Of a DNA stretch of 64,000 nucleotides, positions 1-64,000 are shown piece after piece; positions within the stretch are counted from its first letter, which is position 1, and every line of letters starts with the position of its first letter. The position numbers were made by a program, and so were the translations under genes. The notes beneath the pieces are model-generated. The model made no database searches. It was not told the DNA's origin and was given only the letters and a program-made list of their open reading frames with translations. Source of the DNA: an uncultured Candidatus Saccharibacteria bacterium (GTDB lineage: Bacteria; Patescibacteriota; Minisyncoccia; 1-14-0-10-42-19); NCBI GenBank assembly GCA_964362625.1, contig CAYIFA010000001.1, positions 2,994 through 66,993 on the forward strand, written 5' to 3'.

Positions 1-930
1 ACCTTCGATCTTGCCCATCTCCCGTTCCAAACGTGAACGTTTGTCGCGTAATATAACCAATTCTTTCCTTGCGTTTTCCAACTCATCAAGAGACAGCTTA
101 TTCTTTTTTGATGATTCTTTATTTAAAGCCGCCTTCAGTTCCGACTGCTTCCGTTCAACTGCCCGCAGTTTTTCCTGCGGGTTTATTTTACGCTCTTTGG
201 TTGTCATTTCCTCATTCCTCAAATAGGCCGATTCTTTCTCGAAATAGGCGCAAAATTTTTCTTCCAACTCCCGCCGTATTGAAGTGGCGCGCTCAAATTT
301 TTCAACCTGATTTTTCAAAAATTTCACATGCGGCTGAATTTCTTTGCGCAAGCCCTCGGCTTGCTTTATATTTTCCTCTGATTTCTCCAACTTACGCTCT
401 GCCTCTTCATATTTTAAATGATACACTTTCAAGCCGAGCGCCTCTTCAATCATTTCTTTTCGTTCCGCTGAAGATACGTACAAGATGCGATCAGATTCGC
501 CCTGGCTGATTATGTTATGCTGTGAAGGCCCGATGCCAACTCCGGCCAAAAGTTCCGCCGTATCTTTCAAACGAGTAGGAGAGCCATTCAGCAAATATTC
601 GTTTTCCCCGTCGCGAAAAACCCTGCGGCCGATCGCCGCTTCGTCAAATTCCACATCGAAATGCTTCCTGGAATTATCAAAGACCAACACCACCTGCGCC
701 TTGGACATACGCGGCTCGGTAGCCGAGCCGGCGAATATTAAATCTTCGCCTTTTTTACTGCGCAGAGTTTTCATGGATTGCTCGCCTAACACCCAGCGCA
801 TTGCCTCGGCGCAATTAGATTTACCTGACCCGTTCGGACCAACAATCGCCGTCACCCTTGACGGAAACTGCAGGGCGGTCGGCCTGGCAAAGGATTTAAA
901 ACCAGAAATTTCCAAACGTTTTAAATACAT
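1..930 (-). CDS. smc: Chromosome segregation protein SMC, N-terminal fragment; the gene continues beyond the window edge
   Basis: Reverse-strand translation from the ATG at 930 gives MYLKRLEISGFKSFARPTALQFPSRVTAIVGPNGSGKSNCAEAMRWVLGEQS. This has the SMC N-terminal signature and a Walker A motif, followed by a long Lys/Glu-rich coiled coil with no stop before position 1. The ORF is absent from the supplied track because it has no in-window stop. The plus-strand ORFs 11..226, 69..509 and 485..940 are antisense to it. Confidence 0.8.
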   Translation of the reverse strand, partial: MYLKRLEISGFKSFARPTALQFPSRVTAIVGPNGSGKSNCAEAMRWVLGEQSMKTLRSKKGEDLIFAGSATEPRMSKAQVVLVFDNSRKHFDVEFDEAAIGRRVFRDGENEYLLNGSPTRLKDTAELLAGVGIGPSQHNIISQGESDRILYVSSAERKEMIEEALGLKVYHLKYEEAERKLEKSEENIKQAEGLRKEIQPHVKFLKNQVEKFERATSIRRELEEKFCAYFEKESAYLRNEEMTTKERKINPQEKLRAVERKQSELKAALNKESSKKNKLSLDELENARKELVILRDKRSRLEREMGKIEG

Positions 931-972
931 AATTCCTTAAATCCGAAATTCGAATATCGAAATACGAAACCG

Positions 973-1665
973 TTAGCCCCAACCTTTAATTTCGAGAGCG
1001 GCTCTAGCGGCATTTTCCTGTGCTGCCTGTTTAGACGGCCCATCACCCTCGGCGATTTTATCCTCCCCCAAAAACACACCCACCACAAACTGTTTATCGT
1101 GATCCGGACCCCATTCTTTCATGACTTCGTAATGCGGAGTGGTCGCATTGATTTCTTGGGCGCGCTCCTGAAAGAGGGACTTGGGATCGCGATAAAGTTT
1201 ACCGGAGATGATATCCGGCAATTCCGGCAGAATAAATTTAACCAGAAATTCTTTTGACGCCTTAAGCCCTTGGTCAAGGTAAATCGCGCCAACTACTGCC
1301 TCAAAAGCATTGGCCAGAATATATTGCCGGGCGCGGCCCTTATCCTTGGCCTCACCTCGGCTTAGCAATAAAAAATCCCCAAAACCAATCTTGTGGGCAA
1401 CTTCGGAAAGCATGTTGGCATTAACCAAGGCCGCCCGGAAGCTGGTTAGATCACCTTCCGGTTTATCCGGAAATTTTTTAAATAATTCTTCTGTGACTAC
1501 CAACTCTATCACGGCATCGCCGAGAAATTCCAAGCGTTCGTTATGCGCTACATCCCAAGAAGGATTTTCATTAAGATAGGAACGGTGAGTTAAGGCCTCT
1601 TTCAATAAGTCTTTATTTTTGAATTCAATATTGATCTTTTTCTCAAAACCAGAGAAGTCTGTCAT
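973..1665 (-). CDS. rnc: Ribonuclease III
   Basis: It has the ERLEFLGDAV catalytic signature and a C-terminal dsRNA-binding domain. Length is 230 aa. It lies immediately upstream of smc, the common rnc-smc arrangement. Confidence 0.9.
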   Translation of the reverse strand: MTDFSGFEKKINIEFKNKDLLKEALTHRSYLNENPSWDVAHNERLEFLGDAVIELVVTEELFKKFPDKPEGDLTSFRAALVNANMLSEVAHKIGFGDFLLLSRGEAKDKGRARQYILANAFEAVVGAIYLDQGLKASKEFLVKFILPELPDIISGKLYRDPKSLFQERAQEINATTPHYEVMKEWGPDHDKQFVVGVFLGEDKIAEGDGPSKQAAQENAARAALEIKGWG

Positions 1666-1671
1666 TTTTTT

Positions 1672-1740
1672 CGCGAATCACGAATCAAGAATTACGAATC
1701 ATGGACGCCATAATTCATAATTCATGATTCATTATTCAAT
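1672..1740. repeat. Short tandem and degenerate heptamer repeats (CGAATCA x3, then AATTCAT variants) in the rnc upstream/nusB downstream intergenic region
   Basis: The sequence reads cgcgaatcacgaatcaagaattacgaatca...aattcataattcatgattcattattcaa. Confidence 0.5.
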
Positions 1741-1742
1741 GT

Positions 1743-2633
1743 TTATTTTTGTAAAGTATTAATTGCCTTTTCTAATATCGGCCTGATATCCGGATAAATT
1801 TTTAATTCCGCAAGCTCGCGCGCGCTAAACCATCCGATATCATCCAATCCGCCGGAAGTGCCCAACTTCAATTTGCTTTCCGGAGTTTCGACCAGAAAAT
1901 AGGTAACTTTTCGGCGCACTGGACCGATTTTTGGATCAGAAGCAATATATTCATTTACGCCGATTTCACCCTCGAACTCTAACTGATTTAACCCGAGCTC
2001 TTCATTTAACTCGCGCTGGGTACCGGTGCGCACATCTTCGTTCTTCTCCAGATGGCCCTTAGACAGGGTCCAATAACCAAACACATCATGCACCATAGCG
2101 AATAGCAATCCGTCGCCCTCCACTCGATAAACCACTCCGCCGCCCAACTGTTCTTGTGGAAGCAGAGAAACGTCCTTAATATCTTTTTTCCGACCTACTT
2201 CATCTTTACCGGGTTCTCCAAGTTCGCGATAAACCGTCCCCAAAACGCCATTTACAAATCTACCGGACGAATCTCCGCCGAACGACTTAGCCAATTCAAT
2301 TGCCTCATTGATCGCGACTTTGGGCGGCACTTCGGACCGGTCACCGAATAATAATTCATAGAGTCCGACTCGCAAGACATTACGATCCACTCGCGCAATC
2401 TGGTTAATTGGCCATTCCGGCGCGGCTTTTTCCAAAACATCATCAATTTTCTTTCTCTTTTTCAGCGCGCCCTCAACAAGCTTGCGAACAAAATCATCGC
2501 CTTCCATACCTGGAGCGAATTCCTCCATGTCACGTTTGATAATTTCCGGGACCTTTTTATCGTCACAGCCGTTAAAGTCCCATTCGAAAAGGACTTGCAT
2601 CGCTATAGACCGGGCTAAGTGGCGGTTGGCCAT
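1743..2633 (-). CDS. nusB: NusB antitermination factor fused to a C-terminal NUDIX hydrolase domain
   Basis: The N-terminal 150 aa are collinear with NusB (KVAINEAIELAKSFG...FVNGVL). The C-terminal 140 aa carry a Nudix box (GHLEKNEDVRTGTQRELNEELGL). Confidence 0.8.
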   Translation of the reverse strand: MANRHLARSIAMQVLFEWDFNGCDDKKVPEIIKRDMEEFAPGMEGDDFVRKLVEGALKKRKKIDDVLEKAAPEWPINQIARVDRNVLRVGLYELLFGDRSEVPPKVAINEAIELAKSFGGDSSGRFVNGVLGTVYRELGEPGKDEVGRKKDIKDVSLLPQEQLGGGVVYRVEGDGLLFAMVHDVFGYWTLSKGHLEKNEDVRTGTQRELNEELGLNQLEFEGEIGVNEYIASDPKIGPVRRKVTYFLVETPESKLKLGTSGGLDDIGWFSARELAELKIYPDIRPILEKAINTLQK

Positions 2634-2704
2634 TTTGTAAAATAAAAGTACTAATTTCTTTAATTATCCTATAGATTAATTAGAATAATTTGGCTCTTAA
2701 AACT

Positions 2705-2986
2705 TTATTGCTTCGATAACTCAGCGGCGTCCATCCCTTTTTCAGCTTCTCCGGTTTCTTTTTGCGCCGTCAGTTCCTTTTCCTTTTTCTTCTTCTCCTT
2801 TTTTGTTAATTTCGCGAGAACATCAATAACCTCACGGCCCCTATACGAGCCGCAATTTTCACACACACGGTGTGGTATTTTAACCTGCCCGCATTTTTCG
2901 CATTTTGCATATGCTTTGGGATTTAAAGCATGATGCGATCTCCTCCGCCCGGTATGTGATCTAGTATGACGCATACGAATTGACAT
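2705..2986 (-). CDS. rpmF: 50S ribosomal protein bL32 with a Lys/Glu-rich C-terminal extension
   Basis: The N-terminus matches bL32 ([16 protein letters not shown]) and has the zinc-ribbon pair CEKCG...[12 protein letters not shown]. An extra tail of about 35 aa, [11 protein letters not shown]-rich, follows. Confidence 0.85.
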
Positions 2987-3017
2987 ATATATAAAATAAC
3001 AAATAACCGCGGCGATG

Positions 3018-3602
3018 TCAAAGGAATTTCCGGCAATACGATAAGCGGTGAATTTCAGAAACGCCGTACTGTTTTATCGCGGAAGAATGCGCTTTAGTGC
3101 CATAACCCTTGTGAATTTCAAAGCCATAATCAGGGTATTTTTGCGCAAGTTGCGCCATTTTGCGGTCGCGGACAACTTTGGCGATTATAGATGCCGCAGC
3201 AATAATTGGGATTTTTTCATCGCCTTTAATTATAGTTTGCTGGTTTTGATAAAAGTCCGGCGCGCTCAAACTGCCATCTAATTGTATTAAATATTTAGTA
3301 TCAAATATTGAGTACTTTTTACCCAAATCTCTTAAACAATTTTTTACTGCGCGACTCACTGCCTTCGAAATGCCAATTCTGTCTATGATCTTATGGCTAA
3401 CCGAAGAACGACTGATTAAAAATTGCCGGTCAAGACTCAACCTTTTAAACCACACTTCCCGCCGTTTTTGGGAAAGTTTTTTAGAATCTTTAATATTTTT
3501 TAATTTAAGAAAACTTTTTGCGGCAACCGCGGCAACCGTAACCGGCCCGGCCAAAGGTCCGCGGCCAGCTTCGTCAATACCAATAATGAATCTCCTTGCC
3601 AT
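3018..3602 (-). CDS. rnhB: Ribonuclease HII
   Basis: The [15 protein letters not shown]-terminal active-site motif is present. Length is 194 aa. Confidence 0.9.
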
Positions 3603-3623
3603 CTAAAAATTATAGCAAAATGA

Positions 3624-3650
3624 TGCGAGCCAGCTGAATGTCAGCTGGCT
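3624..3650 (-). terminator. Rho-independent terminator candidate
   Basis: A 10-bp perfect stem (gagccagctg / cagctggctc) with an aatgt loop, followed on the minus strand by a U-rich tract. Confidence 0.5.
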
Positions 3651-3659
3651 CTTAATACC

Positions 3660-3890
3660 TTATGAGGATGATCCTCTCCCCCTATAATAACTCTTCAGAT
3701 CACAGAAATACGCCGCGAGCTCTCCGAGAACCTCATCTCGGATCCTTGGCAATGCCGCCTCATTGATCGAAGCGCCACTCCTATTCCGAATTTCCGAACC
3801 GCTTATCCAGCGATCAAAAACTCGGTTGACTACTTCCTCTACTCCCGCTTCAATAGATGCACCGCCGCCACTGCTATCTATTACTCCCAT
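3660..3890 (-). CDS. Hypothetical small protein
   Basis: The ORF 3660..4025 overlaps the upstream dehydrogenase gene. Trimming to the internal Met (MGVIDSSGGG...) removes the overlap. No recognisable motif was found. Confidence 0.3.
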   Translation of the reverse strand: MGVIDSSGGGASIEAGVEEVVNRVFDRWISGSEIRNRSGASINEAALPRIRDEVLGELAAYFCDLKSYYRGRGSSS

Positions 3891-3960
3891 ATACTGCCCC
3901 CCTTTTAAAATCGATAATATTATAATACACCTTTTTATAAAAGTTGTCAACCGAGCTTGG

Positions 3961-4854
3961 TCAAGAAAATTTACGGAAATTCTGCTTTTTATTTTTAAGC
4001 CATTCCTGATCATGCATGCTGACATCTTCGGGAGTAAGCCCCTGTGTAGCTAAAATTGCTTCGTTGAATTTGCGATCGCGGTGGAATAAGGCGGCGGCTT
4101 CCGCAAGCCCGCAATTTTCGAGATGAGAAATTAAAGCGTCGGTGTCTTTTACGAAACAAAATCCGCCGTATCCGCGGTAACCACCGTGGTGTACATCAAG
4201 ATGCGAGTGTCCAATCCGTGAGTCAGCGCCAACTGCTTTACGAATATTCTCGAAATCGGCTTGATGGTACTTTGCTAAATCATAAACGGCATTAGCAAAG
4301 GTAATTTTTCTTGCCAAAAAGACATTCGCGGCATATTTTACGATTTCAGCTTCGGTCGCGCTCAAATTTAATGCGTTAGACGGCGACGCGAGCGGCGCTT
4401 TCGGCAAAAGCGATAAAACAATCGCGGCTGCCTCGCGACTGCCCAAAGTCCATCCAACCAATTGCCGCTCGGGCTTGATAAAATCCTGCCAAGCGGACTT
4501 TTCGGTGAGAAACTCCGGATTAAAAAATAGTTTGTGCTTTGGGTTAGCTTTTTGTAAACTTTCGGTAGTTCCGGGAGGTACAGTTGATTTTATAACCACA
4601 ATCTTAGAACCGCCTATTCCGGCTACTGCTTCCTCAACTATTGAAGTATCGGCAGAACCGTCTGCCCAACGCGGGCTTGGCACGCAAATGAAAATTACAT
4701 CGGCGCGATTAATATCGTCGGAAAATCGTTTGGCCGGATCTTTATCGTACAAAAACAAATTGCGCCCATGTTCATATGCCTTATCCTCGAACCATTTCTT
4801 AAGCGGCCCACCAACCATTCCGACCCCCACTATGCCGACTTTATATTTCATCAT
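3961..4854 (-). CDS. UDP-glucose/GDP-mannose dehydrogenase family protein, short form lacking the usual C-terminal nucleotide-sugar-binding domain
   Basis: An N-terminal Rossmann motif (KVGIVGVGMVGGPL) and the catalytic-Cys motif GGFCFVKD (compare GGSCFPKD in UGDH) are present. The start is trimmed to MMKYK. The protein is only about 297 aa. Confidence 0.65.
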   Translation of the reverse strand: MMKYKVGIVGVGMVGGPLKKWFEDKAYEHGRNLFLYDKDPAKRFSDDINRADVIFICVPSPRWADGSADTSIVEEAVAGIGGSKIVVIKSTVPPGTTESLQKANPKHKLFFNPEFLTEKSAWQDFIKPERQLVGWTLGSREAAAIVLSLLPKAPLASPSNALNLSATEAEIVKYAANVFLARKITFANAVYDLAKYHQADFENIRKAVGADSRIGHSHLDVHHGGYRGYGGFCFVKDTDALISHLENCGLAEAAALFHRDRKFNEAILATQGLTPEDVSMHDQEWLKNKKQNFRKFS

Positions 4855-4879
4855 ATTGAATATAATATTCCAAAATAAA

Positions 4880-4910
4880 TGCAAAAAAAAGAGGCTGGAT
4901 TAACCAGCCC
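4880..4910 (-). terminator. Rho-independent terminator downstream of NeuB paralog 1
   Basis: A ggctgg / ccagcc stem preceded on the plus strand by an A8 run, which gives a U-run on the minus strand. Confidence 0.6.
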
Positions 4911-4917
4911 CAATACT

Positions 4918-5928
4918 CTATTCAATATCTGTCCATCGGATAATGCTGTCTTCGGTTATGTTATGTTTGGCCCTCTGCCCAATAACTTTATAAAGAAACT
5001 TAGCCGGGATGCCGTCATATAGCGGCCGCTTGGTTGATATGTCTTCGACGCCAATAATTTTTCCGGCAGGGACATCCTTAACAGTCACTACGGCATGACG
5101 CGCCCATTCGATAATAGGTCGTTCCTCGGAGAAAATTATCTTTACATTACCGCGAGCTTTCTCAATTTTTCGTACGCCATCTACAAGCATTTTGAATTCG
5201 TGCCGCTCCAATGAAACTTTGTGATCGCTGGTTCCTACGGTATTTCTATTCAAGGTGTAATGCTTCTCGATCAACGAAACACCATACGGCACTGCCGCAA
5301 TCGCAGAGAATATTTCCGGAGTATGATCAGACAACCCCACCGCCACTCCATAACGTTCTCTCATTTTAGGAATGACCCCCAAGTTAAGCCGCTCATAAGG
5401 CGTCGGATAAATCGATATGCAATGAACCAACATAAACGGGGTGCCATATGACCCGACAAGCTCAACTGTCTCGGTTATCTCCTGATATCCGCTCATGCCG
5501 GTGGAAATAATCATTGGCTTGCCTTTTCTGGCAATGTGCTCGATGAACGGTAAATCGGTCATTTCGCCCGAGCCGATTTTGAACGCATCAACACCGATTT
5601 CTTCCAATTGGTCAGCGGCCTTACGCGAAAACGGCGTACACAAAAAGTAAAGTCCTTTTGTTTCAGCATAGCTCTTAAGGTCGGCCAATTGACCGATTGA
5701 TAACGAACGCTTCCCCTGCATGAAGAATTTAGGATGAGAACGAATCATCTCCTCTCTCGGGATATGCAGTTGGAACTTCACTGCGTCAACGCCGGTACTT
5801 TCGATTTCGTCAATCATCCGCTTGGCAACTTCAAAACTGCCTTCATGAGTATTGGCAACTTCGGCTACAATAAACACCGGCTCGAAATCACCAACGAGTT
5901 TCCTGCCGAGCCTGATTCGCTTTAACAC
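4918..5928 (-). CDS. NeuB-family nonulosonic acid synthase (N-acetylneuraminate/KDN/pseudaminate synthase-like), paralog 1
   Basis: It has a PEP-condensing TIM barrel (FIVAEVANTHEGS, KFQ) and a C-terminal SAF domain. Length is 336 aa. Confidence 0.85.
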   Translation of the reverse strand: MLKRIRLGRKLVGDFEPVFIVAEVANTHEGSFEVAKRMIDEIESTGVDAVKFQLHIPREEMIRSHPKFFMQGKRSLSIGQLADLKSYAETKGLYFLCTPFSRKAADQLEEIGVDAFKIGSGEMTDLPFIEHIARKGKPMIISTGMSGYQEITETVELVGSYGTPFMLVHCISIYPTPYERLNLGVIPKMRERYGVAVGLSDHTPEIFSAIAAVPYGVSLIEKHYTLNRNTVGTSDHKVSLERHEFKMLVDGVRKIEKARGNVKIIFSEERPIIEWARHAVVTVKDVPAGKIIGVEDISTKRPLYDGIPAKFLYKVIGQRAKHNITEDSIIRWTDIE

Positions 5929-5931
5929 TGT

Positions 5932-6810
5932 TTAATCCTCCTTGATGAGTAGTTTGTCCTTGGCATAATACCCGACACCAATCATCCCGGCCTTATTGCC
6001 GTAGCGAGCTTTTCTGACTTTGATCGGTTTACCGCTAAGACCCCTAACTTTTTTTTCAAGTTCTCGTTTGTAAAATGGAAAAAGCAATTCGGTAATGCCG
6101 CCACCCATAACAACCGTACTAATATCGAGCAAATTCACTGCGTTCTGAACGGCTAAAACAAAATAGGGGAATTCGTCGGCTTGCGCCTGCCACAGCCGCT
6201 GGAGCTTCTCTGTTTTAAGTTCGGGGATACTCAGACTTAAATTAAGCGCGATCGCCCGGCCCGAACATAGATCTTCGATGCTGTAGTAATATCTTTCGCG
6301 AGAATCATAAATTTTTCCGATGCCGAATTCCCCGGCAAAACCAAGTTCTCCCTCTACAAGTTGCCCGTCAAGAACTACTCCTCCTCCTATTCCAGTTCCA
6401 ATGGCTAAGAACAAAAAGTTCTTAGGCGCATTCCGGCTTGAAGATAACTCGCAATAGGCCGCCGCGGAAACGTCATTAAGCGCGATTACCTGCCATTGCG
6501 TGAGCGACCCGATTTTTTGGAAATCAAGTCTCTTTATAAATTGAAACGGTCTCCAAGCCACCACCTTATAATCTCTAGTGATGCCCCCAGTGCAGGCAAA
6601 AGCCAGAGCGCTTATGGCATTGTCGTAAGAATGGATCGTCTCCACCAAGAAATTTTCAAATTTCTTTTTATCAGTAAAAGGAGTAGTAGAGGCCGCGTCC
6701 AGATATTTAAACCGATAATCATCCGGACTAAAAAGCCCCGACTTTACCGAGGTCCCGCCAATGTCAAAACAGAGAATTGGTCGGTCATCAACCAGCACGC
6801 CAACCTCCAA
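5932..6810 (-). CDS. ROK/glucokinase-like ASKHA sugar kinase, candidate ManNAc or hexose 6-kinase
   Basis: A phosphate-1 motif (CFDIGGTSVKSG) and a ROK-like motif (LAIGTGIGGGVVLDGQLVEGELGFAGEFG) are present. No obvious CxCGxxGC zinc motif was found. Confidence 0.65.
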   Translation of the reverse strand: MEVGVLVDDRPILCFDIGGTSVKSGLFSPDDYRFKYLDAASTTPFTDKKKFENFLVETIHSYDNAISALAFACTGGITRDYKVVAWRPFQFIKRLDFQKIGSLTQWQVIALNDVSAAAYCELSSSRNAPKNFLFLAIGTGIGGGVVLDGQLVEGELGFAGEFGIGKIYDSRERYYYSIEDLCSGRAIALNLSLSIPELKTEKLQRLWQAQADEFPYFVLAVQNAVNLLDISTVVMGGGITELLFPFYKRELEKKVRGLSGKPIKVRKARYGNKAGMIGVGYYAKDKLLIKED

Positions 6811-6856
6811 TCAAACCGCATCAAGGCTCAATTTCTGCAAATAGTATAACTTATAT

Positions 6857-7570
6857 CTAGATGTTTTTCAACGCGCGCTCGGCTAAAGACCAATCTTCCG
6901 GTTCATCAACATCAACGGCATATTTTGCATCTATTATATATGGCGCCACATGCTCACCGAAAAAATTAGGTTCGGTTTCATCAAATATAAAATGAGTTTT
7001 TAACAAATAAATGGAAGTATTATTCCAATATGCTTTTGGCACAGCTTGACGCGGAACGATTCTATTTCTTACCGGATTGCCGTTGAAAAGCTGGAGCCCG
7101 CCTTTTTCATTGACTACCATCGCGCGGTGCGGACTAAAATGAACCGGCATTTCCGAAATTCCCAGGACCGAATCAGCGCCGCTATTTAAAAATAATTCTA
7201 CTGCCTCCTTGATGTGAAAATCCTGACGCAATGGCGAAGTCGGTTGCAGAATCATTACCGCATCCGGCCCATAGTTTTCATTCTCTGCGAGCCACTTGAG
7301 CGCATGTTGAACCACCGGCATGGTTGGCGTATCGTCTTTGGCCAGTTCGGCCGGCCGCATAAACGGGACTTCACAGCCATTTTGCTTAGCAACTTTCGCA
7401 ATAGCCTCATCGTCAGTAGTTAAAATAATCCGGTCAAGTGAAGCGGATTTTTTCGCGGCCTCAATGGTATAAACAACAAGGGGCTTTCCGGAGAGTAATT
7501 TTATGTTTTTACCCGGGATACCTTTTGATCCACCGCGCGCAGTGATAATGCCCAAAATTTTAGGATTCAT
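6857..7570 (-). CDS. Acylneuraminate cytidylyltransferase (CMP-NulO synthetase) family, paralog 1
   Basis: It has the ITARGGSKGIPGKN N-terminal motif and the PTSPLR motif, both typical of CMP-NeuAc and CMP-KDO synthetases. Confidence 0.85.
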   Translation of the reverse strand: MNPKILGIITARGGSKGIPGKNIKLLSGKPLVVYTIEAAKKSASLDRIILTTDDEAIAKVAKQNGCEVPFMRPAELAKDDTPTMPVVQHALKWLAENENYGPDAVMILQPTSPLRQDFHIKEAVELFLNSGADSVLGISEMPVHFSPHRAMVVNEKGGLQLFNGNPVRNRIVPRQAVPKAYWNNTSIYLLKTHFIFDETEPNFFGEHVAPYIIDAKYAVDVDEPEDWSLAERALKNI

Positions 7571-8729
7571 GAAACACTTTTTGTGTATAAAGTGGAATTT
7601 TACTTAAAATTCTTACAATATTTTCGCTTGTATTTGGTTTAAAATAGCCTTTAAAGCCGGGATATTTGCCATGCCGAAGCTGATATTTGATGGCGTCCGC
7701 AATTTTGGCTGAACCGTAATCTCCATCCACGTCGATCACGCTTGGAGCGCGCAAACGTCCGGCCTGGCGGCTACCGATATTTACCGTCGGCACACCCAAA
7801 AATGACGCTTCTTTTATTCCGGATGAAGAATTGCCAACAACAATCGCAGCCTTTCTCAAAAGCGCCACAAAGTCATCCGGCAATAAATCAATCATAAATC
7901 TTATATTCACTCCGGTGTCTCCGGATTTTTGGTCGTGAATTTCGCGTAACCTACGGGACATATCGGCAGTCCCGGCATCAATATTTGGCCAAAACCATAC
8001 CGCTGACAATTTAGCTCTAACTAATGCGTCGTATATCGCTTCAACTCCCCGCACATGATCGGCTTCGCTGGTTACCGGGTGAAACATCACCAGCGCAAAA
8101 GGTTTTTCGATGTCAACATTACCGCCCACTCCGCGTAAATTAGCGTATTCGGAAGTAATTTTTTTATTGGAATTTTTTATAAATTCTAAATCCGGCGAAC
8201 CGACATTAAAAACCATTTTAGGATTTTCGCCCATTTGAATCACATGTCTACGAGCCGCGTCATTGGTTACAAAATGAATATGCGAAAGTTTGGTTATCGC
8301 ATGCCTGACGCTTTCGTCAATGCTTCCCGTAACATCGCCCCCTTCAATGTGCGCGATAGTTTTATTAAGGTATGCGGCAGACATGGCCAGCGCCAGTTGT
8401 TCAAATCTGTCACCATGAATCAAAACTATATCCGGATTTAACTTTTCAAAAATATTTGAGGTTTCCAGGGCGATCAAAGCGGCAGTTTTTGCCATAGCTG
8501 CATGGTTGCCGCCTTCAATAACATTTAATAAACGCTCTTTAATATTGAAATTGGCGGCCTCAACATCGGCAAGAGCCTTCTCGCCGTAGCGCTCCAGCAT
8601 TATCGAGCCGCCTAAAATAACCTGCGGTTCAATTCTTGGATTTTTATGCAGTCGGGTCAACAACAATTTTATCCGCGCGTAATATGAGCGGCTCAATATC
8701 GGAATGCAAATTTTTCTCTTTTCGGCCAT
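7560..8729 (-). CDS. neuC: UDP-N-acetylglucosamine 2-epimerase, NeuC-like (hydrolysing type)
   Basis: A 389-aa GT-B epimerase fold with an HIEGG motif and wecB/neuC family architecture. It is in an operon with the CMP-NulO synthetase and NeuB genes. Confidence 0.75.
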   Translation of the reverse strand: MAEKRKICIPILSRSYYARIKLLLTRLHKNPRIEPQVILGGSIMLERYGEKALADVEAANFNIKERLLNVIEGGNHAAMAKTAALIALETSNIFEKLNPDIVLIHGDRFEQLALAMSAAYLNKTIAHIEGGDVTGSIDESVRHAITKLSHIHFVTNDAARRHVIQMGENPKMVFNVGSPDLEFIKNSNKKITSEYANLRGVGGNVDIEKPFALVMFHPVTSEADHVRGVEAIYDALVRAKLSAVWFWPNIDAGTADMSRRLREIHDQKSGDTGVNIRFMIDLLPDDFVALLRKAAIVVGNSSSGIKEASFLGVPTVNIGSRQAGRLRAPSVIDVDGDYGSAKIADAIKYQLRHGKYPGFKGYFKPNTSENIVRILSKIPLYTQKVFHES

Positions 8730-8811
8730 AACTTGACAATATGATTATATTTCAGCGAAATCTTCGTTATTTTCGTTATAATTAACTTACAATAAAAAAA
8801 CGTGAACCGCA

Positions 8812-8846
8812 ATAAAGAAAAGGCGGCTTGTCTGCTCAAGCCGCCT
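8812..8846 (-). terminator. Rho-independent terminator
   Basis: A 9-bp stem (aggcggctt / aagccgcct) with an 8-nt loop. It is flanked on the plus strand by aaagaaaa, giving a U-tract on the minus strand. Confidence 0.65.
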
Positions 8847-8853
8847 CTAGTGT

Positions 8854-8893
8854 TAAACCTAGGAGGTTTAACTATTAGACCTCCGAGGTTTAA
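8854..8893. repeat. REP-like imperfect palindromic element, family 1, copy A
   Basis: ttaaacctaggaggtttaa-ctat-tagacctccgaggtttaa. It shares the 5' 8 nt and the 3' 18 nt with the copy at 16387..16427. It lies immediately 3' of a minus-strand gene stop and before a canonical terminator. Confidence 0.7.
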
Positions 8894-8900
8894 TATGTAT

Positions 8901-10085
8901 TTACTTTTTCGCGAACTCTCGCAGGGTGCTGACAATCGCGCGGAGCGCGACGCCTTTTTCTGTTGGTTTTGGATAAAGCTGTTCTTGCTTTACCCTAAGT
9001 TCGCGGCACAAGACATTTCTCTGTTCTAGCAAATCAATAACGCTGTTAGCGATATATTGCGGTTCACCGCCAACATAGGAGGTAACTCCTTCTTCGACCA
9101 ATTCCCACTTGCCGCCAGAAACGCCCTTGAGTCGGACGCTTGTGGTAACATTTAAAAGGCTGATGACCGGCTTACGCTGGCAGACGGCCTCGATTTCAGT
9201 AGTAGAGGCAGGACCTATCAGTAAATCGCAGCCGGGAATCAAATCGGAAATTGAAACCTCTTTTGCTGATATTACTCTCGCCGGAATAGCATTCCATTTC
9301 ATCAATTCTTGATAGGACTTAACTCTGGACATTTCTTCAAAAGCAGTAAAAGTTTTTTCAACTTCTTTTTCATCCAAAGCGCGATTATCAGCATCCCTAT
9401 GCTTCGCGGCGTAATCTTTAATAAAGTTCCGCATACCATCATCCATCTCGACACGATCCCCTGGATGTCGGCTGAAAACCAATTGCCACTTACGTCGCCC
9501 AGTGACCATCCAATCCAAGTTGAAGGCCTCTAAAACACTGCTCCACATCGGCATGGTGATCGCTGATGGCTTATGCCCGACAACCAAAACAAACGTCTCA
9601 TCCAGCCGAATCCCGAGCTTGGCTCGCGACTCTTCGTATGACAGTTTCGGGAAATAAAACTCATCCCACAGCGGATTGCCGGAAGAAATAACTTTTGCTT
9701 TTAGAAAAACTTTCCGCGCCTCTCTGGCTTCCTTTTCACTCAAAACAAAAACAAAACTGGCATCAGCGCGAACACTCTCAAACCAATTACGGTTATGCGC
9801 GCAACCAAAGGTGTCGGCATAAAGTCCGTAAGGAATCCTAGCTTCGCGGGCAGCCATACACGACACAATTTCTTCTCTGGCAGTGTTGGCATTAGCCGAC
9901 ATACCTACCAGTAAAACATCTGCTGACCTTACAGCGGCAACAATCTTATCGTCAAGTACTTCAAGAGCTTTTCCTCTACCCAAAACCGGTATTACGCCGA
10001 ACTTTCCGGTTTCCAACAGCGAATCCCTGACCCTTTCGAACGCCTGCGACGGCGCGATGTCCCTAGCCACCAGCACTGCTCTCAT
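8901..10085 (-). CDS. GT-B fold glycosyltransferase-like protein (TagF/PseG-like), function unknown
   Basis: A Rossmann-like N-terminal half and a C-terminal GT-B motif (GPASTTEIEAVCQRKPVISL) are present, together with VLVVGHKPS and SRHPGD motifs reminiscent of the TagF family. It sits at the head of the neuC operon. Confidence 0.4.
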   Translation of the reverse strand: MRAVLVARDIAPSQAFERVRDSLLETGKFGVIPVLGRGKALEVLDDKIVAAVRSADVLLVGMSANANTAREEIVSCMAAREARIPYGLYADTFGCAHNRNWFESVRADASFVFVLSEKEAREARKVFLKAKVISSGNPLWDEFYFPKLSYEESRAKLGIRLDETFVLVVGHKPSAITMPMWSSVLEAFNLDWMVTGRRKWQLVFSRHPGDRVEMDDGMRNFIKDYAAKHRDADNRALDEKEVEKTFTAFEEMSRVKSYQELMKWNAIPARVISAKEVSISDLIPGCDLLIGPASTTEIEAVCQRKPVISLLNVTTSVRLKGVSGGKWELVEEGVTSYVGGEPQYIANSVIDLLEQRNVLCRELRVKQEQLYPKPTEKGVALRAIVSTLREFAKK

Positions 10086-10131
10086 CAGCTAACTCTCCTT
10101 TTTGATTTTCAACTCCGCTAGTATTATACCC

Positions 10132-10187
10132 AAAACAAAAGCCCCGTCAAGATTTGGCGGGGCGCTTACACTTCGGAAGTGTAAAGT
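10132..10187 (-). terminator. Tandem hairpins 3' of the Gfo/Idh/MocA gene (stop-proximal palindrome plus rho-independent terminator)
   Basis: A 9-bp palindrome (cttacacttcggaagtgtaag) overlaps the stop codon. A gccccg...cggggc hairpin follows, with an aaaacaaaa run on the plus strand (U-run on minus). Confidence 0.55.
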
Positions 10188-11311
10188 TATCCATAGTAAG
10201 CTTTATTAAGGATTCTCATTACTTCTAAACCGGAGCGGTAAGACAAAGGCGACTCGCAAGGATTAGTTGCTTTAAGCAGTGAATCGTAATGCTGGACTTC
10301 GTAATAAAAATCATCTGGACGGGTTTTAGGGAAAATCTCAACAACCTTCCGATTTTCTGTTTCGTACTTAACAACATCACCAGCCGGGTCGCCATTACAA
10401 TGCCATTCGAGCCAACCTTTTGTCCCTTGAACCCGCGCCCACTTGCGCGGCGGTTTGGTAACGACGTCCTGAGTTACATGCCCCACTCTTCCTTTGTTCA
10501 TCTGCATTATAAAATGGGCAATCCGGTCATATTCCACACGCTGCGATCCGGCTAAATCACTTACTACATTCAATTTACGTACCAAGTCGCAAAGTCCATA
10601 GCTTTCACCCGGCCACCACCATGCCCATGAGGCCAATTTCAGAAACAAATGCAAAGCGTGAGAATGCTCGTTGCCCGCTCCTCCGCCGCGGCGCCAATAG
10701 CCCAGATAGCTATCCTGCAGCCCAGATAGCCACGGATGCGCTTTAAAAGCCCCTTCCCAGTGCTCACGAAATTCAACGTCAATGGTTAAGATCTCACCAA
10801 ACTCTCCGCCATCACCCTTTCTCTCTTCAATCCGATTTTCATTAAGAAGATCGGCAACACGACGAATGCTGTTCGAAACCGCGTGATTGTAACCAACTGT
10901 TACAATCGTATCCGGATACTTTTTCATTTCGGCTTCAAATTCGGCAACACCTGTGAGGTTCGGAGTGCAGAGTGGTTTTTCTAGGTGCAGGAGTCTTGGG
11001 TTTTTCTTGATTTCTTCAATCGCCAGCTTCATCCGCACATCCGGAGGAGTAGTGATCATGATGATATCGAATCTATCAGGAATCGCATCTCCAGTCCTGT
11101 AGTCCTCAAATTGCGATGCGCCGCCAACCCCATCTGACAAAAATAGCCCTATCGTAAGATCAACTATTTGATAGCGGTCACTATAAATCCGGCGAAAACG
11201 ATCCAAAGCGCGTACACTCGTATCTACCACGGAAACCCGCCAGCCCATCCTGCAACACGCTTGCGCCAAATGGATCCCGGCCGAACCAGCCCCGATGATT
11301 TTTACGTTCAC
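10187..11311 (-). CDS. Gfo/Idh/MocA family NAD(P)-dependent sugar oxidoreductase
   Basis: It has a Rossmann motif (MNVKIIGAGSAGIH) and the family EKP motif (LHLEKPLC). Confidence 0.75.
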   Translation of the reverse strand: MNVKIIGAGSAGIHLAQACCRMGWRVSVVDTSVRALDRFRRIYSDRYQIVDLTIGLFLSDGVGGASQFEDYRTGDAIPDRFDIIMITTPPDVRMKLAIEEIKKNPRLLHLEKPLCTPNLTGVAEFEAEMKKYPDTIVTVGYNHAVSNSIRRVADLLNENRIEERKGDGGEFGEILTIDVEFREHWEGAFKAHPWLSGLQDSYLGYWRRGGGAGNEHSHALHLFLKLASWAWWWPGESYGLCDLVRKLNVVSDLAGSQRVEYDRIAHFIMQMNKGRVGHVTQDVVTKPPRKWARVQGTKGWLEWHCNGDPAGDVVKYETENRKVVEIFPKTRPDDFYYEVQHYDSLLKATNPCESPLSYRSGLEVMRILNKAYYG

Positions 11312-11964
11312 TCGTCCGATTCCTTTCTAGTTATGATTTCGGGAACATCACGAACCGAATCAATCGTAACAAATTTTTCGTTTTTCGTCCAGTTAGTAAA
11401 ACCGCTCAATATTCCGATGAAAAAACAGCCATAAGCTTCGGCGGCTACGCGATCCGGTTCGCCATCTCCAACAAAGACGGTCTGATTGCCACCAACTTGT
11501 TCAAGAGCAAAAATCTTTTCAAGTGCGCTTTCCTTGGTCTCCGGTCGCCCAAAAATTTCGGCAAAAAACTTCCCTATCCCGAGATTGTCAACGCTTTCAC
11601 CCAACGCCTCAATGGGGGTGGAGGAATTTAAATAAAGTTTGTACTTTTTTGACAATTCCTCGAGCGCCTCCCAAACTCCGCCAATCAACCCTTTCCGTAA
11701 AATACCGGTTTGCGTAATTTGGTTATATTTTTCGGCGTGTGCCCGAATAAGCGTTATCCGCTCAGCATCTCGGCGCCCCAATGCCCTAAAGATCTCATCT
11801 AAAATTACATATCTGGTTCGGACCGCGACTTTCGGAAATAGTTCAAGCGCTACCTGCTTTTCATTCTCCGGCAAATCGCCAAAGACGTCGGACCAAGCCT
11901 CGTCTTTTATACGATTGGAATCAACCAGCACGCCGTCAAAATCAAATACTATGACCTTGAACAT
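11308..11964 (-). CDS. HAD-superfamily phosphatase, candidate NulO-9-phosphate phosphatase
   Basis: HAD motif I (VFDFDGVLVDS) and motif IV (GDGEPD) are present. It overlaps the upstream gene by 4 nt and lies between NeuB-family genes. Confidence 0.8.
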   Translation of the reverse strand: MFKVIVFDFDGVLVDSNRIKDEAWSDVFGDLPENEKQVALELFPKVAVRTRYVILDEIFRALGRRDAERITLIRAHAEKYNQITQTGILRKGLIGGVWEALEELSKKYKLYLNSSTPIEALGESVDNLGIGKFFAEIFGRPETKESALEKIFALEQVGGNQTVFVGDGEPDRVAAEAYGCFFIGILSGFTNWTKNEKFVTIDSVRDVPEIITRKESDE

Positions 11965-12023
11965 AAAACCCTCCGGTAAGCTGATGTTCTTTATCTAGCG
12001 AGATAATAATATTTCCCGAAACT

Positions 12024-13568
12024 TTAGTCAAACTGATGCCGGCCCCAGTTTAATAAATAGGTTTTCCTGAAATCCCGCGGGAGCTTTGAAATTGCTTTAT
12101 CGGCATAGTAAGAATCATCGGGATGATTGGTAGTAGAAATTTCTTCAAAAATAACCCCGGTGTCACTGCCGAAAGCATGCACTATGCCGCGCGGCACCCA
12201 CAATGAATCACCCGGTTCCAAAACTTTTTGCCGGTCGTCGATATCAACTTTCATAACCCCGCTTAAAACATGAAAAGTTTCATCTTTTTTCATGTGGTAG
12301 TGCGCCGGGTTATATTGACCGGCTAATTGCACAACAATTTTTTTGGCGTATTCGCGATTAAAACAAGTGATTAAAGTACAGCCGGCTTTATGAAAATTCT
12401 CTACTCCATAATGATGCGAGAGTTCCACTTGAAAATCATGGCCCAATGGAACTTTGGCCGTATTAAGCATGCCCTTTATCGAATGGATGGCGTGATAAAT
12501 TATTTCTTTTTTCTCCGGAACATCCGATCGAGTTATGCCCGCGATGGCCTCTTTCGGCAGATAATCCTTATCAGCCAACATCCCATCCCTCCACCGGCCG
12601 CTTACCAACTGGCCGCCTTGCAAAGGCATGGCAAAAAATACATCCGAGCGGTCAATGATTGTTCCGGCCTCAATCCGGCGTTTGGCGTAAACCCCACGCA
12701 TTAGGGACCTGAGGTCGCTTGCTTCTTCTTCAGAAATGCTTCGCTCACCAGCTTCATGCCCGCATGCCTTAACTGCTTCTTTATACGAGGCGACCCAAGC
12801 GTCCACTTGTTCGGGAGACGCTGAATAAGCGTTCAATTTTATGCCGTCAGCCGGGACTCCAACATGCTTTTCAAAAATCCGCGCGCCTTTAGCGTAAGCA
12901 AGACCGACGAGCGACGTATTTGATGGCTCTTCATGCGTTGAAAAGCCAATAGTCAATCCGGGATAACGGCTGCGTAAAATTCCAATCTGATTTAAATGCG
13001 CTTTATCGTTGGTCATCGGATAAATTGAAACACAGTGCATAAGCGCGAAGTGCACCGCGCGTTTTTGGAAAAAGCTAACGATTTTATCAATATCTTTGAC
13101 CGTAAGTCCGCCGGTTGAAATAATTACCGGCCTGCCGGTATCAGCAACCCGCTCCAACAACGGAAAATCTAGGGCTGAACAGCTGCCGATCTTTATTATC
13201 TCAATACCCAGGCGCATGATGCGGTCAACCGACAGTTCGTCAAACGGCGTGCACATCGAAATCAAGCCGAGTTTTTTTGTTTCGGCGACCAATTCGGCGA
13301 ATTGCTCCTCGCTCATCCGCGTAGATAAAAATCTCGGGATATGCTTAATATCTTTGGACTCGCGGAAATCCGGATGAATAAAAGTATCCAGATCTCGAAA
13401 CTGCAGTTTCACTGCCGCGCGAATATTGTGCCTAGAAGCAATATCGGCCATGGCATTAATAATGCGCTGGCCATGCTCTACCGAACCTTGGTGATTATTG
13501 GCCATTTCGAAGACAAATAGATTTTTGAAATCAAATTGTGGCATGGAAATATTGTAAGATAAGGGCAT
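12024..13568 (-). CDS. NeuB-family synthase, paralog 2, with SAF domain and an extra C-terminal cupin domain
   Basis: A NeuB-like TIM barrel (FVFEMANNHQGS) and a SAF region are present. The C-terminal 150 aa carry cupin motifs (NPAHYHMKKDETFHVLSG ... GDSLWVPRGIVHAF). Total length is 514 aa. Confidence 0.8.
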   Translation of the reverse strand: MPLSYNISMPQFDFKNLFVFEMANNHQGSVEHGQRIINAMADIASRHNIRAAVKLQFRDLDTFIHPDFRESKDIKHIPRFLSTRMSEEQFAELVAETKKLGLISMCTPFDELSVDRIMRLGIEIIKIGSCSALDFPLLERVADTGRPVIISTGGLTVKDIDKIVSFFQKRAVHFALMHCVSIYPMTNDKAHLNQIGILRSRYPGLTIGFSTHEEPSNTSLVGLAYAKGARIFEKHVGVPADGIKLNAYSASPEQVDAWVASYKEAVKACGHEAGERSISEEEASDLRSLMRGVYAKRRIEAGTIIDRSDVFFAMPLQGGQLVSGRWRDGMLADKDYLPKEAIAGITRSDVPEKKEIIYHAIHSIKGMLNTAKVPLGHDFQVELSHHYGVENFHKAGCTLITCFNREYAKKIVVQLAGQYNPAHYHMKKDETFHVLSGVMKVDIDDRQKVLEPGDSLWVPRGIVHAFGSDTGVIFEEISTTNHPDDSYYADKAISKLPRDFRKTYLLNWGRHQFD

Positions 13569-14302
13569 TAACTATGCAATCGCTTTTTCATTAGAATTTC
13601 CGCAACTTCAAAATCAAGAGTACTGTCAATGTTTATCGAATCCTCCGGATTCATAAAAAAATAGGCAACTTTTTCGCCGGAAGTAGATTTTAAATCGCGA
13701 ATTGTATTGAGCCGCATAACATCCATTGCTCCGGTATGGACATAAACTTTCGGGAGCATTTGGCGCGGGAGGTTATACGGCTCATCCATTTTGGTGATGG
13801 TTTTCGGTAAAAACGGCTCCATGATTGCCGAGCTCCCGATTGTTTGCCACATTTTATAAGGATGCTTGGGTGATTCGGTTATCGGCCGACAGGAATCGGC
13901 ATCAGGATTATTCAAAAGCTTTTGAATGCCCTGATCAATATGCGCCGCAGTCCTAAGCGGTGAGGTCGGCGGCAGGCGTAAAACAATATCTGGCTCGTAA
14001 TCTTCTTTCTTCTTTAAAAAATCAAGCGCGTGGTTTAAAAATTCTACGTCGGTCGCGAGATCGCCGGAGATTTCCGCAGGGCGCAAAAACGGGACTTCTC
14101 CTCCATATTTTTCGGCAACCTTTGCGATTTCTTCGCTATCGGTTGAAATAATAAGTCGCGTCAAAAGATTTGATTGCTTTGCAATTTCAATAGTCCAAGC
14201 AATCAATGGCTTACCGGCTAAATTTCGTATATTTTTCCCGGGCACGCCCTTGGATCCGCCGCGCGCGGGAATAATTCCTAAAATCTCCATTTTTTTCATC
14301 AA
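13568..14302 (-). CDS. Acylneuraminate cytidylyltransferase (CMP-NulO synthetase) family, paralog 2
   Basis: IPARGGSKGVPGKN and PPTSPLR motifs are present. It overlaps NeuB paralog 2 by 1 nt, which suggests translational coupling. Confidence 0.85.
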   Translation of the reverse strand: MMKKMEILGIIPARGGSKGVPGKNIRNLAGKPLIAWTIEIAKQSNLLTRLIISTDSEEIAKVAEKYGGEVPFLRPAEISGDLATDVEFLNHALDFLKKKEDYEPDIVLRLPPTSPLRTAAHIDQGIQKLLNNPDADSCRPITESPKHPYKMWQTIGSSAIMEPFLPKTITKMDEPYNLPRQMLPKVYVHTGAMDVMRLNTIRDLKSTSGEKVAYFFMNPEDSINIDSTLDFEVAEILMKKRLHS

Positions 14303-14363
14303 TTGAATATAAACATACTTTCATTAAAAGACAAGCCCCGGCGCTAACCGGGACTTTTGAAAA

Positions 14364-16310
14364 TTATTTATAGATGTCCGTTATCCTGTCGGCAATAGAC
14401 AGATAATCTAGCTTGTGATACTTGAGAACCTCGTCATTCAATCCGCAAGCCGGAATTTCCTCTAGGCCATAATTGACTACAATCGGCCCGCCAAGTCTAC
14501 CAAAAATTCCCGAAATATATTCGCCCTGACCGCCCTTAATATAATGGTTATCTAATGTAAAAACAATTTCGGCATGATCAAACGTATCGTTGATCCAATC
14601 AGCATCAATGCGATTTAGCCAAGGAATGTTGAATACTGATAAGCTGTAATCAGTAAGTTCCTGAACACGCTTCGCGGCCTTTACTGCTTCAGTAAGCATT
14701 AACGGACCGTAGGCAATGATGTAAGCAAAGGAGGAGCCATTGTCACCTTTATACACGCATACGCCTTGTCCAGGCCTTAGCTGATAGTCGGGAGGGAGCC
14801 CGTAAGGCAAGTCCAAAGGAACATTAACAAATCGGATATAAGTGCTGTCCGGATTATTTTCAACCGCCCAACGAATTGCCATTCGGGCTTCGGCTTCAGA
14901 GGACGGTTCAATTGCCGTAAGCCCGGGCATTGCCGACATACAGGCAATGTCGCGCACTGACTGATGCGAATGTCCGGGACCGCCCGGAATCAAACCGGCC
15001 AGTGTTCCGATATAAATAATCTTGGATTTTTCAGTAGCATTATTGTAAATCTGCTCATTGGCGCGCGGGGTAAGGAAGCAAGCAAACGAATGAACAATCG
15101 GTAGCATGCCTTGTCTGGCAATACCGCCGGCCATGCTAACCATATCCTGTTCGGCAATCCCGCATTCAACAAATCTTTCCGGATGGCTTTTTTTGAATTC
15201 GGCAATCCCACAATCTTTCACCAGATCGGCGTCCAAAACTACAATGTCTTTTCGGTCTTCGGCAATCTTCAAAAGTTCGTCGCCATAAGCCGAAACAAGA
15301 TTCTGGGCTTTAGGAGATGCGGAAACGCGCTTTGGCATATCGCATGTCTCAAATTCCAAAACTATATCGCCTTTGGTCGATGCCCAGATACCTATTTCGA
15401 GTTCTGCAAGCGCGGCGTAATAATCATTATCCGACGGCGCTCCAGCATGATACTTGTAATATTCTTCATCGGCCTTCGGCTCCATAAAAGAGACGCCTTT
15501 ACCTTTGATGGTGTGAGCGATAATTGCTGTTGGGCGTCCGGAAAAAAATTTTGATTCGCGGACTTCTTTCAGAATCGCCGCTAACGACCAGAAGTCGTGC
15601 CCGTCAACTTCAAAGGTATTCCAGCCAAATGCATTGAATTTTTTGGCGATATGGCCAATGTCGCTGACATTTTTAACAAAGGTATCGGATTGCATTTTGT
15701 TGCAATCAACTATGACCGTGATCTCGGTATACCGGTCATTAGCGGTTTTCCCTAGTGATTCCCAAATCTGGCCCTCTTGCAATTCGCCGTCTCCGGTCAA
15801 AACGTAAATCCTTCCTCGCGTCCCTTGCATTCTTCGCGCGTAAGCCATGCCCCGCGCTTTTGAAACGCCCATACCAAGTGATCCGGTATTGGTTGCGATG
15901 AACGGAGTGCCGACATCCGGATGACCGGGCAGGCCGCCGATGCGACGAAGTTTGTGAACAAACTCATACGGAATATGTTCTCTTCCGATTAAAACTGAAT
16001 ATAAACCGGGAACATCGTGGCCTTTTGAAGAAAAGAATACATCAGAATGTGGCGGATCAATTTTCAAGTCATGATCAAATTCTTGATTCGGCGAATTCAT
16101 CTCCCTTTCCCACAACCAAGTTACTATATCCATCGCGCTGAAACTCGTCCCGATATGACCGGAACCGGCTTCCTTGATCATAGAAAGGGTATTTAAGCGA
16201 TATATATCGGCCAGCACTCTCATTCGTGCAAACGCATCGCCCGTAACCCATGAGCGAACCTTCCTGATTTGCTCAAGCGGCACAAAATAGAGTTTTCCTT
16301 TTTCAAACAT
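14364..16310 (-). CDS. tkt: Transketolase (full-length, TPP-dependent)
   Basis: A GSGHIGTSFSAMD TPP motif, a GDGELQEGQIWE motif, a pyrimidine-binding domain and a C-terminal domain are present. Length is 648 aa. Confidence 0.85.
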   Translation of the reverse strand: MFEKGKLYFVPLEQIRKVRSWVTGDAFARMRVLADIYRLNTLSMIKEAGSGHIGTSFSAMDIVTWLWEREMNSPNQEFDHDLKIDPPHSDVFFSSKGHDVPGLYSVLIGREHIPYEFVHKLRRIGGLPGHPDVGTPFIATNTGSLGMGVSKARGMAYARRMQGTRGRIYVLTGDGELQEGQIWESLGKTANDRYTEITVIVDCNKMQSDTFVKNVSDIGHIAKKFNAFGWNTFEVDGHDFWSLAAILKEVRESKFFSGRPTAIIAHTIKGKGVSFMEPKADEEYYKYHAGAPSDNDYYAALAELEIGIWASTKGDIVLEFETCDMPKRVSASPKAQNLVSAYGDELLKIAEDRKDIVVLDADLVKDCGIAEFKKSHPERFVECGIAEQDMVSMAGGIARQGMLPIVHSFACFLTPRANEQIYNNATEKSKIIYIGTLAGLIPGGPGHSHQSVRDIACMSAMPGLTAIEPSSEAEARMAIRWAVENNPDSTYIRFVNVPLDLPYGLPPDYQLRPGQGVCVYKGDNGSSFAYIIAYGPLMLTEAVKAAKRVQELTDYSLSVFNIPWLNRIDADWINDTFDHAEIVFTLDNHYIKGGQGEYISGIFGRLGGPIVVNYGLEEIPACGLNDEVLKYHKLDYLSIADRITDIYK

Positions 16311-16341
16311 CTATGCCTCCTTGAAAGTTTCTTTACCCAAG

Positions 16342-16368
16342 AAAAAAGATAGCACTTATCGTGCTATC
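16342..16368 (-). terminator. Rho-independent terminator downstream of the SDR gene
   Basis: A perfect 8-bp stem (gatagcac-ttatc-gtgctatc) preceded on the plus strand by an A6 run. Confidence 0.7.
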
Positions 16369-16386
16369 TTGTCAATTCTTCCGGCA

Positions 16387-16427
16387 TTAAACCTCCCGGG
16401 TCTAATAGTTAGACCTCCGAGGTTTAA
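16387..16427. repeat. REP-like imperfect palindromic element, family 1, copy B
   Basis: ttaaacctcccgggtcta-atagt-tagacctccgaggtttaa. The arms are complementary at 15 of 18 positions plus a GU pair. It starts 4 nt after the stop of the minus-strand SDR gene. Confidence 0.7.
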
Positions 16428-16430
16428 CTT

Positions 16431-17345
16431 TTAGAGAGCGGTCCAGCCGCCGTCGACAACTAGGGTCGAGCCAGTCATGTAGCGGCTCGCTTCTGAAACC
16501 AAAAACAGGATTGCGCCGTTGTAATCATCCGAGTTAGCCATCCGCTTCAGCGGAGTCCGCTGCACGTATTCGGCGATAAAACGCGGATCTTGATTTTCTT
16601 TTACACCACCTGGCGCCAAAGTGTTTACCCGGATATTCAACCTATGGTAGCCGCAATAACCGGCAAGCCATCTGGTGAAATTCAGCACTCCGGATTTGGC
16701 AACGCTATACCCAACCGGTTTGTTGTAATCAATATCGCCATCAGCTCGGCGAAAATCATAAATTGACTGATCCGGACTAACTAATCCGTAAGTAGAAGAA
16801 ATATTTACGATTTTGGCCCACTTGTCTTTGGCAATTTTCCCTGACTCGCGAGCAGACCGAAAATTCCTGATAAACTCCTGGCTCACCAAAAACATTCCGG
16901 TCAGATGAGAATCCAGAACTGCGTGCCAAGTTTCTTCGGAATAATTTTCAAACAGGCCATTATCCGATGCCGGCGCGTCAGGACGAGAATCCATGCCGGC
17001 ATTATTGATAAGAATTGTAGGAGTACCGCGTTCCGCTTCCTCCATCCATTTAAAAAAACCTTGAATTTCTTTTCTATTGGTAATGTCGCACGTCCAAGCT
17101 TGTCCCGCCATCCAATGACCGAGCCCGCACATTTCGCGAGCCAACTTCGCTACGTCATCGGCAAAATGATCCTTAAGGTCTAAAGCGACTACATTTGCCC
17201 CGGCTTTCATGAGCGTCATAACATACTGACTCCCCAATAAGCCCATCCCGCCAGTTACAATCGCAACTTCGCCGTCCAAGTTAAACAATTTGTCAAAAAA
17301 CGCATGCTGTATATCATTCCGGCTCTCGGGCCATTCATTGCGCAT
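16431..17345 (-). CDS. SDR-family oxidoreductase (classical short-chain dehydrogenase)
   Basis: It has the motif VAIVTGGMGLLG, the motif NNAG, and the catalytic motif YSVAK (YxxxK). Confidence 0.8.
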   Translation of the reverse strand: MRNEWPESRNDIQHAFFDKLFNLDGEVAIVTGGMGLLGSQYVMTLMKAGANVVALDLKDHFADDVAKLAREMCGLGHWMAGQAWTCDITNRKEIQGFFKWMEEAERGTPTILINNAGMDSRPDAPASDNGLFENYSEETWHAVLDSHLTGMFLVSQEFIRNFRSARESGKIAKDKWAKIVNISSTYGLVSPDQSIYDFRRADGDIDYNKPVGYSVAKSGVLNFTRWLAGYCGYHRLNIRVNTLAPGGVKENQDPRFIAEYVQRTPLKRMANSDDYNGAILFLVSEASRYMTGSTLVVDGGWTAL

Positions 17346-17550
17346 GCAAAATCCTCATTTTCGATACTATGTGATTCTAAAGTAATTGTAGAGGGTGCTA
17401 ATAAAAAATCAACCCCGTCACTAGAAAATGGCATATTGATGCGCGTTTCTATTGAGGGGCCCACTGAGGATTCTGGATTAATTAATCGTTACAATGACCC
17501 GTGTTAAGAAGAGCGCATCAAAGAAACGCCATGCCATTTTCAGTGCGGGG

Positions 17551-18633
17551 TCAAGACCAAACAATATCTTCGTGCTTTATAACACCATCTTCGGCAATGT
17601 CGGCCTTGGCGGTTTTCCCTACTATCTCGCCAAGCATTCGTGGCTTTAAGCCATAACCCGGGCTTTTGCAGGTGAGCATTTCGGCGGTTATTTTGGCGCC
17701 GGCCGGAATCCGGGTTTTCGCGACAATGCTTTTGGAGTGTTTGTCGCGCGTCGGTTTTTCAACGTCAAAAAGAAACTTGCCGTATTGGCCCATGGCCTTT
17801 TCAATCCGGCGGGTAGACACCACCATGTGCTTGAATTCCACTGGATCAACGCTAACCGTAGCATGATCCGGACCCGGCAGATTTTTATCGAGGGTAATAT
17901 GGCGTTCAACGGTTTTCGCGCCAAGGGTAATTGCGGCAAGTGTCGGCAAAAATCCTTTTTCGTGACCAGAATATCCAATTGGCAGTGGATTATATCGTTC
18001 TCTTAAAAAGGGGATGGTGGCTAAATTCAAATATTCATCCAAGGTCGGGTAAACCGAAACGCAATGTTTTATGATCAGCTGGTTATTATGCTTTAGAATC
18101 GTCTCGACTCCTTCATCTAGCTCCTCCAAAGAATGCATGCCGGTTGATAAAATCATTGGCTTGCCTTTTTTGGCCACATGTTCCAGGAGCGGTAAATTTG
18201 AAACGTCGAATGAAGCAATTTTATAAACATCCATCCCGACTTCTTCCAAGAAATCTGCGCTTTTTTTATCAAATGGAGTCGCGAAAAATATTGTGCCGAG
18301 CTTTTGCGCGTGTTCTTTGAGTTTCAAAAAATTATCCATATCCAACTCCAGGGCCTTCCGATACTCGCCATAGGTTTTGCCGAAAATCTGGTCCTTAGTT
18401 TGTTCTTTATTTTGAAGTTCTTTAGCAAAGACTTCGTCAATAAAACGCTTTTGAAATTTCACCGCATCAGCACCGGCTTTTACCGCCTCTTCAATGGTGC
18501 GTTTCGCCAAGAAATAGTCGCCATTGTGGTTATTCCCGATTTCAGCAATAAAAAATACCGGCTCGCCTTCGCCGACAAAGCGACCTCCAATCTTCACTTT
18601 CCGCGGCAAATCCTTAAATTTGTCTCGCAACAT
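17551..18633 (-). CDS. NeuB-family synthase, paralog 3
   Basis: FFIAEIGNNHNGD and KFQK motifs plus a C-terminal SAF domain are present. Length is 360 aa. Confidence 0.85.
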   Translation of the reverse strand: MLRDKFKDLPRKVKIGGRFVGEGEPVFFIAEIGNNHNGDYFLAKRTIEEAVKAGADAVKFQKRFIDEVFAKELQNKEQTKDQIFGKTYGEYRKALELDMDNFLKLKEHAQKLGTIFFATPFDKKSADFLEEVGMDVYKIASFDVSNLPLLEHVAKKGKPMILSTGMHSLEELDEGVETILKHNNQLIIKHCVSVYPTLDEYLNLATIPFLRERYNPLPIGYSGHEKGFLPTLAAITLGAKTVERHITLDKNLPGPDHATVSVDPVEFKHMVVSTRRIEKAMGQYGKFLFDVEKPTRDKHSKSIVAKTRIPAGAKITAEMLTCKSPGYGLKPRMLGEIVGKTAKADIAEDGVIKHEDIVWS

Positions 18634-18723
18634 GATTATTCTATATTAAAACAAATAAAAAATGCGGCAACTGCCTTAACTAGAACGCAATAATATCGCC
18701 TATAAGTAAAGCCTCTGGCGCAT

Positions 18724-21567
18724 TCATCGCGCGAGCCATTGGCCGGTATATGATTTTTTGTTTTTGGCAATTTCAGACGGTATCCCGCAAGCTACAACTT
18801 CGCCGCCTTTACTGCCCCCCTCCGGGCCGAGATCAATCAGCCAATCGGCATTGCGCAAAATATCCAAGTTATGCTCAATAACTAAAACAGTGTTACCTTT
18901 ATCAACCAGTGCCGCAAGCACGGTCAAAAGTTTTTGGATGTCATCAAAATGCAAACCGGTGGTGGGCTCATCTAATATATACATTGTTTTACCGGTGGAT
19001 TTTTTGGCCAGCTCCGTCGCCAATTTCACCCGTTGGGCCTCGCCTCCGGAGAGTGTCGTTGCTGATTGCCCGAGTTTCATATAGCCAAGACCGACTTGCA
19101 CAAGGGTCTCTATTTTAATTTTGATTTGCGGAATTTTTTTGAAAAATTCAAGCGACTCCTCGATAGTCATCTCCAAAACTTCGGCGATGTTTTTCCCGTC
19201 GTAATGTATAGACAGGGCCTCGCGATTATAACGGAGTCCAGCACACTCCTCGCACGGCACGTAAATATCCGGCAAAAAATACATTTCTATTTTTTTGACG
19301 CCTTGTCCTTCGCAGGCCTCGCACCGGCCGCCCTTTACGTTAAAACTGAAGCGGCCGGCCTTATAGCCACGGGCTCGCGCGTCATGCGTTTTTGAAAACA
19401 AATCTCGGATCACCGCGAACGCTCCGGTATAGGTTGCCGGATTGGACCTAGGAGTGCGTCCGATCGGCGACTGATCCACCACCACTACTTTATCCAAATT
19501 ATGAACGCCTTCTATTGTTTTGTGCTTGCCCGGCGTTTCTCGCGAGCCGTAAAAATGCTGCATCAATGCCTTGGCTAAAATATCGTTTACCAAAGTTGAC
19601 TTGCCCGATCCGGAGACTCCGGAAACGCAAACCAGCATGCCAAGCGGAATTTCCGCGTCTATATTTTTTAAATTATGTTCGCTCGCCCCGCGTATCTTCA
19701 ACTTGGCTATTTTACTTTTTTCGATTTGCCTGTTTGCAACTTTAACCTCCCTCTTTCCTGAGATATATTCCCCGGTCAAAGTATCCGCCTTCTTCAATTG
19801 CTCGTAAGTGCCCTCAAACACCACGCGGCCGCCATGCCTACCGGCTCCCGGCCCAAGATCCACTATCCAGTCCGCTTCCTCCATTGTTTCTCTATCGTGT
19901 TCAACCACAATGACACTGTTGCCCAGATCCCGAAGCTTCTTTAAGGTGGTAATCAGCCGCGAATGATCCCGCGAATGCAAACCAATGGAAGGTTCGTCCA
20001 AAACATACATTACGCCTGCCAAGCCGGAGCCGATTTGCGTTGCAAGTCGTACCCGCTGGGCCTCCCCTCCGGCAAGCGTAGTTGATTCGCGGTCAAGCGA
20101 GATATAATCCAGCCCGACATCAGTCAAAAATTCCAGACGCCGCGATATTTCTTTAAGCAAAGGTTCGGCGATTTTCGAATTTTCTTTTTCTTTTCTAACT
20201 TCGACGGCGACAGTTTTAATAAATCCGATCGCGCCATCAGAAGATAACCGTGAAACTTCAGCAATGTTTTTCCCGCCCACCGTAACGGCCAGCGCCTCTC
20301 TTTTAAGACGGAGCCCGAGACAATCTGGGCACTCCCGAACATTCATGTAACGTTCTATTTCGGCCCGAGTCCATTCGGAGTCGGTCTCGCGCCACCTGCG
20401 CTCCAGGTTGCCAATCACGCCCTCAAAGCCATCAGGATTATTCGCCCGCTCGCCACGCAAAATCAATTCAAGCATTTTAGGAGAAAGATTTTTTACCGGT
20501 TCATAGAGAGAGAATTTATGGCGTTTGGCCAAATCTTCCATAATCCACCAATACCATGATTGGCGGCCGACCCGATGCGAAGCTCTGGACCATGGCTGGA
20601 TCGCGCCTTCGGCAATGGTAAGATTTTTATTCGGGATGACAAGATCCGGATCAACTTCCAGCTGGTTGCCAAGCCCGGTACAACGCGCGCAGGCCCCGTA
20701 TGGACTGTTAAAAGAAAAAAGCCGCGGTTCTATTGGCGGCAACGAAACATGGCAATTGGGACAAGCGAAATTCTCCGAAAATAATGTTTCCTTTAAAACC
20801 TTCTCCTGATTTTTGAGATCAACTCCGATAACTTGTGCGATACCTCCGGCCAGGGTCAAAGCGGTTTCAAGTGAATCATGAAGCCGCGAGCGCTCAGTGG
20901 ATTTATCGATAATCAGTCTATCCACCACTACTTCAATGGAATGCTTTTTTTTCGGGTCAAGCGGCAAATCAACTGCTTCTTCTATACGCATTACTCCTCC
21001 GTTCATGCGAACTCGCAAATAACCCTGCTTCTGAATACTTTCAAGGATTTTTTTGTGCTCCCCTTTCCGAGATCTGACAACAGGCGCGGCGATCAAGGCA
21101 ATAGTGTCTTTAAAATTTTTGATAACCTGCCAAATCATCTGGTCAATGGTTTGCTTTTTAACGGCACGCCCGCATTCCGGACAGTGCGGCTCACCTACAC
21201 GCGCATAAAGTATCCGGAGATAATCATGTATCTCGGTGATTGTTCCGACAGTAGAGCGAGGATTTTTCGCGATGGAGCGCTGGCTGATGGCAATTGCCGG
21301 AGATAAACCGGATATTTCATCGGCATCCGGTTTGTCCTTAACGCCTAAAAATTGCCGGGCGTAACTGGAAAGCGACTCCACGAATCTGCGTTCGGCTTCA
21401 GCGTAGAGCGTGTCAAAGGCGAGAGATGATTTACCGGATCCGGAAAGCCCAGTTATAACCACCAGCGAGTTACGCGGGATGTCAAGCGATATGTTTTTCA
21501 GATTATGCACCCGCGCTCCTTTGACGCGAATGTAATCATTGGATTCTTTTTTGGAAATACCGGCCAT
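18724..21567 (-). CDS. uvrA: Excinuclease ABC subunit A
   Basis: A 947-aa protein with duplicated ABC ATPase modules, zinc-finger Cys pairs and a UvrA-type N-terminus ([19 protein letters not shown]). Confidence 0.95.
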
Positions 21568-21653
21568 CTTTTTTTAATATTTCAGTATACTCATCAGTCA
21601 AGGGCTAGTCAATGGCGCGCCCCACTATGCGTTATGTACTGCCGGCTCTCCGA

Positions 21654-23021
21654 TTAATTCATATTCTCCAGTATGAATCTTCCGATTCTTTCCCCGGATT
21701 TGCCGTCCAAATAAGCGCACTGCCGGCTTACAAGGATTTGCCGCTTTTCGCGATCAAGAGACGGATTATTAAGATAAACATTAACCCATTTCACTAACTC
21801 ATCTTCATTCGCTACCAGCCGAATCCCGCCGGTAACCAAAGCCTGCGCGTAATGGCGTTTTACATAGTGACGGCGCGGGCTCGGCTTTCCCGGCGTATCT
21901 TCACCCACATCAAAATTGATATTAATAACCGGCTTATCAAATACCGCCGCATCAATACTAATGGAAGAAGCATAACATACCATAACCGACATGTAATAAA
22001 GAGAGTCTGAAAGATGTCTAAGCTCCTCTCCGGTCATATCCCAGTCATTGCCTTTATTTTTTGAAAAGCGCTCGCCGGGGAATTCATAAACCACTCCCGG
22101 AAGTCTACGGAATTTGCTGGCTTCGACTTCGTCATTTGGCGGACAACGCACCAAAATAGAAACCTTTTCAGCGAATCTCTTTTGTTCATTCAGGCGGCTT
22201 AGCAATTCGATAATTTCCCAATCGGCATTAGAATAGGCCAGCCCAAACGGAGCATAAAGAAGAATTTTACGGCTGGGGTCCAATCCGAGTTCAGCAAAGA
22301 ATTTTTCGCGGCTGGCGTACGGCGCGTTAAAATGAAAATCATACTGCGGCAAACCGGAAACAAAAATATCCTCATCCAAAACCAAGTCAAATTTTTCAAG
22401 ATCATTTTTAATGATATTATTAAAGACCACGCACTTATCGGGCAAGAGCCGCAAGATGCAGCGACTGGTCGTCCGATCCCACGAATTAATTAATCCTATA
22501 CTCTTTATCATGCGCCGTTTTGCCTCTCTCAACATATGAACTTCAGTATCATCGAAAAGATTAGCTAGAAATACCAAATCAGGGCGATATTCATCAAAAT
22601 AGCGCGCGAAAATATTATTTTTAACCAGCAGATAATCAAGGTAGCGAAACATCCTGACAGCGAATGGGCGGGCGAGAATTGCGTTTACAATATCTCCTAA
22701 TTTATAAAAAAGATAATTCCGGCGCTTTTCATAAAGCAACCGCCGCCAAAGATCGGTTGATTCGGTACGTAATAGTGTAAATTTTAAGCGCATAAACCAC
22801 TTGTCAGATCCGCTTATCTCCGGAAAATTGACCGTTTCACAAATTACTCTAGAGGTGGCAAACTCTTTTCTATAGTTATCCGCCCGGTTTCGATCTTTAG
22901 TAAACAGGACTACCCGCACATCTGGGTCGCCGAGAATTGTTTTTAAAACATCTGTACGCAAAAGATTCTTAGCTTCCACCCCTTCAAAAATTGTAATAAA
23001 AATTGTTTTCATAAGAGTCAA
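21654..23021 (-). CDS. TagF-like (CDP-glycerol glycerophosphotransferase family) GT-B protein
   Basis: A KILLYAPFG motif (compare the TagF LYAPTWR motif) and a GT-B C-terminal motif are present. Length is 455 aa. Confidence 0.5.
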   Translation of the reverse strand: MTLMKTIFITIFEGVEAKNLLRTDVLKTILGDPDVRVVLFTKDRNRADNYRKEFATSRVICETVNFPEISGSDKWFMRLKFTLLRTESTDLWRRLLYEKRRNYLFYKLGDIVNAILARPFAVRMFRYLDYLLVKNNIFARYFDEYRPDLVFLANLFDDTEVHMLREAKRRMIKSIGLINSWDRTTSRCILRLLPDKCVVFNNIIKNDLEKFDLVLDEDIFVSGLPQYDFHFNAPYASREKFFAELGLDPSRKILLYAPFGLAYSNADWEIIELLSRLNEQKRFAEKVSILVRCPPNDEVEASKFRRLPGVVYEFPGERFSKNKGNDWDMTGEELRHLSDSLYYMSVMVCYASSISIDAAVFDKPVININFDVGEDTPGKPSPRRHYVKRHYAQALVTGGIRLVANEDELVKWVNVYLNNPSLDREKRQILVSRQCAYLDGKSGERIGRFILENMN

Positions 23022-23095
23022 TTGAACGAAAGTTCGATATTTTTCCTTGACAACATTTGTATATTTGCTATTATGATAATATCCATATGAAAAAG

Positions 23096-23140
23096 CACGG
23101 CGTATGCGGCGCGTCCCTACGCAGTGCTTTTTCTTTTTGC
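23096..23140. terminator. Bidirectional rho-independent terminator candidate
   Basis: aaaaAGCACGGCGTA...TACGCAGTGCTttttcttttt, a hairpin flanked by an A-run on the 5' side and a T-run on the 3' side. Confidence 0.55.
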
Positions 23141-23229
23141 CAGCTTATTGGTGCCCTTATAAACATTTTGGCTGTCGATAAAAGCAAAATTATTTTCTTC
23201 TTTTTTCATAATGTTCATAATCAAAATTT

Positions 23230-24174
23230 TTATGCGCGATCCATTATTAACCAGTCAACGGTTTTAGCCAGGCCCTTATCTAAATCATATTTGGGCCGCC
23301 AGTTAAATTTTGAAAATGTCTTGGCCATATCTGCCTGCCATTTATCGCTATCGTAGTGAACCGGCGGGAAGGCGCCCCAATTTATTTTACTTTTTGAACC
23401 GGTGATTTCGAGAATTTTATCCGCCAAATCTCCGAACGAAGTTTTTGTGCCGCTGCCCGCGTTAAAAATTTCGCCCTTGAGGTTACCGGCTTTACCGGCA
23501 GCCTCAAGATATAACTCTATTATGTCATCAACGTAAATAAAATCCCTTACTATTGATGGTTCGGTAAGATTAATTTCTTGATCGTGAATGGCCCGGTAAA
23601 TCATATTATAAATCAACCGTCCTTTCTGAATGGCGGGGCCATATGGGGTGAATATGCGAAACGTAAGAATCGGCTTATTTTTTGTTCGCGCTATGGCTTG
23701 GCCATATAATGTCTCTGCAAGCTTAGTTATGCTGTATAGCTCTGCCGGTTCGCAAACATCCGATTCTTTAATGGGCCGATCTTTAAGGCCGCATTCTGAA
23801 AACGAACCCGTATTTATAAAATATTCATAATCTACACTATCTAGGGCATCAATAAGATTGGCGCTACCTATTATATTAGTCCGGATTACTTCTTCATTCG
23901 GGGCCCGGACTCCGCTCATAATAGTGGAGGTTGCCAGATGAAAAATCCCTTGCGGGTTTATTTTTTTTACGGTTTTTCTTAGAAATTCCGCGTCCGCCAG
24001 ATCGCCGAAATAAACTTTGAGCCGAGGCAATAAATTATTAATGCGCCATGGATCTGACTTCTCTCGCAGTATTACGTGAACTTCATTCCCGCCCTCTATC
24101 AATTTCTGGGTTAAATGTGAGCCGATAAAGCCGCCTGCCCCGGTTATCAATATTTTTTGAGTTTTGTTTATCAT
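23230..24174 (-). CDS. NAD-dependent epimerase/dehydratase (extended SDR)
   Basis: It has the ITGAGGFIGSHL Rossmann motif and a YSITK catalytic YxxxK. Confidence 0.8.
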   Translation of the reverse strand: MINKTQKILITGAGGFIGSHLTQKLIEGGNEVHVILREKSDPWRINNLLPRLKVYFGDLADAEFLRKTVKKINPQGIFHLATSTIMSGVRAPNEEVIRTNIIGSANLIDALDSVDYEYFINTGSFSECGLKDRPIKESDVCEPAELYSITKLAETLYGQAIARTKNKPILTFRIFTPYGPAIQKGRLIYNMIYRAIHDQEINLTEPSIVRDFIYVDDIIELYLEAAGKAGNLKGEIFNAGSGTKTSFGDLADKILEITGSKSKINWGAFPPVHYDSDKWQADMAKTFSKFNWRPKYDLDKGLAKTVDWLIMDRA

Positions 24175-25110
24175 TTAACTAACCGGAAAGAGTTTGCCGA
24201 TAACCGCAAGTTCGTCTTTTATATTGCGCCGCTCCTTATTCCGGTTGGCATTAAGATGAACCGCAAATGGCCTCCCCCGCCACACATATTCTTCCCATCC
24301 AAAAGAAGCCGCGTCGGGATACCCGAGTTCGGCGAAAGACGTTTCGGAATAATAACCGGGTTTTTTCGGCGCATAGCTAAATCGGTCAGGCAATATTTTT
24401 TCCAAAAAAGAAATCGGGTGTTTTGGCTTAAAAACGGGTTTGGCCAAGTCAAACCGGGCGCTTTGCGAAAAATGCTTTGATATTCTATAACCCGTATCCC
24501 GGGAAATTCTTATCTTGGCGCGTTCTCCCAAAATGGTATTCTGGGCGAACTGCCGAACGCGCTTGTTAACTCTCTGTAAAAAAGATCTGCCGCCAAATGT
24601 ATCATTATAACCAGGCCTAAAATCCAACTCCCGGTAGTCAACACGATGCAAATCAATAAAAAAACAGTTTATGGAAGAAAAGTAGCGATATTTTATTAAA
24701 CGGGCGGGATGATATGGTGTGCCAAAAAAATGCAATTTTTCTTCAAGCATATGTTCGATAACATCAGCAATCCATGCGGGACGCACCAGAAAAAAATCGC
24801 TGTCCAAAATAAGGGCGAAGCGCGTTTTTATATGTTCAAGTGTTTTATGAATTCCGGCGGCATGATGATAACTCCCCCTCATCCAGGAAGATAACCCCTC
24901 GGCTTTCGCTTCCCCAGGAACAATAATAAAACCGCTATCCCGATCGTTGGCCGGCACTTTCCCGAGCGAATTATCAGCGACTACCCAGGCAAAATCCGCT
25001 CCGGGATTCATTTTCTTGGTGAGCAATAAATTAAATTCGAGCAATTCCTTGGTCGCAGTAGTGTGGTATACAGATGAAATCGTCAGATCATGAGAAGAGT
25101 TGCCGCTCAT
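24175..25110 (-). CDS. Hypothetical protein, possible DXD-motif glycosyltransferase
   Basis: A LILDSDFF DXD-like motif is present. No other recognisable signature was found. Confidence 0.3.
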   Translation of the reverse strand: MSGNSSHDLTISSVYHTTATKELLEFNLLLTKKMNPGADFAWVVADNSLGKVPANDRDSGFIIVPGEAKAEGLSSWMRGSYHHAAGIHKTLEHIKTRFALILDSDFFLVRPAWIADVIEHMLEEKLHFFGTPYHPARLIKYRYFSSINCFFIDLHRVDYRELDFRPGYNDTFGGRSFLQRVNKRVRQFAQNTILGERAKIRISRDTGYRISKHFSQSARFDLAKPVFKPKHPISFLEKILPDRFSYAPKKPGYYSETSFAELGYPDAASFGWEEYVWRGRPFAVHLNANRNKERRNIKDELAVIGKLFPVS

Positions 25111-26089
25111 CGTTATAAGATGCTGCTATTTTTTTAATCGCATCATTAAAAGTATATTGCGGCGCCCAATTTAGTTTCTCCCGAATTTTAGATGAATCTA
25201 AAGCGTAACGCATATCTTGCCCGGAACGATCTTGTATGAATTCAACGGTGTTATCGTTAAATGGTTTATCGTGAAGCGCCAGCACGGTACGCGCTACGTG
25301 GCTTACCGAATATTCTTCCGGAGAAGAAATATGATAAGTTTCGCCTGTTTCGCCTCTCAGCATTACATCATAAATCGCGCGGCAATTATCGCGCACGTAT
25401 ATCCAATTTCTTACCTGTTCGCCGGATCCATGAATTCTTATTTTTGCTCCTTTATTTATCTGCGTTAAGCAAAAAGATACCAGCTTCTCGGGGTGCTGAC
25501 GTTCACCGTAATTATTGGTGGTACGGGTAATTATATACGGCAGCCCGTAAGTCCTTCCGAATGACTTTACCAGCATTTCTGCGGCTGATTTGGTTGCCGA
25601 ATAAGGATTTGAAGGATTATGCCGGTCGTCTTCTTTAAAATGCCCCTCCTTGATGTCACCGAATACTTCATCGGTGCTTATATAAATAAAATTTGGCGTT
25701 TTGAACTTCCAATCATGCAGCAAATTATGCGTCCTCCCCTTGATCAATAAATTAAGAAGATTGTGAGTTCCGAGAATGTTGCTTTTTATAAAGACACCGC
25801 TCGCATTGATAGAATTATCAACGTGGGATTCGGCGGCAAAGTGGACTATGTAATCCGAATACGGAAGCTCGGTTAAATCATTGATATCTTTTTTTATAAA
25901 GCGGTATTGAGTAGGAAACTGCTTGGAGAAATACTCGCCCAATTTGATATTTGAAGCGTAAGTAATTTTATCTATATTTATGACATTGAATCCTTCGCCC
26001 AGCATAAGCCGGGCAAAATGACCGCCAATGAAGCCCAGGCCGCCGGTTATTAAAACGGTTTTATTTTTTCTGATACCTTGTTCCGGCAT
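25088..26089 (-). CDS. dTDP-glucose 4,6-dehydratase family (RmlB-like NDP-sugar 4,6-dehydratase)
   Basis: It has the Rossmann motif ITGGLGFIG, the motif STDEVFG, and a catalytic YxxxK (YSATKSAAE). Confidence 0.8.
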   Translation of the reverse strand: MPEQGIRKNKTVLITGGLGFIGGHFARLMLGEGFNVINIDKITYASNIKLGEYFSKQFPTQYRFIKKDINDLTELPYSDYIVHFAAESHVDNSINASGVFIKSNILGTHNLLNLLIKGRTHNLLHDWKFKTPNFIYISTDEVFGDIKEGHFKEDDRHNPSNPYSATKSAAEMLVKSFGRTYGLPYIITRTTNNYGERQHPEKLVSFCLTQINKGAKIRIHGSGEQVRNWIYVRDNCRAIYDVMLRGETGETYHISSPEEYSVSHVARTVLALHDKPFNDNTVEFIQDRSGQDMRYALDSSKIREKLNWAPQYTFNDAIKKIAASYNDERQLFS

Positions 26090-26095
26090 AAAAAA

Positions 26096-26533
26096 TTAAA
26101 ACTTTGATTTATAATCGCTAAAATCCGGCGCCTCTGTCTCGTTGTCGCCCTCTTTCCATGGATAATCGCATATATTTACCATTACTGCATCGTCCTTAAA
26201 GGGATTCCGTATAAGATAGCCAACGCCGGCCGGAATATCAAATAGAACCGGATGACTGTCGGCATTAACCTCTGTTTCCTTAAAAACTTCTGCTTCGCGA
26301 TACGCAAGGATAATCCTCCCTTCCACAAGATTCAAAAGAGTCCTTCTCTTTCGGTGCAAATAAGGTCCTTTCTCTTCTCCGGCCCGGCAAGTGGCATAAT
26401 AAACATAACGCGGCGTCATTGCCGGAAGCGAGTCATAATCTTTCCACAGCGGCATCAGCATTCCGTTGGTCCGGCCGCTAGTTTTGCTGACGGTTTTTAT
26501 TCTAACAATAGGATAAGAACTTACTCCGGCCAT
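26096..26533 (-). CDS. Small cupin protein, possible NDP-sugar 3,4-ketoisomerase/epimerase (FdtA/WxcM-like)
   Basis: A 145-aa cupin-sized protein lying between a 4,6-dehydratase and a transferase. Family assignment is tentative. Confidence 0.35.
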   Translation of the reverse strand: MAGVSSYPIVRIKTVSKTSGRTNGMLMPLWKDYDSLPAMTPRYVYYATCRAGEEKGPYLHRKRRTLLNLVEGRIILAYREAEVFKETEVNADSHPVLFDIPAGVGYLIRNPFKDDAVMVNICDYPWKEGDNETEAPDFSDYKSKF

Positions 26534-26572
26534 CTTTAAATGCTACGGAATCCGGACTAAAAAATCAAGTTT

Positions 26573-27979
26573 TTAAAGGATATTCAGCTGTTTTACGGCG
26601 CCGACTGCGATTAGCTCTATTTCTTCGGCGGCGCGCATGCCGGCAGACACATTTAAACCGAGGGGGCGAATATAATTCTTCACAAACGCGCGCCTCTGCT
26701 CCATTTTATCGTCCTTCCCTTCCAAGAGATTCTCGACTAACTCGCGGAAATGTTCCGGTGATTTAGCAACTAGAAGACAACCTTCTTTAAGAAATTGCTG
26801 AAAATGAACAGCTTCGAGCTGGGTTTCGCGATACTTATCAGTCATTATGGCCACCCCCGGCTTATCTAATATCAACGCGTCAATCATTCCGCTGGTGTTT
26901 ATACCGACCGTGCCGATAGAATAATATAGTGAATCGTAAAAAAACTGGCGAGCATCCGCTGTTGCCGGCAACATTCCTTTTTTAGGAACAATAATTACCC
27001 CGTCGCTTTCAATATTTTCATAAATCTGATAATTAGAAGGGTGAGGCCGTACTGCGATTTGTATCGCCCTAACCAGCTGGTCAGTGGAGTTATCAAGAGC
27101 TTTACGTAAATCCTTAATAAGCCATACTTCATTTTCGGCGATGTTTTTCGATGAACCAAGATAAAGAATATATGGCCAATCGGATTTCAGATTGTTTTCT
27201 CGACAAAATTCTTCACGCGAAATAGATGGCTTTAATTCCCTAAACCATGCGTCGAATAGCGGAGAACCGATAAGACGAATTTTTTCTCTCGGTATACTGT
27301 GATGTTTCATTGCTTCTTCTTGTTGTGCGGCATTCCAGACCAGCACGATGTCCGGAACTACCGGGATAATCCCGCGAACAGTCAAATTATCCCAACTCAT
27401 TACGCTGACAATGCTTGGAATCCCGAGGGCTTTGGCGGCTTTTAGGTATTCGGTATCCGCTGAAGAATGGCGCATGTTGGCCGGAGAAACTACTACGGCG
27501 TTCGGTTTAAGTGTTGTTAGCTTGGTCTTAATTTGCGAATCGGCCGGACCAATATTTTCTACCAGTCCCAACATAAACCCGGCTACCCTATTTTTAATGA
27601 TCCGGTTGGCGAACGAATTTTTTTTAAGCAAAAACGGTCTCGCCCGCCTTGGCAAAAAATTTATCCAGTCACGGCGATAGAAATCAGATTGCCCCCCGAC
27701 AATTAAATAACGGCGATAATTCCTGATTTCTCTTAATGGCGATAAAATATGCCGCGAAAATCCGCGGCTGGACTCAACCAATTCATAATCGAATCTAGCA
27801 TTATTTTCCTTCATCTCCGCCAAAACTTCTGCCGCGCCAAACCTGTCTCTTTTGCTCCACTTTTTATCAAAAAAAACTTTGACCTCGTGTCCGCGTCCGC
27901 ATAATTCCTCGACAATGCTCCGGTAATAAGAGATTAAATTAATGCTCCGAAAAACAAACAATATGCGCATACTAATCAA
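26573..27979 (-). CDS. TagF/CapsuleSynth-like GT-B glycosyl- or glycerophosphotransferase
   Basis: An ILYLGSSKN and AVRPHP motif pair (as in the TagF family) and a GT-B C-terminal motif are present. Length is 468 aa. Confidence 0.45.
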   Translation of the reverse strand: MISMRILFVFRSINLISYYRSIVEELCGRGHEVKVFFDKKWSKRDRFGAAEVLAEMKENNARFDYELVESSRGFSRHILSPLREIRNYRRYLIVGGQSDFYRRDWINFLPRRARPFLLKKNSFANRIIKNRVAGFMLGLVENIGPADSQIKTKLTTLKPNAVVVSPANMRHSSADTEYLKAAKALGIPSIVSVMSWDNLTVRGIIPVVPDIVLVWNAAQQEEAMKHHSIPREKIRLIGSPLFDAWFRELKPSISREEFCRENNLKSDWPYILYLGSSKNIAENEVWLIKDLRKALDNSTDQLVRAIQIAVRPHPSNYQIYENIESDGVIIVPKKGMLPATADARQFFYDSLYYSIGTVGINTSGMIDALILDKPGVAIMTDKYRETQLEAVHFQQFLKEGCLLVAKSPEHFRELVENLLEGKDDKMEQRRAFVKNYIRPLGLNVSAGMRAAEEIELIAVGAVKQLNIL

Positions 27980-29831
27980 AATATTTTCTTAGCCACAGTT
28001 CTAAATGAATCCACTGCCAAATGTGAAAAGAATTGGTATGGCTGATGATCGGAGCTTCGGTATATGCTTTGTATTCCGCGAGTATTTTTTTCTGGTCAAA
28101 ATAATGGCGATTAGCGAATGACTTTGAAGAAAGAATGGAGGTAATCCATGGCCTAAGTTCGCGCTTAAACCATTGACGCTGGGGACTGGGCACCGCGCGC
28201 TTAGGCGCATTCAAAACATACTCAGGCATTATTTTTTTAAGCGCTTGACGCATAAAATATCGCTGTTGGCCGCTATGAATTTTATGCCGACCGGCAAGCG
28301 ATATCCCTAGTTCCATCAAACGATAATCAACAAAAGGCACGCGCTGTTCTATGCCGTAAGCCATGGCCGCGCGATCAGCACTGTGAAGAATGCGCGGTAA
28401 TTTAGTATATAAAATATCGCGATATTGCATATTTTGCAAGGCCGATTCAAATGGTTTTTCGAAATCCGGGCGCTCGTGGTGAGACTGTTTAATAAAATTA
28501 CGGGATAGAACTTCGGCATTGGCAAAACTGCTGGCATCTGCCGATGTGCCGCCGAGAAAATAAGAAGATAAGGAGTTTATAAAAAATCTTAATACAGCGT
28601 GTTCATCAGAAATTGAACGCAGCATTCCGTAAGCATTCAATTCATCATACATCCGATCCAGCCCATCATTTTGCAAAACATCTAGAAAATAAGCGCCCAT
28701 ATAATACTCGTAGCCGGCGCCAACTTCATCTCCACCTTGTCCGCCCAAAATTACCGGAATTTTGTTTTCGCGGCAAACTTTGGCAAGCATGTGCAGGCCG
28801 AATGTCGGCAGCCCGGGGAACGGCTCATCTTGATGCCATAAAACTTCTTCGGCAAGGTCAGACATATCGCTAGGCGAAACTGTTATATACTCCCATTTCC
28901 ACCCCAATCCTTTCGCCAGCGCCTTCATAAAAGGAATTTCTTTGTCCTTATGGTCGCTGTAAACGTGCGAAAACAGCCGGAAATTTTTCTGGCCGCCAAC
29001 TATATGGTGCACCATCGCGGTTACTGCCGAAGAATCAAAACCGCCGGAAAGCTGAACGCCGATCGGAACATCGCTGCGTAATTGGATGCACACCGCGTCT
29101 TTAAAAACGTGGAAAAAATCTCCTGCGGCTTTTCCGCCGCTCCAGTTTGATAAATCAAGCACACGATCTTTTAGATCCCAGTATCGTTCAATCTTTAGTT
29201 TTCCGTTTTTATAAAGCAAAAAGCACCCGGCCGGAAGCTGATGAATATTTTCAAAAAAAGTTTCGTTGGTGTGATGATAATAGCCGTAAGCCAAATAGTC
29301 ATAAATAATTTTATCGTTCGGCTTGGTTTTAATGCCGGCGACGAGTAGTGCCTTTATTTCTGAAGCAAAATAAAATACGCCGTTTTGAATCGCATAATAA
29401 AATGGTTTGACCCCCAGGTGGTCTCGCGCCGCGTATAATTCTTTTTTGTGTTCGTCCCAAAGCGCGAATGCAAAAATGCCATTTAGATGTTCCGGCGTTC
29501 GCTTCCCCCATTTTTTATAACCTTTAAGCAAAACCTCGGTATCCGAAGAGCTCTGCCAGGGACCGGACAACTCTTTTTTTAGCTCAAGATAATTATAAAT
29601 TTCACCATTGAAAGTAATCCAAATTTTTCCTGAAGTATCGGGCATTGGCTGATGGCCAGACGCGCTCAAATCCAAAATACTCAAACGCCGATGCCCGAGC
29701 GCCGCGTTATCCTTTATATAAACTCCCTCATCATCCGACCCGCGATGCCGGATGGCCTTGACCATCCGCGCAAGTAATTTTGACGGTGGTTTTTGATTTT
29801 TTTTACAAACAAACCCGGCAATGCCGCACAT
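27972..29831 (-). CDS. Asparagine synthetase B-family glutamine amidotransferase (WbpS-like sugar amidotransferase candidate)
   Basis: An N-terminal MCGIAGF Ntn nucleophile and a PP-loop SGGFDSS motif are present. Length is 619 aa. Confidence 0.85.
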   Translation of the reverse strand: MCGIAGFVCKKNQKPPSKLLARMVKAIRHRGSDDEGVYIKDNAALGHRRLSILDLSASGHQPMPDTSGKIWITFNGEIYNYLELKKELSGPWQSSSDTEVLLKGYKKWGKRTPEHLNGIFAFALWDEHKKELYAARDHLGVKPFYYAIQNGVFYFASEIKALLVAGIKTKPNDKIIYDYLAYGYYHHTNETFFENIHQLPAGCFLLYKNGKLKIERYWDLKDRVLDLSNWSGGKAAGDFFHVFKDAVCIQLRSDVPIGVQLSGGFDSSAVTAMVHHIVGGQKNFRLFSHVYSDHKDKEIPFMKALAKGLGWKWEYITVSPSDMSDLAEEVLWHQDEPFPGLPTFGLHMLAKVCRENKIPVILGGQGGDEVGAGYEYYMGAYFLDVLQNDGLDRMYDELNAYGMLRSISDEHAVLRFFINSLSSYFLGGTSADASSFANAEVLSRNFIKQSHHERPDFEKPFESALQNMQYRDILYTKLPRILHSADRAAMAYGIEQRVPFVDYRLMELGISLAGRHKIHSGQQRYFMRQALKKIMPEYVLNAPKRAVPSPQRQWFKRELRPWITSILSSKSFANRHYFDQKKILAEYKAYTEAPIISHTNSFHIWQWIHLELWLRKYFD

Positions 29832-29925
29832 ATGATTATGATATTTTAAGCTTTATTATGAAATAACGCAAAGATAAGATCCAAGTCAGGTATTTATTTT
29901 TAGTAAAACATGGTATATTTTCTTC

Positions 29926-30912
29926 ATGGAAAAACTCCTACGCATTCCCCGGGCTAACTATGCGAATCATCCGGCTTATGGCGAGCTCTTTGGCAAACCC
30001 TCATTATTTTTACGAGCTAGGGCTCTTAAGCGTTTTCTGCCTCAATTTTTCCGCCAAATCAAAAGAGCAATCGCTGAAAACCGCCGACCGGTAGATTCTC
30101 TCGAACTGACTGCAGAAGATAACCGCCGCTTTCCATTGCTGGCTACGCTAGTTCGGGATGGAATTGCCGCGCTTAACTTAAGCGATCAGGAGATTACGCG
30201 CATCCGTCAAAACGCCGAACCGCATATTCAAGATTTACAAAAACACAAATATTCAATTCCGGTCGGTAAACGGCAATTTAAAGATAAAGTCCGCGCCATA
30301 CCCAAAAAAGAATTTCCGGAATTCTTCACTATGATCAGTGAAATATTGGGCGGACATCAAGTTATAGAAACATTATCTCGTTATCGGGGCTTCGCTCTGG
30401 CCTTCAATAACATCTTTGTTCATATCAGCGACCCCGACGATGTTGATTGGCGCAACAAATTTAGCGACATCAATCTCCCTGACCCGAAAAGCGTTTATAT
30501 GCACTTTGATTCCAAAATCCAACGCACGAAATGCCTGCTTTATCTTACGACCGTTACTGCCGACAATGGCCCGTTTTGCCATATTCGGGGGAGTAACCGC
30601 ATTAAAACCGGATTTCTGGAGTATGTGACCAGAAAAGCCAATGATAAAAGCGGTCTGGATGGCTGGGAACCCCAAACGCGGCGCCTATTTTCCGCTCTGC
30701 CGAAATTTTTTCAGCACAAATCAGAGTTCGGCAATGACCTCTCGGACTCTGATCCGGAAACCCAAAAGATGCTCGCCTTAGAAAGGCAATTCACTACCAC
30801 TGACGGGAACCTGCTTCTTTTTGACACCGATAGTCTACATCGCGGTGGGATGATAAAAGAAGGACAGCGTATTATGCTGCAAATTGATTTTGTCCGCGCT
30901 TCCAGCGCGTAA
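29926..30912 (+). CDS. PhyH-family Fe(II)/2-oxoglutarate dioxygenase-like protein
   Basis: An HxD motif (MHFDSK), a TADNGPFCHIRGSN motif (compare the PhyH GSH motif) and a distal SLHRGG motif are present. It is one of only a few plus-strand genes. Confidence 0.55.
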   Translation: MEKLLRIPRANYANHPAYGELFGKPSLFLRARALKRFLPQFFRQIKRAIAENRRPVDSLELTAEDNRRFPLLATLVRDGIAALNLSDQEITRIRQNAEPHIQDLQKHKYSIPVGKRQFKDKVRAIPKKEFPEFFTMISEILGGHQVIETLSRYRGFALAFNNIFVHISDPDDVDWRNKFSDINLPDPKSVYMHFDSKIQRTKCLLYLTTVTADNGPFCHIRGSNRIKTGFLEYVTRKANDKSGLDGWEPQTRRLFSALPKFFQHKSEFGNDLSDSDPETQKMLALERQFTTTDGNLLLFDTDSLHRGGMIKEGQRIMLQIDFVRASSA

Positions 30913-30922
30913 CTGGCACGCC

Positions 30923-31933
30923 ATGAACATATTCATCGACGAGCAACTTGAACATTACTTTGCCCGCTACCCGCTTACCTTAATAGACGTCGGCGCAAGC
31001 GGCGGACTCCAAGAAAATTGGCGCGAGGCCGAACGATTTCTTAAAGTAATCGGCTTTGAGCCCGACTCCCGCTCCAAAGCCATGGGGCCAAAAACTTCCG
31101 GAAACATCAACTTGGAATGCGGGCTCCACAATAAAAAAACAGCTGTTGATTTTTATCTGACTCGTTCAAAAACAAAATCATCATTCTTTAAGCCGAATTT
31201 TGATTTTCTTTCCAAGTTTCCTAAATCCGATTTCTATGAAATAGTGGGCAAGCGAAGAATAGAATGCGACACGCTTGATAATCAATTGCGCGGGCATAGT
31301 ATCCAGGATGTTGATTTCATAAAAATAGATACGCAGGGCAGCGAATTATTTATTTTGGAAGGCGCAGAAAACCTGCTCGCTGGCCCGATTTTCGGGATAG
31401 AAGTTGAAGTGGAATTTGCATCAATGTACGAAAACCAGCCGCTTTTTGCCGAAGTCGATTTGTTTTTAAAAAAGCACGGATTCCAACTTTTTGATCTCGC
31501 GCCTTGTTACTGGAAGCGCAAAGGCGGGCGGGCGTTAGGCGGTCCGCAAGGACAATTGATTTATGCCGACGCGCTATATTTTAAAAATGACGCGGCCTTC
31601 AATAGTTTCATCGGCCATCTTACGCCGGATGAACTAAAGAGATCTAAAGTTTTACGCGCGCTTTCCGTATGCTTGCTTTATGGCTATTTTGATTACGCTG
31701 TGGAACTTTTTGAAGCGAATAAAAAAATATTCGGCAAAACTGAATCCGAATTAATTGAATCGCGGATTAAAAATGCCGGTCAAAAATACGGCAAAAACTT
31801 GAAATTCCGCGGCCAGGAAGCGCTCGCGCGCGCGCTCTACAAATTATGGAAAATCTTCACGCCCAAAGATTATGGTTGGAGACGTTTCAGATATAAACCG
31901 GGCAATCGCGCGAGCGACTTCATTTCGCAGTGA
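30923..31933 (+). CDS. FkbM-family methyltransferase
   Basis: LIDVGASGG and IDTQGSELFIL motifs (compare FkbM ikiDvEGaE) are present. The start is trimmed to MNIF to avoid overlapping the upstream gene. Confidence 0.7.
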   Translation: MNIFIDEQLEHYFARYPLTLIDVGASGGLQENWREAERFLKVIGFEPDSRSKAMGPKTSGNINLECGLHNKKTAVDFYLTRSKTKSSFFKPNFDFLSKFPKSDFYEIVGKRRIECDTLDNQLRGHSIQDVDFIKIDTQGSELFILEGAENLLAGPIFGIEVEVEFASMYENQPLFAEVDLFLKKHGFQLFDLAPCYWKRKGGRALGGPQGQLIYADALYFKNDAAFNSFIGHLTPDELKRSKVLRALSVCLLYGYFDYAVELFEANKKIFGKTESELIESRIKNAGQKYGKNLKFRGQEALARALYKLWKIFTPKDYGWRRFRYKPGNRASDFISQ

Positions 31934-31944
31934 TTCGAAAAAAT

Positions 31945-32838
31945 TTAACTAAATCCGCCGTCCCAAATATATTCTATCTTTTTTCTTTTCCTGGCCGAGG
32001 AAGCAAAAATTCTTATTTTCAAAAATTTATGAATGCGTTTATAGACGCGCCGGAATGAACCTTCTCTTAAAAAAACTCTCAGACGATAACGCAGATAAAA
32101 AATCCTCGAACAGTATTCGCGAGCGATTCGCAACCTGGCCAATTGATGTTGCCTTCTTCTGGTATTAATAATGCTATGCGGGTAAATCGCGTGCTCAAAT
32201 AAGTAGATTCGGCAAAATCGCACTCGGCCGCCTTGATAGATAACTCTCGCGACAAAATCACCGTCCGCGGCCACTGAATTGCATAGTCCGAACTTGGCAA
32301 AGGTTTTTTGGCGGTAAACAAATCCCATGCCGCAGGCGTTATATCTAAACACGTCTTCCGGGCTCGACCCGTAATTAGTGCCGGGCGGCAGCCAATATGG
32401 GAGTTTTTTGGTGCCATATTTGCGCATTCCGCCGCACACCAACAAATCAATTTCCGAATACCGGTTCAAAACCTCAATTGCTTTTTCAATGCCTTCACGG
32501 TAAACAATGTCGTCATCAGACATAAGATAAATGTATCTCCCCCGGGCCAGCATAATTCCTTTATTGGACGCCTCATATGCGTTGCCATCCGGCTCAGATA
32601 CAAAAACGTTAACCAGATTTCCGAAGCTCTTAACTATTTCCAAAGTATTATCATTTGAGCCGCCGTCAATAAGCAATAGTTCGTCATCCGGACCAATAAG
32701 CTCTTTTGCGCGCTCAAGCGCGCTTTCCAGAAATCCTGCCCGGTTTTTTGTAGCCAAGACATACGAAACCCGCTTGGAATGCGCGGCATCGAAACTATAA
32801 GCACTATTTTTATCAGTATTAATCATTTTCCGGGCCAA
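31945..32838 (-). CDS. Glycosyltransferase family 2 (GT-A fold)
   Basis: It has the motifs VSYVLATKNRAGFLESAL and IDGGSNDNT, and a DDD motif. Confidence 0.8.
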   Translation of the reverse strand: MARKMINTDKNSAYSFDAAHSKRVSYVLATKNRAGFLESALERAKELIGPDDELLLIDGGSNDNTLEIVKSFGNLVNVFVSEPDGNAYEASNKGIMLARGRYIYLMSDDDIVYREGIEKAIEVLNRYSEIDLLVCGGMRKYGTKKLPYWLPPGTNYGSSPEDVFRYNACGMGFVYRQKTFAKFGLCNSVAADGDFVARVIYQGGRVRFCRIYLFEHAIYPHSIINTRRRQHQLARLRIAREYCSRIFYLRYRLRVFLREGSFRRVYKRIHKFLKIRIFASSARKRKKIEYIWDGGFS

Positions 32839-33587
32839 GTTCCGATAAATCCTTGCGAAGCGGTTAAAATGCCTTCGTTTTTATACGAGCGCACTTCGTC
32901 CCTCCGAGTCTTGCTGAATTTCCGATAAATTCCCCACTTTTTTGCCCCCCAGCCGCGAGTCCACAACCGCATCATAAGCGGGTGGTCAAATTTCCTGCCG
33001 TAAGTTTGCCACAAGCTTGAATTCTTTTTGACAATCTCGTTCAAAAATACATTGTCGGCGTAAATAACGAATCCGCCCTTTTCAATAATTCGCAGGGTCA
33101 TATCGGTCTCTCCGTGGCTCGAAACAAAACGGTTGTCCAGTCCTCCCAAATTCCGCCATACGCTTTTCTTATATATACCGCAAAGATATGGCATCAGCGG
33201 AGAGCCTTGGTCATCACGGATGAAACGATTTTCTCTTTCCCTATCCCTATGCTTTTTATAAATTAACGAACCAATAGCTAAATCGCTTTTCGCGCCCAAC
33301 ATCGCCGCGTATAATTTATCAAGCGCATGTTCGCTATAAACAATATCATCAACTGTTGGCATTATATATTCGCCTTTAACAAGGCGGCTGGCCGCCTCTA
33401 GACATTGCTGCGGCTTGACATCGCTATACACATACTTAAAATTTTCGGGAAGACTAAAGGTCGGTTTTTCCGGTCCGACAAAAATTAGCTCAAATGGAAC
33501 TTCGTTTGACTTCAGCATTTCATAATAAGCCAGCCACAACTTAGTTCTTTTCGCCGGACCAATTAAACTTATGATCGGGTCCGGCAT
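32823..33587 (-). CDS. Hypothetical protein, possible GT-A-like glycosyltransferase
   Basis: An FVGPEKP and TVDDIVY DxD-like pattern is present. The assignment is weak. Confidence 0.3.
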   Translation of the reverse strand: MPDPIISLIGPAKRTKLWLAYYEMLKSNEVPFELIFVGPEKPTFSLPENFKYVYSDVKPQQCLEAASRLVKGEYIMPTVDDIVYSEHALDKLYAAMLGAKSDLAIGSLIYKKHRDRERENRFIRDDQGSPLMPYLCGIYKKSVWRNLGGLDNRFVSSHGETDMTLRIIEKGGFVIYADNVFLNEIVKKNSSLWQTYGRKFDHPLMMRLWTRGWGAKKWGIYRKFSKTRRDEVRSYKNEGILTASQGFIGTWPGK

Positions 33588-33654
33588 ACAAGATATCCAG
33601 TATATTTATAAATCATAGTACTTATTTTTATACCACGTAAAACCAAGAATTCCA

Positions 33655-33700
33655 ACATTAAAAAAGACAGAGCAAGCTTGCTCTGTCTTTGTGCCCTTTG
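33655..33700. terminator. Bidirectional rho-independent terminator
   Basis: A perfect palindrome (gacagagcaagcttgctctgtc) flanked by aaaaaa on the 5' side and tttgtgccctttgcttt on the 3' side. Confidence 0.65.
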
Positions 33701-33706
33701 CTTTAA

Positions 33707-34681
33707 TTAAACATTTTTACGCCGATGATACCAAGCTATGGTTCGTTTTAGACCTTCCTTTAGTGTTGTTTCGGCTCTAAAGCCAATCAATCGTTCTGCT
33801 TTCGCGGTATCAATCAGACGTTTCGGGATCATTGTCGGTTTTGATTCGTAAAAAATCAGCCGAGGCCCGTAACCTTCGATTTCAAAAGCCAAACGCAATA
33901 CATCTTTGACCGTAACCGGAACGCCAGTCGCGATATTGATCGGCTCGAAAGTCCCCAATTTCTCCATAGCCAGAAGCATGCCGCGAACAAAATCACTGAT
34001 ATAAAGCAAATCCTTAATATCGTTACCGTCGCCCCAAACTTCAATTGGATTGTGGCGTTCAATTACTTTGCGGATATTGGCCGCCACCATATGCGAAGTT
34101 GCCCACTCAAAATCATCATATTCGCCATAGAGATTAGCCGGACGCACTACTACCACCGGCATGGGATTTTTGATTTTCCCTGCGTACATCTCGCACATTA
34201 CTTCGCTAAACTGCTTCATCCAGCCGGCAAAAAAGTATTTTGAAAACAAATTGCCATACTCCATTTCATCTTCTTTGACCGGATGATCGGCTACAGGATA
34301 GACGGCACTGGAAGAAATGAACAGAAACTTCTTGACCGCGGCCTGATGGGCCGCTTCCAGCATCAAAGAATTCATGATTACGTTTGGCGTAACGTGCACA
34401 AGCGGCGTCTTTTCCATAACTGCCGCGCCAGAAGTGTTGGCCGCGCACATAAAGACATAATCCATGCTCCGGACAATGCGTCTTGCATGATTGCCATTGG
34501 TAAGGTCGGCGAATATGTAATCAACCCCCTCATTTGTGTACTGCGGAAGTTTTTTGTGGTAAGTCGCCCGCACTTCCGCCCCCAATTCAACCAATCTAAT
34601 AATCAGATTTGTTCCGACAAACCCGGCACCACCAGTAACCAAAACCTTTTTACCGCGGAAAAAATCGCCCATCTTATTCAT
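33707..34681 (-). CDS. GDP-L-fucose synthase-like NAD-dependent epimerase/reductase (Fcl/WcaG family)
   Basis: The Rossmann motif VTGGAGFVG and an Fcl-type VRPANLYGEYDDF motif are present. Confidence 0.75.
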   Translation of the reverse strand: MNKMGDFFRGKKVLVTGGAGFVGTNLIIRLVELGAEVRATYHKKLPQYTNEGVDYIFADLTNGNHARRIVRSMDYVFMCAANTSGAAVMEKTPLVHVTPNVIMNSLMLEAAHQAAVKKFLFISSSAVYPVADHPVKEDEMEYGNLFSKYFFAGWMKQFSEVMCEMYAGKIKNPMPVVVVRPANLYGEYDDFEWATSHMVAANIRKVIERHNPIEVWGDGNDIKDLLYISDFVRGMLLAMEKLGTFEPINIATGVPVTVKDVLRLAFEIEGYGPRLIFYESKPTMIPKRLIDTAKAERLIGFRAETTLKEGLKRTIAWYHRRKNV

Positions 34682-35210
34682 CTACTGACCCCCTTTCGTC
34701 TCTCATCGACACTATCGGGTTTTTGACCGGCCACCACACGTTAAAGCGCGAATCGTTATATCTGACGGTAAACTGTCTGGCCATTCCCTGATACACGCAG
34801 GATTGCTTGTAGTGGAAAATTGCATCTTCGCTCATCACCACATAAGCATGGCCGTGTTTAGGTGGAATCAAAACTTGCATTTTGTTCTCGGCGCTCGGAA
34901 CAAAGCTCTGCCACTGACCAAACTGGTCTGAATCCGAATCGTAATTCAACACCACTATATAAAACTTGCCCTTAAGGCAAGTCACCAGTTTCCAGGTTCG
35001 GTCATCGCCATGAAAACCACGCAAAACGTATTTGGATGATTTGGCAACGTTGTCTTCCAGAAATTCAAGCTCAAAACCAGTTTCTTGTCTGATAACATCG
35101 GTATAAACCTTCTTGTTATACAACTCCTCATATGTGCCGCGATGATCCTCAAAAGCGAAGTGTTTAAAGACCAAAACGTTTTTTAGTTTTGTCCTTTCAA
35201 CCGAAACCAT
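34674..35210 (-). CDS. dTDP-4-dehydrorhamnose 3,5-epimerase family (RmlC-like cupin)
   Basis: FEDHRG and RGFHGD motifs (compare RmlC DeRGfF and RGLHfQ) are present. The 39-aa hydrophobic N-terminal extension of the ORF is judged spurious, so the start is trimmed to MVSVER. Confidence 0.7.
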   Translation of the reverse strand: MVSVERTKLKNVLVFKHFAFEDHRGTYEELYNKKVYTDVIRQETGFELEFLEDNVAKSSKYVLRGFHGDDRTWKLVTCLKGKFYIVVLNYDSDSDQFGQWQSFVPSAENKMQVLIPPKHGHAYVVMSEDAIFHYKQSCVYQGMARQFTVRYNDSRFNVWWPVKNPIVSMRDERGSVDE

Positions 35211-35350
35211 ACAGTCCTCCTGCCTTTGAGTGGTTTTTATGTCAAGGACCTTCAGACTTAAGGAAAATGATAGCAAAACCAAAAAAAAAGTCCAGAACGC
35301 AAGCACCATCACAGGTTCCCGTATCAATGTATTGACGTTCCGGGAACGTC

Positions 35351-35382
35351 AAAATGCCATAAATCTTGGCAAAAAAAACCCG
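35351..35382 (-). terminator. Rho-independent terminator
   Basis: A run of 8 A precedes a 9-bp stem (ccgcttcgc-acat-agcgaagcgg). Confidence 0.7.
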
Positions 35383-35408
35383 CTTCGCACATAGCGAAGC
35401 GGTTCGGT

Positions 35409-36377
35409 TCATTTGTAAGGATTAAATCTCGTTTCTTTTTTATTCCGGTTATCTTTATACCATTCGACGGTCATCCGTATGCCATCATTTAATGAAACGC
35501 GCGGGAAAAACCCATAAGAACTTATCCGTCTGGTATCAAGTATGCGCTTACGATCTCCTGACGGCTTAGAAGTATCTGAGGCCACCGCCGGTTTGGCTTT
35601 TGCATATTCAATAATCAAGTTAAGCAATTCCAGAATTTTAACACCGTGCCCGCTACCAATGTTTACCGGTTCGTATATTTCGCTTTCAGCCGCAAAAAGC
35701 ATTCCTCTGGCCACGTCTTCGGAATAAATAAAGTCGCGCTCTTGCATGCCGTCGCCGCTCAAAATTACAGCGTTCTCTCCGTCGCAAATTCTGCGTATGA
35801 GCGACGGAATAACCATCGCGCCCGCTGACCAAAAATCATCATAAGGGCCGTAGGTATTCGCCGGACGCACAATCGAGGTCTTGAAGCCGTATTCAATACG
35901 ATAAGCTTCGGCCTGCATTTCACCAGTCAATTTTGCCCATCCGGGGAACAAATCATTTGACGACGGCAACGCCTTACGGGCGTTATCTTCGTAAAAAACT
36001 TCAGCTGACGGATATACCCCGATAGAACTCGCGAGAAGATATCCTTTAACGCCGGCCTCGCGCGCGGCGCGCAAAAGATTTACGTCCAGAAGAATATTGG
36101 AATCTAGGAGCGTTGCGGGCCGGGTCTTGGCCATCACCGGCGAACCCTTAACGCAAAGCAGATTAAAAACATAATCCATGGTGCTACAAGCCCACAAGCA
36201 ATTCCGATAATCAAGCAAATCAAGGTTATGAAAAATGCATCCAGGATGCGCGCGCGACTTATGGTCTAAGGAAACCGCAAAAACCTGCGCCTCTTTAGCA
36301 ATAAGCATTTCGACCAGCGGAATTCCAATAAGCCCGGTCCCGCCAGCGACTAAAACTCTTTTCCCGCTAAAGTCCAT
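35409..36377 (-). CDS. NAD-dependent epimerase/dehydratase (Fcl-like), paralog
   Basis: VLVAGGTGLIG and VRPANTYGPYDDF motifs are present. It is a paralog of the gene at 47534..48520. Confidence 0.75.
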   Translation of the reverse strand: MDFSGKRVLVAGGTGLIGIPLVEMLIAKEAQVFAVSLDHKSRAHPGCIFHNLDLLDYRNCLWACSTMDYVFNLLCVKGSPVMAKTRPATLLDSNILLDVNLLRAAREAGVKGYLLASSIGVYPSAEVFYEDNARKALPSSNDLFPGWAKLTGEMQAEAYRIEYGFKTSIVRPANTYGPYDDFWSAGAMVIPSLIRRICDGENAVILSGDGMQERDFIYSEDVARGMLFAAESEIYEPVNIGSGHGVKILELLNLIIEYAKAKPAVASDTSKPSGDRKRILDTRRISSYGFFPRVSLNDGIRMTVEWYKDNRNKKETRFNPYK

Positions 36378-38440
36378 TAGAAATGCCCTCCTATCTCCGA
36401 ACCCATCGGTTGATTGCCGTAAAGATAGGCGCCGCGCTTATTGCCATACCAAACTACATAACGAAACCAATCTTCCCAACTCCACCATTTTTGCGAAGCG
36501 CGATCAATGCTGTAACGAAAACTGCCTTTCTCGAGCTCAACCTCTCGCATTGCGCGCTTACCCTGATAGAATTCGCGGAGATTGTAAGAACTCTCAAACA
36601 CCAAATCTTTATCGCAAAAAGGCAGTTTAACAAGAGCGCGATTGAAACCGATGGCTTCCTTAAGCAGCTGCGGGTCAACCACCAGCGGTCGTGAAGCAAA
36701 AAAACGAAAGAGCGCATTCTTGGCTTCAACATAGAACTGATCAAGTTTGCCTTCCCGGCAAAGTTTAATGAAGATAAACTCATCCGGCGGCCAATAGATA
36801 TTCAGCCATTCCTTAGACGGACATTGCTCAATCCCGCCCTGCTGGATGCTTTTGGCTTTGTCGGTAAAAAATGACCCGATTTCAGAGAGTATCGGAAACT
36901 CGGTTAAATCACCTTCGGTAAATACTTCTATTAAATCGCGGTAGCTCGCTAGGGTCGTTTCGGCGAGGATGATTAATGGAATCTGAAATATCTTGTCAAA
37001 ATGCAAGAGTGATGTTGTCCAACAAAATACCCGGGTGCGTACCCAATCTTCTCTGGACATCGATTTTGTTTCAATGACAATATCTTCCGTCTCTGGTATT
37101 CCGCCCGGATCTTCATCAATTACGCCGTGATAAATTACTGATTCTACTTCCACGGTTTTCAAACCGTATTTCTCAATGTATTCCGGTTCAGCCATTGGAG
37201 CATTAGGCATCATGGATAGATTGCCGAACTGAATACGATTATGCTGGCCTTCCTTGATAGTGAGGGCGATGCCGTCAGCAAACGAATCATATGTCTCTTT
37301 GGATAATGCAATGATCATGTCGCTATATGTTTCTATATTGGCCTCAACAAATCGTCGGTTAAGATTTATGAAGTCAATGGAAGAAATATTTTCACGGTCG
37401 ATGGCCTTAAGGACTTCGGGGCTCCGCGATTGAAACGCGAGAGTCACGCCCTTATTCAATCCAGCGTCAGCCAAAATTTTTTGCGCTTGAAAAATCCGTT
37501 CTTCGGCGTTTTTGGCGTTTTGCACCGAAAGCGCGTGCGGATAGCCATACTTGGCTTTCACTTCCGCCGCTTTGCGCGCGATGTCTACATCTCTGGGGAA
37601 AATGCCGAAGTTAGCGTCACAGCAAAAAATGAATTCAATTTTGCGTTCGGCAAACCATTCCAACTCCTTATAGAGCGTATCCAATTCAAACCGCATTACT
37701 TTGCTCTTGGTGTTTGAACCCCAATCGCAAAAAGTGCAGGAGAAAGGACAGCCGCGGTTAGTCTCCCACATAGCGAGCCACTTCTCGTTTTCGTTTTCCC
37801 GCATCAAAGCATCGAGTGCCCCATTTAGATAAGGCGACGGCATGCTAGTCAAGGACCGCATACGCCCCATCCATTCGGTCTGCCGGTATACTCCACTTTC
37901 AGCGATAAAACTTGTTGAAGGAATTAGATCCCAGTGGCCTCGCCCGAAAAAAGCTTTTTCCAGAATATGCACAAAAACCTGCTCTCCCTCATTGTGACAG
38001 CAAATATCAACAAACGGGTTTTCACGGAGGAACTTTTCGGAGCGGTCAGGAACTTCCGGTCCTCCGAAAACAGTAATAATATCGGGTTTTTTTCTTTTAA
38101 GCCGGCGCGCGATTTCCCGCGAAAGGTTTTTATTCCAGCAATATAAACTGAAGCCGACCAGATCAGAATCTTCCAGCTTCTCCACCGCTTCATCTACCGG
38201 CATACGCTTGTAAATCGGCGGCGCGAAAGTGTAACATTCGGGCCGCGCGAGATTGTGTTCGGCATAAACCTGCAAATCCGCCACCGAAAGCGGCAGATAA
38301 CTTTCTCCGGAAAAGCTGTTGTTGATTTGCACCAAACCGATATTCATCGCGCGGCTTGGCGCAAAAATCAAATTTTCGGTTTTTTCTGATCCCTTAAACT
38401 GGCTCTGCGGGCTGATGACCGGTAAAACTTGACTGACCAT
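36377..38440 (-). CDS. Cobalamin (B12)-binding radical SAM enzyme (class B radical SAM, candidate C-methyltransferase), paralog 1
   Basis: An N-terminal B12-binding-like domain, a CPFSCTFCDW CxxxCxxC radical SAM cluster motif and a long C-terminal extension are present. The alternative start MNIGLV is at 38347. Confidence 0.8.
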   Translation of the reverse strand: MVSQVLPVISPQSQFKGSEKTENLIFAPSRAMNIGLVQINNSFSGESYLPLSVADLQVYAEHNLARPECYTFAPPIYKRMPVDEAVEKLEDSDLVGFSLYCWNKNLSREIARRLKRKKPDIITVFGGPEVPDRSEKFLRENPFVDICCHNEGEQVFVHILEKAFFGRGHWDLIPSTSFIAESGVYRQTEWMGRMRSLTSMPSPYLNGALDALMRENENEKWLAMWETNRGCPFSCTFCDWGSNTKSKVMRFELDTLYKELEWFAERKIEFIFCCDANFGIFPRDVDIARKAAEVKAKYGYPHALSVQNAKNAEERIFQAQKILADAGLNKGVTLAFQSRSPEVLKAIDRENISSIDFINLNRRFVEANIETYSDMIIALSKETYDSFADGIALTIKEGQHNRIQFGNLSMMPNAPMAEPEYIEKYGLKTVEVESVIYHGVIDEDPGGIPETEDIVIETKSMSREDWVRTRVFCWTTSLLHFDKIFQIPLIILAETTLASYRDLIEVFTEGDLTEFPILSEIGSFFTDKAKSIQQGGIEQCPSKEWLNIYWPPDEFIFIKLCREGKLDQFYVEAKNALFRFFASRPLVVDPQLLKEAIGFNRALVKLPFCDKDLVFESSYNLREFYQGKRAMREVELEKGSFRYSIDRASQKWWSWEDWFRYVVWYGNKRGAYLYGNQPMGSEIGGHF

Positions 38441-38569
38441 TATTTAGTCTCCTTAATTTGTGGCGACTTTCGAATAGTTTTTATCAGCGAACTTGTTTCT
38501 ATGTCAATCCTTACATTTTTTTAGCTGCTTAGTCAAATGCCGCTAAATCGGTAACGCGTATCGGGGCCA

Positions 38570-38599
38570 AATAAAAAGCCGGCGTAGAATACGCCGGAC
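38570..38599 (-). terminator. Rho-independent terminator
   Basis: aaataaaaag precedes an 8-bp stem (ccggcgta-gaa-tacgccgg). Confidence 0.65.
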
Positions 38600-38611
38600 C
38601 TGAGCCAACCT

Positions 38612-39562
38612 TCACCGATTGACTTTTTTGGGCCTCCAAACAACATAGGAGTGCGCGTCGTGATATAATCCTCCGCATTCAACCTTATGCGCCTTAATTA
38701 TTTCAATCTTACCTTCGGCTTCAAGAGCGTAAAGGCGCGTTAGATATCCGCGCAAATAACTTCTGCGTAGATTATGCTTTAGCGCCAAATAATCGCTTAG
38801 ATTGTTGGGACGGCAAAACTCCAGAAAAGCATCCACATGCACAAAAATAGCCGGGGACTTCTGCAGACTAAATTGCAGAAATTTCTCAAACCTCTCCCCC
38901 AACTGCTCAAGTGACCATATGGCTAAAAATGCGCTATTGGGTCCGACGGCTAAATCATCATCCGGGACAAACATATCAAACAGCTGGCCGGTAATTTTGT
39001 AACCGCGCTTTTCGGCAAGCAGACGGATTATTTCAAGAGGAGGGCTAACCCATTCTAAACCATGGAGCTTTTTATCGGGATACATCCGCGCCAACTCAAC
39101 TAAATTATAAGCTGGCCCGCAGCCAAATTCAAAAATGTGTTCTGCGCCGGATAAATATTCTTTAAAGAGCCAAGCGCGTAAAACAGTAAATAAGTTAAGC
39201 TCAAAATTAGGATCTTGCGGCATGACATAATCGCCGAACAAACGCACTGGCTGATTCGGTCTTATGTATTTTGGGATCAACTCATGAACATCAAAACCGC
39301 CGGCCGTAAAACTATCGAGGTTTTCTTGCCAGCCTTTTTCCCAACGGCCCACAGCGTTTGGACCGGACAAACCCAAATCCGAAGAATCAATTTTGTCAAG
39401 AATTTGGATAATGATTTTGTCGCGCTCGCCTGCTGTCAAATTACGATACGAAAAGTCAAACCGAAAATCCGCGAGGTGTTCCGCAGCTTCGGCGATCGAT
39501 ATGCCAAGCAACCGAGAGAAACCAGCTGGTTCTAGCTGAAGCGGAAAACCGAAATCCATCAT
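38612..39562 (-). CDS. Class I SAM-dependent methyltransferase
   Basis: A motif I (IFEFGCGPAYNL) is present. The start is trimmed to MMDFG. Confidence 0.7.
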   Translation of the reverse strand: MMDFGFPLQLEPAGFSRLLGISIAEAAEHLADFRFDFSYRNLTAGERDKIIIQILDKIDSSDLGLSGPNAVGRWEKGWQENLDSFTAGGFDVHELIPKYIRPNQPVRLFGDYVMPQDPNFELNLFTVLRAWLFKEYLSGAEHIFEFGCGPAYNLVELARMYPDKKLHGLEWVSPPLEIIRLLAEKRGYKITGQLFDMFVPDDDLAVGPNSAFLAIWSLEQLGERFEKFLQFSLQKSPAIFVHVDAFLEFCRPNNLSDYLALKHNLRRSYLRGYLTRLYALEAEGKIEIIKAHKVECGGLYHDAHSYVVWRPKKVNR

Positions 39563-39663
39563 TAGCCTCCCACGGAATGTCAATATGCTTATGCTATTTA
39601 TAATGGTACGTAAAAATCTAATCCTGTCAACAAAAACCTCCGGCCGAAACCGGAGGCAAGAGA

Positions 39664-40713
39664 TCAAAATGGACCTTTAAAGCGGTGCTCGTAATTATAA
39701 AACTGCTCTCCGGACAAATCAGCTGCTTCTAGGCCAAGTTTCTTCTCAATTACGCGAATGATGTTAATGGCGGTTGGGTAGAAAGCGTCTTCGAGCGGCC
39801 GGGTAGTCGGACAAGGCGTATGCGCAAACCCGATTCGGCTAACCGGCGACTTCAAATGACCAAAGCATTTTTCAGAAACAACAGCCGCAACTTCCGCGCC
39901 AAATCCAAAAGGGACCCAGTCATAATCGGCAACAACACAATGGCCGGTTTTCATAACCGATGTCGTGATAGTTTCTTCATCTAGCGGAGCGATTGTCCGC
40001 GGGTCAACTATTTCAACGCTGACATTGCGCTTGGCTAACACCCGTGCGGCTTCACGCGCTTCCACATTCATCCACGATGTAGCGACAACTGTAACGTCGG
40101 AGCCTTCGCAGAGAATCTTAGCTTGGCTTAACGATTCAACATATGGTTCCTCCGGTACTTCGCCTTCCTGCCAATAAAGCCAACGATGCTCAAAAAACAA
40201 AACCGGATTATCGTCGCGGATGGCAGAAATCAATAATCCTTTGGCGTCATATGAGGTGGTCGGCATTACTACTTTCAATCCGGGTATATGCGCAAAAACA
40301 GAGTGCATCGTCTTGGAGTGCTGGAAGCCCTGCCCCCAACCGCGACCGATCATCGACCGGATGACTATTGGAACTTTTAATCTTCCGCCGGATCCATACC
40401 GAAGGCTCGAAACCATATTGGCGAGCTGATTCATGGCCAGCAGAAGAAAATCCGCTCGGATGTGGACATTAATCGGACGAAAACCATTTATGGCAGCGCC
40501 CAAACCAAAACCAAGCAAACTATCTTCGGCGAGCGGGGTAGAGAAACACCGGTTTACGCCGAAACGTTCACTCAATCCCAAAGTGCTTCCGTAAGTACCC
40601 TTATGATCATCAACATCTATGCCGTAAACGAAGATTTTCGGATCTCGTTCCATTTCCTGGATATGCGCTTCACGGATCGCCTCACAAAATGTTATGACAC
40701 GCTGGTTAGTCAC
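39664..40713 (-). CDS. TPP-dependent 2-oxoacid dehydrogenase E1 beta subunit-like (transketolase C-terminal/pyrimidine-binding)
   Basis: A 349-aa protein of E1-beta/transketolase-C architecture. It overlaps the alpha-like gene by 8 nt. Confidence 0.8.
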   Translation of the reverse strand: MTNQRVITFCEAIREAHIQEMERDPKIFVYGIDVDDHKGTYGSTLGLSERFGVNRCFSTPLAEDSLLGFGLGAAINGFRPINVHIRADFLLLAMNQLANMVSSLRYGSGGRLKVPIVIRSMIGRGWGQGFQHSKTMHSVFAHIPGLKVVMPTTSYDAKGLLISAIRDDNPVLFFEHRWLYWQEGEVPEEPYVESLSQAKILCEGSDVTVVATSWMNVEAREAARVLAKRNVSVEIVDPRTIAPLDEETITTSVMKTGHCVVADYDWVPFGFGAEVAAVVSEKCFGHLKSPVSRIGFAHTPCPTTRPLEDAFYPTAINIIRVIEKKLGLEAADLSGEQFYNYEHRFKGPF

Positions 40714-41677
40714 AAAGCACCCCTTTTCTTAATTCAGAGGCATCCGGATAGTTGGCAGATTTGGCAGCTTCTATGCTGTTCCGGATTTGTTCATCAATCT
40801 CTTCTTTAAGATCCAGCAATTCTCCTTCTGTAATTCCATACGCGAGCAATTTAACAAACTGTAAATAAAGCGGATCTCGTTCTAACCACTTTCCAAATTC
40901 ATGTCTGGTCCGGTATCCGGCCCGAAAATCTTCGCCTATGCCAACATGTTCAAGATAACGATAGTAACGTAAATGCATAAAGTAGGGCCTTTCGGTTTGA
41001 CGCATAAAGCGCAATGCACCCAGAGCCGCCAAATAAATCGTTTCGGCATCAGTTGTTTCGGAAGAAAAAATTCCGCATTGAAAACGAGACACGATATCGG
41101 TAATTGAATTGTAACCGTGGCGTTTTGCCGCCGGGATATGAACGGCTAATCCGTTATCCTCGCATACAAACAAAACCGGCAATTTCATGAGAGTAGCGAT
41201 ATTTAACGATTCCCAGAAATTTCCCTCGTCAATCGCGCCATCGCCGAAAAATACCGCGGAAACATTGCCATTGCCCTCCTGTTTTTTGGCAAAAGCCGCA
41301 CCAACCGCCACTGGAATTGTGCTCGCCACTACTGCCGAAACTACCATTAAGCCATGATTTGGCGCCGAAAGATGCATAGAGCCAGCTTTACCTTGGGCCA
41401 TACCGGTAACTTTCCCGTACATTTCGGCAAAAAACTTGTCGGTTTCCATGGTTTTAGCCAGATATAAAGCATGACTGCGATAAGTTCCGAACACCTGATC
41501 GCCGGGCCTTAACGCCTGGCACACACCGGCTGAAATCGCTTCCGATCCCATCGACATATGCATTGGCGTTTTCATTTCATCCTCGGGATAATGCTTAATG
41601 ATTGCCTCCTCGGCTTTACGAATAAGATAAATTCTTCGATAAAGCTCAAGACTAGTCTTCCGGTCAACTAACATCAT
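40706..41677 (-). CDS. TPP-dependent 2-oxoacid dehydrogenase E1 alpha subunit-like
   Basis: A GDGAIDEGNFWESLN TPP-binding motif is present. Length is 323 aa. Confidence 0.8.
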   Translation of the reverse strand: MMLVDRKTSLELYRRIYLIRKAEEAIIKHYPEDEMKTPMHMSMGSEAISAGVCQALRPGDQVFGTYRSHALYLAKTMETDKFFAEMYGKVTGMAQGKAGSMHLSAPNHGLMVVSAVVASTIPVAVGAAFAKKQEGNGNVSAVFFGDGAIDEGNFWESLNIATLMKLPVLFVCEDNGLAVHIPAAKRHGYNSITDIVSRFQCGIFSSETTDAETIYLAALGALRFMRQTERPYFMHLRYYRYLEHVGIGEDFRAGYRTRHEFGKWLERDPLYLQFVKLLAYGITEGELLDLKEEIDEQIRNSIEAAKSANYPDASELRKGVLCD

Positions 41678-41866
41678 CCGGCTCCTTTCGTGTCCGTCTA
41701 TTCCAAATTATTTCAAAGGCCGCTTATTCTGTTATTGATACTATCAACGCCGAGATTAATGTCAATATTTAATGGTTCGAACCTGCATGCAATTATAAAT
41801 TCAAACAGCAATAAAACCCCCTAAGCAGGCGGTCCTTATTGCACGGAACCAAAATGCCTAAAAAAA

Positions 41867-42262
41867 CTATGGCCCCCAATAAATACTTGAATTTCGTAAT
41901 GACCCGTCACTATTTACCTTCATTTTTATGACTACCGGTGAAGTATCGTCTTTGTCTCCCGGCCTTATTTCTTTTCTCTCAGTAAACCATCTACCGTAAT
42001 TTGCAGAACGATTCGGTTTATATCTCCCTCGAATTTCATACAGCGTAGAACCGTCTTCGTGTTCAAACTCTCTATAGCCTTCTAATATAAAAGTTGAAGC
42101 TTTTGCTTTATCGGAAGCAAGTTCTTTAATTACCGGGTCTTTTATTGAATGTGGCAGGCCATCAATACTCGCCTCCCACTTCCATTCTACGTTTGAAATA
42201 CTTTCAGGTTTTCTAACATCACCACCAGCTTCATCGTCATTATAAAAACCTTCTTTACTCAT
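41867..42262 (-). CDS. Hypothetical protein
   Basis: A 131-aa ORF inside an AT-rich insert. No recognisable motif was found. Confidence 0.3.
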   Translation of the reverse strand: MSKEGFYNDDEAGGDVRKPESISNVEWKWEASIDGLPHSIKDPVIKELASDKAKASTFILEGYREFEHEDGSTLYEIRGRYKPNRSANYGRWFTERKEIRPGDKDDTSPVVIKMKVNSDGSLRNSSIYWGP

Positions 42263-42495
42263 GTTGGGCTATATATAACCAATAAAAATTATTTTATGTC
42301 ATTTTGAACTCGTTATCAACTCCGAATTGTGGATAATGTTAAAGCCGCCATCCAATGACAAAATGAACATGCCGATGTTATCGCACCACTCTCTATGCAA
42401 TATCCGATATTGCACAACATTGATAGAGCCACTGCGGTTTGTTTTCGCACAAAAAGCGGCCTGTGTTAAGCCGCTTTCGTTTTAATAGACGGAGT

Positions 42496-42594
42496 TTATC
42501 CGGCATAATACTCGCGCCAGTATTCGAGAAGGTCCGAAAGGGTTTGCTCAAACGGAATTGTCGGCTGCCAGCCGGTTTGATTGAAAAACTTCAT
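42496..42594 (-). pseudogene. 3' remnant of a GDP-mannose 4,6-dehydratase gene (duplicate of the 3' end of gmd at 43823..44803)
   Basis: About 135 nt (42466..42597) are roughly 95% identical to 43792..43923. The reverse strand encodes MKFFNQTGWQPTIPFEQTLSDLLEYWREYYAG followed by a stop, the same as the Gmd C-terminus. It is followed by part of the same terminator hairpin. Confidence 0.6.
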
Positions 42595-42613
42595 GGTACT
42601 TCGCTTCAACTCA

Positions 42614-43150
42614 TTAATACAAATGCTCCTGAACGAATGGAATAAGAGCTGACACAACCGCATGGCGATAAAGTTCTGTACGATCTATAACGCCCTTTGT
42701 TAGCAAGCCGATTGCACCCATATTTTGTTTTGAATTATTTTGCCTAAATACTATATCACTTGCGTCTCCGACTTCCTTACCATCTTCTAACACAAGTTTA
42801 CGGAAAATTGGTGGGGCAAGAAAAGTACATGTTTTCCCTTTGCCGACTTTTCCTTCTTTAGATTCAACGACAATCCACGCAAATTCGTGAAGCTCATTAT
42901 TCACATCTTCAACTCCACCCTCAAGACCGACATAAAAATCTGCTCCGGGAGAAATTCTTCTTGCGTCAGCCACTCGATTGATTGCTCCTTTAAGCGTTTC
43001 CCTATCAGAAAGCGGCTGGTCTGAAATGCCAGATGAAGCTTTCACGCTACCGAATTCAAATCGGGTTTCTGGAAAAACAGAACTAAATGCGCGTCTGACG
43101 GTTTCAATCTTAACAGGATTTATTGAAGCTATAATGACAATCTTATCCAT
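42614..43150 (-). CDS. yjjX: Inosine/xanthosine triphosphatase (non-canonical purine NTP phosphatase, YjjX family)
   Basis: It is collinear with YjjX (NPVKIETVRRAF, VANARR, ADFYVGLEGG, GAIGLLTKGVIDRTELYRHAVVSALIPF). Confidence 0.8.
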   Translation of the reverse strand: MDKIVIIASINPVKIETVRRAFSSVFPETRFEFGSVKASSGISDQPLSDRETLKGAINRVADARRISPGADFYVGLEGGVEDVNNELHEFAWIVVESKEGKVGKGKTCTFLAPPIFRKLVLEDGKEVGDASDIVFRQNNSKQNMGAIGLLTKGVIDRTELYRHAVVSALIPFVQEHLY

Positions 43151-43415
43151 AAAGTTCTACTCCTGCTGAATTAATACTATTCATTAGGATACTTTATAAA
43201 AATATCCGAGCTAAATAAAATTTAAGTTCAATTGTTCTTACTCCAGTATAATAGAACACTGGGCTTTATCTAGTGTTTTATCATTGCTTTGGATTGCGGA
43301 CGACACTAGAACCATTATCCAGCAACAAAATGAATATATCTACATAACTAACCTGAGAGAGCGTTCCAACGCATAAACCTATCTCAACCGGCCGTTCACT
43401 ATTCCTCCAGCTGTA

Positions 43416-43444
43416 TTGCATCTATGTGGCATTTTTGCTAAAAT
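43416..43444 (+). promoter_or_regulatory. Putative sigma70-type promoter (TTGCAT, 17-nt spacer, TAAAAT)
   Basis: The hexamers and spacing lie about 35 nt upstream of the small ORF start and are followed by a strong RBS. Confidence 0.4.
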
Positions 43445-43477
43445 ATGGTGAATTGCCAAAAACAAAGGAGGGTTGCG

Positions 43478-43675
43478 ATGTCCAAAAAATCTTTCCTAGA
43501 TTGTCCTCATAAAAATGTTCAGGAATTTAGTGAATGCTGTCTCGATTGCGGTTATAATATTTACACCACTAAAGAACAATACCTCAAAGACTTGAGACAG
43601 GAAGCTATCCGTAAAGGGATTGATAAAGATACGCAACAAATCCGTGATTTGGAGAAAAAATTAGGCATAGAATAA
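43478..43675 (+). CDS. Small hypothetical protein with a Cys-rich zinc-ribbon-like motif
   Basis: Upstream signals are a GGAGG RBS 7 nt before the ATG and a sigma70-like promoter TTGCAT-17-TAAAAT. The protein carries a CPHKN...CCLDCG motif. Confidence 0.4.
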   Translation: MSKKSFLDCPHKNVQEFSECCLDCGYNIYTTKEQYLKDLRQEAIRKGIDKDTQQIRDLEKKLGIE

Positions 43676-43775
43676 TTCTTTTTACAAACATAATCGGCTT
43701 GACTTCGTTCAAGCTGATTTCTTTTTTCATACCATTAAATGAAGGCGGATTTGCCTCAGTTTGTATTAACATAGA

Positions 43776-43812
43776 AAAAACGGCTTATTTGGTTAAGCCG
43801 CTTTCATTTTAA
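43776..43812 (-). terminator. Rho-independent terminator downstream of gmd
   Basis: aaaaaa precedes a stem (cggctta-tttggt-taagccg) followed by ctttcatttt. Its 3' half is included in the duplicated segment at 42466..42484. Confidence 0.6.
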
Positions 43813-43822
43813 AATACAAGTT

Positions 43823-44803
43823 TTATCCGGCATAATACTCGCGCCAGTATTCGAGAAGGTCCGAAAGGGTTTGCTCAAACGGAATTGTCGGCTGCCAGCC
43901 GGTTTGATTAAAAAACTTCTCGGAGGATGGAATCTGCATTGAAACATCTGATGGACGTAATCTTTTTGGATCGACTTCGACCCGAATATCATTTCTTAAA
44001 GACAACGCCAAAAGCTTACCCAACATATCGCCGACAGTCATCGTAACATTGCCGCCGATGTTATAAACTTCGCCGGCTTCGCATTTTTCGGTCAAGACCC
44101 AGTAAGCCCGGACTGCATCGCGGACATCCATGAAAGTTCTGACGCTTCTAAGGTTGCCGACTTTCACAATGGGCTCTTCTTGCAAACCGGCTTCAATCGC
44201 CGCTATCTGCTTGGCAAAGGATGATTCCACAAAAACCTCGCCGCGGCGCGGACCGGTATGAGTAAACATCCTGGAGCGTATAGTTTTAATCTCCCAGCTG
44301 GTCCAATACTGAAAAGCCAGCATGTCTTCGGCCACCTTGCTTACGGCGTAAGGAGAGGCCGGACGAAACGGGTTTTCTTCGGTAATGGGGATTTCGTCTT
44401 CGCGCACCTGACCGTACACTTCCGAGCTGCTGCAAACATGAACAATCGGATCATAATCCGAAGACTGTTTAACGCCCTTGATTACCTCAAGCAAATTACA
44501 GGTTCCGATGACGTTTACGTCGAGAGTTGCCGTGGGATAGATAAAGCTAGCATCAACGTAAGATTGAGCGGCCAAATGAAATATTTTTTTAGGCCGCCAA
44601 GTATCGAGCACCCTTTTTAGTGAACCGGGGTCCGTTAGGTCGCCGTATTCTAATGTCAAAGAATTAAGAATATGCCGGATGTTATTTTTAGGAGAACGCC
44701 AGCGCACAAGCCCAATAATTTTAACTTCCGGATTATGCGCTACAATATAATCCGCCAGATGACTGCCGACGAATCCGGTAATGCCGGTAATTAGCACATT
44801 CAC
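43823..44803 (-). CDS. gmd: GDP-mannose 4,6-dehydratase
   Basis: It has the Rossmann motif ITGITGFVGSHL, a catalytic YxxxK (YAVSKVAED), and the Gmd-type motif RMFTHTGPRRGEVFV. Confidence 0.85.
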   Translation of the reverse strand: MNVLITGITGFVGSHLADYIVAHNPEVKIIGLVRWRSPKNNIRHILNSLTLEYGDLTDPGSLKRVLDTWRPKKIFHLAAQSYVDASFIYPTATLDVNVIGTCNLLEVIKGVKQSSDYDPIVHVCSSSEVYGQVREDEIPITEENPFRPASPYAVSKVAEDMLAFQYWTSWEIKTIRSRMFTHTGPRRGEVFVESSFAKQIAAIEAGLQEEPIVKVGNLRSVRTFMDVRDAVRAYWVLTEKCEAGEVYNIGGNVTMTVGDMLGKLLALSLRNDIRVEVDPKRLRPSDVSMQIPSSEKFFNQTGWQPTIPFEQTLSDLLEYWREYYAG

Positions 44804-44885
44804 GGCCCTTCTCCTCTAATGAAAACTGGGAGTCCCTTACTCTGCGGTCATGTTATCACCTGTGAAATATTTTCGCAAGATCTTT

Positions 44886-45878
44886 TCAAGTCTCTTGAGT
44901 TTTATATATTATCTGGCTGCCGCTTTTATCGAAATCAAAATCAACGCGCTGAAATTTCGCGAGGGAAGAAGAAATTTTAGGATGAAGTTCCGGATTGGCA
45001 TACACCAATAAAAATCCTCCGCCGCCAGCACCCAACAGCTTTCCGCCAGTAGCGCCGGCTTTTTTGGCTCTGTCGTATAAACTATCTATCAAGGGGTTAG
45101 AAATTTTTGAGGCAAGAGTGCGTTTAATTCGCCAGCTTTCATCAAGCAGGCGACCGAATTCATCAAAAAAATTATTACCGCTCTTTATAATTTTTTCAGC
45201 TTCGTCGGCAATCGCGAGCATAGCTGTAAGCTCTTTCTCTTTTTTCGGCGTATTAGCGATCTGCTCTTTAGCGATCTCGGAAGCAGTCCGCGGCATGCCA
45301 ATATAAAATAACATCAGGTGACGATTAAGCGCATCGGAGACCGAGTCAGCGATATTTACCGGACTGACGCTAAGGCCATCAGATTTAAATTCAATCACGT
45401 TAAACCCGCCGAAAGCCGCGGCAGTCTGATCTTGCGACCCGACATTCTCTTGAATAATATTTTGCTCAATATGAATCGCGTCATTCGCCAATTTAATTTT
45501 ATCAGTCGGTTGTCCGGTCAAAGCGCATAAAGAATTAAGAAAACCGACCGTAAAAGCGCTTGATGAGCCGAGCCCGCTCCTTGCCGGCCAGTCAGCATTA
45601 TGCTGCATCTCAATACGCTCATTGCCCAAATTCAAATATCGTAAACATTCTCGTACAGACGGATGACGTATTTTAGATAGGTCATTACGCTTTTCTTGAA
45701 AGGTATAACGAATACGATAACGGTAAACAAAAAGCGGAGACAAAAAACGCGTAGTGATATAGCAATACTTGTTAATGGTAGTGCTTATTACCTTGCCGCG
45801 ATTTTGGTTAAACCACACCGGATAATCGGTGCCGCCGCCAAAAAACGATATACGAAACGGAGTTCTAGATATGACCAT
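44886..45878 (-). CDS. GHMP-family sugar kinase (HddA/fucokinase-like)
   Basis: An RISFFGGGTDYP N-terminus and a PARSGLGSSSA GHMP ATP-binding motif are present. Confidence 0.75.
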   Translation of the reverse strand: MVISRTPFRISFFGGGTDYPVWFNQNRGKVISTTINKYCYITTRFLSPLFVYRYRIRYTFQEKRNDLSKIRHPSVRECLRYLNLGNERIEMQHNADWPARSGLGSSSAFTVGFLNSLCALTGQPTDKIKLANDAIHIEQNIIQENVGSQDQTAAAFGGFNVIEFKSDGLSVSPVNIADSVSDALNRHLMLFYIGMPRTASEIAKEQIANTPKKEKELTAMLAIADEAEKIIKSGNNFFDEFGRLLDESWRIKRTLASKISNPLIDSLYDRAKKAGATGGKLLGAGGGGFLLVYANPELHPKISSSLAKFQRVDFDFDKSGSQIIYKTQET

Positions 45879-45927
45879 GTTGACTATTAAAGTATAAAAT
45901 TTACCATAAGTTTATGCAAAATTAAAG

Positions 45928-45993
45928 ACCTGCCTGCCGCCTGCCTATCCTGTCTACCGGCAGGCAAGCGGCAGACAGGGCAGGCGCAGGCGG
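45928..45993. promoter_or_regulatory. GC-rich nested imperfect palindrome built from CCTGCC/GGCAGG units in the divergent intergenic region
   Basis: The paired arms include CCTGTCT/AGACAGG and GCCTGCC/GGCAGGC. The element lies upstream of a TATAAT-like box and the GGAGG RBS of the HemN-family gene. Confidence 0.4.
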
Positions 45994-46077
45994 TTGATAA
46001 ACCGGCGCGGATATAATATGATTTGTTAAGTCAACATTGGTTCTCTGAGAACAAAATAGCGACCGGGGAGGGACAAA

Positions 46078-47472
46078 ATGGGTTCAAACGTGGCAAATGA
46101 TCCTCGTTTACTTATCGAACGTTATACGCAACTAAAAACCAAGTACAACCGCGACGCCAAGTGGTACACCGAATACCCGCACAAGCATTTTTGGTCTGAA
46201 AGTTTCGGTGAAGAGGACCTTAAAGACGCTTTGCGCAATTTCTTCCTGACCAGAAACGATCCGACTCTACTTTATTTCCATATGCCTTTCTGCAACAAAC
46301 AGTGTTATTTTTGCACTTGTCATACCGAAATTTCACAGGATTACGAAGATATCTTGAAGTACATGAAATCGGCATACATGGAAATAGAGCTATACCGCAA
46401 ATTCTTCGAGACACACGATGTTAAGCCCAACATCCGCGAGGTGCATTTTGGCGGCGGTACGCCTTCAAATCTTAAAGAAAAAGATTTCGGTGAATTGAAA
46501 AACGCTCTTAGCGCCTTCACCGACTTCGGCCAAGTTGAGGAATTCGCGATGGAGATAGACCCGCGCTACGTTAAACCGGACAAACTGCATTTCTTTGCCG
46601 ACTGCGGCCTTAATCGAGTGTCATTCGGCATTCAAGATTTTAATGACAAAGTGATGATGGCGGTTAACCGCCGACAACCGGCTAAAATTATTGAAAATCT
46701 GTTGACGCCGGATGTCCGCGCGAGATTTCAGAGTATCAATTTCGACATTCTCTGCGGACTTCCCTTTCAAACCCGCGAATCATTCAAGGCAACCATCGAA
46801 AAAGTCATTGAACTGACGCCCGACCGCATCGCACTTTATTTTACATCCAAACCCAATGTTAAATTCTCTCCGCACTGGCTTAAGATGCCGCAAGGTGTCA
46901 TACCGAATGAAATCGACAAGAAAATAATGTTCGTGGACGCCTTAGAAATGCTGCGAGATGCCGGCTACATCCGCACCGGCTACGACATGTTTGCCAAGGC
47001 CACCGATAAAGTGGCGAAGGCTCTGGATACCGGCCAGACCACCTGGAATTCATTCGGTTCAACTCCTGGCCGGTGCCTCGATTATCTCGCCCTTGGCGTG
47101 CATAGCTATGGCCGCCTGGGACCAGAGATCTACTACCAAAACGTCTATGAACTCCAGCATTATGAGGGTTTGCTTACTGCCGGAATGTTTCCGGTGTTTC
47201 GCGGGCACAAACTGGGTAAAGACGACCAAATCCGCCGTGACGTTATTGTCACGCTAAGGGTATACTTCGACATTCATTTCGGGACAATGGAAAATCGTTA
47301 TCAGATAAACTTTCGCGATTACTTCCAAAAAGAACTTGCGATTTTGCAAGAATACGCCGACGACGAGCTGATCGAAATCAAGCCGGATGGCATCGTGATT
47401 ACCGAACTCGGCAAACAGTTTGCCAATCTCATCTGTGCAGTTTTTGACAAATACGCCAAAGATCGTAAATAA
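46078..47472 (+). CDS. hemN: HemN-family radical SAM protein (oxygen-independent coproporphyrinogen III dehydrogenase-like)
   Basis: A CNKQCYFCTC CxxxCxxC motif, an HFGGGTPS motif, RVSFGIQDFNDKV and a C-terminal IRRDVI region are all collinear with E. coli HemN. Length is 464 aa. Confidence 0.8.
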   Translation: MGSNVANDPRLLIERYTQLKTKYNRDAKWYTEYPHKHFWSESFGEEDLKDALRNFFLTRNDPTLLYFHMPFCNKQCYFCTCHTEISQDYEDILKYMKSAYMEIELYRKFFETHDVKPNIREVHFGGGTPSNLKEKDFGELKNALSAFTDFGQVEEFAMEIDPRYVKPDKLHFFADCGLNRVSFGIQDFNDKVMMAVNRRQPAKIIENLLTPDVRARFQSINFDILCGLPFQTRESFKATIEKVIELTPDRIALYFTSKPNVKFSPHWLKMPQGVIPNEIDKKIMFVDALEMLRDAGYIRTGYDMFAKATDKVAKALDTGQTTWNSFGSTPGRCLDYLALGVHSYGRLGPEIYYQNVYELQHYEGLLTAGMFPVFRGHKLGKDDQIRRDVIVTLRVYFDIHFGTMENRYQINFRDYFQKELAILQEYADDELIEIKPDGIVITELGKQFANLICAVFDKYAKDRK

Positions 47473-47480
47473 TCTGACAA

Positions 47481-47516
47481 ATAAATAACCGTTCCGGTAT
47501 TACCGGAACGGTTTTT
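47481..47516. terminator. Bidirectional terminator between convergent genes; repeat family 2, copy 1
   Basis: A perfect 11-bp stem (aaccgttccgg-tatt-accggaacggt) followed by ttttt, with an ataaataa run on the 5' side. Confidence 0.7.
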
Positions 47517-47533
47517 CTAATCTCATTAGCAGT

Positions 47534-48520
47534 TTAGCCATCACGAAAGGCATCATAACGATGGCCAAGCTTGTCGCGGTTCCCTTTATACCACAAAACC
47601 GTATCGCCTATTCCAAACTCCAAAGAAATTGTCGGATGAAATCCATAACTTTTGGCGCGGGTCGTATCAAGAACTCTTCGACGGTCACCTCGTTCGCCTG
47701 CAGATTTCTCAGCATTCCATTTTATCTCCGGCTTAACTTCCAAATTATCAACTATTAGCCGAACCAACTCGCGAATTGTGGCGCCCTTACCGCTGCCGAG
47801 GTTAATCGGCTGATATATTTCGTTTTCGGCTGTAAAAAGCATGCCGCGCGCCACGTCTAAAGCATTTATGAAATCGCGCTCGGAGGTTCCATCGCCACGA
47901 ACTTGCAGAGGGTTTTCTCCATCTACCGCCCGTCTAATTAAAGACGGAACCACCATCGCGCTCTCCGCGTCAAATGCATCATAGCGCCCATAAGCATTAG
48001 CCGGACGGACTATAGAAACTTTCCAGCCATATTCAATGGCAAAAGCTTCTGCCTGCAGTTCGCCCATGCGCTTGGCCCAGCCGGCAAATTTATCATTCTC
48101 CGATGGATTCGCTTTCCACAAATCATCTTCAACCAAAAGTGGTGCCGGATGATATGCGCCGTAAGTGCTCGTGTATAAATACCCTTTTACCTTGCGTCTT
48201 CGCGCCGCTTCCATCAAATTGGTATTGAATTGCAGATGAGTAGTAAACATGGTCGCCGGCTTAGTTTTAGCCATAACCGGCGAACCCTTTACCCCCAGCA
48301 GATTAAAAACATAATCAACGCCGCCGCATGCCATCATACAATTATCAAAATGGCGTAAATCAGCGCAGATAAAATGCACACGCTTATTTGCTGTCTGCGG
48401 TCTATCCAGCGAAGCAACTTGGACAAAAGCGCCGCGCGTAAGCAGCATATCGACTAGCGGTCTGCCGATCATACCGGTGCCGCCGGCAACCAGAACTACT
48501 TTACCGTCGAAGTTATACAT
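47534..48520 (-). CDS. NAD-dependent epimerase/dehydratase (Fcl-like), paralog
   Basis: VLVAGGTGMIG and VRPANAYGRYDAF motifs are present. The start is trimmed to MYNFDGK to remove a 58-aa spurious extension. Confidence 0.75.
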   Translation of the reverse strand: MYNFDGKVVLVAGGTGMIGRPLVDMLLTRGAFVQVASLDRPQTANKRVHFICADLRHFDNCMMACGGVDYVFNLLGVKGSPVMAKTKPATMFTTHLQFNTNLMEAARRRKVKGYLYTSTYGAYHPAPLLVEDDLWKANPSENDKFAGWAKRMGELQAEAFAIEYGWKVSIVRPANAYGRYDAFDAESAMVVPSLIRRAVDGENPLQVRGDGTSERDFINALDVARGMLFTAENEIYQPINLGSGKGATIRELVRLIVDNLEVKPEIKWNAEKSAGERGDRRRVLDTTRAKSYGFHPTISLEFGIGDTVLWYKGNRDKLGHRYDAFRDG

Positions 48521-48542
48521 GCCCACCTCCTCTTGGTTTTTA

Positions 48543-49268
48543 TCAGTAGATGAGCGGCCGAAGTTCAATGGCTTCGCGCTTAGCATTTTTGCCAGACCAA
48601 AATGCGACTCCCTTATTGATATATGAAACCGAGAAAAGCGGACGCGAACGAGTCGGCGATAAATTCGGATGCGAACCATGCACCAAATCACCATGCAATA
48701 CGAGCATACTGCCTTTCTTGAAAATCAAATCAATCCTGGGGTATTTCCCATACCGCATGGAATCGCGTATCACCTTGCCGGGATTTGCTCCGGGCGCTTC
48801 ATGGAAGCTGATAGTTGGCCGGGCATCCAGTAGTCCTTCTTTATGAGAACCGGCGTAAACATACAAACTGCCATTTTCGCGATTAGCATCCTCCAAAAAA
48901 ATGTTGATGGTGATATACGCGCCATGTTCAGCTTTAGGATAGGCGTTATCTTGATGCGGATTCCAAGCTTGCATCGCGTATTTGCTTCCGGCTTTTTTAA
49001 AGAGCACTTGGCTCATCAGAGCGACAACCTCGCGTCCCTGCAATTCCTCAAGGATAGTAACCACCCACCACTTACGCATAATACTCCGTACTGACTCCGA
49101 CTCACGGTCTAAATTCATAATCGCCGAAAAATCCGCATCCGCATGATTTTCGATCTCAGCTTTAATCGCATCGCACTCTTCCGGCTGATAGATATTATCA
49201 ACGATCAAATAACCAAAACGGTGATAAAAAGCAGTATCTACTTCATATAAGACTTTTAGCTTTTCCAC
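48543..49268 (-). CDS. Phytanoyl-CoA dioxygenase (PhyH)-family Fe(II)/2-oxoglutarate oxygenase
   Basis: An HxD motif (NPHQDNAY), a YAGSHKEG (GSH) motif and a distal His (LHGDLVHGS) are present. Confidence 0.7.
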   Translation of the reverse strand: MEKLKVLYEVDTAFYHRFGYLIVDNIYQPEECDAIKAEIENHADADFSAIMNLDRESESVRSIMRKWWVVTILEELQGREVVALMSQVLFKKAGSKYAMQAWNPHQDNAYPKAEHGAYITINIFLEDANRENGSLYVYAGSHKEGLLDARPTISFHEAPGANPGKVIRDSMRYGKYPRIDLIFKKGSMLVLHGDLVHGSHPNLSPTRSRPLFSVSYINKGVAFWSGKNAKREAIELRPLIY

Positions 49269-49340
49269 ATTAACCCCTCTTTCGTATATATGCTTTTACA
49301 ATTCTTCACGAATACTACTCCGAACAAAAATGTTAGTCAA

Positions 49341-49385
49341 GTTAAAAAAACCGTTCCGGAAGCACCGGAACGGTTATCTAATCTC
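49341..49385 (-). terminator. Rho-independent terminator; repeat family 2, copy 2
   Basis: aaaaaaa precedes the same 11-bp stem (accgttccgg-aagc-accggaacggt). It shares the 3' flank tctaatctc with copy 1. Confidence 0.65.
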
Positions 49386-49395
49386 GCTTGCGTGT

Positions 49396-51207
49396 CTAAT
49401 CTTTCAATTGTCGAAGAATGTCATAAACCCCAAGAACTTCATAACGCGAACGCCAGTAAGCGGACTCGCAAAGGATTTCTTCCGTGGCCTGCATTAGTCG
49501 CAACGGCGCTTCATTATCGCCAAGCTTCTTCAAACACAGACCGTAAAAAGTGTGCCCTAGTGGGTTTTCCGGGGCAACGCGCCGACAAATATCCTCAAGC
49601 ATTTTTGCGATTTTGGCGAGTTTGACAGGATCAGCAATACCGATTATTTTTTCATAATTAATCTTGTAATCCACTAAAAACCAATAATCGCCTATATCCT
49701 TAGCATCGGGGACAGAGTCGGGATCGGCCACCTTAAACAAATCAACAAAATCCCTAGACCGAGTCTTTTCGCTGGATTCGCGCAGATATTGCCGGCCATG
49801 CGGCCCAATTAAGAAGGCGACATCTTTAGTTTGCAGACTCTCCTCAATCAACCCCTGCTCTACCATCGCGTAATATATTTCAGTTGACGGCAGAGGGTTT
49901 AGGGCTTGAAGCGGATACCAATCATAACAAAGCTCAAGAGCAAAATTTACCGTATCGGAAATCATGCGCACCGTTTCATTCGGAAATCCCAGAATCAGAA
50001 ATCCTTTTACAAATATATGCGGATATTCGTCAATGAATGTTTTAGATTTTCTGAAAGTCGCGAGTGTCCCTGGTTTATGCATGGCCCGGAGCATCTTCTC
50101 ATTGCCGGATTCGATTCCGAGATTAAAGCCGATGCATCCTGATTCAGACATCGCTTGCATAATTGCCGGCGTAATTGCCGCCGAAATCAAGCCGTTGGAA
50201 GCATCCCAGGTTATGTCCATTTTTCTTTCGGTTATTTCATTGAACAAGGCCATCGCTCTTTTACCGTCAAAGAGCAGGTCGTCATCAAGCCAGGTAATGT
50301 GCCTGATCCCATATTTTTCGCTCAACTCCTGAATTTCATCGACAACGCTCTTAACGCTTCTCTCGCGTACTCCTGGTCCATTGAAAGAAGCAACTGAACA
50401 AAAACTGCAATGCGCCCGGCAACCGCGGTTGGAAAGAACGCAAGCGGCCCTACGCCCTTGCCGCATATAAACATAAGACCCAATTTGTCCTCGCGCGTCA
50501 TAAAGCTCCACCGGTAAATCATGATATAAAGGTGCTGCGTCAATTTCGGCCGGACCCGGAGTAGCCCGCTCCTCAATAGCAACGTAATCGCCGCCAATCA
50601 TAGTTCCGATTTGCGCCAAAACTTCTTCGCCCAGATATCCATTTACAAAATCCAGAGTATCCGGAAAGCTTTTATCGCATTCGTATACGCCGATAAAATC
50701 AAGGTGCGGACAATCTTCCATGGCCAACTTTCTGGCGTTAGATAAATGAACTCCGCCGCCAAAAACCGTCAATTCCGGGTCATGCTCTTTGATGGCCGCG
50801 GAAACCAGCTTAATCGCGCTATGCGACATGGTAAACATTCCGGAGAGTCCGACCAAGTGCGGCTGAAATGAGCCGAGACGTTCAATTAACTTCTCCTTCC
50901 AGACACCGAAATAAAAGCTTTCGCGCGCGATATGCGCGTAGTCAAGAACCTCAAGATTAAGATCCAAGATGTCGGTCTGGTAGCCGCGGTTTGTGAGATC
51001 GCGGCAAAGCACTCCCACCCCATAAGGCTGATAGGCCCAGTAGCGATTGCGTATAGCGCGGTCTACAATAAAAGCATGTTCTTCAATGTGCGGAAGCTGA
51101 ATCATAAGAATGCGCGTGCATGGCGTCTTAACCACCGCTTTCAGCTTACGCGCGATTTTCAGCCGTGCATCTTCGCCCTGAGTACTTACCGGCAACTTCC
51201 AGGTCAT
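49396..51207 (-). CDS. Cobalamin (B12)-binding radical SAM enzyme, paralog 2
   Basis: An N-terminal B12-binding-like domain and an SNRGCRAHCSFCSV CxxxCxxC motif are present. Length is 603 aa. Confidence 0.8.
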   Translation of the reverse strand: MTWKLPVSTQGEDARLKIARKLKAVVKTPCTRILMIQLPHIEEHAFIVDRAIRNRYWAYQPYGVGVLCRDLTNRGYQTDILDLNLEVLDYAHIARESFYFGVWKEKLIERLGSFQPHLVGLSGMFTMSHSAIKLVSAAIKEHDPELTVFGGGVHLSNARKLAMEDCPHLDFIGVYECDKSFPDTLDFVNGYLGEEVLAQIGTMIGGDYVAIEERATPGPAEIDAAPLYHDLPVELYDARGQIGSYVYMRQGRRAACVLSNRGCRAHCSFCSVASFNGPGVRERSVKSVVDEIQELSEKYGIRHITWLDDDLLFDGKRAMALFNEITERKMDITWDASNGLISAAITPAIMQAMSESGCIGFNLGIESGNEKMLRAMHKPGTLATFRKSKTFIDEYPHIFVKGFLILGFPNETVRMISDTVNFALELCYDWYPLQALNPLPSTEIYYAMVEQGLIEESLQTKDVAFLIGPHGRQYLRESSEKTRSRDFVDLFKVADPDSVPDAKDIGDYWFLVDYKINYEKIIGIADPVKLAKIAKMLEDICRRVAPENPLGHTFYGLCLKKLGDNEAPLRLMQATEEILCESAYWRSRYEVLGVYDILRQLKD

Positions 51208-51323
51208 GGCTATCCTCCGTCATATAAAATTGTCAGGCTTTACTCTAGCGATAATATAAAACACTGCTAAAGCCGTGTCAATAAAAATACTCGGCGTTTT
51301 GCAGCCAAGTATTTTAAAAATTT

Positions 51324-51890
51324 TTAGTATTGAAGCGATATGCCAAGATGCGGCAAGGCAAGCATAGTCAAAACAATTGTCTTCGAATCAATAATCTTTC
51401 CCTCCCAAATCATTTCAATCCATTGCCGTAAATCAAAGGTTTCAGCTTCAATATACTCAATATCATCGAGCTGTAATTTTCCTACTTTTACGCAGTCGGT
51501 CGCGAGATAACAGCCGTATTGCAGCCGCAGCCCATCCGGCTCCCACCACATGGCCGGGCAAAGCTGTACGATTCGTCCGGGCGCGTAACCCGTCTCTTCT
51601 TTTAATTCCGACTCAACTATCTCGACATCGGTTTGGTTTCCTTTTGGATTGCCGCCAGGCAACTCAATAAGCACGTCTTTGGCCGCGTGCCGGAATTGGC
51701 GGGTGGCAATTACTTTTTTGTCCATAGTTACCGGAAAAACAATGACCGGATGAATGCCGATACCAGCACGAATCAATGCATAAGTATAAGTTTCACCGGT
51801 TTTCGGATTAAAAAAATCTTCAGTGATAAACTCTTTGCGATACAAGCTAAGCAAAACCTTCGGCTCGCCAACTCTTACCGGAGTTTCCAT
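51324..51890 (-). CDS. NUDIX hydrolase (nucleotide-sugar/ADP-ribose pyrophosphatase-like)
   Basis: A Nudix box (GGNPKGNQTDVEIVESELKEETGY) is present. Confidence 0.75.
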   Translation of the reverse strand: METPVRVGEPKVLLSLYRKEFITEDFFNPKTGETYTYALIRAGIGIHPVIVFPVTMDKKVIATRQFRHAAKDVLIELPGGNPKGNQTDVEIVESELKEETGYAPGRIVQLCPAMWWEPDGLRLQYGCYLATDCVKVGKLQLDDIEYIEAETFDLRQWIEMIWEGKIIDSKTIVLTMLALPHLGISLQY

Positions 51891-51949
51891 CGCCTACTCC
51901 TCTTGAAAAAATTTACAAATCTAAGTCATTACTATCAGGACGTACGATA

Positions 51950-51978
51950 TATGTCAACCAAGCTCAGCTTGGTTAACC
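51950..51978. repeat. Palindromic repeat, family 3, copy 1 (tgtcaaccaagctcagcttggttaacc)
   Basis: It overlaps the stop codon of the DJ-1/PfpI gene. It shares 22 of 24 nt with the copy at 58191..58216. Confidence 0.55.
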
Positions 51979-52479
51979 AAAAAACCTCAATGTATCACGC
52001 ATCCAATCTCCCAAATATTTATAATGCGGGCTGGTTATGATTTTACCGTCAACTACCGACGGAACGTCAACGTAAGTCGCGCCAGCGTTTTCGATGTCGT
52101 CCTTAATGCTGTAATAGCCGGAGATTTTTTTGCCTTTAACGATACGCGCTGAAATTAAAAGCTGCGCGGCATGGCAAATACTGGCGATCGGCTTATCCGC
52201 GTCATGAAAATCTTTTATGAATTTTATCGCCTCCTGGTCCTGTCTCAAATACTCCATACACTTTGCCCCACCAGGCAAAACCAGCAAATCATAGTCCTCC
52301 CCCCTAAGACCTGCTATATCCTTAGTTGGCACTACTTTTGTGCCGAGAATCCCTTGCACTTCAACATTGCCGCGGACTGCCACATCAACCTTAAACCCCG
52401 CCTCTTGCAGACGGTAATATGGATAAATAAATTCGTGATCCTGAACAAATTTTCCGGTTAAAATTAATGCCCTATTCAT
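51973..52479 (-). CDS. DJ-1/PfpI-family protein
   Basis: A nucleophile-elbow SICHAAQLL motif is present. Length is 168 aa. Confidence 0.75.
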   Translation of the reverse strand: MNRALILTGKFVQDHEFIYPYYRLQEAGFKVDVAVRGNVEVQGILGTKVVPTKDIAGLRGEDYDLLVLPGGAKCMEYLRQDQEAIKFIKDFHDADKPIASICHAAQLLISARIVKGKKISGYYSIKDDIENAGATYVDVPSVVDGKIITSPHYKYLGDWMRDTLRFFG

Positions 52480-53235
52480 CTAAATTGTCTTAATCAATAA
52501 AAATTCGCTTTCGCCAACGCACTTAAGATGGCCTTGCTTTTTAAAATCGCTCCAACTAAAGGCGTCGCCTACTTCCACTATACATTGTCCATTTGAATCA
52601 AAAAAGTTCCCCTTCAGGGCGCAAGCAATATCCGCATCTAAAAACGGCAAAGCGCTTTTAAGAAAATAGTCGTTTTGATAACGAACCACCGAAATATGCG
52701 AATCGCCAAAACGTTTACCGTGATGGTATCGCTCATTATGTTTATGAAAATGCGGCATTTCTGGATCTAGTCGCTCATGAAATTCCGATCCCTCATAACC
52801 CTGGCCGCTTCTTCCGTAATGATCGTGAAGACGGACCAGGTCCTTCTTGTTAGTCGGAGTTTCCGTTTCCAGAATAATTACACCATCGGACAAAGCTTCG
52901 GTTGCGTGGAAAACTCCCTTATCTATCAAAAAACCCTGACCTTTTGACAAAATCGCCTCGGTCTGTAATGTTGGGCACTTCACGTTTCCGGAAAGAACCA
53001 CCAGGGCGGTTTTTTTATTGGGGTGAGCGTGCATCGAAGTTCTCGCCCCTTTGTTAATTTGCAAAATCCATACGGCAGTATAATCGTTCTTAAATACCAA
53101 ATACTCCTCGCCCCACGGCTTTTTTATCACCACCCGGGCATAATCAAAAAAATCATCAACTAAGTCAGATGGATTTAGGGAGGCAGTAATTATATGTTTT
53201 CTATCTTCATCAGAAACAGCGAGTCGCTTAATCAT
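52480..53235 (-). CDS. Cupin-domain protein (mannose-6-phosphate isomerase-like type II cupin)
   Basis: A KKPWGEE ... SMHAHP cupin motif is present. A second cupin-like half may follow. Confidence 0.5.
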   Translation of the reverse strand: MIKRLAVSDEDRKHIITASLNPSDLVDDFFDYARVVIKKPWGEEYLVFKNDYTAVWILQINKGARTSMHAHPNKKTALVVLSGNVKCPTLQTEAILSKGQGFLIDKGVFHATEALSDGVIILETETPTNKKDLVRLHDHYGRSGQGYEGSEFHERLDPEMPHFHKHNERYHHGKRFGDSHISVVRYQNDYFLKSALPFLDADIACALKGNFFDSNGQCIVEVGDAFSWSDFKKQGHLKCVGESEFLLIKTI

Positions 53236-53246
53236 GCTTATTACTA

Positions 53247-53876
53247 TTGCATAATTTTACGGAAAATACAATGATGGTGATGATGCCAAGATCGCGAACA
53301 AGCAAAAATAAATATATGGTACTGCTTTGCGGCCTGCCCGGCACCGGCAAAACTATCCGCGCTCAAGAATTAAAGGATGGATTGAAAAATTTTGCAGTCA
53401 TTGACCAAAATACAATTCGCAGAAAACTGGGGATTAGGCGCATGCCGAAAACCCAAGAAGAAACCCTGCGCGCAGTCGATAGAACTGCGGCGCGATTCTT
53501 AAATAAGAACGCGAGTGTGATTATAGACAGCGTTAACCGTCACACTTTCCGCCGCCAGCAATTATACGGCGTTGCTTCGGCGTGCGACGCGCGCGTAATT
53601 ACCCTTGAAATAATTTGCCCGGAAAAAACCGCAAAATTCAGAATGCGCAAAAGGGGGAAATCAGACGGCTTGTTGTCCGATCCAAATAACACGAAGGTTT
53701 ATGACAAGATTAAAAAACTTTGGGAAGACGTAAAAATAGATTTTAGGTATCCGGGCGAAGACCATGTTTCTTACGCCCAATTTAATAGCGGCAAGCAAAA
53801 ATTTATTCCAGTAATTGTCCGACCGGAAGATAAAAAAATGTTAAGAACAATAGCAGAAATTCTGGAAGCCAAGTGA
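53247..53876 (+). CDS. P-loop kinase (AAA_33/zeta-toxin-like small-molecule kinase)
   Basis: A Walker A motif (LLCGLPGTGKT) is present. The start may be an internal Met near 53316. Confidence 0.45.
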   Translation: MHNFTENTMMVMMPRSRTSKNKYMVLLCGLPGTGKTIRAQELKDGLKNFAVIDQNTIRRKLGIRRMPKTQEETLRAVDRTAARFLNKNASVIIDSVNRHTFRRQQLYGVASACDARVITLEIICPEKTAKFRMRKRGKSDGLLSDPNNTKVYDKIKKLWEDVKIDFRYPGEDHVSYAQFNSGKQKFIPVIVRPEDKKMLRTIAEILEAK

Positions 53877-53910
53877 AAAGGCGTCCCAAACATGGAACGC
53901 CTACCTCGCT

Positions 53911-55800
53911 TTAGATTCTCAACATTTCTTTAACTTTTTTACAAATTTTTTCTTCTGTTGGCGGAAGGTTATCAAGATGCGGGGCAAAACCGGCGGCCCG
54001 CTCTTCAAGGCACAAAACTTCAATGTCGCTCGATCCGCTTTCGCGCATCAAATCATAAGCGACACACTTTGCGACACCGTTTTCAAAATCACCGTCAAGC
54101 ACCAACCCTCGATCGTGCGACCTAAACAAAGCATCTAACATGTCTTCTGTAGCCTCAAACGGTTTAAGCCATAAAAGGTGGACCAAATTACATTTAATCC
54201 CATCTCTCCCAAGGGTCTTCACGGCTTCGATAGCATTAAGCCGCGTAGAAGAAATCGCAAAAATAGTAACTTCGGCATGCTCATGAATAATATCGTCCAT
54301 TTCATAGTCAATCGGAAAACTGCGGCGATGTTCGCTCGAATACACCGGAACATCATGACTCATGAACCGATCCCAAACCTCGCGATATTCTCCGGGTGTC
54401 ATTGGAGCGGCAACGGCTACGCCCGGCATCCTAGTGTAAATGCCGTGATGACTGCCGGATGCTACCGGACCAATTGCGCCGTCCATCGCGATTGAACGAA
54501 TAAACACCGGGCATGAAACCCCCCACATATCTTTTGACTTGGCCGCGTAGTTCAAAATGAACGGGGCGTTAAACCACTGGAATCCCTGATAGCGGACAAT
54601 ATAAATAGGTCGGCGTCCGGCTATTTCTCTGCCATCAACAAATTTCGGCAAACTATGACCAACCGCGATTCCTCCGCCGGCCACATCAGCCATGGAAAGT
54701 TCAGTCAAGCCATCTTTTTCGGTAAGCCCTGGGACGGTTCCGCCGACCCAACCAACCGCGGTCAAACACTGCCCAAGCGCGACACCGCCGTTTTTAAGAT
54801 GCTCGCGCGTAATACTGCGTATTGTCTCGGCTACGGTTAGACTATAGTGACTTGACGTTTGCACTTGCTTGATTTTATGGGTTTGACGGTAATTAATGGC
54901 ATCAGGCGCTACATTCTCTAATTCATCTTTCCACAATTGCATAGCCAAAGTTTCCGCTTCACCTTCAAGCTCTTTCGCTGACCCGGCCAAACCGAGACGA
55001 TGCATTTCTTCCTTAACCAATTCAAACCTATCCCACTCCGGCGGACCATCGTTACCTGTGCCGTTATGCCACAGATGACGAACAACATGGATATTCATGA
55101 ACGCCGGCAGACCTTCAGCAATTAAGCAGTTAGCCATATACATAATTAGCCAAGGGTCATCTGTTATATCAACCGCATACATTTTAAATGCTTGCGCGAT
55201 ATCCTTCACCAGCCAGTTCCGGCGAACTTCAACTTTAGTAAGAATTGAAAGCCCGTTGTCCATACAAACGAACAAAACCGGCGCCTTTTTATGGCTGGCG
55301 TATCCGAGAGAAGCCAACGCATAATCTTCTTCAGCTGAAGCATCGCCCATCACCGCGAGTGTCCTATCGTTATGCCCGAGCGCATATCCGACCGCTATCG
55401 GAATTTGAGTGCCCATCAAGCCGTCGTGGCCGAACATTTTTATTTGCGGGGAATGAATCGAGGCCGAACCACCCATGCCGCGAGCGCATCCGGTTTCTTT
55501 ATGCAACAGTTCATCGCGCAACGCTGCCGGATCGCCGCCATAAGCCAAATATAAATCATGCGAGCGGTGCTGGCCGAAGATTGCCGGATTTTTGAAGACA
55601 GCCGCCAACCCGGCCGCAACCGCTTCTTGTCCGACTGAAAGGTAAACCGGCATTTTTATCAATCCGGCATCATAAGCTTCTTTTACCCTCAACTCAAAAT
55701 AACGGATCCGGCACATCCGCCCGAACATTTCTAAAGAAGTTTCTTTGGAAAACTGTCGGGAGACATTAGAAATCATCCCAAAATCCTTTGATCTGGCCAT
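53911..55800 (-). CDS. Fused TPP-dependent E1 alpha-beta-like protein (single-polypeptide 2-oxoacid dehydrogenase/transketolase-like)
   Basis: A 629-aa protein with an N-terminal E1-alpha-like TPP region (GDASAEEDYALASLGYA) followed by a beta/transketolase-C-like half. Confidence 0.65.
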   Translation of the reverse strand: MARSKDFGMISNVSRQFSKETSLEMFGRMCRIRYFELRVKEAYDAGLIKMPVYLSVGQEAVAAGLAAVFKNPAIFGQHRSHDLYLAYGGDPAALRDELLHKETGCARGMGGSASIHSPQIKMFGHDGLMGTQIPIAVGYALGHNDRTLAVMGDASAEEDYALASLGYASHKKAPVLFVCMDNGLSILTKVEVRRNWLVKDIAQAFKMYAVDITDDPWLIMYMANCLIAEGLPAFMNIHVVRHLWHNGTGNDGPPEWDRFELVKEEMHRLGLAGSAKELEGEAETLAMQLWKDELENVAPDAINYRQTHKIKQVQTSSHYSLTVAETIRSITREHLKNGGVALGQCLTAVGWVGGTVPGLTEKDGLTELSMADVAGGGIAVGHSLPKFVDGREIAGRRPIYIVRYQGFQWFNAPFILNYAAKSKDMWGVSCPVFIRSIAMDGAIGPVASGSHHGIYTRMPGVAVAAPMTPGEYREVWDRFMSHDVPVYSSEHRRSFPIDYEMDDIIHEHAEVTIFAISSTRLNAIEAVKTLGRDGIKCNLVHLLWLKPFEATEDMLDALFRSHDRGLVLDGDFENGVAKCVAYDLMRESGSSDIEVLCLEERAAGFAPHLDNLPPTEEKICKKVKEMLRI

Positions 55801-55894
55801 TTCCGAGTTTCCTCCGTGATCGAAGTGCGTGTCAATTAACTCTACCGAGAACTATAGCAAAAGCAGCACGGCAGTCAATGCGGTTAATATTATG

Positions 55895-56668
55895 TTAAAT
55901 TGTTTTGGAAACACCGGTTACTTCTTTGACGATTTTTTCCATGCTGGCGAGCAATGACTCGACGCTCGGATCAATTACTAAATCAGGATCTTTAGGCGGC
56001 TCATAAGGTTTATCCGGAGCAACCTCTCCGCCCTTTACATAAATCCAAAAGGGGTTTACGATATCGTCAATTTTCCTTCGTGAATCTTCAAATGCCGCGA
56101 TAACCGATACTACGACGTTATGCCCCTGATTGGCGAGAACCTTAGCCAGCCGGGCGACGCGAAGATAATTTTCTTCGCGATGCTCTTTGCTGTATCCGAG
56201 ATCCACAGAAATCGAAGTCCGCATTTCATCACCGTCTAATACCACTGCGTTCAATCGCTCTTTCAATAAATAAGCAAGCGAGGTTTTGCCCGAACCGGTA
56301 TTACCGGTAAGCCAGACTACGCCTTTTTTGACGCCCCTGACCTTTGTCGCCGAAATTTCTTCGGTTTGTTTATCCAAACGCACTTTCCTTATACCCCAGC
56401 CGACATCCCGCCCATAGCACACTTCGGCAATATCCGGAATCGTAATTATTTCTACGTTAGGATTATCGCCATAAATACGTTTTATGCGTCCTATTCGCTC
56501 ATCCAAGCGATAAGGATTTTTCTCGCTAAATGCCGTTTCTTTGACTGCGATAACCACGCGTTTCCCTTCGTTAAGAACCGAATCAATCAATTTCTTATGT
56601 CCGTCATGAAACGGCTGGTATCTGCCGATAAAAAGCGATGGTCCGGTTGGATTCGTTTTATTGGGCAT
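55895..56668 (-). CDS. Bifunctional protein with an N-terminal NMNAT-like nucleotidyltransferase domain fused to an adenylylsulfate (APS) kinase domain
   Basis: The N-terminus has FIGRYQPFHDGH (an archaeal-NMNAT-like HxGH motif). The C-terminus has VVWLTGNTGSGKTSLAY (P-loop) and VLDGDEMRTSISVDLGYSKEHREENYLR, which matches the APS-kinase DGDNVRHGLNKDLGFSxxDRxENIRR signature. Confidence 0.75.
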   Translation of the reverse strand: MPNKTNPTGPSLFIGRYQPFHDGHKKLIDSVLNEGKRVVIAVKETAFSEKNPYRLDERIGRIKRIYGDNPNVEIITIPDIAEVCYGRDVGWGIRKVRLDKQTEEISATKVRGVKKGVVWLTGNTGSGKTSLAYLLKERLNAVVLDGDEMRTSISVDLGYSKEHREENYLRVARLAKVLANQGHNVVVSVIAAFEDSRRKIDDIVNPFWIYVKGGEVAPDKPYEPPKDPDLVIDPSVESLLASMEKIVKEVTGVSKTI

Positions 56669-56672
56669 ATAT

Positions 56673-57626
56673 TTATTCGAGTGCGCAGTCTTTTAAACTT
56701 AAATTAAAATCGTTCATTCTCTTTTCTACTCTTTCCAGGTCCGTCTGATTAAAAACAGCTTTCCATTTCCCCACTGCGCCGCCGCGGATTTGGGTGTCGC
56801 CGGGCCTGGCACGATCATTGGCTAAGCTCGTTCCTAAATTATGTTCCGCGGCTTTCAAATTGCTTTGGCTGGATAATTCTAGGGCTTGCCGGACTAAATC
56901 ACGCTCGCGGTCAGATCTAGACGCAAACCCGAAATGCCGAAGCATAACTGTAAAAATTTTTTCCGGCTCACGAAGCAAATCCTCATATCTGATCATCAGA
57001 ATGTTGCCGGGAAACATTTCGCGCATCGCCTTAAAGGTAAAAAACTGCTTTATGAAAGCGTCGAGCCCCGCGGAATAAACATAATCTTTTTCGCTCTCAA
57101 AAGGCAGCTTACTGCCGGCGGCATCTTTTTTATACATAATTTGGGGGTTTTTATAATTTTCCAGACTTTTCATAAAAGACATTGCCGAATCCAACGGGTT
57201 GCGATAAATATAAACTATTTTTGAATTTCGGTTATAGCAAGGGTCAAAAACTTTTTTACGCCTGCCCTTTTGCATAATCAAATCGCCATTATCATGCACA
57301 TGCCCCTCGCCGTAAAATTCCAATTTTTCCCAAGCCGTTCGTAAATCACCATTATAATGCTCTTTAAAGCCCGGGCAAGTGGCATGCGCAATAATAAGTT
57401 TATCAAGACCCAAAGTATTCTTTATTTCCTTGCCAAATTCCCGATTTTCGGCGTAAAATTCGCGGACAAGTTCGGTGGAATCAAAAACATCTCCTTTCAA
57501 AAGTTTATGGAGAGCAAAGAAAAAACACCGGCAATACCACGTCCCCGATCTGGTAAGGGTGGCCACTACGCCGACTTTCGGCGGTTTCATCTTAAAAATT
57601 ATCTCCGAATATAAACGCTCAATCAT
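56673..57626 (-). CDS. PAPS-dependent sulfotransferase
   Basis: A 5'-PSB loop (PKVGVVATLTRSGTWY), a 3'-PB motif (IYRNPLD) and a RGGAVGKWK motif (compare RKGxxGDWK) are present. Confidence 0.8.
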   Translation of the reverse strand: MIERLYSEIIFKMKPPKVGVVATLTRSGTWYCRCFFFALHKLLKGDVFDSTELVREFYAENREFGKEIKNTLGLDKLIIAHATCPGFKEHYNGDLRTAWEKLEFYGEGHVHDNGDLIMQKGRRKKVFDPCYNRNSKIVYIYRNPLDSAMSFMKSLENYKNPQIMYKKDAAGSKLPFESEKDYVYSAGLDAFIKQFFTFKAMREMFPGNILMIRYEDLLREPEKIFTVMLRHFGFASRSDRERDLVRQALELSSQSNLKAAEHNLGTSLANDRARPGDTQIRGGAVGKWKAVFNQTDLERVEKRMNDFNLSLKDCALE

Positions 57627-58162
57627 TTATATTGACGGGGCATAAAAACAACGCCGTGCGTTTCAAGAACCTTTATGCCGAGTTTTTCACCCTTGGCCCA
57701 AGTGAGTTTCATCAACTTATCAAATTTTTCGGCGTCATGATTTACGTCAGAATATAAATCCTCTTTATCAAACATAATTGCGCCGACTCCAGTCGCGGAC
57801 ACGATATTTTCCAAATTCAAAATTCCGCGCTCGGTCTCGATTTTTGGAACAATTTCAATATGATTCGGGAGCATCTTTTTTATTTCATTAATGCTTTCCG
57901 GTTCTTCCACATTTGAAACCGCGAAATATTTGACGTGCGGAAATTGATGGGCGACGGCAATCGTCTCCTCCAAACTAATCTTGGGCTTAGGCGGCTTAGT
58001 CCGGCCCTGCGGATAATCAAGGTAAATATCATGCTTGACTTTATTTAACACTCCGCGGAGCTCATCTAAAGAATCTAACCACGCGACATTAACCCGCGCC
58101 ACCATATGCTTGGGAAACTCTACATCCATTTTATCAAGCAAGTAATGAGATATGATTAACAT
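57623..58162 (-). CDS. Hypothetical protein with a pyruvate-kinase-barrel/HpcH-HpaI aldolase-like motif
   Basis: The stretch VPKIETERGILNLENI...GAIMFDKEDL resembles the PK/HpcH signature (IENQEG...DGIMVARGDLG). The assignment is weak. Confidence 0.3.
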   Translation of the reverse strand: MLIISHYLLDKMDVEFPKHMVARVNVAWLDSLDELRGVLNKVKHDIYLDYPQGRTKPPKPKISLEETIAVAHQFPHVKYFAVSNVEEPESINEIKKMLPNHIEIVPKIETERGILNLENIVSATGVGAIMFDKEDLYSDVNHDAEKFDKLMKLTWAKGEKLGIKVLETHGVVFMPRQYK

Positions 58163-58190
58163 CTAAATACTATAGACACTGCGCATTCCG

Positions 58191-58250
58191 GTGTCAACCA
58201 GGCTCAGCTTGGCCAATAATTAAATCCCGAGATATTATCTCGGGATTTTT
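58191..58250. repeat. Palindromic repeat, family 3, copy 2 (gtcaaccaggctcagcttggccaa), followed by an 11-bp perfect hairpin
   Basis: Copy 2 lies next to the hairpin atcccgagata-tt-atctcgggat plus a ttttt tract. Confidence 0.55.
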
Positions 58251-58255
58251 ATTCG

Positions 58256-58600
58256 TTAAAAGTCCTGACCTGCGTAAAACAACTCGGCCAGCACATGCTG
58301 ACAAACCTTCTGCGGGTCAAGAACAAAAAACTGCCAGTAGCCGGGGTTGTCCTCATCCGGCTTTACAAATAGATGACACCACCAATTTTCATTCAGCCAT
58401 TTATTCAACTCGTTCTCGTCTACCGGATAATAATTGGCGTAAAGATGTGCGCCATTGGTGTACGGAAAATAAGTTGGATCGTCTCTTACCTCGAGTTCGA
58501 CATCATCCGATGCTTCGCTCTCAAGTTTTTGTTTCAGGCCGGAAATAACTGGGTCAAGTTCTCTATCGCGATACGCCGTACGCCGGTCAATCACTTTCAT
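58256..58600 (-). CDS. Hypothetical protein
   Basis: The start is trimmed to MKVIDRR. No recognisable motif was found. Confidence 0.3.
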   Translation of the reverse strand: MKVIDRRTAYRDRELDPVISGLKQKLESEASDDVELEVRDDPTYFPYTNGAHLYANYYPVDENELNKWLNENWWCHLFVKPDEDNPGYWQFFVLDPQKVCQHVLAELFYAGQDF

Positions 58601-59582
58601 GCTGACCCCCCCAGGTATACTTATACCATTTAATGGTCTGCCCAATCCCTTCTTCTAGGCTAACAAACGGTATCCACCCTAAACGATCATGGGCTTTACC
58701 GAAATTCATCATCAGAAATATCCCTCCGATTGATGGCTTATTATAATCAAATCGCACTCGGCCAAGCTTTTTTCCGGATAACCGTATCACCATCTTAGTC
58801 AGCTCTAATGTTGAATACACGATCCCGCTCCCTAAATTGAATACCTCATAAGCCAGACCGTTATCAAAGGTCAGTTCAATGAATCGCATAAGATCGCCAA
58901 TATATAAAAAGTCGCGCCGCCCTTGGCCATCTCCCCAAACTTCTATATCTCCGCTCGGCGGAGCATCCATAACCTTCTTGATGGTGGCCCCTAAAACATG
59001 TGAACGATCCAGATCGAATTTATCGTATGGCCCATAAACATTGGAGTGCCTGATAACGGTAAATCGCGTATGCCCAAGCTTAGAATAGAATTCACAGAGT
59101 TTTTCCCCGTAAATCTTCACCCAAGCGCCGGCAAAATATTTAGGATGAATGCGGTTGTAATCAACATCATCCTCGGTGACCGGCCGACCCAAATCCATTG
59201 GATAAAGCACTGAACAGCTAAGAAAAATAAAGTGCTTGACGCCGTTTTTGTGGGCGGCTTCAAGTATATTGGTATTTAGAATTGTGTTATCAAGCAAAAA
59301 TCCCGGATCATTAACAATATACTTTGCGCCAGCAGACACGGCCGCGGCATGAATCACGATATCCACATCTTCAGTAATTTTTCTAACTTGCTCTTTGTCC
59401 ATCAGGTCGCAAGTCCTTACGCTCCACAAATAGGGATTGAGAGTAAGACGACTTCCGTTATAGTCCAAAGGATGACGGCTTACACCAATAACCTCTAAGT
59501 CTTCTCTTTGCCGTAATTTGTCAAATAGGTTCTTGCCGATAAAACCGCTGACTCCTGTTATGAGCACTCTTCTAGTCTTCAT
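58587..59582 (-). CDS. NAD-dependent epimerase/dehydratase (Fcl-like)
   Basis: ITGVSGFIG and HSNVYGPYDKF motifs are present. Confidence 0.75.
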   Translation of the reverse strand: MKTRRVLITGVSGFIGKNLFDKLRQREDLEVIGVSRHPLDYNGSRLTLNPYLWSVRTCDLMDKEQVRKITEDVDIVIHAAAVSAGAKYIVNDPGFLLDNTILNTNILEAAHKNGVKHFIFLSCSVLYPMDLGRPVTEDDVDYNRIHPKYFAGAWVKIYGEKLCEFYSKLGHTRFTVIRHSNVYGPYDKFDLDRSHVLGATIKKVMDAPPSGDIEVWGDGQGRRDFLYIGDLMRFIELTFDNGLAYEVFNLGSGIVYSTLELTKMVIRLSGKKLGRVRFDYNKPSIGGIFLMMNFGKAHDRLGWIPFVSLEEGIGQTIKWYKYTWGGQHESD

Positions 59583-60388
59583 GCCGCTGACCTCACAGTC
59601 CCGCCGTCAACATTAATGACGGTTCCAGTGATGTGTTTGGCTTTATCCGAGGCGAGAAACGCCACGAGATTCGCGACGTCCTCCGGCTCACCCATACGCT
59701 GAAGCGGCGACTTCCTAAAAGTGGATGCTTTGATTTTTTCAGCGGCCTCTTCTATGGAAATATTGTCGCGATTCGCGCGATCCTTAACATTCTCTTCCCA
59801 AAGTCCTCCTTCTAAAGTATTGGGCCTTATGGCGTTTACCAAGATATTGTATCTGGCAAATTCATTGGCCATAGATTTTGTCAAATTTTCCACCGCGGCT
59901 TTGGATACGGCGTAATGCGGATTAAATTCCCCGGGCTGTTTCGCCGGAACCGCAGAAAGGTTAACGATGCGGCCGCTTACGGATTTCTTTAGCCATGGCA
60001 ATGCCTCGCGCGTAAATCTGACCACGCTCATCAAATTGAAAATCCAGTTGTCCAACCAATCGTCATCCGCAAGATCTTCAAACTTTCCGAAACTCAATGG
60101 TCCGCCGAGGTTGTTTACCAAAACGTCTATCTTGTTTAATTGTCGCCACAGCAACGATCGAAACATACCCTTAATTTCATGCGCCTTCATGGCATCCAAA
60201 CAAAAATAATGGCAATAATTTACCGACACCGATCGGACTTCATGATAAGCTAAGTGGGTTCGTGCTTCATCGCGACCACAAATGACAGTTACCGCGCCTT
60301 CCCGCGCCAATTCCATTGCAATCGCCTTGCCGATGCCGCGGCTCGAACCGGTTACCAGCGCCACTTTCCCCGAGAGCGCTAGATCCAT
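59579..60388 (-). CDS. SDR-family oxidoreductase (3-oxoacyl-ACP reductase-like)
   Basis: It has KVALVTGSSRGIGKAIA, NNLG and YAVSKAAV (YxxxK). The start is trimmed to MDLALSGK. Confidence 0.8.
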   Translation of the reverse strand: MDLALSGKVALVTGSSRGIGKAIAMELAREGAVTVICGRDEARTHLAYHEVRSVSVNYCHYFCLDAMKAHEIKGMFRSLLWRQLNKIDVLVNNLGGPLSFGKFEDLADDDWLDNWIFNLMSVVRFTREALPWLKKSVSGRIVNLSAVPAKQPGEFNPHYAVSKAAVENLTKSMANEFARYNILVNAIRPNTLEGGLWEENVKDRANRDNISIEEAAEKIKASTFRKSPLQRMGEPEDVANLVAFLASDKAKHITGTVINVDGGTVRSAA

Positions 60389-60413
60389 TTTTATCTCCTT
60401 TCTGTCTTGGGTT

Positions 60414-60971
60414 TTACGGCAAATCCACAAATCCGCGCCAATGCGCAAGCAGTACACACCCCAAAGCGGTCAACTGCTGAAACTCGCCGGAAACGACCTT
60501 GTTTTGGAATTCGCTAGATGATACAACAAAAACCTCCACGCCTCTTTCCGGTTTTCGGCTGGGATCTTTTTCGGCATCTTTGGCACAAACAATGTGCACG
60601 CGGCTATTAATGCGATCGGCTCCAAAGCGCGCGCTTCCGACATACTCCAAATTATTACAGCAATACCCAGTTTCTTCCAGAAGTTCTCTACGGGCGGCCT
60701 CTATCGGATTTTCTCCATCATCAACCGATCCGGCCGGCAGTTCCAGCATCCAGCTGTTGCAGGCCGGGCGAAAGTGTTTTATCAAAATAAATTCATTATT
60801 CCTAGTGGTTGCCACCACCACAACGCTATCCGGCATATTCATCCGGTAAATCGGCTGGCCTTTGAGCGCCGGCAAGTCAAATTCTTCGCTTTCAATGCTA
60901 AACCACGGCGTCCGGAAAACCGTTTTCTTTTCGGGCATTTCCAATCTCCTATTTATAGGGTTTTCAAGCAA
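60414..60971 (-). CDS. NUDIX hydrolase
   Basis: A canonical Nudix box (LPAGSVDDGENPIEAARRELLEETGY) is present. Confidence 0.85.
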   Translation of the reverse strand: MLENPINRRLEMPEKKTVFRTPWFSIESEEFDLPALKGQPIYRMNMPDSVVVVATTRNNEFILIKHFRPACNSWMLELPAGSVDDGENPIEAARRELLEETGYCCNNLEYVGSARFGADRINSRVHIVCAKDAEKDPSRKPERGVEVFVVSSSEFQNKVVSGEFQQLTALGCVLLAHWRGFVDLP

Positions 60972-61030
60972 CTAATTTATCTCCACGAGTATAACACCAA
61001 AATAAAAAAAGTCCAGCGTCTAATGCAAAA

Positions 61031-61963
61031 TTAGTGGTTTGAAAAATAACTTTCGCTTATGACTTGATACCCCTTAATCAATTCCTTGATGCCCTCCGCA
61101 AGGGAAACCTGGGGCTTAAATCCGGTTTTCTCTATTTTCTCGTTTGAAACAATGTAATTTCTTTTATCTTTGTCTTCGCCAATTGGCGTATCCGCAAAAT
61201 ACAAGTAAGGAATATGCTTCTTTATTTCTTCGCAAAGTTCGCGCTTGTTTAAATTGGCATCTGACAACCCGAGATTGAATGCTTGATTTTTCATTCGCTC
61301 AAAATTATCGATTGCGTACAAAAATGCCCGGCCGACATCGCGTATGTGAATAAAGTTTCTCTTGAACTCCGGTTCAAAAAGCATAATACCGGCATCATGC
61401 ACAGCGCGATAGACAAAATTATTAACTAGGAGGTCAAGACGCATACGAGGGCTCGTTCCGAAAACCGTTGCCAGGCGGAAAACTACGGCATTTCCGGCAG
61501 ACATTACCAACCGTTCCGCCTCAACCTTCAATCTCCCATATAACGAAATCGGCTTAAGCGGGCTTTCTTCGGTGCAAAAAACTCCTACTTGGCCTATACC
61601 ATAGCCACTATTGGTATTGGGGAAAATGATTTTTTGTTCCGGACGGCGCAACTCTAATATTAGTTTAACGGCCTCAAGATTTATAGTCTTGGCCTCTATC
61701 GGAAACCGATCGCAGATTGGAGCGCCGACTAACGCGGCTAGCGGAATTATTATGTCGGCGTCTTTAATATATTTTGCCATCAAATCCCGATCCCTGGCAT
61801 CTCCGCGTATAATTTGCAATTTAAAATCGTAACAACAATCCAAGAGCGTGGTTTGTTTAAAAAGAAAATTGTCGATAACAGCGACCTCGTGCCCAGCCGA
61901 CAAAAGCATCGGCGTCAATACCGACCCTATATATCCCGCTCCGCCAGTTACTAATATCTTCAT
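61031..61963 (-). CDS. NAD-dependent epimerase/dehydratase (UDP-glucose 4-epimerase-like)
   Basis: A VTGGAGYIGSVL Rossmann motif is present. Length is 310 aa. Confidence 0.8.
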   Translation of the reverse strand: MKILVTGGAGYIGSVLTPMLLSAGHEVAVIDNFLFKQTTLLDCCYDFKLQIIRGDARDRDLMAKYIKDADIIIPLAALVGAPICDRFPIEAKTINLEAVKLILELRRPEQKIIFPNTNSGYGIGQVGVFCTEESPLKPISLYGRLKVEAERLVMSAGNAVVFRLATVFGTSPRMRLDLLVNNFVYRAVHDAGIMLFEPEFKRNFIHIRDVGRAFLYAIDNFERMKNQAFNLGLSDANLNKRELCEEIKKHIPYLYFADTPIGEDKDKRNYIVSNEKIEKTGFKPQVSLAEGIKELIKGYQVISESYFSNH

Positions 61964-62005
61964 AGTTCGATTTTGCTCACTATGACCCTGAGTATAATCG
62001 AAGGG

Positions 62006-63169
62006 TCATAATAATTTTACGCTATTAACTACGCCGCAAATAAATAAAACGTCTTTCTCGCTCATTGATTCATTGTTTGGCAGAAAAAACCCGGTGGAGT
62101 GCACGCGGTCCGAAACCGGATGATGAAACTTTCCATATCGCTCATACCAAAACGGATGTAGCCCCAAATTGCCTGCCGAGAAAAGCCGAGTTTCAATGCC
62201 GCTTTTCACCAATGCCCTTACGATATTTTTACGATGTTCTGGATTTTTTGCAAGAGCGCCGAAAGAAATGCTTACTGGACGTGCCTCATTCGGCCATTGC
62301 TGAAAATCAACGGTTTTTAGATTTTTAGCGTATAGCAAATGGTTTTGATGGCGGATTTTCATAACGCGGTCGGCTTTTTTCATCATTCGAAGTCCGAGAA
62401 AAGCGTTAACATCGGTTGACCGCAAATTAAAGCCAGGAACAAAAAAAGTGAAAGGCTGGTGAAATTCATCTACTTTATGCTTGCGCATATAAGCAGAACG
62501 AACTCCTGGCGGCAAGTCCTTGCCCCAACCATGACTGCGAAGCATTAATAGCAGATGATATAAATCTTTGTTGCTGGTATTAACCATCCCGCCCTCAATC
62601 GTTGATAATTGATGGCCGAAATAAAAAGAAAAAGTGGACATGTCAGAAAACGCGCCGATTTTTTTGCCGCCGTATTCGGCGCCTAGCGCCGCGCAAGCAT
62701 CTTCAATAAGCATAAACCCATATTTTTTCTGGAGAGCTTTCATCACACGCATATGCGTCGGCACCCCAAGTACCTGCACTAACACGACGACCCCCGGTTT
62801 ATGTTTTTTTAATAAGCCCTCCAATTCCGTTAAATCCAAACCAAGACTATCCTTGTCCGCGCCGCACATTACCGGCTCGAACCCAAACTGGATAAATGGA
62901 GCAATGGTCGTTACCCAGCCGACCGAAGGCACGATTACTTTTTTATTTTTCAATTTGCCGGAAAGCAATGCCGCATACGCCGCGAGCAGATTGGCCGATG
63001 AGCCGGAATTACAAAAAACCGCGTATTTAGACCCAATCCAATCCGCCCACTTTTTTTCAAATTCTAATGTGAGCCCACCTTTGGTCAGCTGATTGTTGCC
63101 ATCGAGCCACTGTTTGAGCGCTAGAATGTCGGATCTATCTATTATATTTTTCGCTAGCTTGTACTTCAT
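62006..63169 (-). CDS. DegT/DnrJ/EryC1 family PMP-dependent NDP-4-keto-6-deoxyhexose 3-dehydratase (ColD/RfbH-E1-like)
   Basis: An RfbH-like N-terminus (LTKGGLTLEFEKKWADWIGSKYAVFCNSGSSANL) is present. In FSFYFGHQLSTIEGG, His replaces the usual PLP-binding Lys, as in ColD and the E1 dehydrase. Confidence 0.75.
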   Translation of the reverse strand: MKYKLAKNIIDRSDILALKQWLDGNNQLTKGGLTLEFEKKWADWIGSKYAVFCNSGSSANLLAAYAALLSGKLKNKKVIVPSVGWVTTIAPFIQFGFEPVMCGADKDSLGLDLTELEGLLKKHKPGVVVLVQVLGVPTHMRVMKALQKKYGFMLIEDACAALGAEYGGKKIGAFSDMSTFSFYFGHQLSTIEGGMVNTSNKDLYHLLLMLRSHGWGKDLPPGVRSAYMRKHKVDEFHQPFTFFVPGFNLRSTDVNAFLGLRMMKKADRVMKIRHQNHLLYAKNLKTVDFQQWPNEARPVSISFGALAKNPEHRKNIVRALVKSGIETRLFSAGNLGLHPFWYERYGKFHHPVSDRVHSTGFFLPNNESMSEKDVLFICGVVNSVKLL

Positions 63170-63684
63170 GCCAATTTTTTTATTTTTTCAACAAGTTTAG
63201 TTGTCGAGACTCCTTCGAATTGGGCGGGGCAAGTTCGTTTCAGGACTTCCAGTTTTATGCCATACTTATCTGCCAACTCACGGCGCGCCGTAATTCCGAG
63301 GACATCGTCATTAATAGCGTAAACATCCGGCTTTAAATCGGCAAATGCCGTTTTAATTGCTCCGAACGGAATATCATCCGTCTCGTGGGCAACCAAGCAG
63401 TAATCAACCGGCTTTAAAGATGAAACCATTTTTAGCCGCATATGCTCATTAAAGAAAGGCCGCGAGGGACCCTTTATCTGACGTATGCTCGCATCGTCCC
63501 CAACCTGAACAACCAGGACATCTCCTAATTTTCTTGCATCCTCAAAAAAAAGAACATGTCCGGGGTGAGTCAAATCAAACACTCCGGAAACAAAAACAAT
63601 TTTTTTGTCTTTATGCTCCTGCCTGATTTCTCTAAGGTCATTATGTTGAACAATCGACATGTTATTTTTTTTCATTGGCGACAT
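63166..63684 (-). CDS. Cytidylyl/adenylyltransferase-family sugar-phosphate nucleotidyltransferase (RfaE domain II/TagD-like)
   Basis: It has IVFVSGVFDLTHPGH (HxGH), ARKLGDVLVVQV and DASIRQIKGPSRP, collinear with the HldE adenylyltransferase domain. Confidence 0.75.
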   Translation of the reverse strand: MSPMKKNNMSIVQHNDLREIRQEHKDKKIVFVSGVFDLTHPGHVLFFEDARKLGDVLVVQVGDDASIRQIKGPSRPFFNEHMRLKMVSSLKPVDYCLVAHETDDIPFGAIKTAFADLKPDVYAINDDVLGITARRELADKYGIKLEVLKRTCPAQFEGVSTTKLVEKIKKLA

Positions 63685-64000
63685 AAGCGCGGCAATAATC
63701 CAATAAGAATTTTACGCTTTCTTCAAAACTATATCGCGGCTGCCAGCCGGTGGCCTCGGTGAATTTAGAGTTGTCCGGAATTTGCAAAGTGACATCAGAG
63801 GGCCGCAATAATGCCGGATCAACCCTTGAAGGTATTTCGGCCTTAGCATGTTTCTTCAGCAAATCCAAAAACTCGCCTACTTTAATAGATCTAGTCCCGC
63901 CTATGTTATACACTTCGCCGAACTCGCATTTTTCAGCAGCTGCCCAGTATGAGGCCATGGCATCCCGCACATCAAGCGGAGTGCGCACAGAATCCAGGTT
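63662..64000 (-). CDS. GDP-mannose 4,6-dehydratase paralog, 3' part only; the gene starts beyond the window
   Basis: The C-terminal half of Gmd is present (DVRDAMASYWAAAEKCEFGEVYNIGG ... ATGWQPRYSFEESVKFLLDYCRAYV). Confidence 0.7.
   Translation of the reverse strand, partial: NLDSVRTPLDVRDAMASYWAAAEKCEFGEVYNIGGTRSIKVGEFLDLLKKHAKAEIPSRVDPALLRPSDVTLQIPDNSKFTEATGWQPRYSFEESVKFLLDYCRAYVANEKK

What the first reader, a model, noticed from the sequence alone, without database searches (positions are those of the whole stretch)
55895..57626. Sulfation module: a sulfotransferase translationally coupled to a fusion of an NMNAT-like nucleotidyltransferase and an APS kinase
The sulfotransferase (56673..57626) has the 5'-PSB, 3'-PB and RKGxxGDWK-type motifs. 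Its stop lies 4 nt from the start of a protein whose C-terminal half is an unambiguous APS kinase. That protein's N-terminal roughly 100 aa form a small HxGH nucleotidyltransferase domain (GRYQPFHDGH) resembling archaeal NMN adenylyltransferase, not a canonical ATP sulfurylase. This suggests a dedicated PAPS supply for glycan sulfation. The minimal nucleotidyltransferase domain may substitute for ATP sulfurylase or activate a different substrate. Both are unusual for bacterial glycan loci.
Basis: partly seen in the sequence, partly recalled or inferred. Interest (0 to 1): 0.7.

Follow-up and report, generated by a model that had tools for sequence, protein, structure and literature searches.

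The report
Compact sulfation cassette, putative mini-sulfurylase
A sulfotransferase gene is followed directly by a gene fusing a stripped-down, NMN-adenylyltransferase-like domain to an APS kinase, and this trio recurs in phages, candidate-phyla bacteria, marine bacteria and an archaeon, so the tiny domain is probably an unrecognised way of activating sulfate, though no enzyme assay exists yet.

Summary
On the minus strand, a 317-aa PAPS-type sulfotransferase (56673..57626) ends 4 nt before a 257-aa protein (55895..56668). That protein has an N-terminal 113-aa HxGH/ISxTxxR nucleotidyltransferase and a C-terminal APS-kinase-family domain.

- **The kinase is atypical.** It lacks the roughly 28-residue lid.
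- **The N-domain is closest to archaeal NMNAT.** It has lost the roughly 27-residue NMN-binding segment and the C-terminal helices. It carries an invariant family-specific YGR-x-V-G loop.
- **The mini-domain and the kinase are tightly linked.** Among 150 cluster representatives, 65 are fused to APS kinases in both domain orders, some to full canonical CysC. Of 109 loci, 97 have the kinase fused or adjacent.
- **Sulfotransferases sit next to the pair.** A Pfam-confirmed sulfotransferase lies within 1 kb in 40 of 80 viral loci, typically as ST, then a ~129-aa kinase, then a ~115-aa transferase. One lies within 10 kb in about half of the genomic loci.
- **No canonical sulfurylase is nearby.** No Sat, CysD or CysN was found in about 1.5 Mb of these loci.

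Best reading: a self-contained cassette running sulfate to APS to PAPS to sulfated glycan, with the mini-domain acting as an analogous ATP sulfurylase. The association is strong, but the chemistry is inferred. No published description was found.

The parts
57623..58162 (-). 179-aa ORF upstream of the sulfotransferase. It is a half TIM-barrel with pyruvate-kinase/HpcH-like KIE...(G/E)DL metal-site motifs. It is a conserved first gene of the three-gene unit, and its role is unknown.
   Evidence: Pfam HpcH_HpaI E 1.4e-5 and PK E 3.4e-4. PDB pyruvate kinase 2e28 matches at E 0.005, covering the KIExxxG region. Its stop overlaps the sulfotransferase ATG. The same order, 178-aa ORF then ST then fusion, occurs in L117, a relative at 77% identity.
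56673..57626 (-). PAPS-dependent sulfotransferase (317 aa). The acceptor is unknown; it is presumably a sugar or glycan of the surrounding island.
   Evidence: Pfam Sulfotransfer_1 E 9.7e-14 and Sulfotransfer_3 E 4.7e-8, both above their cut-offs. The closest solved structures are Arabidopsis SOT16/SOT18.
57537..57554 (-). 5'-phosphosulfate-binding loop TRSGTW (sulfotransferase aa 25-30).
   Evidence: Position. It aligns to PKTGTTW of SOT18.
57177..57206 (-). 3'-phosphate-binding motif YRNPLDSAMS (sulfotransferase aa 141-150).
   Evidence: Position. It aligns to YIWRDPKDTFIS of SOT16.
56760..56786 (-). RGGAVGKWK motif (sulfotransferase aa 281-289), the counterpart of RKGxxGDWK.
   Evidence: Position. 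It aligns to FRKGKVGDW of SOT16/18.
56669..56672 (-). 4-nt spacer (ATAT) between the sulfotransferase stop TAA and the ATG of the fusion gene, with no Shine-Dalgarno. This suggests translational coupling.
   Evidence: Sequence read.
56330..56668 (-). Mini HIGH-motif nucleotidyltransferase domain (fusion aa 1-113). It is the proposed sulfate adenylyltransferase.
56597..56626 (-). GRYQPFHDGH (aa 15-24), the HxGH nucleotide-binding signature.
   Evidence: Position. Invariant in alignment A3.
56396..56416 (-). YGRDVGW loop (aa 85-91). G86, R87 and G90 are invariant and specific to this family. It replaces the NMN-binding segment of NMNAT and is the candidate anion (sulfate) site.
   Evidence: G86, R87 and G90 are present in 109 of 109 sequences, independently of the pattern used to fetch the loci. 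It sits at the deletion point relative to MJ0541. It resembles the VGRDHAG loop of ATP sulfurylase only in a non-significant hhalign alignment.
56336..56356 (-). ISATKVR (aa 105-111), the second transferase signature (ISxTxxR).
   Evidence: S106 and R111 are present in 109 of 109 sequences. It aligns to YSGTEIRR of MJ0541.
55895..56329 (-). Lid-less APS-kinase-family domain (fusion aa 114-257, plus the stop codon).
   Evidence: PF01583 E 1.4e-23. PDB APS kinases match at E down to 2e-16. Retained motifs are P-loop GNTGSGKT (aa 122-129), LDGDEMR (144-150), DLGYS (156-160) and HREEN (163-167).
55994..56035 (-). KGGEVAPDKPYEPP (aa 212-225), the site where about 28 residues of the canonical APS-kinase lid (RDxKGLYKKAR...FTGI) are missing.
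   Evidence: The two-block alignment to 2yvu pairs query 108-206 with chain 5-109, and query 220-238 with chain 151-169. Supported by the multiple alignment.

Best explanation
**What it is:** a self-contained sulfation cassette. The proposed steps are:
1. The N-terminal 113-aa mini-nucleotidyltransferase uses its HxGH and ISxTxxR motifs to bind ATP. It transfers AMP onto sulfate, held by the invariant YGR-x-V-G loop and R16, giving APS and pyrophosphate. It would thus act as a minimal, analogous ATP sulfurylase.
2. The fused lid-less APS-kinase domain phosphorylates the 3'-OH of APS to PAPS. This pulls the unfavourable first step, probably by direct hand-over within the fusion.
3. The translationally coupled sulfotransferase uses PAPS to sulfate a sugar or glycan made by the surrounding island.

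**Shown:** domain identities and motifs; gene coupling; the recurrent fusion and adjacency of the three components; and the absence of canonical sulfurylase genes nearby.

**Inferred:** the sulfate-adenylylating chemistry of the mini-domain, activity of the lid-less kinase, channelling, and the acceptor.
For: **Fusion in both domain orders.** Of the best 150 representative clusters carrying the mini-domain, 65 also carry Pfam APS_kinase. At least 20 are transferase-then-kinase and at least 36 are kinase-then-transferase. Such fusions in both orders suggest the two domains work together.

**Canonical partners.** Some partners are complete canonical APS kinases with the lid. Examples are P0121 (PF01583 positions 1-152 of 152, E 2e-57), the Asgard locus L024 and the phage locus L064. 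This anchors the pathway to APS and PAPS.

**Kinase adjacency.** In 80 IMG/VR loci the kinase is fused in 18 and adjacent in 52. In 29 genomic loci it is fused in 19 and adjacent in 8.

**Sulfotransferase adjacency.**
- A sulfotransferase homologue lies within 1 kb in 40 of 80 viral loci and within 10 kb in 48.
- Eight of ten sampled candidates, seven viral and three genomic, pass Pfam sulfotransferase cut-offs.
- All five marine-bacterial loci carry a Sulfotransfer_5 gene in an O-antigen or capsule cluster.
- A 77%-identity relative keeps the exact ORF, ST, fusion order.

**No canonical sulfurylase nearby.** No Sat, CysD or CysN was found in about 1.5 Mb of these loci or in the 64-kb window.

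**Catalytic motifs are invariant.** G86, R87, G90, S106 and R111 occur in 109 of 109 sequences.

**The acceptor site of the NMNAT ancestor is lost.**
- The NMN-binding segment (MJ0541 residues about 72-109) is deleted, and at 113 aa the domain ends where the C-terminal helices of the 168-aa NMNAT would follow.
- This fits a very small acceptor.

**The kinase keeps the residues that bind APS in characterised APS kinases.** These are LDGD-x-x-R, DLG(F/Y)S and R...N; their roles are cited from established knowledge of APS kinase structures.

Against: - No biochemical data exist for any member.
- Sequence and profile comparison places the domain with NMNAT and PPAT, not ATP sulfurylase. hhalign against a fungal ATP sulfurylase profile is not significant (probability 3-14%).
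- The D of the YGRD motif is not conserved (51 of 109).
- The model shows only three clear beta-strands, fewer than the five-stranded sheet usual for this fold (from established knowledge of the superfamily). The isolated domain may need a partner.
- The kinase lacks the lid that canonical APS kinases have.
- About half of the CPR loci and 32 of 80 viral loci have no sulfotransferase within 10 kb.
- In Xylella phage Sano the fusion sits next to a NADAR (NAD/ADP-ribose-linked) gene, with only a sub-threshold sulfotransferase-like gene nearby.
- Hosts of some carrier phages probably have their own CysDN, so a second sulfurylase would not be strictly required there.
Confidence: 0.62

Rival explanations
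1. The cassette is a sulfation module, but the mini-transferase is not the sulfurylase. It would be an obligatory accessory of the APS kinase, for example a nucleotide-binding or regulatory domain, or a structural substitute for the missing lid. APS would come from a canonical ATP sulfurylase encoded elsewhere in the cell or host.
For: - There are precedents for inactive sulfurylase-like or kinase-like domains that regulate the partner activity. One is Entamoeba APS kinase with a sulfurylase-like domain that has lost substrate binding (PMC13213808).
- The kinases paired with the mini-domain are often lid-less.
- The isolated-domain model has an incomplete sheet.
- There is no significant profile similarity to ATP sulfurylase.
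Against: - The catalytic signatures of active transferases are invariant in 109 of 109 sequences, as is a family-specific Arg. This is unusual for a pseudo-enzyme.
- The mini-domain also partners with full-length, lid-containing APS kinases, so it is not merely a lid substitute.
- No Sat or CysDN occurs in any locus.
- CPR bacteria are generally described as lacking sulfate assimilation (background knowledge, not tested here).
Confidence: 0.2
2. The fusion is an NAD-salvage enzyme of the NadR type. The N-domain would be a real NMN adenylyltransferase and the kinase a ribosylnicotinamide (or related) kinase. The neighbouring sulfotransferase would be coincidental.
For: - The closest characterised relatives of the N-domain are archaeal NMNAT and NadM.
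- CPR bacteria and phages depend on cofactor salvage (background knowledge).
- A NADAR gene lies next to the fusion in phage Sano.
Against: - The segment of NMNAT that holds NMN (about residues 72-109 of MJ0541) and the C-terminal helices are missing.
- The score against the NMNAT equivalog model is 37.8 bits against a cut-off of 181.2.
- The kinase matches 24 solved APS kinase sequences and no NadR kinase domain.
- Canonical CysC partners exist.
- Sulfotransferase adjacency in 40 of 80 viral loci within 1 kb cannot be coincidence.
Confidence: 0.05
3. The pair makes a different 3'-phospho-adenylylated compound. One option is a CoA-synthase-like PPAT plus dephospho-CoA-kinase reaction. Another is an analogue of PAPS, such as a selenate- or phosphonate-derived donor.
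For: - The chemistry is formally the same: adenylyl transfer followed by 3'-phosphorylation.
Against: - Identity to PPAT is only 17%.
- The kinase retains the APS-kinase phosphosulfate-binding motifs and is not CoaE-like.
- The associated enzymes carry classical PAPS-binding motifs.
- Full canonical CysC occurs as a partner.
Confidence: 0.08

Closest known systems
Bifunctional PAPS synthases and Sat-CysC fusions (human PAPSS1/2, Aquifex aeolicus SAT/APS kinase 2gks, giant-virus Ma457)
   Same: One polypeptide combines an adenylyl-transferring domain of the HIGH-motif superfamily with an APS-kinase domain. It sits next to a sulfotransferase in a glycan cluster, as in Moumouvirus ma457/ma461 (PMC10117803).
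   Different: - Those enzymes use the ~350-400-aa PF01747 ATP-sulfurylase domain (plus PUA_2) with QxRNPxHxxH and GRDHAG motifs.
- Here the domain is 113 aa and NMNAT-like, with no PF01747 match and non-significant hhalign.
- Here the kinase also lacks the lid.
- The whole protein is 257 aa, against about 550-640 aa.
Archaeal NMN adenylyltransferase / NadM (PDB 1f9a, 1ej2, 2qjt)
   Same: - It shares GRxQPFHxGH, NP(F/Y)xxxER and (I/Y)S(A/G)TxxR.
   Different: - The window domain has a deletion of about 27 residues covering the NMN-binding region and lacks the C-terminal helical part.
- It has an invariant YGR-x-V-G loop instead.
- It is never found with a Nudix domain here; it is found with APS kinase and sulfotransferase.
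Dedicated sulfate-activation plus sulfotransferase sets, such as rhizobial NodP/NodQ with NodH and mycobacterial CysDNC with Stf enzymes (from established knowledge)
   Same: The logic is the same: a private PAPS supply encoded beside the sulfotransferase that modifies a glycan or glycolipid.
   Different: Those sets use the CysD (PP-loop) / CysN (GTPase) sulfurylase. No CysD or CysN relative is present in any locus examined.
Entamoeba histolytica APS kinase with an N-terminal sulfurylase-like domain (PMC13213808)
   Same: An APS kinase is fused to an extra HIGH-superfamily domain that contacts and influences the kinase.
   Different: The Entamoeba domain is full-size and sulfurylase-like, and has lost substrate binding. 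Here the domain is minimal and NMNAT-like, and all catalytic signatures are invariant.
NadR (NMNAT plus ribosylnicotinamide kinase)
   Different: The kinase here belongs to the APS-kinase family, not the NadR kinase family. The context is sulfotransferases and glycan genes.
PHROG phrog_10255 ('kinase') and GenBank 'adenylyl-sulfate kinase' / 'cytidyltransferase-like protein' annotations
   Same: These are the same protein family. The phage kinase and transferase ORFs match the two halves of phrog_10255. CPR homologues carry these names, as do phage homologues.
   Different: The annotations name only the kinase or only the generic transferase fold. None assigns a sulfate-activating role to the mini-domain or links it to the adjacent sulfotransferase.

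Membership tests
PAPS-dependent sulfotransferase (Pfam Sulfotransfer_1/3) | Profile match above the curated cut-off | tested here: met
   Sulfotransfer_1 scores 51.8 bits against a cut-off of 22. Sulfotransfer_3 scores 34 bits against 27.
PAPS-dependent sulfotransferase (Pfam Sulfotransfer_1/3) | 5'-PSB loop, 3'-PB motif (RxxxxS with RNPxD) and the C-terminal GxxGxxK motif | tested here: met
   TRSGTW at aa 25-30, YRNPLDSAMS at aa 141-150 and RGGAVGKWK at aa 281-289. They align to SOT16/18.
PAPS-dependent sulfotransferase (Pfam Sulfotransfer_1/3) | Catalytic base and sulfotransfer activity on a defined acceptor | not testable with these tools
   A candidate His lies in IAHATC (aa 79-84), but the N-terminal half is not covered by the Pfam or PDB alignments.
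APS kinase (CysC; PF01583 / TIGR00455) | Pfam profile match above the cut-off, with the P-loop | tested here: met
   PF01583 scores 84.1 bits against a cut-off of 21.1. The P-loop is GNTGSGKT at aa 122-129.
APS kinase (CysC; PF01583 / TIGR00455) | APS-binding motifs LDGDxxR, DLGFS and DRxEN | tested here: met
   LDGDEMR, DLGYS and HREEN align with E. coli CysC and P0121. The SFISP motif is changed to SVIAAF.
APS kinase (CysC; PF01583 / TIGR00455) | Mobile lid (RDxKGLYKKAR...FTGI) | tested here: not met
   About 28 residues are absent. Only profile positions 4-97 of 152 are matched.
APS kinase (CysC; PF01583 / TIGR00455) | NCBIfam equivalog score | tested here: not met
   TIGR00455 scores 80.6 bits against a cut-off of 138.7.
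HIGH-motif nucleotidyltransferase superfamily (CTP_transf_like, PF01467) | HxGH and ISxTxxR signatures on a Rossmann-like fold | tested here: met
   - PF01467 scores 38.6 bits against a cut-off of 21.
- The motifs lie at aa 21-24 and 105-111.
- Only three strands are confidently modelled.
Archaeal NMNAT / NadM (TIGR01527, PRK01153) | Equivalog score and full-length match | tested here: not met
   TIGR01527 scores 37.8 bits against a cut-off of 181.2, and the match covers only model positions 2-78 of 167.
Archaeal NMNAT / NadM (TIGR01527, PRK01153) | NMN-binding segment and C-terminal helical subdomain | tested here: not met
   The profile aligns positions 5-71 to MJ0541 4-71, and 83-105 to 110-131, so about 27 residues are missing, and the 113-aa domain ends where the C-terminal helices of the 168-aa MJ0541 would follow. 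The role of that segment in NMN binding is from published NMNAT structures, recalled rather than tested.
ATP sulfurylase, Sat type (PF01747) | Profile match, QxRNPxHxxH motif and GRDHAG loop | tested here: not met
   - There is no PF01747 or NCBIfam sulfurylase hit on the N-domain.
- The motifs are absent by regex.
- hhalign against a 38-sequence fungal ATPS core gives probability 14% and 3%.
- The 3% alignment does pair GRYQPFHDGH with QTRNPMHRAH, and YGRDVG with VGRDHA.
ATP sulfurylase, Sat type (PF01747) | Shared fold with the sulfurylase catalytic domain | tested here: inconclusive
   [not shown]
ATP sulfurylase, CysD/CysN type | PP-loop subunit plus GTPase subunit | tested here: not met
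   phmmer with E. coli CysD and CysN found no relative in the window or in the 109 loci, apart from one weak GTPase hit in L007.
NadR-type bifunctional NMNAT / ribosylnicotinamide kinase | C-terminal kinase of the NadR RNK family | tested here: not met
   The kinase region matches only APS kinases among solved structures. NadR entries match only through the transferase half.
Functional PAPS synthase (works like, not a member of) | Conversion of ATP plus sulfate to APS and then PAPS | not testable with these tools
   Inferred from fusion, adjacency and sulfotransferase co-occurrence.

The most novel reading that the evidence does not exclude
The ~110-aa mini-transferase is a third, previously unrecognised class of ATP sulfurylase, derived from an NMNAT-like ancestor by loss of the acceptor subdomain. 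Together with a reduced APS kinase of 129-150 aa, it forms the smallest known PAPS synthase. With a sulfotransferase it travels as a mobile three-gene cassette through phages, CPR bacteria, marine bacteria and archaea. This cassette lets organisms and viruses without sulfate assimilation sulfate their surface glycans or those of their hosts.
Probability: 0.55. Interest if true: 0.85.

Novelty: new variant of a known kind. Interest (0 to 1): 0.72.

Why it matters
If the mini-domain makes APS, several things follow.

- **A new class of sulfate activation.** It would add a third, very small enzyme class beside Sat and CysDN.
- **PAPS supply in reduced genomes.** It would explain how sulfotransferase-bearing CPR bacteria and phages obtain PAPS.
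- **Reinterpretation of viral 'cysC' genes.** Many viral 'cysC / adenylylsulfate kinase' auxiliary metabolic genes would be glycan-sulfation cassettes rather than sulfur-assimilation genes.
- **A biotechnology tool.** A ~250-aa, single-polypeptide PAPS synthase would be attractive for PAPS regeneration.
- **New biology to look for.** It predicts sulfated surface glycans in Patescibacteria and sulfation by phages, neither of which was found described in the papers searched.

The hypothesis can be tested directly with one recombinant protein.

Tried and rejected
**Rejected readings**
- **NadR-like NAD salvage.** Rejected because the kinase is of the APS-kinase family and the NMN site is deleted.
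- **Membership in the Sat family.**
  - Tested with hhalign against an alignment of 38 fungal ATP sulfurylase cores. The query sequence was recalled from memory and verified against PDB 1i2d and 1r6x.
  - The result was not significant.
  - The template alignment is shallow (at least 65% identity), so this is a weak negative.
- **Anti-phage defence.** PADLOC gave only P-loop-level noise.

**Searches that returned nothing or little**
- The look-up of encoding contigs with the window's own protein returned nothing. However, an identical protein, P0285, is on record from a 67,966-bp NCBI contig.
- The first jackhmmer run, seeded with the window sulfotransferase, found no relatives. Seeding with the L003 and L028 sulfotransferases was needed.
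- The full-length AlphaFold model was poor in aa 82-112. An N-domain-only model with 99 diverse sequences fixed this.
- The afdb50 fold library was unavailable. The BFVD search gave only generic cytidyltransferase-like hits.
- A search for sulfotransferase-transferase fusions among the 150 representatives found none.
- Eight literature searches found no description of this family. The library lacks most subscription journals.
Full report
**1. The observation**

Three co-directional, tightly packed genes lie on the minus strand:
- a 179-aa ORF at 57623..58162
- a 317-aa sulfotransferase at 56673..57626
- a 257-aa protein at 55895..56668

The first stop overlaps the sulfotransferase ATG as ATGA. 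The sulfotransferase stop TAA is followed by ATAT and then the ATG of the third gene, with no Shine-Dalgarno. The next gene downstream has a clear GGAGG.

The sulfotransferase passes the Pfam cut-offs for Sulfotransfer_1 and Sulfotransfer_3. It carries TRSGTW (aa 25-30), YRNPLDSAMS (aa 141-150) and RGGAVGKWK (aa 281-289). These align to the PAPS-binding motifs of Arabidopsis SOT16/18.

The 257-aa protein contains CTP_transf_like (aa 12-74, E 1.5e-9) and APS_kinase (aa 117-205, E 1.4e-23).

**2. Anatomy of the fusion**

*Kinase half*
- It matches 24 solved APS kinase sequences (E 2e-16 to 2e-8).
- It keeps the P-loop, LDGDEMR, DLGYS and HREEN.
- The alignment to PDB 2yvu is split: query 108-206 pairs with chain 5-109, and query 220-238 with chain 151-169.
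- About 28 residues, the mobile lid RDxKGLYKKAR...FTGI, are therefore missing.
- It falls below NCBIfam's CysC cut-off.

*N-terminal 113 aa*
- It has both signatures of HIGH-motif nucleotidyltransferases: GRYQPFHDGH and ISATKVR.
- Its best relatives are archaeal NMNAT MJ0541 (profile E 2.7e-14), NadM and then PPAT.
- Relative to MJ0541, about 27 residues (72-109) are missing, and the 113-aa domain ends where the C-terminal helices of the 168-aa enzyme would follow.
- From published NMNAT structures (recalled, not tested here), the missing segment holds the nicotinamide nucleotide.
- In its place is a YGRDVGW loop.

*Structure prediction*
- An AlphaFold model of the domain built on 99 diverse homologues is confident (pLDDT 91.5).
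- hhalign against a fungal ATP sulfurylase core profile is not significant.
- The domain therefore belongs to the superfamily, derives from the NMNAT branch, and is not a member of the Sat family.

**3. Who carries it**

The window protein is identical to P0285, from a 67,966-bp NCBI contig. A cluster-mate is named 'MAG: adenylyl-sulfate kinase [Patescibacteria group bacterium]'.

More than 1400 close homologues exist. The best 120 share 61-95% identity, and those that carry source names are mostly from CPR phyla (Zambryski-, Taylor-, Woese-, Niyogibacteria, Parcubacteria).

A search of 1.84 billion cluster representatives with the N-domain alone found 1236 clusters. Of the best 150:
- 39 are stand-alone proteins of 86-134 aa
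- 46 have the domain at the N-terminus
- 59 have it at the C-terminus
- 65 also contain Pfam APS_kinase, in both domain orders

P0121 has the mini-domain fused to a complete canonical APS kinase (PF01583 positions 1-152 of 152, E 2e-57). Rarer partners are methyltransferases and a sub-threshold DHH/DHHA1 domain.

**4. Genomic context**

*Species-representative genomes (26 loci) plus loci from look-ups*
- The kinase is fused in 19 and adjacent in 8 of 29 loci.
- A sulfotransferase homologue lies within 10 kb in 12-14 of 29. Two of these hits are weak.
- Five loci from marine bacteria (labelled Gammaproteobacteria, Flammeovirgaceae, Flavobacteriales and two Marinimicrobia) share a polysaccharide cluster. 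The one locus scanned (L028) carries Sulfotransfer_5, Wzz, Wzy, UDP-glucose dehydrogenase and NTP_transferase. The kinase (~155 aa) and the transferase (~112 aa) are separate genes; they overlap in four loci and lie about 5 kb apart in the fifth, L029.
- A Hodarchaeota locus has ST, then the transferase, then full-length CysC.
- The closest relative with context (77% identity, L117) keeps the exact order: 178-aa ORF, sulfotransferase, fusion.

*Viral contigs*
- In the best 80 loci the kinase is fused in 18, adjacent in 52, near in 6 and absent in 4.
- A sulfotransferase homologue is within 1 kb in 40 and within 10 kb in 48.
- The typical unit is ST (~250-270 aa), kinase (~129 aa), transferase (~115 aa), with overlapping stops and starts.
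- Eight of ten sampled sulfotransferase candidates, seven of them viral, pass Pfam cut-offs.
- Locus L092 is a real phage, with tail and virion proteins. Its two small genes match the two halves of phrog_10255, which is annotated only as 'kinase'.
- Cultured phages of Xylella, Xanthomonas, Stenotrophomonas and Clavibacter carry the fusion under the names 'kinase', 'Adenylylsulfate kinase' or 'hypothetical protein'. Four Burkholderia phage records also match; their annotations were not listed.

*No canonical sulfurylase*
- No Sat, CysD or CysN was detected in the window or in about 1.5 Mb of loci.
- The methods were a profile, E. coli seed sequences and motif regular expressions.

**5. Conservation**

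Across 109 non-redundant sequences, G86, R87, G90, S106 and R111 are invariant. These positions were not part of the pattern used to fetch the loci. The HxGH block is also invariant, but for the viral loci that is partly by construction. D88 is variable (51 of 109).

**6. Mechanism**

The sulfotransferases bind a donor with a 5'-phosphosulfate and a 3'-phosphate. The cassette provides exactly one adenylyl-transferring enzyme and one APS-kinase-type enzyme, and nothing else is conserved alongside them.

The simplest reading has three steps:
1. ATP plus sulfate gives APS, made by the mini-transferase.
2. APS is converted to PAPS by the kinase.
3. PAPS is used by the sulfotransferase to make the sulfated product.

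Three features fit this reading:
- Loss of the NMN-binding subdomain fits an acceptor as small as sulfate.
- The invariant Arg-containing loop is a plausible anion site.
- Fusion or overlap with the kinase fits the need to pull the thermodynamically unfavourable sulfurylase step (established knowledge).

These three points are inference. I put about 0.6 on the mini-domain being the sulfurylase, and about 0.85 on the trio being a sulfation module.

**7. Rivals**

- **Accessory or regulatory partner of the kinase (about 0.2).** There is a precedent in Entamoeba APS kinase (PMC13213808). The invariant catalytic residues and the partnership with lid-containing kinases argue against it.
- **NadR-like NAD salvage (about 0.05).** The kinase family, the deleted NMN site and the sulfotransferase linkage contradict it. 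The NADAR neighbour in phage Sano is the only hint in its favour.
- **A different adenylylated product, CoA-like or a PAPS analogue (about 0.08).**

**8. Comparison with what is known, and novelty**

A private PAPS supply beside a sulfotransferase in a glycan locus is a known design. Examples are NodPQ/NodH, mycobacterial CysDNC/Stf, and giant viruses with a canonical 640-aa SAT/APS kinase (PMC10117803).

What is new is the enzyme proposed for the first step, together with the extreme reduction of both enzymes. Databases hold the architecture under generic names. No functional description was found in eight literature searches, within the limits of that library.

I classify it as a new variant of a known kind. 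If biochemistry confirms it, the mini-domain would be a new class of ATP sulfurylase.

**9. Setting in the window**

The whole 64 kb is one co-directional sugar-modification island. It contains:
- two NeuB genes and a UDP-GlcNAc 2-epimerase
- DegT and many SDR epimerases/dehydratases
- two B12-radical-SAM enzymes
- TPP-dependent E1/transketolase-type enzymes
- AsnB, a GHMP kinase and two Nudix genes

The sulfate acceptor is therefore probably an unusual sugar or glycan of this Patescibacteria organism. It cannot be named from sequence.

Noticed in passing
window 57623-58162 (-): A 179-aa ORF is translationally coupled to the sulfotransferase. It resembles only the second half of the pyruvate-kinase / HpcH TIM barrel (KIETERG and EDL motifs). 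The same ORF precedes ST and the fusion in a 77%-identity relative (L117), so it may be a fourth part of the module. Its role is unknown.
   Followed up: partly
window 1-64000: The entire window is one almost uniformly minus-strand sugar-modification island of a Patescibacteria MAG. It includes two NeuB genes (12024-13568, 17551-18633), UDP-GlcNAc 2-epimerase, AsnB, two B12-radical-SAM enzymes, a HemN-like rSAM, three TPP-dependent E1/transketolase-type enzymes, PhyH dioxygenase, DJ-1 and a GHMP kinase. This is unusually elaborate glycan chemistry for a reduced-genome organism.
   Followed up: partly
window 53247-53876 (+): A 209-aa KTI12/PSTK-like P-loop kinase (AAA_33 E 2e-16, with weak APS_kinase similarity at E 0.007). 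It is the only plus-strand gene in this part of the island. Its substrate is unknown.
   Followed up: no
window 53911-55800 (-): A single 629-aa polypeptide fuses the E1 alpha and beta halves of a TPP-dependent 2-oxoacid dehydrogenase-type enzyme, directly downstream of the fusion gene. A similar 616-aa gene occurs in the related locus L117. It is probably a two-carbon branch-forming sugar enzyme.
   Followed up: no
window 63166-63684 (-): A second, full-size (172 aa) CTP_transf_like protein sits next to a DegT aminotransferase. It is a conventional sugar-phosphate or heptose-type nucleotidyltransferase, distinct from the mini-domain.
   Followed up: no
L092 8813-10354; also L058-L113 (IMG/VR loci): Phage genomes carry an overlapping three-gene cassette: ST (~270 aa), mini APS-kinase-like (~129 aa) and mini-transferase (~115 aa). 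In L092 it lies among tail, virion and glycosyltransferase genes. PHROGs lists the fused form as phrog_10255 'kinase' and the ST as unknown function. Viral 'cysC' auxiliary-metabolic-gene calls may often be this cassette.
   Followed up: partly
L114 (Xylella phage Sano) 2552-4321: In cultured Casjensviridae phages the kinase-transferase fusion (gp35) is preceded by a NADAR-domain protein (gp34) and a protein with only a sub-threshold Sulfotransfer_4 match (gp33), near a MazG-like gene. This context differs from the glycan loci and is the only hint of an NAD/ADP-ribose link.
   Followed up: partly
P0134 (432 aa, metagenomic), P0150, P0151: Other fusions of the mini-transferase exist. One is with a DHH/DHHA1-like phosphoesterase; DHHA1 scores just below the Pfam cut-off, and it could be an NrnA-type pAp phosphatase. 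Others are with SAM methyltransferases.
   Followed up: partly
L024 8260-11073 (Candidatus Hodarchaeota MAG): An Asgard archaeon contig carries ST, a stand-alone mini-transferase (117 aa) and a full-length CysC-like kinase (248 aa) as consecutive overlapping genes. This shows the cassette crosses domains of life.
   Followed up: partly
L028-L032 around 10000-10800: In marine Gammaproteobacteria, Flavobacteriales and Marinimicrobia, tblastn reported one match across what are really two overlapping genes in different frames (kinase ~155 aa, then transferase ~112 aa). They lie in O-antigen/capsule clusters with a Sulfotransfer_5 gene.
   Followed up: yes

What the first reader, a model, noticed from the sequence alone, without database searches (positions are those of the whole stretch)
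62006..64000. ColD/E1-type PMP dehydratase (His in place of the PLP Lys) next to a second Gmd paralog: a 3,6-dideoxyhexose branch
The DegT-family protein has FSFYFGHQL where aminotransferases have the Schiff-base Lys. This is the hallmark of ColD (GDP-4-keto-6-deoxymannose 3-dehydratase) and the CDP-sugar E1 dehydrase. It is followed by a nucleotidyltransferase and a truncated second Gmd. This predicts a colitose-like 3,6-dideoxy sugar in addition to the nonulosonic acids.
Basis: partly seen in the sequence, partly recalled or inferred. Interest (0 to 1): 0.5.

Follow-up and report, generated by a model that had tools for sequence, protein, structure and literature searches.

The report
ColD-type sugar 3-dehydratase in heptose cassette
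The gene is a genuine iron-sulfur-free, ColD-type sugar 3-deoxygenating enzyme (histidine where aminotransferases have the cofactor lysine), but it belongs to a new, uncharacterised subfamily from uncultured microbes that is wired to heptose (7-carbon sugar) genes, so it probably makes a 3-deoxy or 3,6-dideoxy heptose rather than colitose.

Summary
ORF 62006..63169(-) is an intact 387-aa DegT-family protein. Its His186 (FSFYFGHQL) aligns without gaps to ColD His188 and E1 His220, and it is invariant in all 120 close homologues. The three distal E1 [2Fe-2S] cysteines are absent, so it is ColD-type and not E1-type.

The protein is 31-33% identical to E. coli ColD and to the C. jejuni heptose C3-dehydratase, which are 62% identical to each other. 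It is therefore a separate subfamily.

Context points to heptose:
- The downstream SDR (61031..61963) is 57% identical to C. jejuni Cj1427, the GDP-heptose C4-dehydrogenase.
- Both "Gmd" paralogues match the GDP-heptose 4,6-dehydratase (7US5) best.
- An HddA-like heptose kinase lies in the window.
- Of 39 related loci, 29 carry the Cj1427-like gene beside the dehydratase and 20 carry HddA-like. GmhA-, GmhB- and HddC-like genes are frequent.

The likely product is an NDP-3-deoxy- or 3,6-dideoxy-4-keto-heptose. The 6-hydroxy, 3-deoxy version is so far known only from in vitro enzyme mixing. All function is inferred. I rate it a new variant of a known kind, of moderate interest.

The parts
62006..63169 (-). 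ColD-type (Fe-S-free) PMP/PLP-dependent NDP-4-keto-sugar 3-dehydratase, new subfamily, 387 aa
   Evidence: Pfam DegT 9.8e-65. Best solved relatives are ColD 2GMS at 3e-51 and E1 3BCX at 1.7e-35. It is 31% identical to ColD, 33% to the C. jejuni HS:5 C3-dehydratase and 30% to E1.
62612..62614 (-). Codon of His186, the residue that replaces the Schiff-base lysine
   Evidence: Read from the sequence. Aligned to ColD H188 and E1 H220. Invariant in 120/120 homologues and 44/44 locus copies. A Lys occupies the same column in an ordinary DegT protein of L042.
63166..63684 (-). 172-aa cytidylyltransferase-fold nucleotidyltransferase, RfaE/HldE domain II-like; candidate heptose-1-phosphate nucleotidyltransferase
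   Evidence: PF01467 1.4e-13. TIGR02199 rfaE_dom_II scores 97.5 bits (cut-off 181.5), against 33.6 bits for the glycerol-3-P cytidylyltransferase model. The HxGH motif is 'THPGH'. Its stop overlaps the ColD-like start by 4 nt. Near the cassette it never co-occurs with an HddC-like NTP_transferase (6 versus 9 loci, 0 with both).
63662..64000 (-). C-terminal 112 aa of 'Gmd2', a 327-aa extended SDR of the Gmd/Rmd/heptose-4,6-dehydratase clade (full length in L001:776-1759)
   Evidence: L001 is 99.97% identical to the window end. Best solved relatives are 7US5 GDP-heptose 4,6-dehydratase (1.9e-54), 2PK3 Rmd reductase (1.4e-53) and E. coli GMD (6e-39). The motifs STSE (127) and YAASK (154) are retained.
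61031..61963 (-). Cj1427-like SDR, 310 aa; candidate NDP-heptose C4-dehydrogenase that supplies the 4-keto substrate
   Evidence: PDB 6VO6/6VO8 at E = 1e-116 with a gapless alignment. That chain is 96% identical to the representative of a C. jejuni cluster of 313-aa proteins, which sits in the capsule heptose locus at the Cj1427 position. BLAST identity is 57%. It lies beside the ColD-like gene in 29 of 39 loci.
60414..60971 (-). Nudix hydrolase, NudE/YffH-like NDP-sugar pyrophosphatase type
   Evidence: PF00293 1e-17; NF008736 NudE 60 bits; TIGR00052 40 bits. It recurs in L003, L011, L024 and L031.
59579..60457 (-). Classical SDR (FabG-like), candidate ketoreductase
   Evidence: adh_short_C2 1.1e-47. 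Orthologues at 46-48% identity directly follow the Cj1427-like gene in L004 and L009.
58587..59582 (-). GDP-fucose-synthase/ColC-like extended SDR (candidate epimerase/C4-reductase)
   Evidence: NF047922 Fcl 157.6 bits (cut-off 500). PDB GDP-fucose synthetase 1e-34. Among the window's SDRs compared, it is the best match to the C. jejuni HS:5 C4-reductase. Orthologues at 42-46% identity occur in seven related loci.
44886..45878 (-). HddA-like GHMP kinase (D-glycero-D-manno-heptose 7-phosphate kinase type)
   Evidence: Top NCBIfam hit is NF049969 HddA, 145 bits, below its cut-off of 600. It is 55% identical to the kinase of the full GmhA/HddA/GmhB/HddC set in L006. HddA-like genes lie near the ColD-like gene in 20 of 39 loci.
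43823..44803 (-). [quoted passage not shown]
   Evidence: PDB 7US5 at 1.2e-82 against E. coli GMD at 7e-39. It is 47% identical to Gmd2.
34674..35327 (-). RmlC-fold sugar 3/5-epimerase
   Evidence: PF00908 6e-37. GDP-heptose epimerases 8DB5 and 8DCO score as well as RmlC. It is 34% identical to the HS:5 C5-epimerase.
39664..41677 (-). PDH-E1 alpha/beta-like thiamine-diphosphate enzyme pair (possible C-branching step; membership in the pathway is inferred from synteny elsewhere)
   Evidence: E1_dh 8e-47 and Transket_pyr/Transketolase_C. Orthologues follow the ColD-like/Cj1427-like pair directly in about 10 loci.

Best explanation
ORF 62006..63169(-) encodes a ColD-type sugar 3-dehydratase. It has an aminotransferase fold, binds PMP non-covalently because His186 replaces the Schiff-base lysine, and has no [2Fe-2S] cluster, so it needs no E3-type reductase.

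Inferred mechanism, by analogy with ColD and the C. jejuni HS:5 enzyme:
1. PMP forms a ketimine with the C4 keto group of a nucleotide-linked sugar.
2. His186 abstracts the C4' proton and the 3-OH leaves.
3. The enamine is hydrolysed to a 3-deoxy-4-keto sugar plus ammonia.
4. PLP is returned to PMP with L-glutamate, which releases 2-oxoglutarate.

[quoted passage not shown] Two neighbours could make it. The adjacent Cj1427-like C4-dehydrogenase (61031..61963) would give a product that keeps the 6-OH. The upstream Gmd2, if it acts as a 4,6-dehydratase, would give a 6-deoxy product. The immediate product would then be NDP-3-deoxy- or 3,6-dideoxy-4-keto-heptose.

The Fcl/ColC-like SDR (58587..59582), the classical SDR, or Gmd2 acting as an Rmd-type reductase would finish the sugar for a surface glycan. 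An ABC exporter lies just upstream.

Shown here: the fold, the His, the absence of the Fe-S motif, subfamily status and the conserved synteny. Inferred: the substrate, the nucleotide, the order of steps and the product.
For: - His/Lys column and ColD over E1. Invariance of the His.
- No Fe-S motif: only four Cys, none in the region that aligns to E1 C251, C253 and C261. Review PMC8987622 gives these as the features that separate ColD from E1 and SpnQ.
- Operon-like packing on one strand: Gmd2 stop overlaps the nucleotidyltransferase start by 23 nt, the nucleotidyltransferase stop overlaps the ColD-like start by 4 nt, and a 42-nt gap precedes the SDR.
- The downstream SDR resembles Cj1427: 1e-116 and gapless to 6VO6. 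The 6VO6 chain matches a 313-aa C. jejuni protein that lies beside RmlC-like, Fcl-like, GHMP, SIS and NTP_transferase genes.
- Gmd1 and Gmd2 both match the GDP-heptose 4,6-dehydratase best.
- An HddA-like kinase is in the window.
- L006 carries the cassette next to a complete GHMP kinase / NTP_transferase / SIS / HAD set.
- Census of 39 distinct loci from eight or more phyla: Cj1427-like in 29 (27 of the 32 loci with at least 2.5 kb downstream), HddA-like in 20, GmhA-like in 10, HddC-like in 9.
- Precedent: the C. jejuni HS:5 C3-dehydratase acts on GDP-6-deoxy-4-keto-heptose with PLP and Glu (PMC10440746). It also accepts the Cj1427 product to give GDP-3-deoxy-4-keto-heptose in vitro (PMC10680097).
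Against: - No enzyme of this subfamily has been assayed.
- Identity to any characterised 3-dehydratase is only 30-33%.
- No NCBIfam equivalog cut-off is reached: RfbH 185 of 423, PseC 193 of 423.5.
- The window itself has no GmhA, GmhB or HddC homologue. The heptose link for this genome rests on HddA-like, Cj1427-like, the 7US5-like paralogues and synteny in other genomes.
- HddA-like scores 145 bits against a cut-off of 600.
- The nucleotidyltransferase resembles the ADP-heptose enzyme (RfaE domain II), so the nucleotide may not be GDP.
- Three Chlamydiia-type loci carry the gene without any heptose neighbours.
- A Gmd-like gene, an Fcl-like gene and a Nudix gene together also resemble a colitose cluster.
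- The AlphaFold model was too poor (pLDDT 63) to add a structure-based check.
Confidence: 0.6

Rival explanations
1. Canonical colitose-type pathway. GDP-mannose is converted by Gmd2 to GDP-4-keto-6-deoxymannose, then by the ColD-like enzyme to the 3,6-dideoxy-4-keto hexose, then by the Fcl/ColC-like SDR to a 3,6-dideoxyhexose. The Nudix protein would act like Gmm.
For: A Gmd-family gene, a His-type dehydratase, an Fcl-like SDR and a Nudix hydrolase lie on one strand within 6 kb. ColD is the best solved relative.
Against: - Identity to ColD is only 31%, whereas real ColD orthologues, including the heptose-specific one, share 62-67% (PMC10440746).
- Gmd2 matches GMD far worse (6e-39) than the heptose dehydratase or Rmd (about 1e-54).
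- No ManB or ManC is in the 64 kb.
- The conserved partner is a Cj1427-like dehydrogenase, which a colitose pathway does not need.
- Gmd2 is absent from many full-flank loci that keep the pair.
- Heptose genes co-localise with the family.
Confidence: 0.13
2. The ColD-type chemistry is the same, but the substrate is some other nucleotide sugar. One option is an ADP-heptose made by the RfaE-II-like transferase. Another is a 4-keto intermediate that feeds the nonulosonic-acid or other higher-sugar branches of this very large cluster.
For: The nucleotidyltransferase is RfaE domain II-like. The window holds three NeuB-family synthases, two CMP-sugar synthetases, thiamine-diphosphate enzymes, radical SAM enzymes and sulfation genes, so the chemistry is clearly unusual. 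The Chlamydiia loci lack heptose neighbours.
Against: The 57% identity of the partner SDR to a GDP-heptose-specific enzyme, and the co-occurrence with HddA-type (alpha-anomer, GDP route) kinases and HddC-like transferases in most loci, favour GDP-heptose.
Confidence: 0.17
3. E1/RfbH-type CDP-4-keto-6-deoxyglucose 3-dehydrase that makes an abequose-, paratose- or ascarylose-type sugar. This is how JGI and NCBI pipelines label several homologues.
For: Database names for P0022, P0068, P0080, P0084, P0093 and P0119. The RfbH model scores 185 bits. The His is shared with E1.
Against: The three distal Fe-S cysteines are missing. The score is below the RfbH cut-off of 423. No E3-like reductase, CDP-glucose 4,6-dehydratase or glucose-1-P cytidylyltransferase was found in the window. 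The E1 match is weaker than the ColD match (126 against 178 bits).
Confidence: 0.02
4. A sugar 4-aminotransferase (PseC/LegC/perosamine-synthase type) that serves the nonulosonic-acid genes of the window.
For: PseC is the top NCBIfam hit (193 bits) and LegC-family scores 116 bits. NeuB and NeuC genes are present. SpnQ can transaminate in vitro (PMC8987622).
Against: There is no lysine at or near the Schiff-base column. The scores are far below the cut-offs. The solved aminotransferases score 1e-29 or worse, against 3e-51 for ColD.
Confidence: 0.03

Closest known systems
ColD, GDP-4-keto-6-deoxy-D-mannose 3-dehydratase (E. coli O55:H7 WbdK, PDB 2GMS/3B8X/3GR9)
   Same: It has the same fold. The same His replaces the Schiff-base Lys, and no Fe-S motif is present. 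The surrounding motifs are conserved: SGSxANL, ED(A/N)C, EGG, R(S/A)HGW, PG(F/Y)N(L/V)R and IE(T/C)R. By inference it is self-sufficient, using PMP/PLP with glutamate.
   Different: Identity is only 31%. The conserved gene partner is a C4-dehydrogenase rather than only a 4,6-dehydratase. The context is heptose rather than mannose. Hosts are uncultured Patescibacteria, DPANN and other MAG lineages rather than enterobacterial O-antigen clusters.
C. jejuni HS:5/HS:11 GDP-6-deoxy-4-keto-heptose C3-dehydratase (A0A0U3ALB0; PMC10440746)
   Same: It is the only characterised 3-dehydratase that works on heptose nucleotides. It uses PLP and L-Glu and releases 2-oxoglutarate and ammonia. In vitro it also accepts the Cj1427 product (PMC10680097). 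Its gene context likewise includes a heptose 4,6-dehydratase, an RmlC-like epimerase and an Fcl-like reductase.
   Different: Identity is 33%. The C. jejuni enzyme belongs to the ColD clade proper (62% to E. coli ColD). In C. jejuni it is paired with the 4,6-dehydratase, not with Cj1427.
[quoted passage not shown]
   Same: Identity is 57% over the full length with no gaps, and YxxxK is retained. In both C. jejuni and the related loci it lies next to HddA-, GmhA- and HddC-like genes.
   Different: In C. jejuni it feeds epimerases and reductases, not a 3-dehydratase. That 6VO6 is the Cj1427 entry is partly my recollection. It is supported by the C. jejuni origin, the 313-aa length and the locus position.
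E1 (RfbH/DdhC/AscC), CDP-6-deoxy-L-threo-D-glycero-4-hexulose 3-dehydrase, PDB 3BCX
   Same: The catalytic His is shared (H220), and one Cys (C193, equivalent to C159 here) is conserved.
   Different: C251, C253 and C261 of the [2Fe-2S] motif are absent. No E3 partner was found. Identity is 30%.

Membership tests
NDP-sugar 3-dehydratases (ColD/E1/SpnQ class) | Fold-type I aminotransferase (DegT/DnrJ/EryC1) scaffold | tested here: met
   PF01041 at 9.8e-65, covering 12-379 of 387 aa.
NDP-sugar 3-dehydratases (ColD/E1/SpnQ class) | Histidine in place of the PLP Schiff-base lysine | tested here: met
   H186 aligns to ColD H188 and E1 H220. A canonical DegT protein has Lys in the same column. The His is invariant in 120/120 homologues.
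ColD-type (Fe-S-independent) 3-dehydratase | Absence of the four-Cys [2Fe-2S] motif | tested here: met
   Only C53, C102, C159 and C378 are present. E1 'DCYCAPGCDNTC' aligns to 'D--LPPGVRSAY'.
ColD-type (Fe-S-independent) 3-dehydratase | Orthology to characterised ColD (characterised members share 62-67% identity) | tested here: not met
   Identity is 31% to E. coli ColD and 33% to the C. jejuni HS:5 enzyme. It is therefore a separate subfamily, not a ColD orthologue.
ColD-type (Fe-S-independent) 3-dehydratase | PMP/glutamate-dependent C3 deoxygenation of an NDP-4-keto sugar | not testable with these tools
   This needs an enzyme assay.
Colitose gene set (Gmd, ColD, ColC, ManB/ManC) | GDP-mannose supply and a true GMD | tested here: not met
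   No ManB or ManC domain was found in the ORFs of at least 120 aa that were scanned. Both Gmd-like proteins score far better to the heptose dehydratase or Rmd than to GMD.
E1/RfbH CDP-hexose 3-dehydrase | [2Fe-2S] motif, an E3 reductase partner and the NCBIfam RfbH cut-off | tested here: not met
   The motif is absent. The RfbH model scores 185 bits against a cut-off of 423. No E3-like gene was seen in the window.
GDP-heptose deoxygenation pathway (C. jejuni HS:5 type) | Heptose 4,6-dehydratase homologue in the cluster | tested here: met
   Gmd1 matches 7US5 at 1.2e-82 and Gmd2 matches it at 1.9e-54.
GDP-heptose deoxygenation pathway (C. jejuni HS:5 type) | [quoted passage not shown] | tested here: inconclusive
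   In the window only HddA-like is present, and it scores below the cut-off. GmhA, GmhB and HddC are not found there. In related loci HddA-like occurs in 20 of 39, GmhA-like in 10, HddC-like in 9 and GmhB-like in 6, with the full set in L006.
GDP-heptose deoxygenation pathway (C. jejuni HS:5 type) | Downstream epimerase and C4-reductase | tested here: met
   An RmlC-like gene at 34674..35327 and an Fcl-like gene at 58587..59582.
Sugar 4-aminotransferases (PseC/LegC/Per) | Schiff-base lysine | tested here: not met
   His occupies the column and there is no Lys between residues 171 and 200.

The most novel reading that the evidence does not exclude
The conserved two-gene unit (Cj1427-type C4-dehydrogenase plus this His-type 3-dehydratase) is a natural, self-balancing module. 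The dehydratase turns glutamate into 2-oxoglutarate. The dehydrogenase consumes 2-oxoglutarate to re-oxidise its bound NADH. Together they convert an NDP-D-glycero-heptose directly into an NDP-3-deoxy-4-keto-heptose without 6-deoxygenation.

That sugar class has so far been made only by mixing C. jejuni enzymes in vitro (PMC10680097). In many lineages, and possibly here, the 4-keto product would then be C-4 branched by the PDH-E1-like thiamine enzymes. These follow the pair in about 10 loci. The result would be branched nine-carbon sugars on the surfaces of Patescibacteria, DPANN archaea and other uncultured microbes.
Probability: 0.3. Interest if true: 0.65.

Novelty: new variant of a known kind. 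Interest (0 to 1): 0.5.

Why it matters
Candidate-phyla-radiation bacteria and DPANN archaea have tiny genomes, yet this contig spends more than 40 kb on exotic sugar chemistry. Their surface glycans are essentially unknown and probably mediate attachment to hosts.

A conserved, widely transferred dehydrogenase/3-dehydratase pair tied to heptose genes gives a concrete, testable prediction: 3-deoxy or 3,6-dideoxy heptoses, possibly branched. It also offers a new enzyme subfamily for chemo-enzymatic synthesis of rare deoxy-heptoses.

It corrects current pipeline labels as well. Homologues are annotated as 'CDP-6-deoxy-D-xylo-4-hexulose-3-dehydrase (E1)' or as generic aminotransferases, and neither label fits.

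Tried and rejected
1. AlphaFold2 on the 15-sequence alignment A1 gave a poor model: mean pLDDT 63, and below 50 for residues 171-198 around His186. I did not use it and ran no fold search. The residue assignment rests on gap-free HMM alignments and an internal Lys control.
2. I tried to read the primary ColD, E1 and Cj1427 structure papers (PMC2242600, PMC2533848, PMC2782820, PMC7509852, PMC7500870 and the JBC DOI). None is held. ColD GDP-contact residues therefore could not be compared, and the nucleotide specificity stays open.
3. Full-text searches for '6VO6/6VO8' found nothing relevant. I checked the identity of that PDB chain indirectly instead.
4. Looking up the window's own proteins reached only two short sister contigs, L001 and L002. 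The 67,966-bp NCBI contig implied by P0121 was not retrievable, so only 1.4 kb beyond the window end is known. It holds the rest of Gmd2 and an MsbA/PglK-like ABC exporter.
5. I tried to decide whether Gmd2 is a dehydratase or an Rmd-type reductase from catalytic motifs. This failed because Rmd keeps the same Ser/Thr-x-Glu and YxxxK residues.
6. tblastn of the L006 GmhA, GmhB and HddC proteins against the window found nothing at E < 1e-4.
7. The E1-type and aminotransferase readings were rejected on the Cys motif and the Lys column.
Full report
**1. What is at the coordinates**

All genes in 57-64 kb lie on the minus strand and are tightly packed. In transcription order:
- A truncated extended SDR (63662..>64000), whose stop overlaps the next gene's start by 23 nt.
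- A 172-aa cytidylyltransferase-fold protein (63166..63684), with a 4-nt overlap into the next gene.
- The 387-aa DegT-family ORF (62006..63169), followed by a 42-nt gap.
- A 310-aa extended SDR (61031..61963).
- A Nudix hydrolase, a classical SDR and an Fcl-like SDR.

The contig is from a Patescibacteria (candidate phyla radiation) population. The 100%-identical database entry is labelled 'Patescibacteria group bacterium'. The sister contigs, L001 and L002, come from ENA assemblies whose record names begin 'Hain_H51_01um'. L001 is 99.97% identical to the window end over 3694 nt and extends 1.4 kb further. It gives the full 327-aa SDR ('Gmd2') and, upstream of it, an MsbA/PglK-like ABC exporter.

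**2.

FSFYFGHQL is at residues 180-188 and the His is residue 186 (codon 62612..62614). phmmer against all PDB chains puts E. coli ColD first (2GMS, 3e-51) and E1 next (3BCX, 1.7e-35). Aminotransferases score 1e-29 or worse.

- The alignment around the His has no gaps. The engineered ColD variants H188N, H188K and S187N/H188K differ from wild type in exactly the column occupied by His186.
- Counting along the 3BCX chain, the same column is E1 His220.
- An ordinary DegT protein found by chance in locus L042 has Lys in this column ('YSFYPTKNLGALGDG'). That is an internal control for the Lys/His equivalence.
- There is no lysine between residues 171 and 200.
- The His is present in 120/120 homologues and in 44/44 family copies in 39 genomic loci, down to 32% identity.

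A structure-based check was attempted, but the AlphaFold model was too poor to use (pLDDT 63).

**3. ColD-type, not E1-type**

Review PMC8987622 states that E1 and SpnQ carry a four-Cys [2Fe-2S] motif that ColD lacks, and that ColD instead hydrolyses the enamine and regenerates PMP with glutamate.

In the alignment, E1 reads 'EDCCDAL ... WGRDCYCAPGCDNTC' (C193, C251, C253, C261 by chain numbering). The window protein reads 'EDACAAL ... HGWGKD--LPPGVRSAY'. Only the C193 equivalent (C159) is kept, as it is in ColD. The protein has four cysteines in total. No E3-like reductase was found among the window's annotated ORFs.

**4. Not a ColD orthologue**

Using the C. jejuni HS:5 C3-dehydratase sequence from the supplement of PMC10440746 and the ColD and E1 sequences read from the PDB alignments, I compared the four proteins:
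- The window protein is 31% identical to ColD, 33% to the HS:5 enzyme and 30% to E1.
- ColD and the HS:5 enzyme are 62% identical to each other, in line with the 62-67% stated in that paper.

No NCBIfam equivalog cut-off is reached: PseC 193 of 423.5 and RfbH 185 of 423. The closest 120 database relatives (64-100% identity) are all from metagenomes. The named ones carry only generic or E1-type pipeline names, and most have no name. This is a distinct, uncharacterised subfamily of His-type dehydratases.

**5. The neighbours point to heptose, not mannose**

(a) The SDR immediately downstream matches PDB 6VO6/6VO8 at 1e-116, without gaps. [quoted passage not shown] I tested this as follows:
- The 6VO6 chain is 96% identical to the representative of a cluster of 313-aa C. 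jejuni proteins with 439 members.
- That gene sits between an RmlC-like/Fcl-like pair and a GHMP kinase, SIS and NTP_transferase (hddA-gmhA-hddC) next to capsule genes. That is the Cj1427 position.
- BLAST identity of the window SDR to the C. jejuni protein is 57%.

[quoted passage not shown] Its paralogue Gmd1 (43823..44803, 47% identical) matches 7US5 at 1.2e-82 against 7e-39 for GMD.

(c) The window encodes an HddA-like GHMP kinase (top NCBIfam hit, but below the cut-off) and an RmlC-fold epimerase that scores as well to GDP-heptose epimerases as to RmlC.

(d) No ManB or ManC is present in the scanned ORFs of the 64 kb.

**6. Comparative genomics**

Context look-ups for three homologues and a scan of one genome per GTDB species gave 39 distinct loci. 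They come from Patescibacteria, Gammaproteobacteria, Alphaproteobacteria, Elusimicrobia, Nitrospira, Chlamydiia, Hydrogenedentota and Nanoarchaeota, and all are MAGs. I placed reference proteins on these loci with tblastn. Counts out of 39 loci:

| Neighbour | Loci | Notes |
|---|---|---|
| Cj1427-like SDR (54-82% identity) | 29 | within about 2 kb; 27 of the 32 loci with at least 2.5 kb downstream |
| HddA-like kinase | 20 | |
| Gmd2-like | 13 | |
| GmhA-like (SIS) | 10 | |
| PDH-E1 alpha-like thiamine enzyme | 10 | |
| HddC-like NTP_transferase | 9 | never together with the 172-aa transferase |
| GmhB-like (HAD) | 6 | |
| 172-aa RfaE-II-like transferase | 6 | never together with HddC-like |

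- L006 carries Gmd2, ColD-like, Cj1427-like, E1 alpha/beta, three SDRs and then GHMP kinase, GT2, NTP_transferase, SIS and HAD. That last group is the complete GDP-heptose route.
- At least nine loci with 10 kb on both sides keep the ColD-like/Cj1427-like pair but have no Gmd-like gene. The invariant unit is therefore dehydrogenase plus 3-dehydratase.
- HddC-like and the 172-aa transferase never occur together, which suggests that they substitute for each other.
- The exceptions are three Chlamydiia-type loci with no heptose neighbours. Two divergent loci (46-47% identity) have a Gmd1-like dehydratase and HddA but no Cj1427-like gene. That arrangement resembles C. jejuni HS:5.

**7. Most likely mechanism**

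Shown: the fold, the catalytic His, the absence of Fe-S, the operon-like arrangement and the conserved synteny.

Inferred from ColD and HS:5 biochemistry (PMC8987622, PMC10440746, PMC10680097):
- PMP forms a ketimine at C4 of an NDP-4-keto-heptose.
- His186 promotes loss of the 3-OH.
- Hydrolysis gives the 3-deoxy-4-keto sugar and ammonia.
- Glutamate regenerates PMP and yields 2-oxoglutarate.

The 4-keto substrate comes from the Cj1427-like dehydrogenase (6-OH kept) and/or from Gmd2 acting as a 4,6-dehydratase (6-deoxy). Cj1427 needs 2-oxoglutarate to re-oxidise its bound NADH (PMC9978623 and PMC10680097). The two enzymes could therefore exchange 2-oxoglutarate, which would give a biochemical reason for their fixed adjacency.

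The Raushel laboratory made GDP-3-deoxy-4-keto-heptose with exactly this enzyme combination in vitro and called the resulting 3-deoxy-heptoses novel.

Finishing steps would fall to the Fcl/ColC-like SDR (58587..59582), to the classical SDR (59579..60457), or to Gmd2 if it is an Rmd-type reductase. Sequence motifs cannot separate the two roles for Gmd2, because Rmd keeps the same S/T-x-E and YxxxK residues.

**8. Rivals**

- A true colitose (hexose) pathway remains possible (about 0.13). It explains neither the obligate Cj1427-like partner, nor the heptose-type paralogues, nor the low identity to ColD.
- A different nucleotide or substrate (about 0.17) cannot be excluded. The window lacks GmhA, GmhB and HddC, and its transferase resembles the ADP-heptose enzyme.
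- The E1-type and aminotransferase readings fail defining features.

**9. Novelty and score**

The chemistry class is known, and pipelines already label relatives as 'E1 dehydrase'. What is new:
- A deep, widespread subfamily confined so far to uncultured lineages.
- Its fixed pairing with a Cj1427-type dehydrogenase and with heptose genes.
- The implied natural 3-deoxy or 3,6-dideoxy heptoses, which may be elaborated further. PDH-E1-like thiamine enzymes, of the kind proposed to install C-4 two-carbon branches (AviB1/AviB2, PMC4753412), follow the pair in about 10 loci. The window also has such enzymes, along with sulfation and radical-SAM genes.

Everything functional is inference from sequence and synteny. 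I rate it a new variant of a known kind, with interest 0.5.

Noticed in passing
window 39664..41677 (-) and 53911..55800 (-); L003, L006, L008, L012, L015, L026, L029, L033, L035, L037: PDH-E1 alpha/beta-like thiamine-diphosphate enzymes sit inside the sugar cluster: a split pair plus a fused 629-aa form. Orthologues lie directly after the ColD-like/Cj1427-like pair in about 10 related loci. This resembles the AviB1/AviB2 and yersiniose logic of adding a two-carbon branch at C-4 of a 4-keto deoxysugar.
   Followed up: partly
window 63166..63684 (-) versus HddC-like genes in L006-L044: Near the cassette, the 172-aa RfaE-II-like nucleotidyltransferase and the HddC-like NTP_transferase never occur together (6 loci versus 9, none with both). 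This suggests non-orthologous replacement of the heptose-1-phosphate nucleotidyltransferase.
   Followed up: partly
window 55895..57626 (-); L004 16885..18737 and 11154..11939: A sulfation module lies next to the cassette: a sulfotransferase plus a cytidylyltransferase-like::APS-kinase fusion. In a Daviesbacteria locus the equivalent is Sulfotransfer_3, an APS kinase and an inositol-monophosphatase/CysQ-like gene. This hints at a sulfated glycan.
   Followed up: no
window 36377..38440 (-), 49396..51207 (-), 46078..47472 (+), 48543..49268 (-): Two B12-binding radical SAM enzymes, a HemN-like radical SAM enzyme and a PhyH-family dioxygenase are embedded among the sugar genes. Their roles are unknown; C-methylation or hydroxylation are guesses.
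   Followed up: no
window 4918..5928, 12024..13568, 17551..18633 (-); 6857..7570, 13568..14302 (-): There are three NeuB-family synthases, one fused to a cupin domain. With them are two CMP-sugar synthetases, a NeuC-like 2-epimerase, a ROK kinase and a transketolase. That is an unusually rich set for nonulosonic or other higher-sugar acids in a small-genome organism.
   Followed up: no
L015 14096..15265; L031 3297..4400: Two related loci carry a second His-type DegT paralogue (32-36% identical, 'AHHMSSIEGG' and 'GHHLSTIEGG'). They may therefore have two 3-dehydratases in one cluster.
   Followed up: no
L020, L022, L028: Chlamydiia-type MAG loci carry a 60-62% identical ColD-like gene with no Cj1427-like, Gmd-like or HddA-like gene within 10 kb. 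In these loci the family may use another substrate.
   Followed up: no
L004 9144..9935, L006 9161..9943, L009 ~3952 (opposite strand): A conserved 260-aa protein with no Pfam domain occupies the slot between Gmd2 and the ColD-like gene on the opposite strand. In the window that slot holds the nucleotidyltransferase.
   Followed up: no
window 1743..2633 (-): A NusB::Nudix fusion protein (NusB domain at 7-136, Nudix domain at 176-288).
   Followed up: no
window 58256..58645 (-) and 57623..58162 (-): A 129-aa ORF with no family match overlaps the end of the Fcl-like gene. It is followed by a 179-aa fragment-sized protein with weak HpcH/pyruvate-kinase-barrel similarity. This might be a PEP- or pyruvate-handling step.
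   Followed up: no
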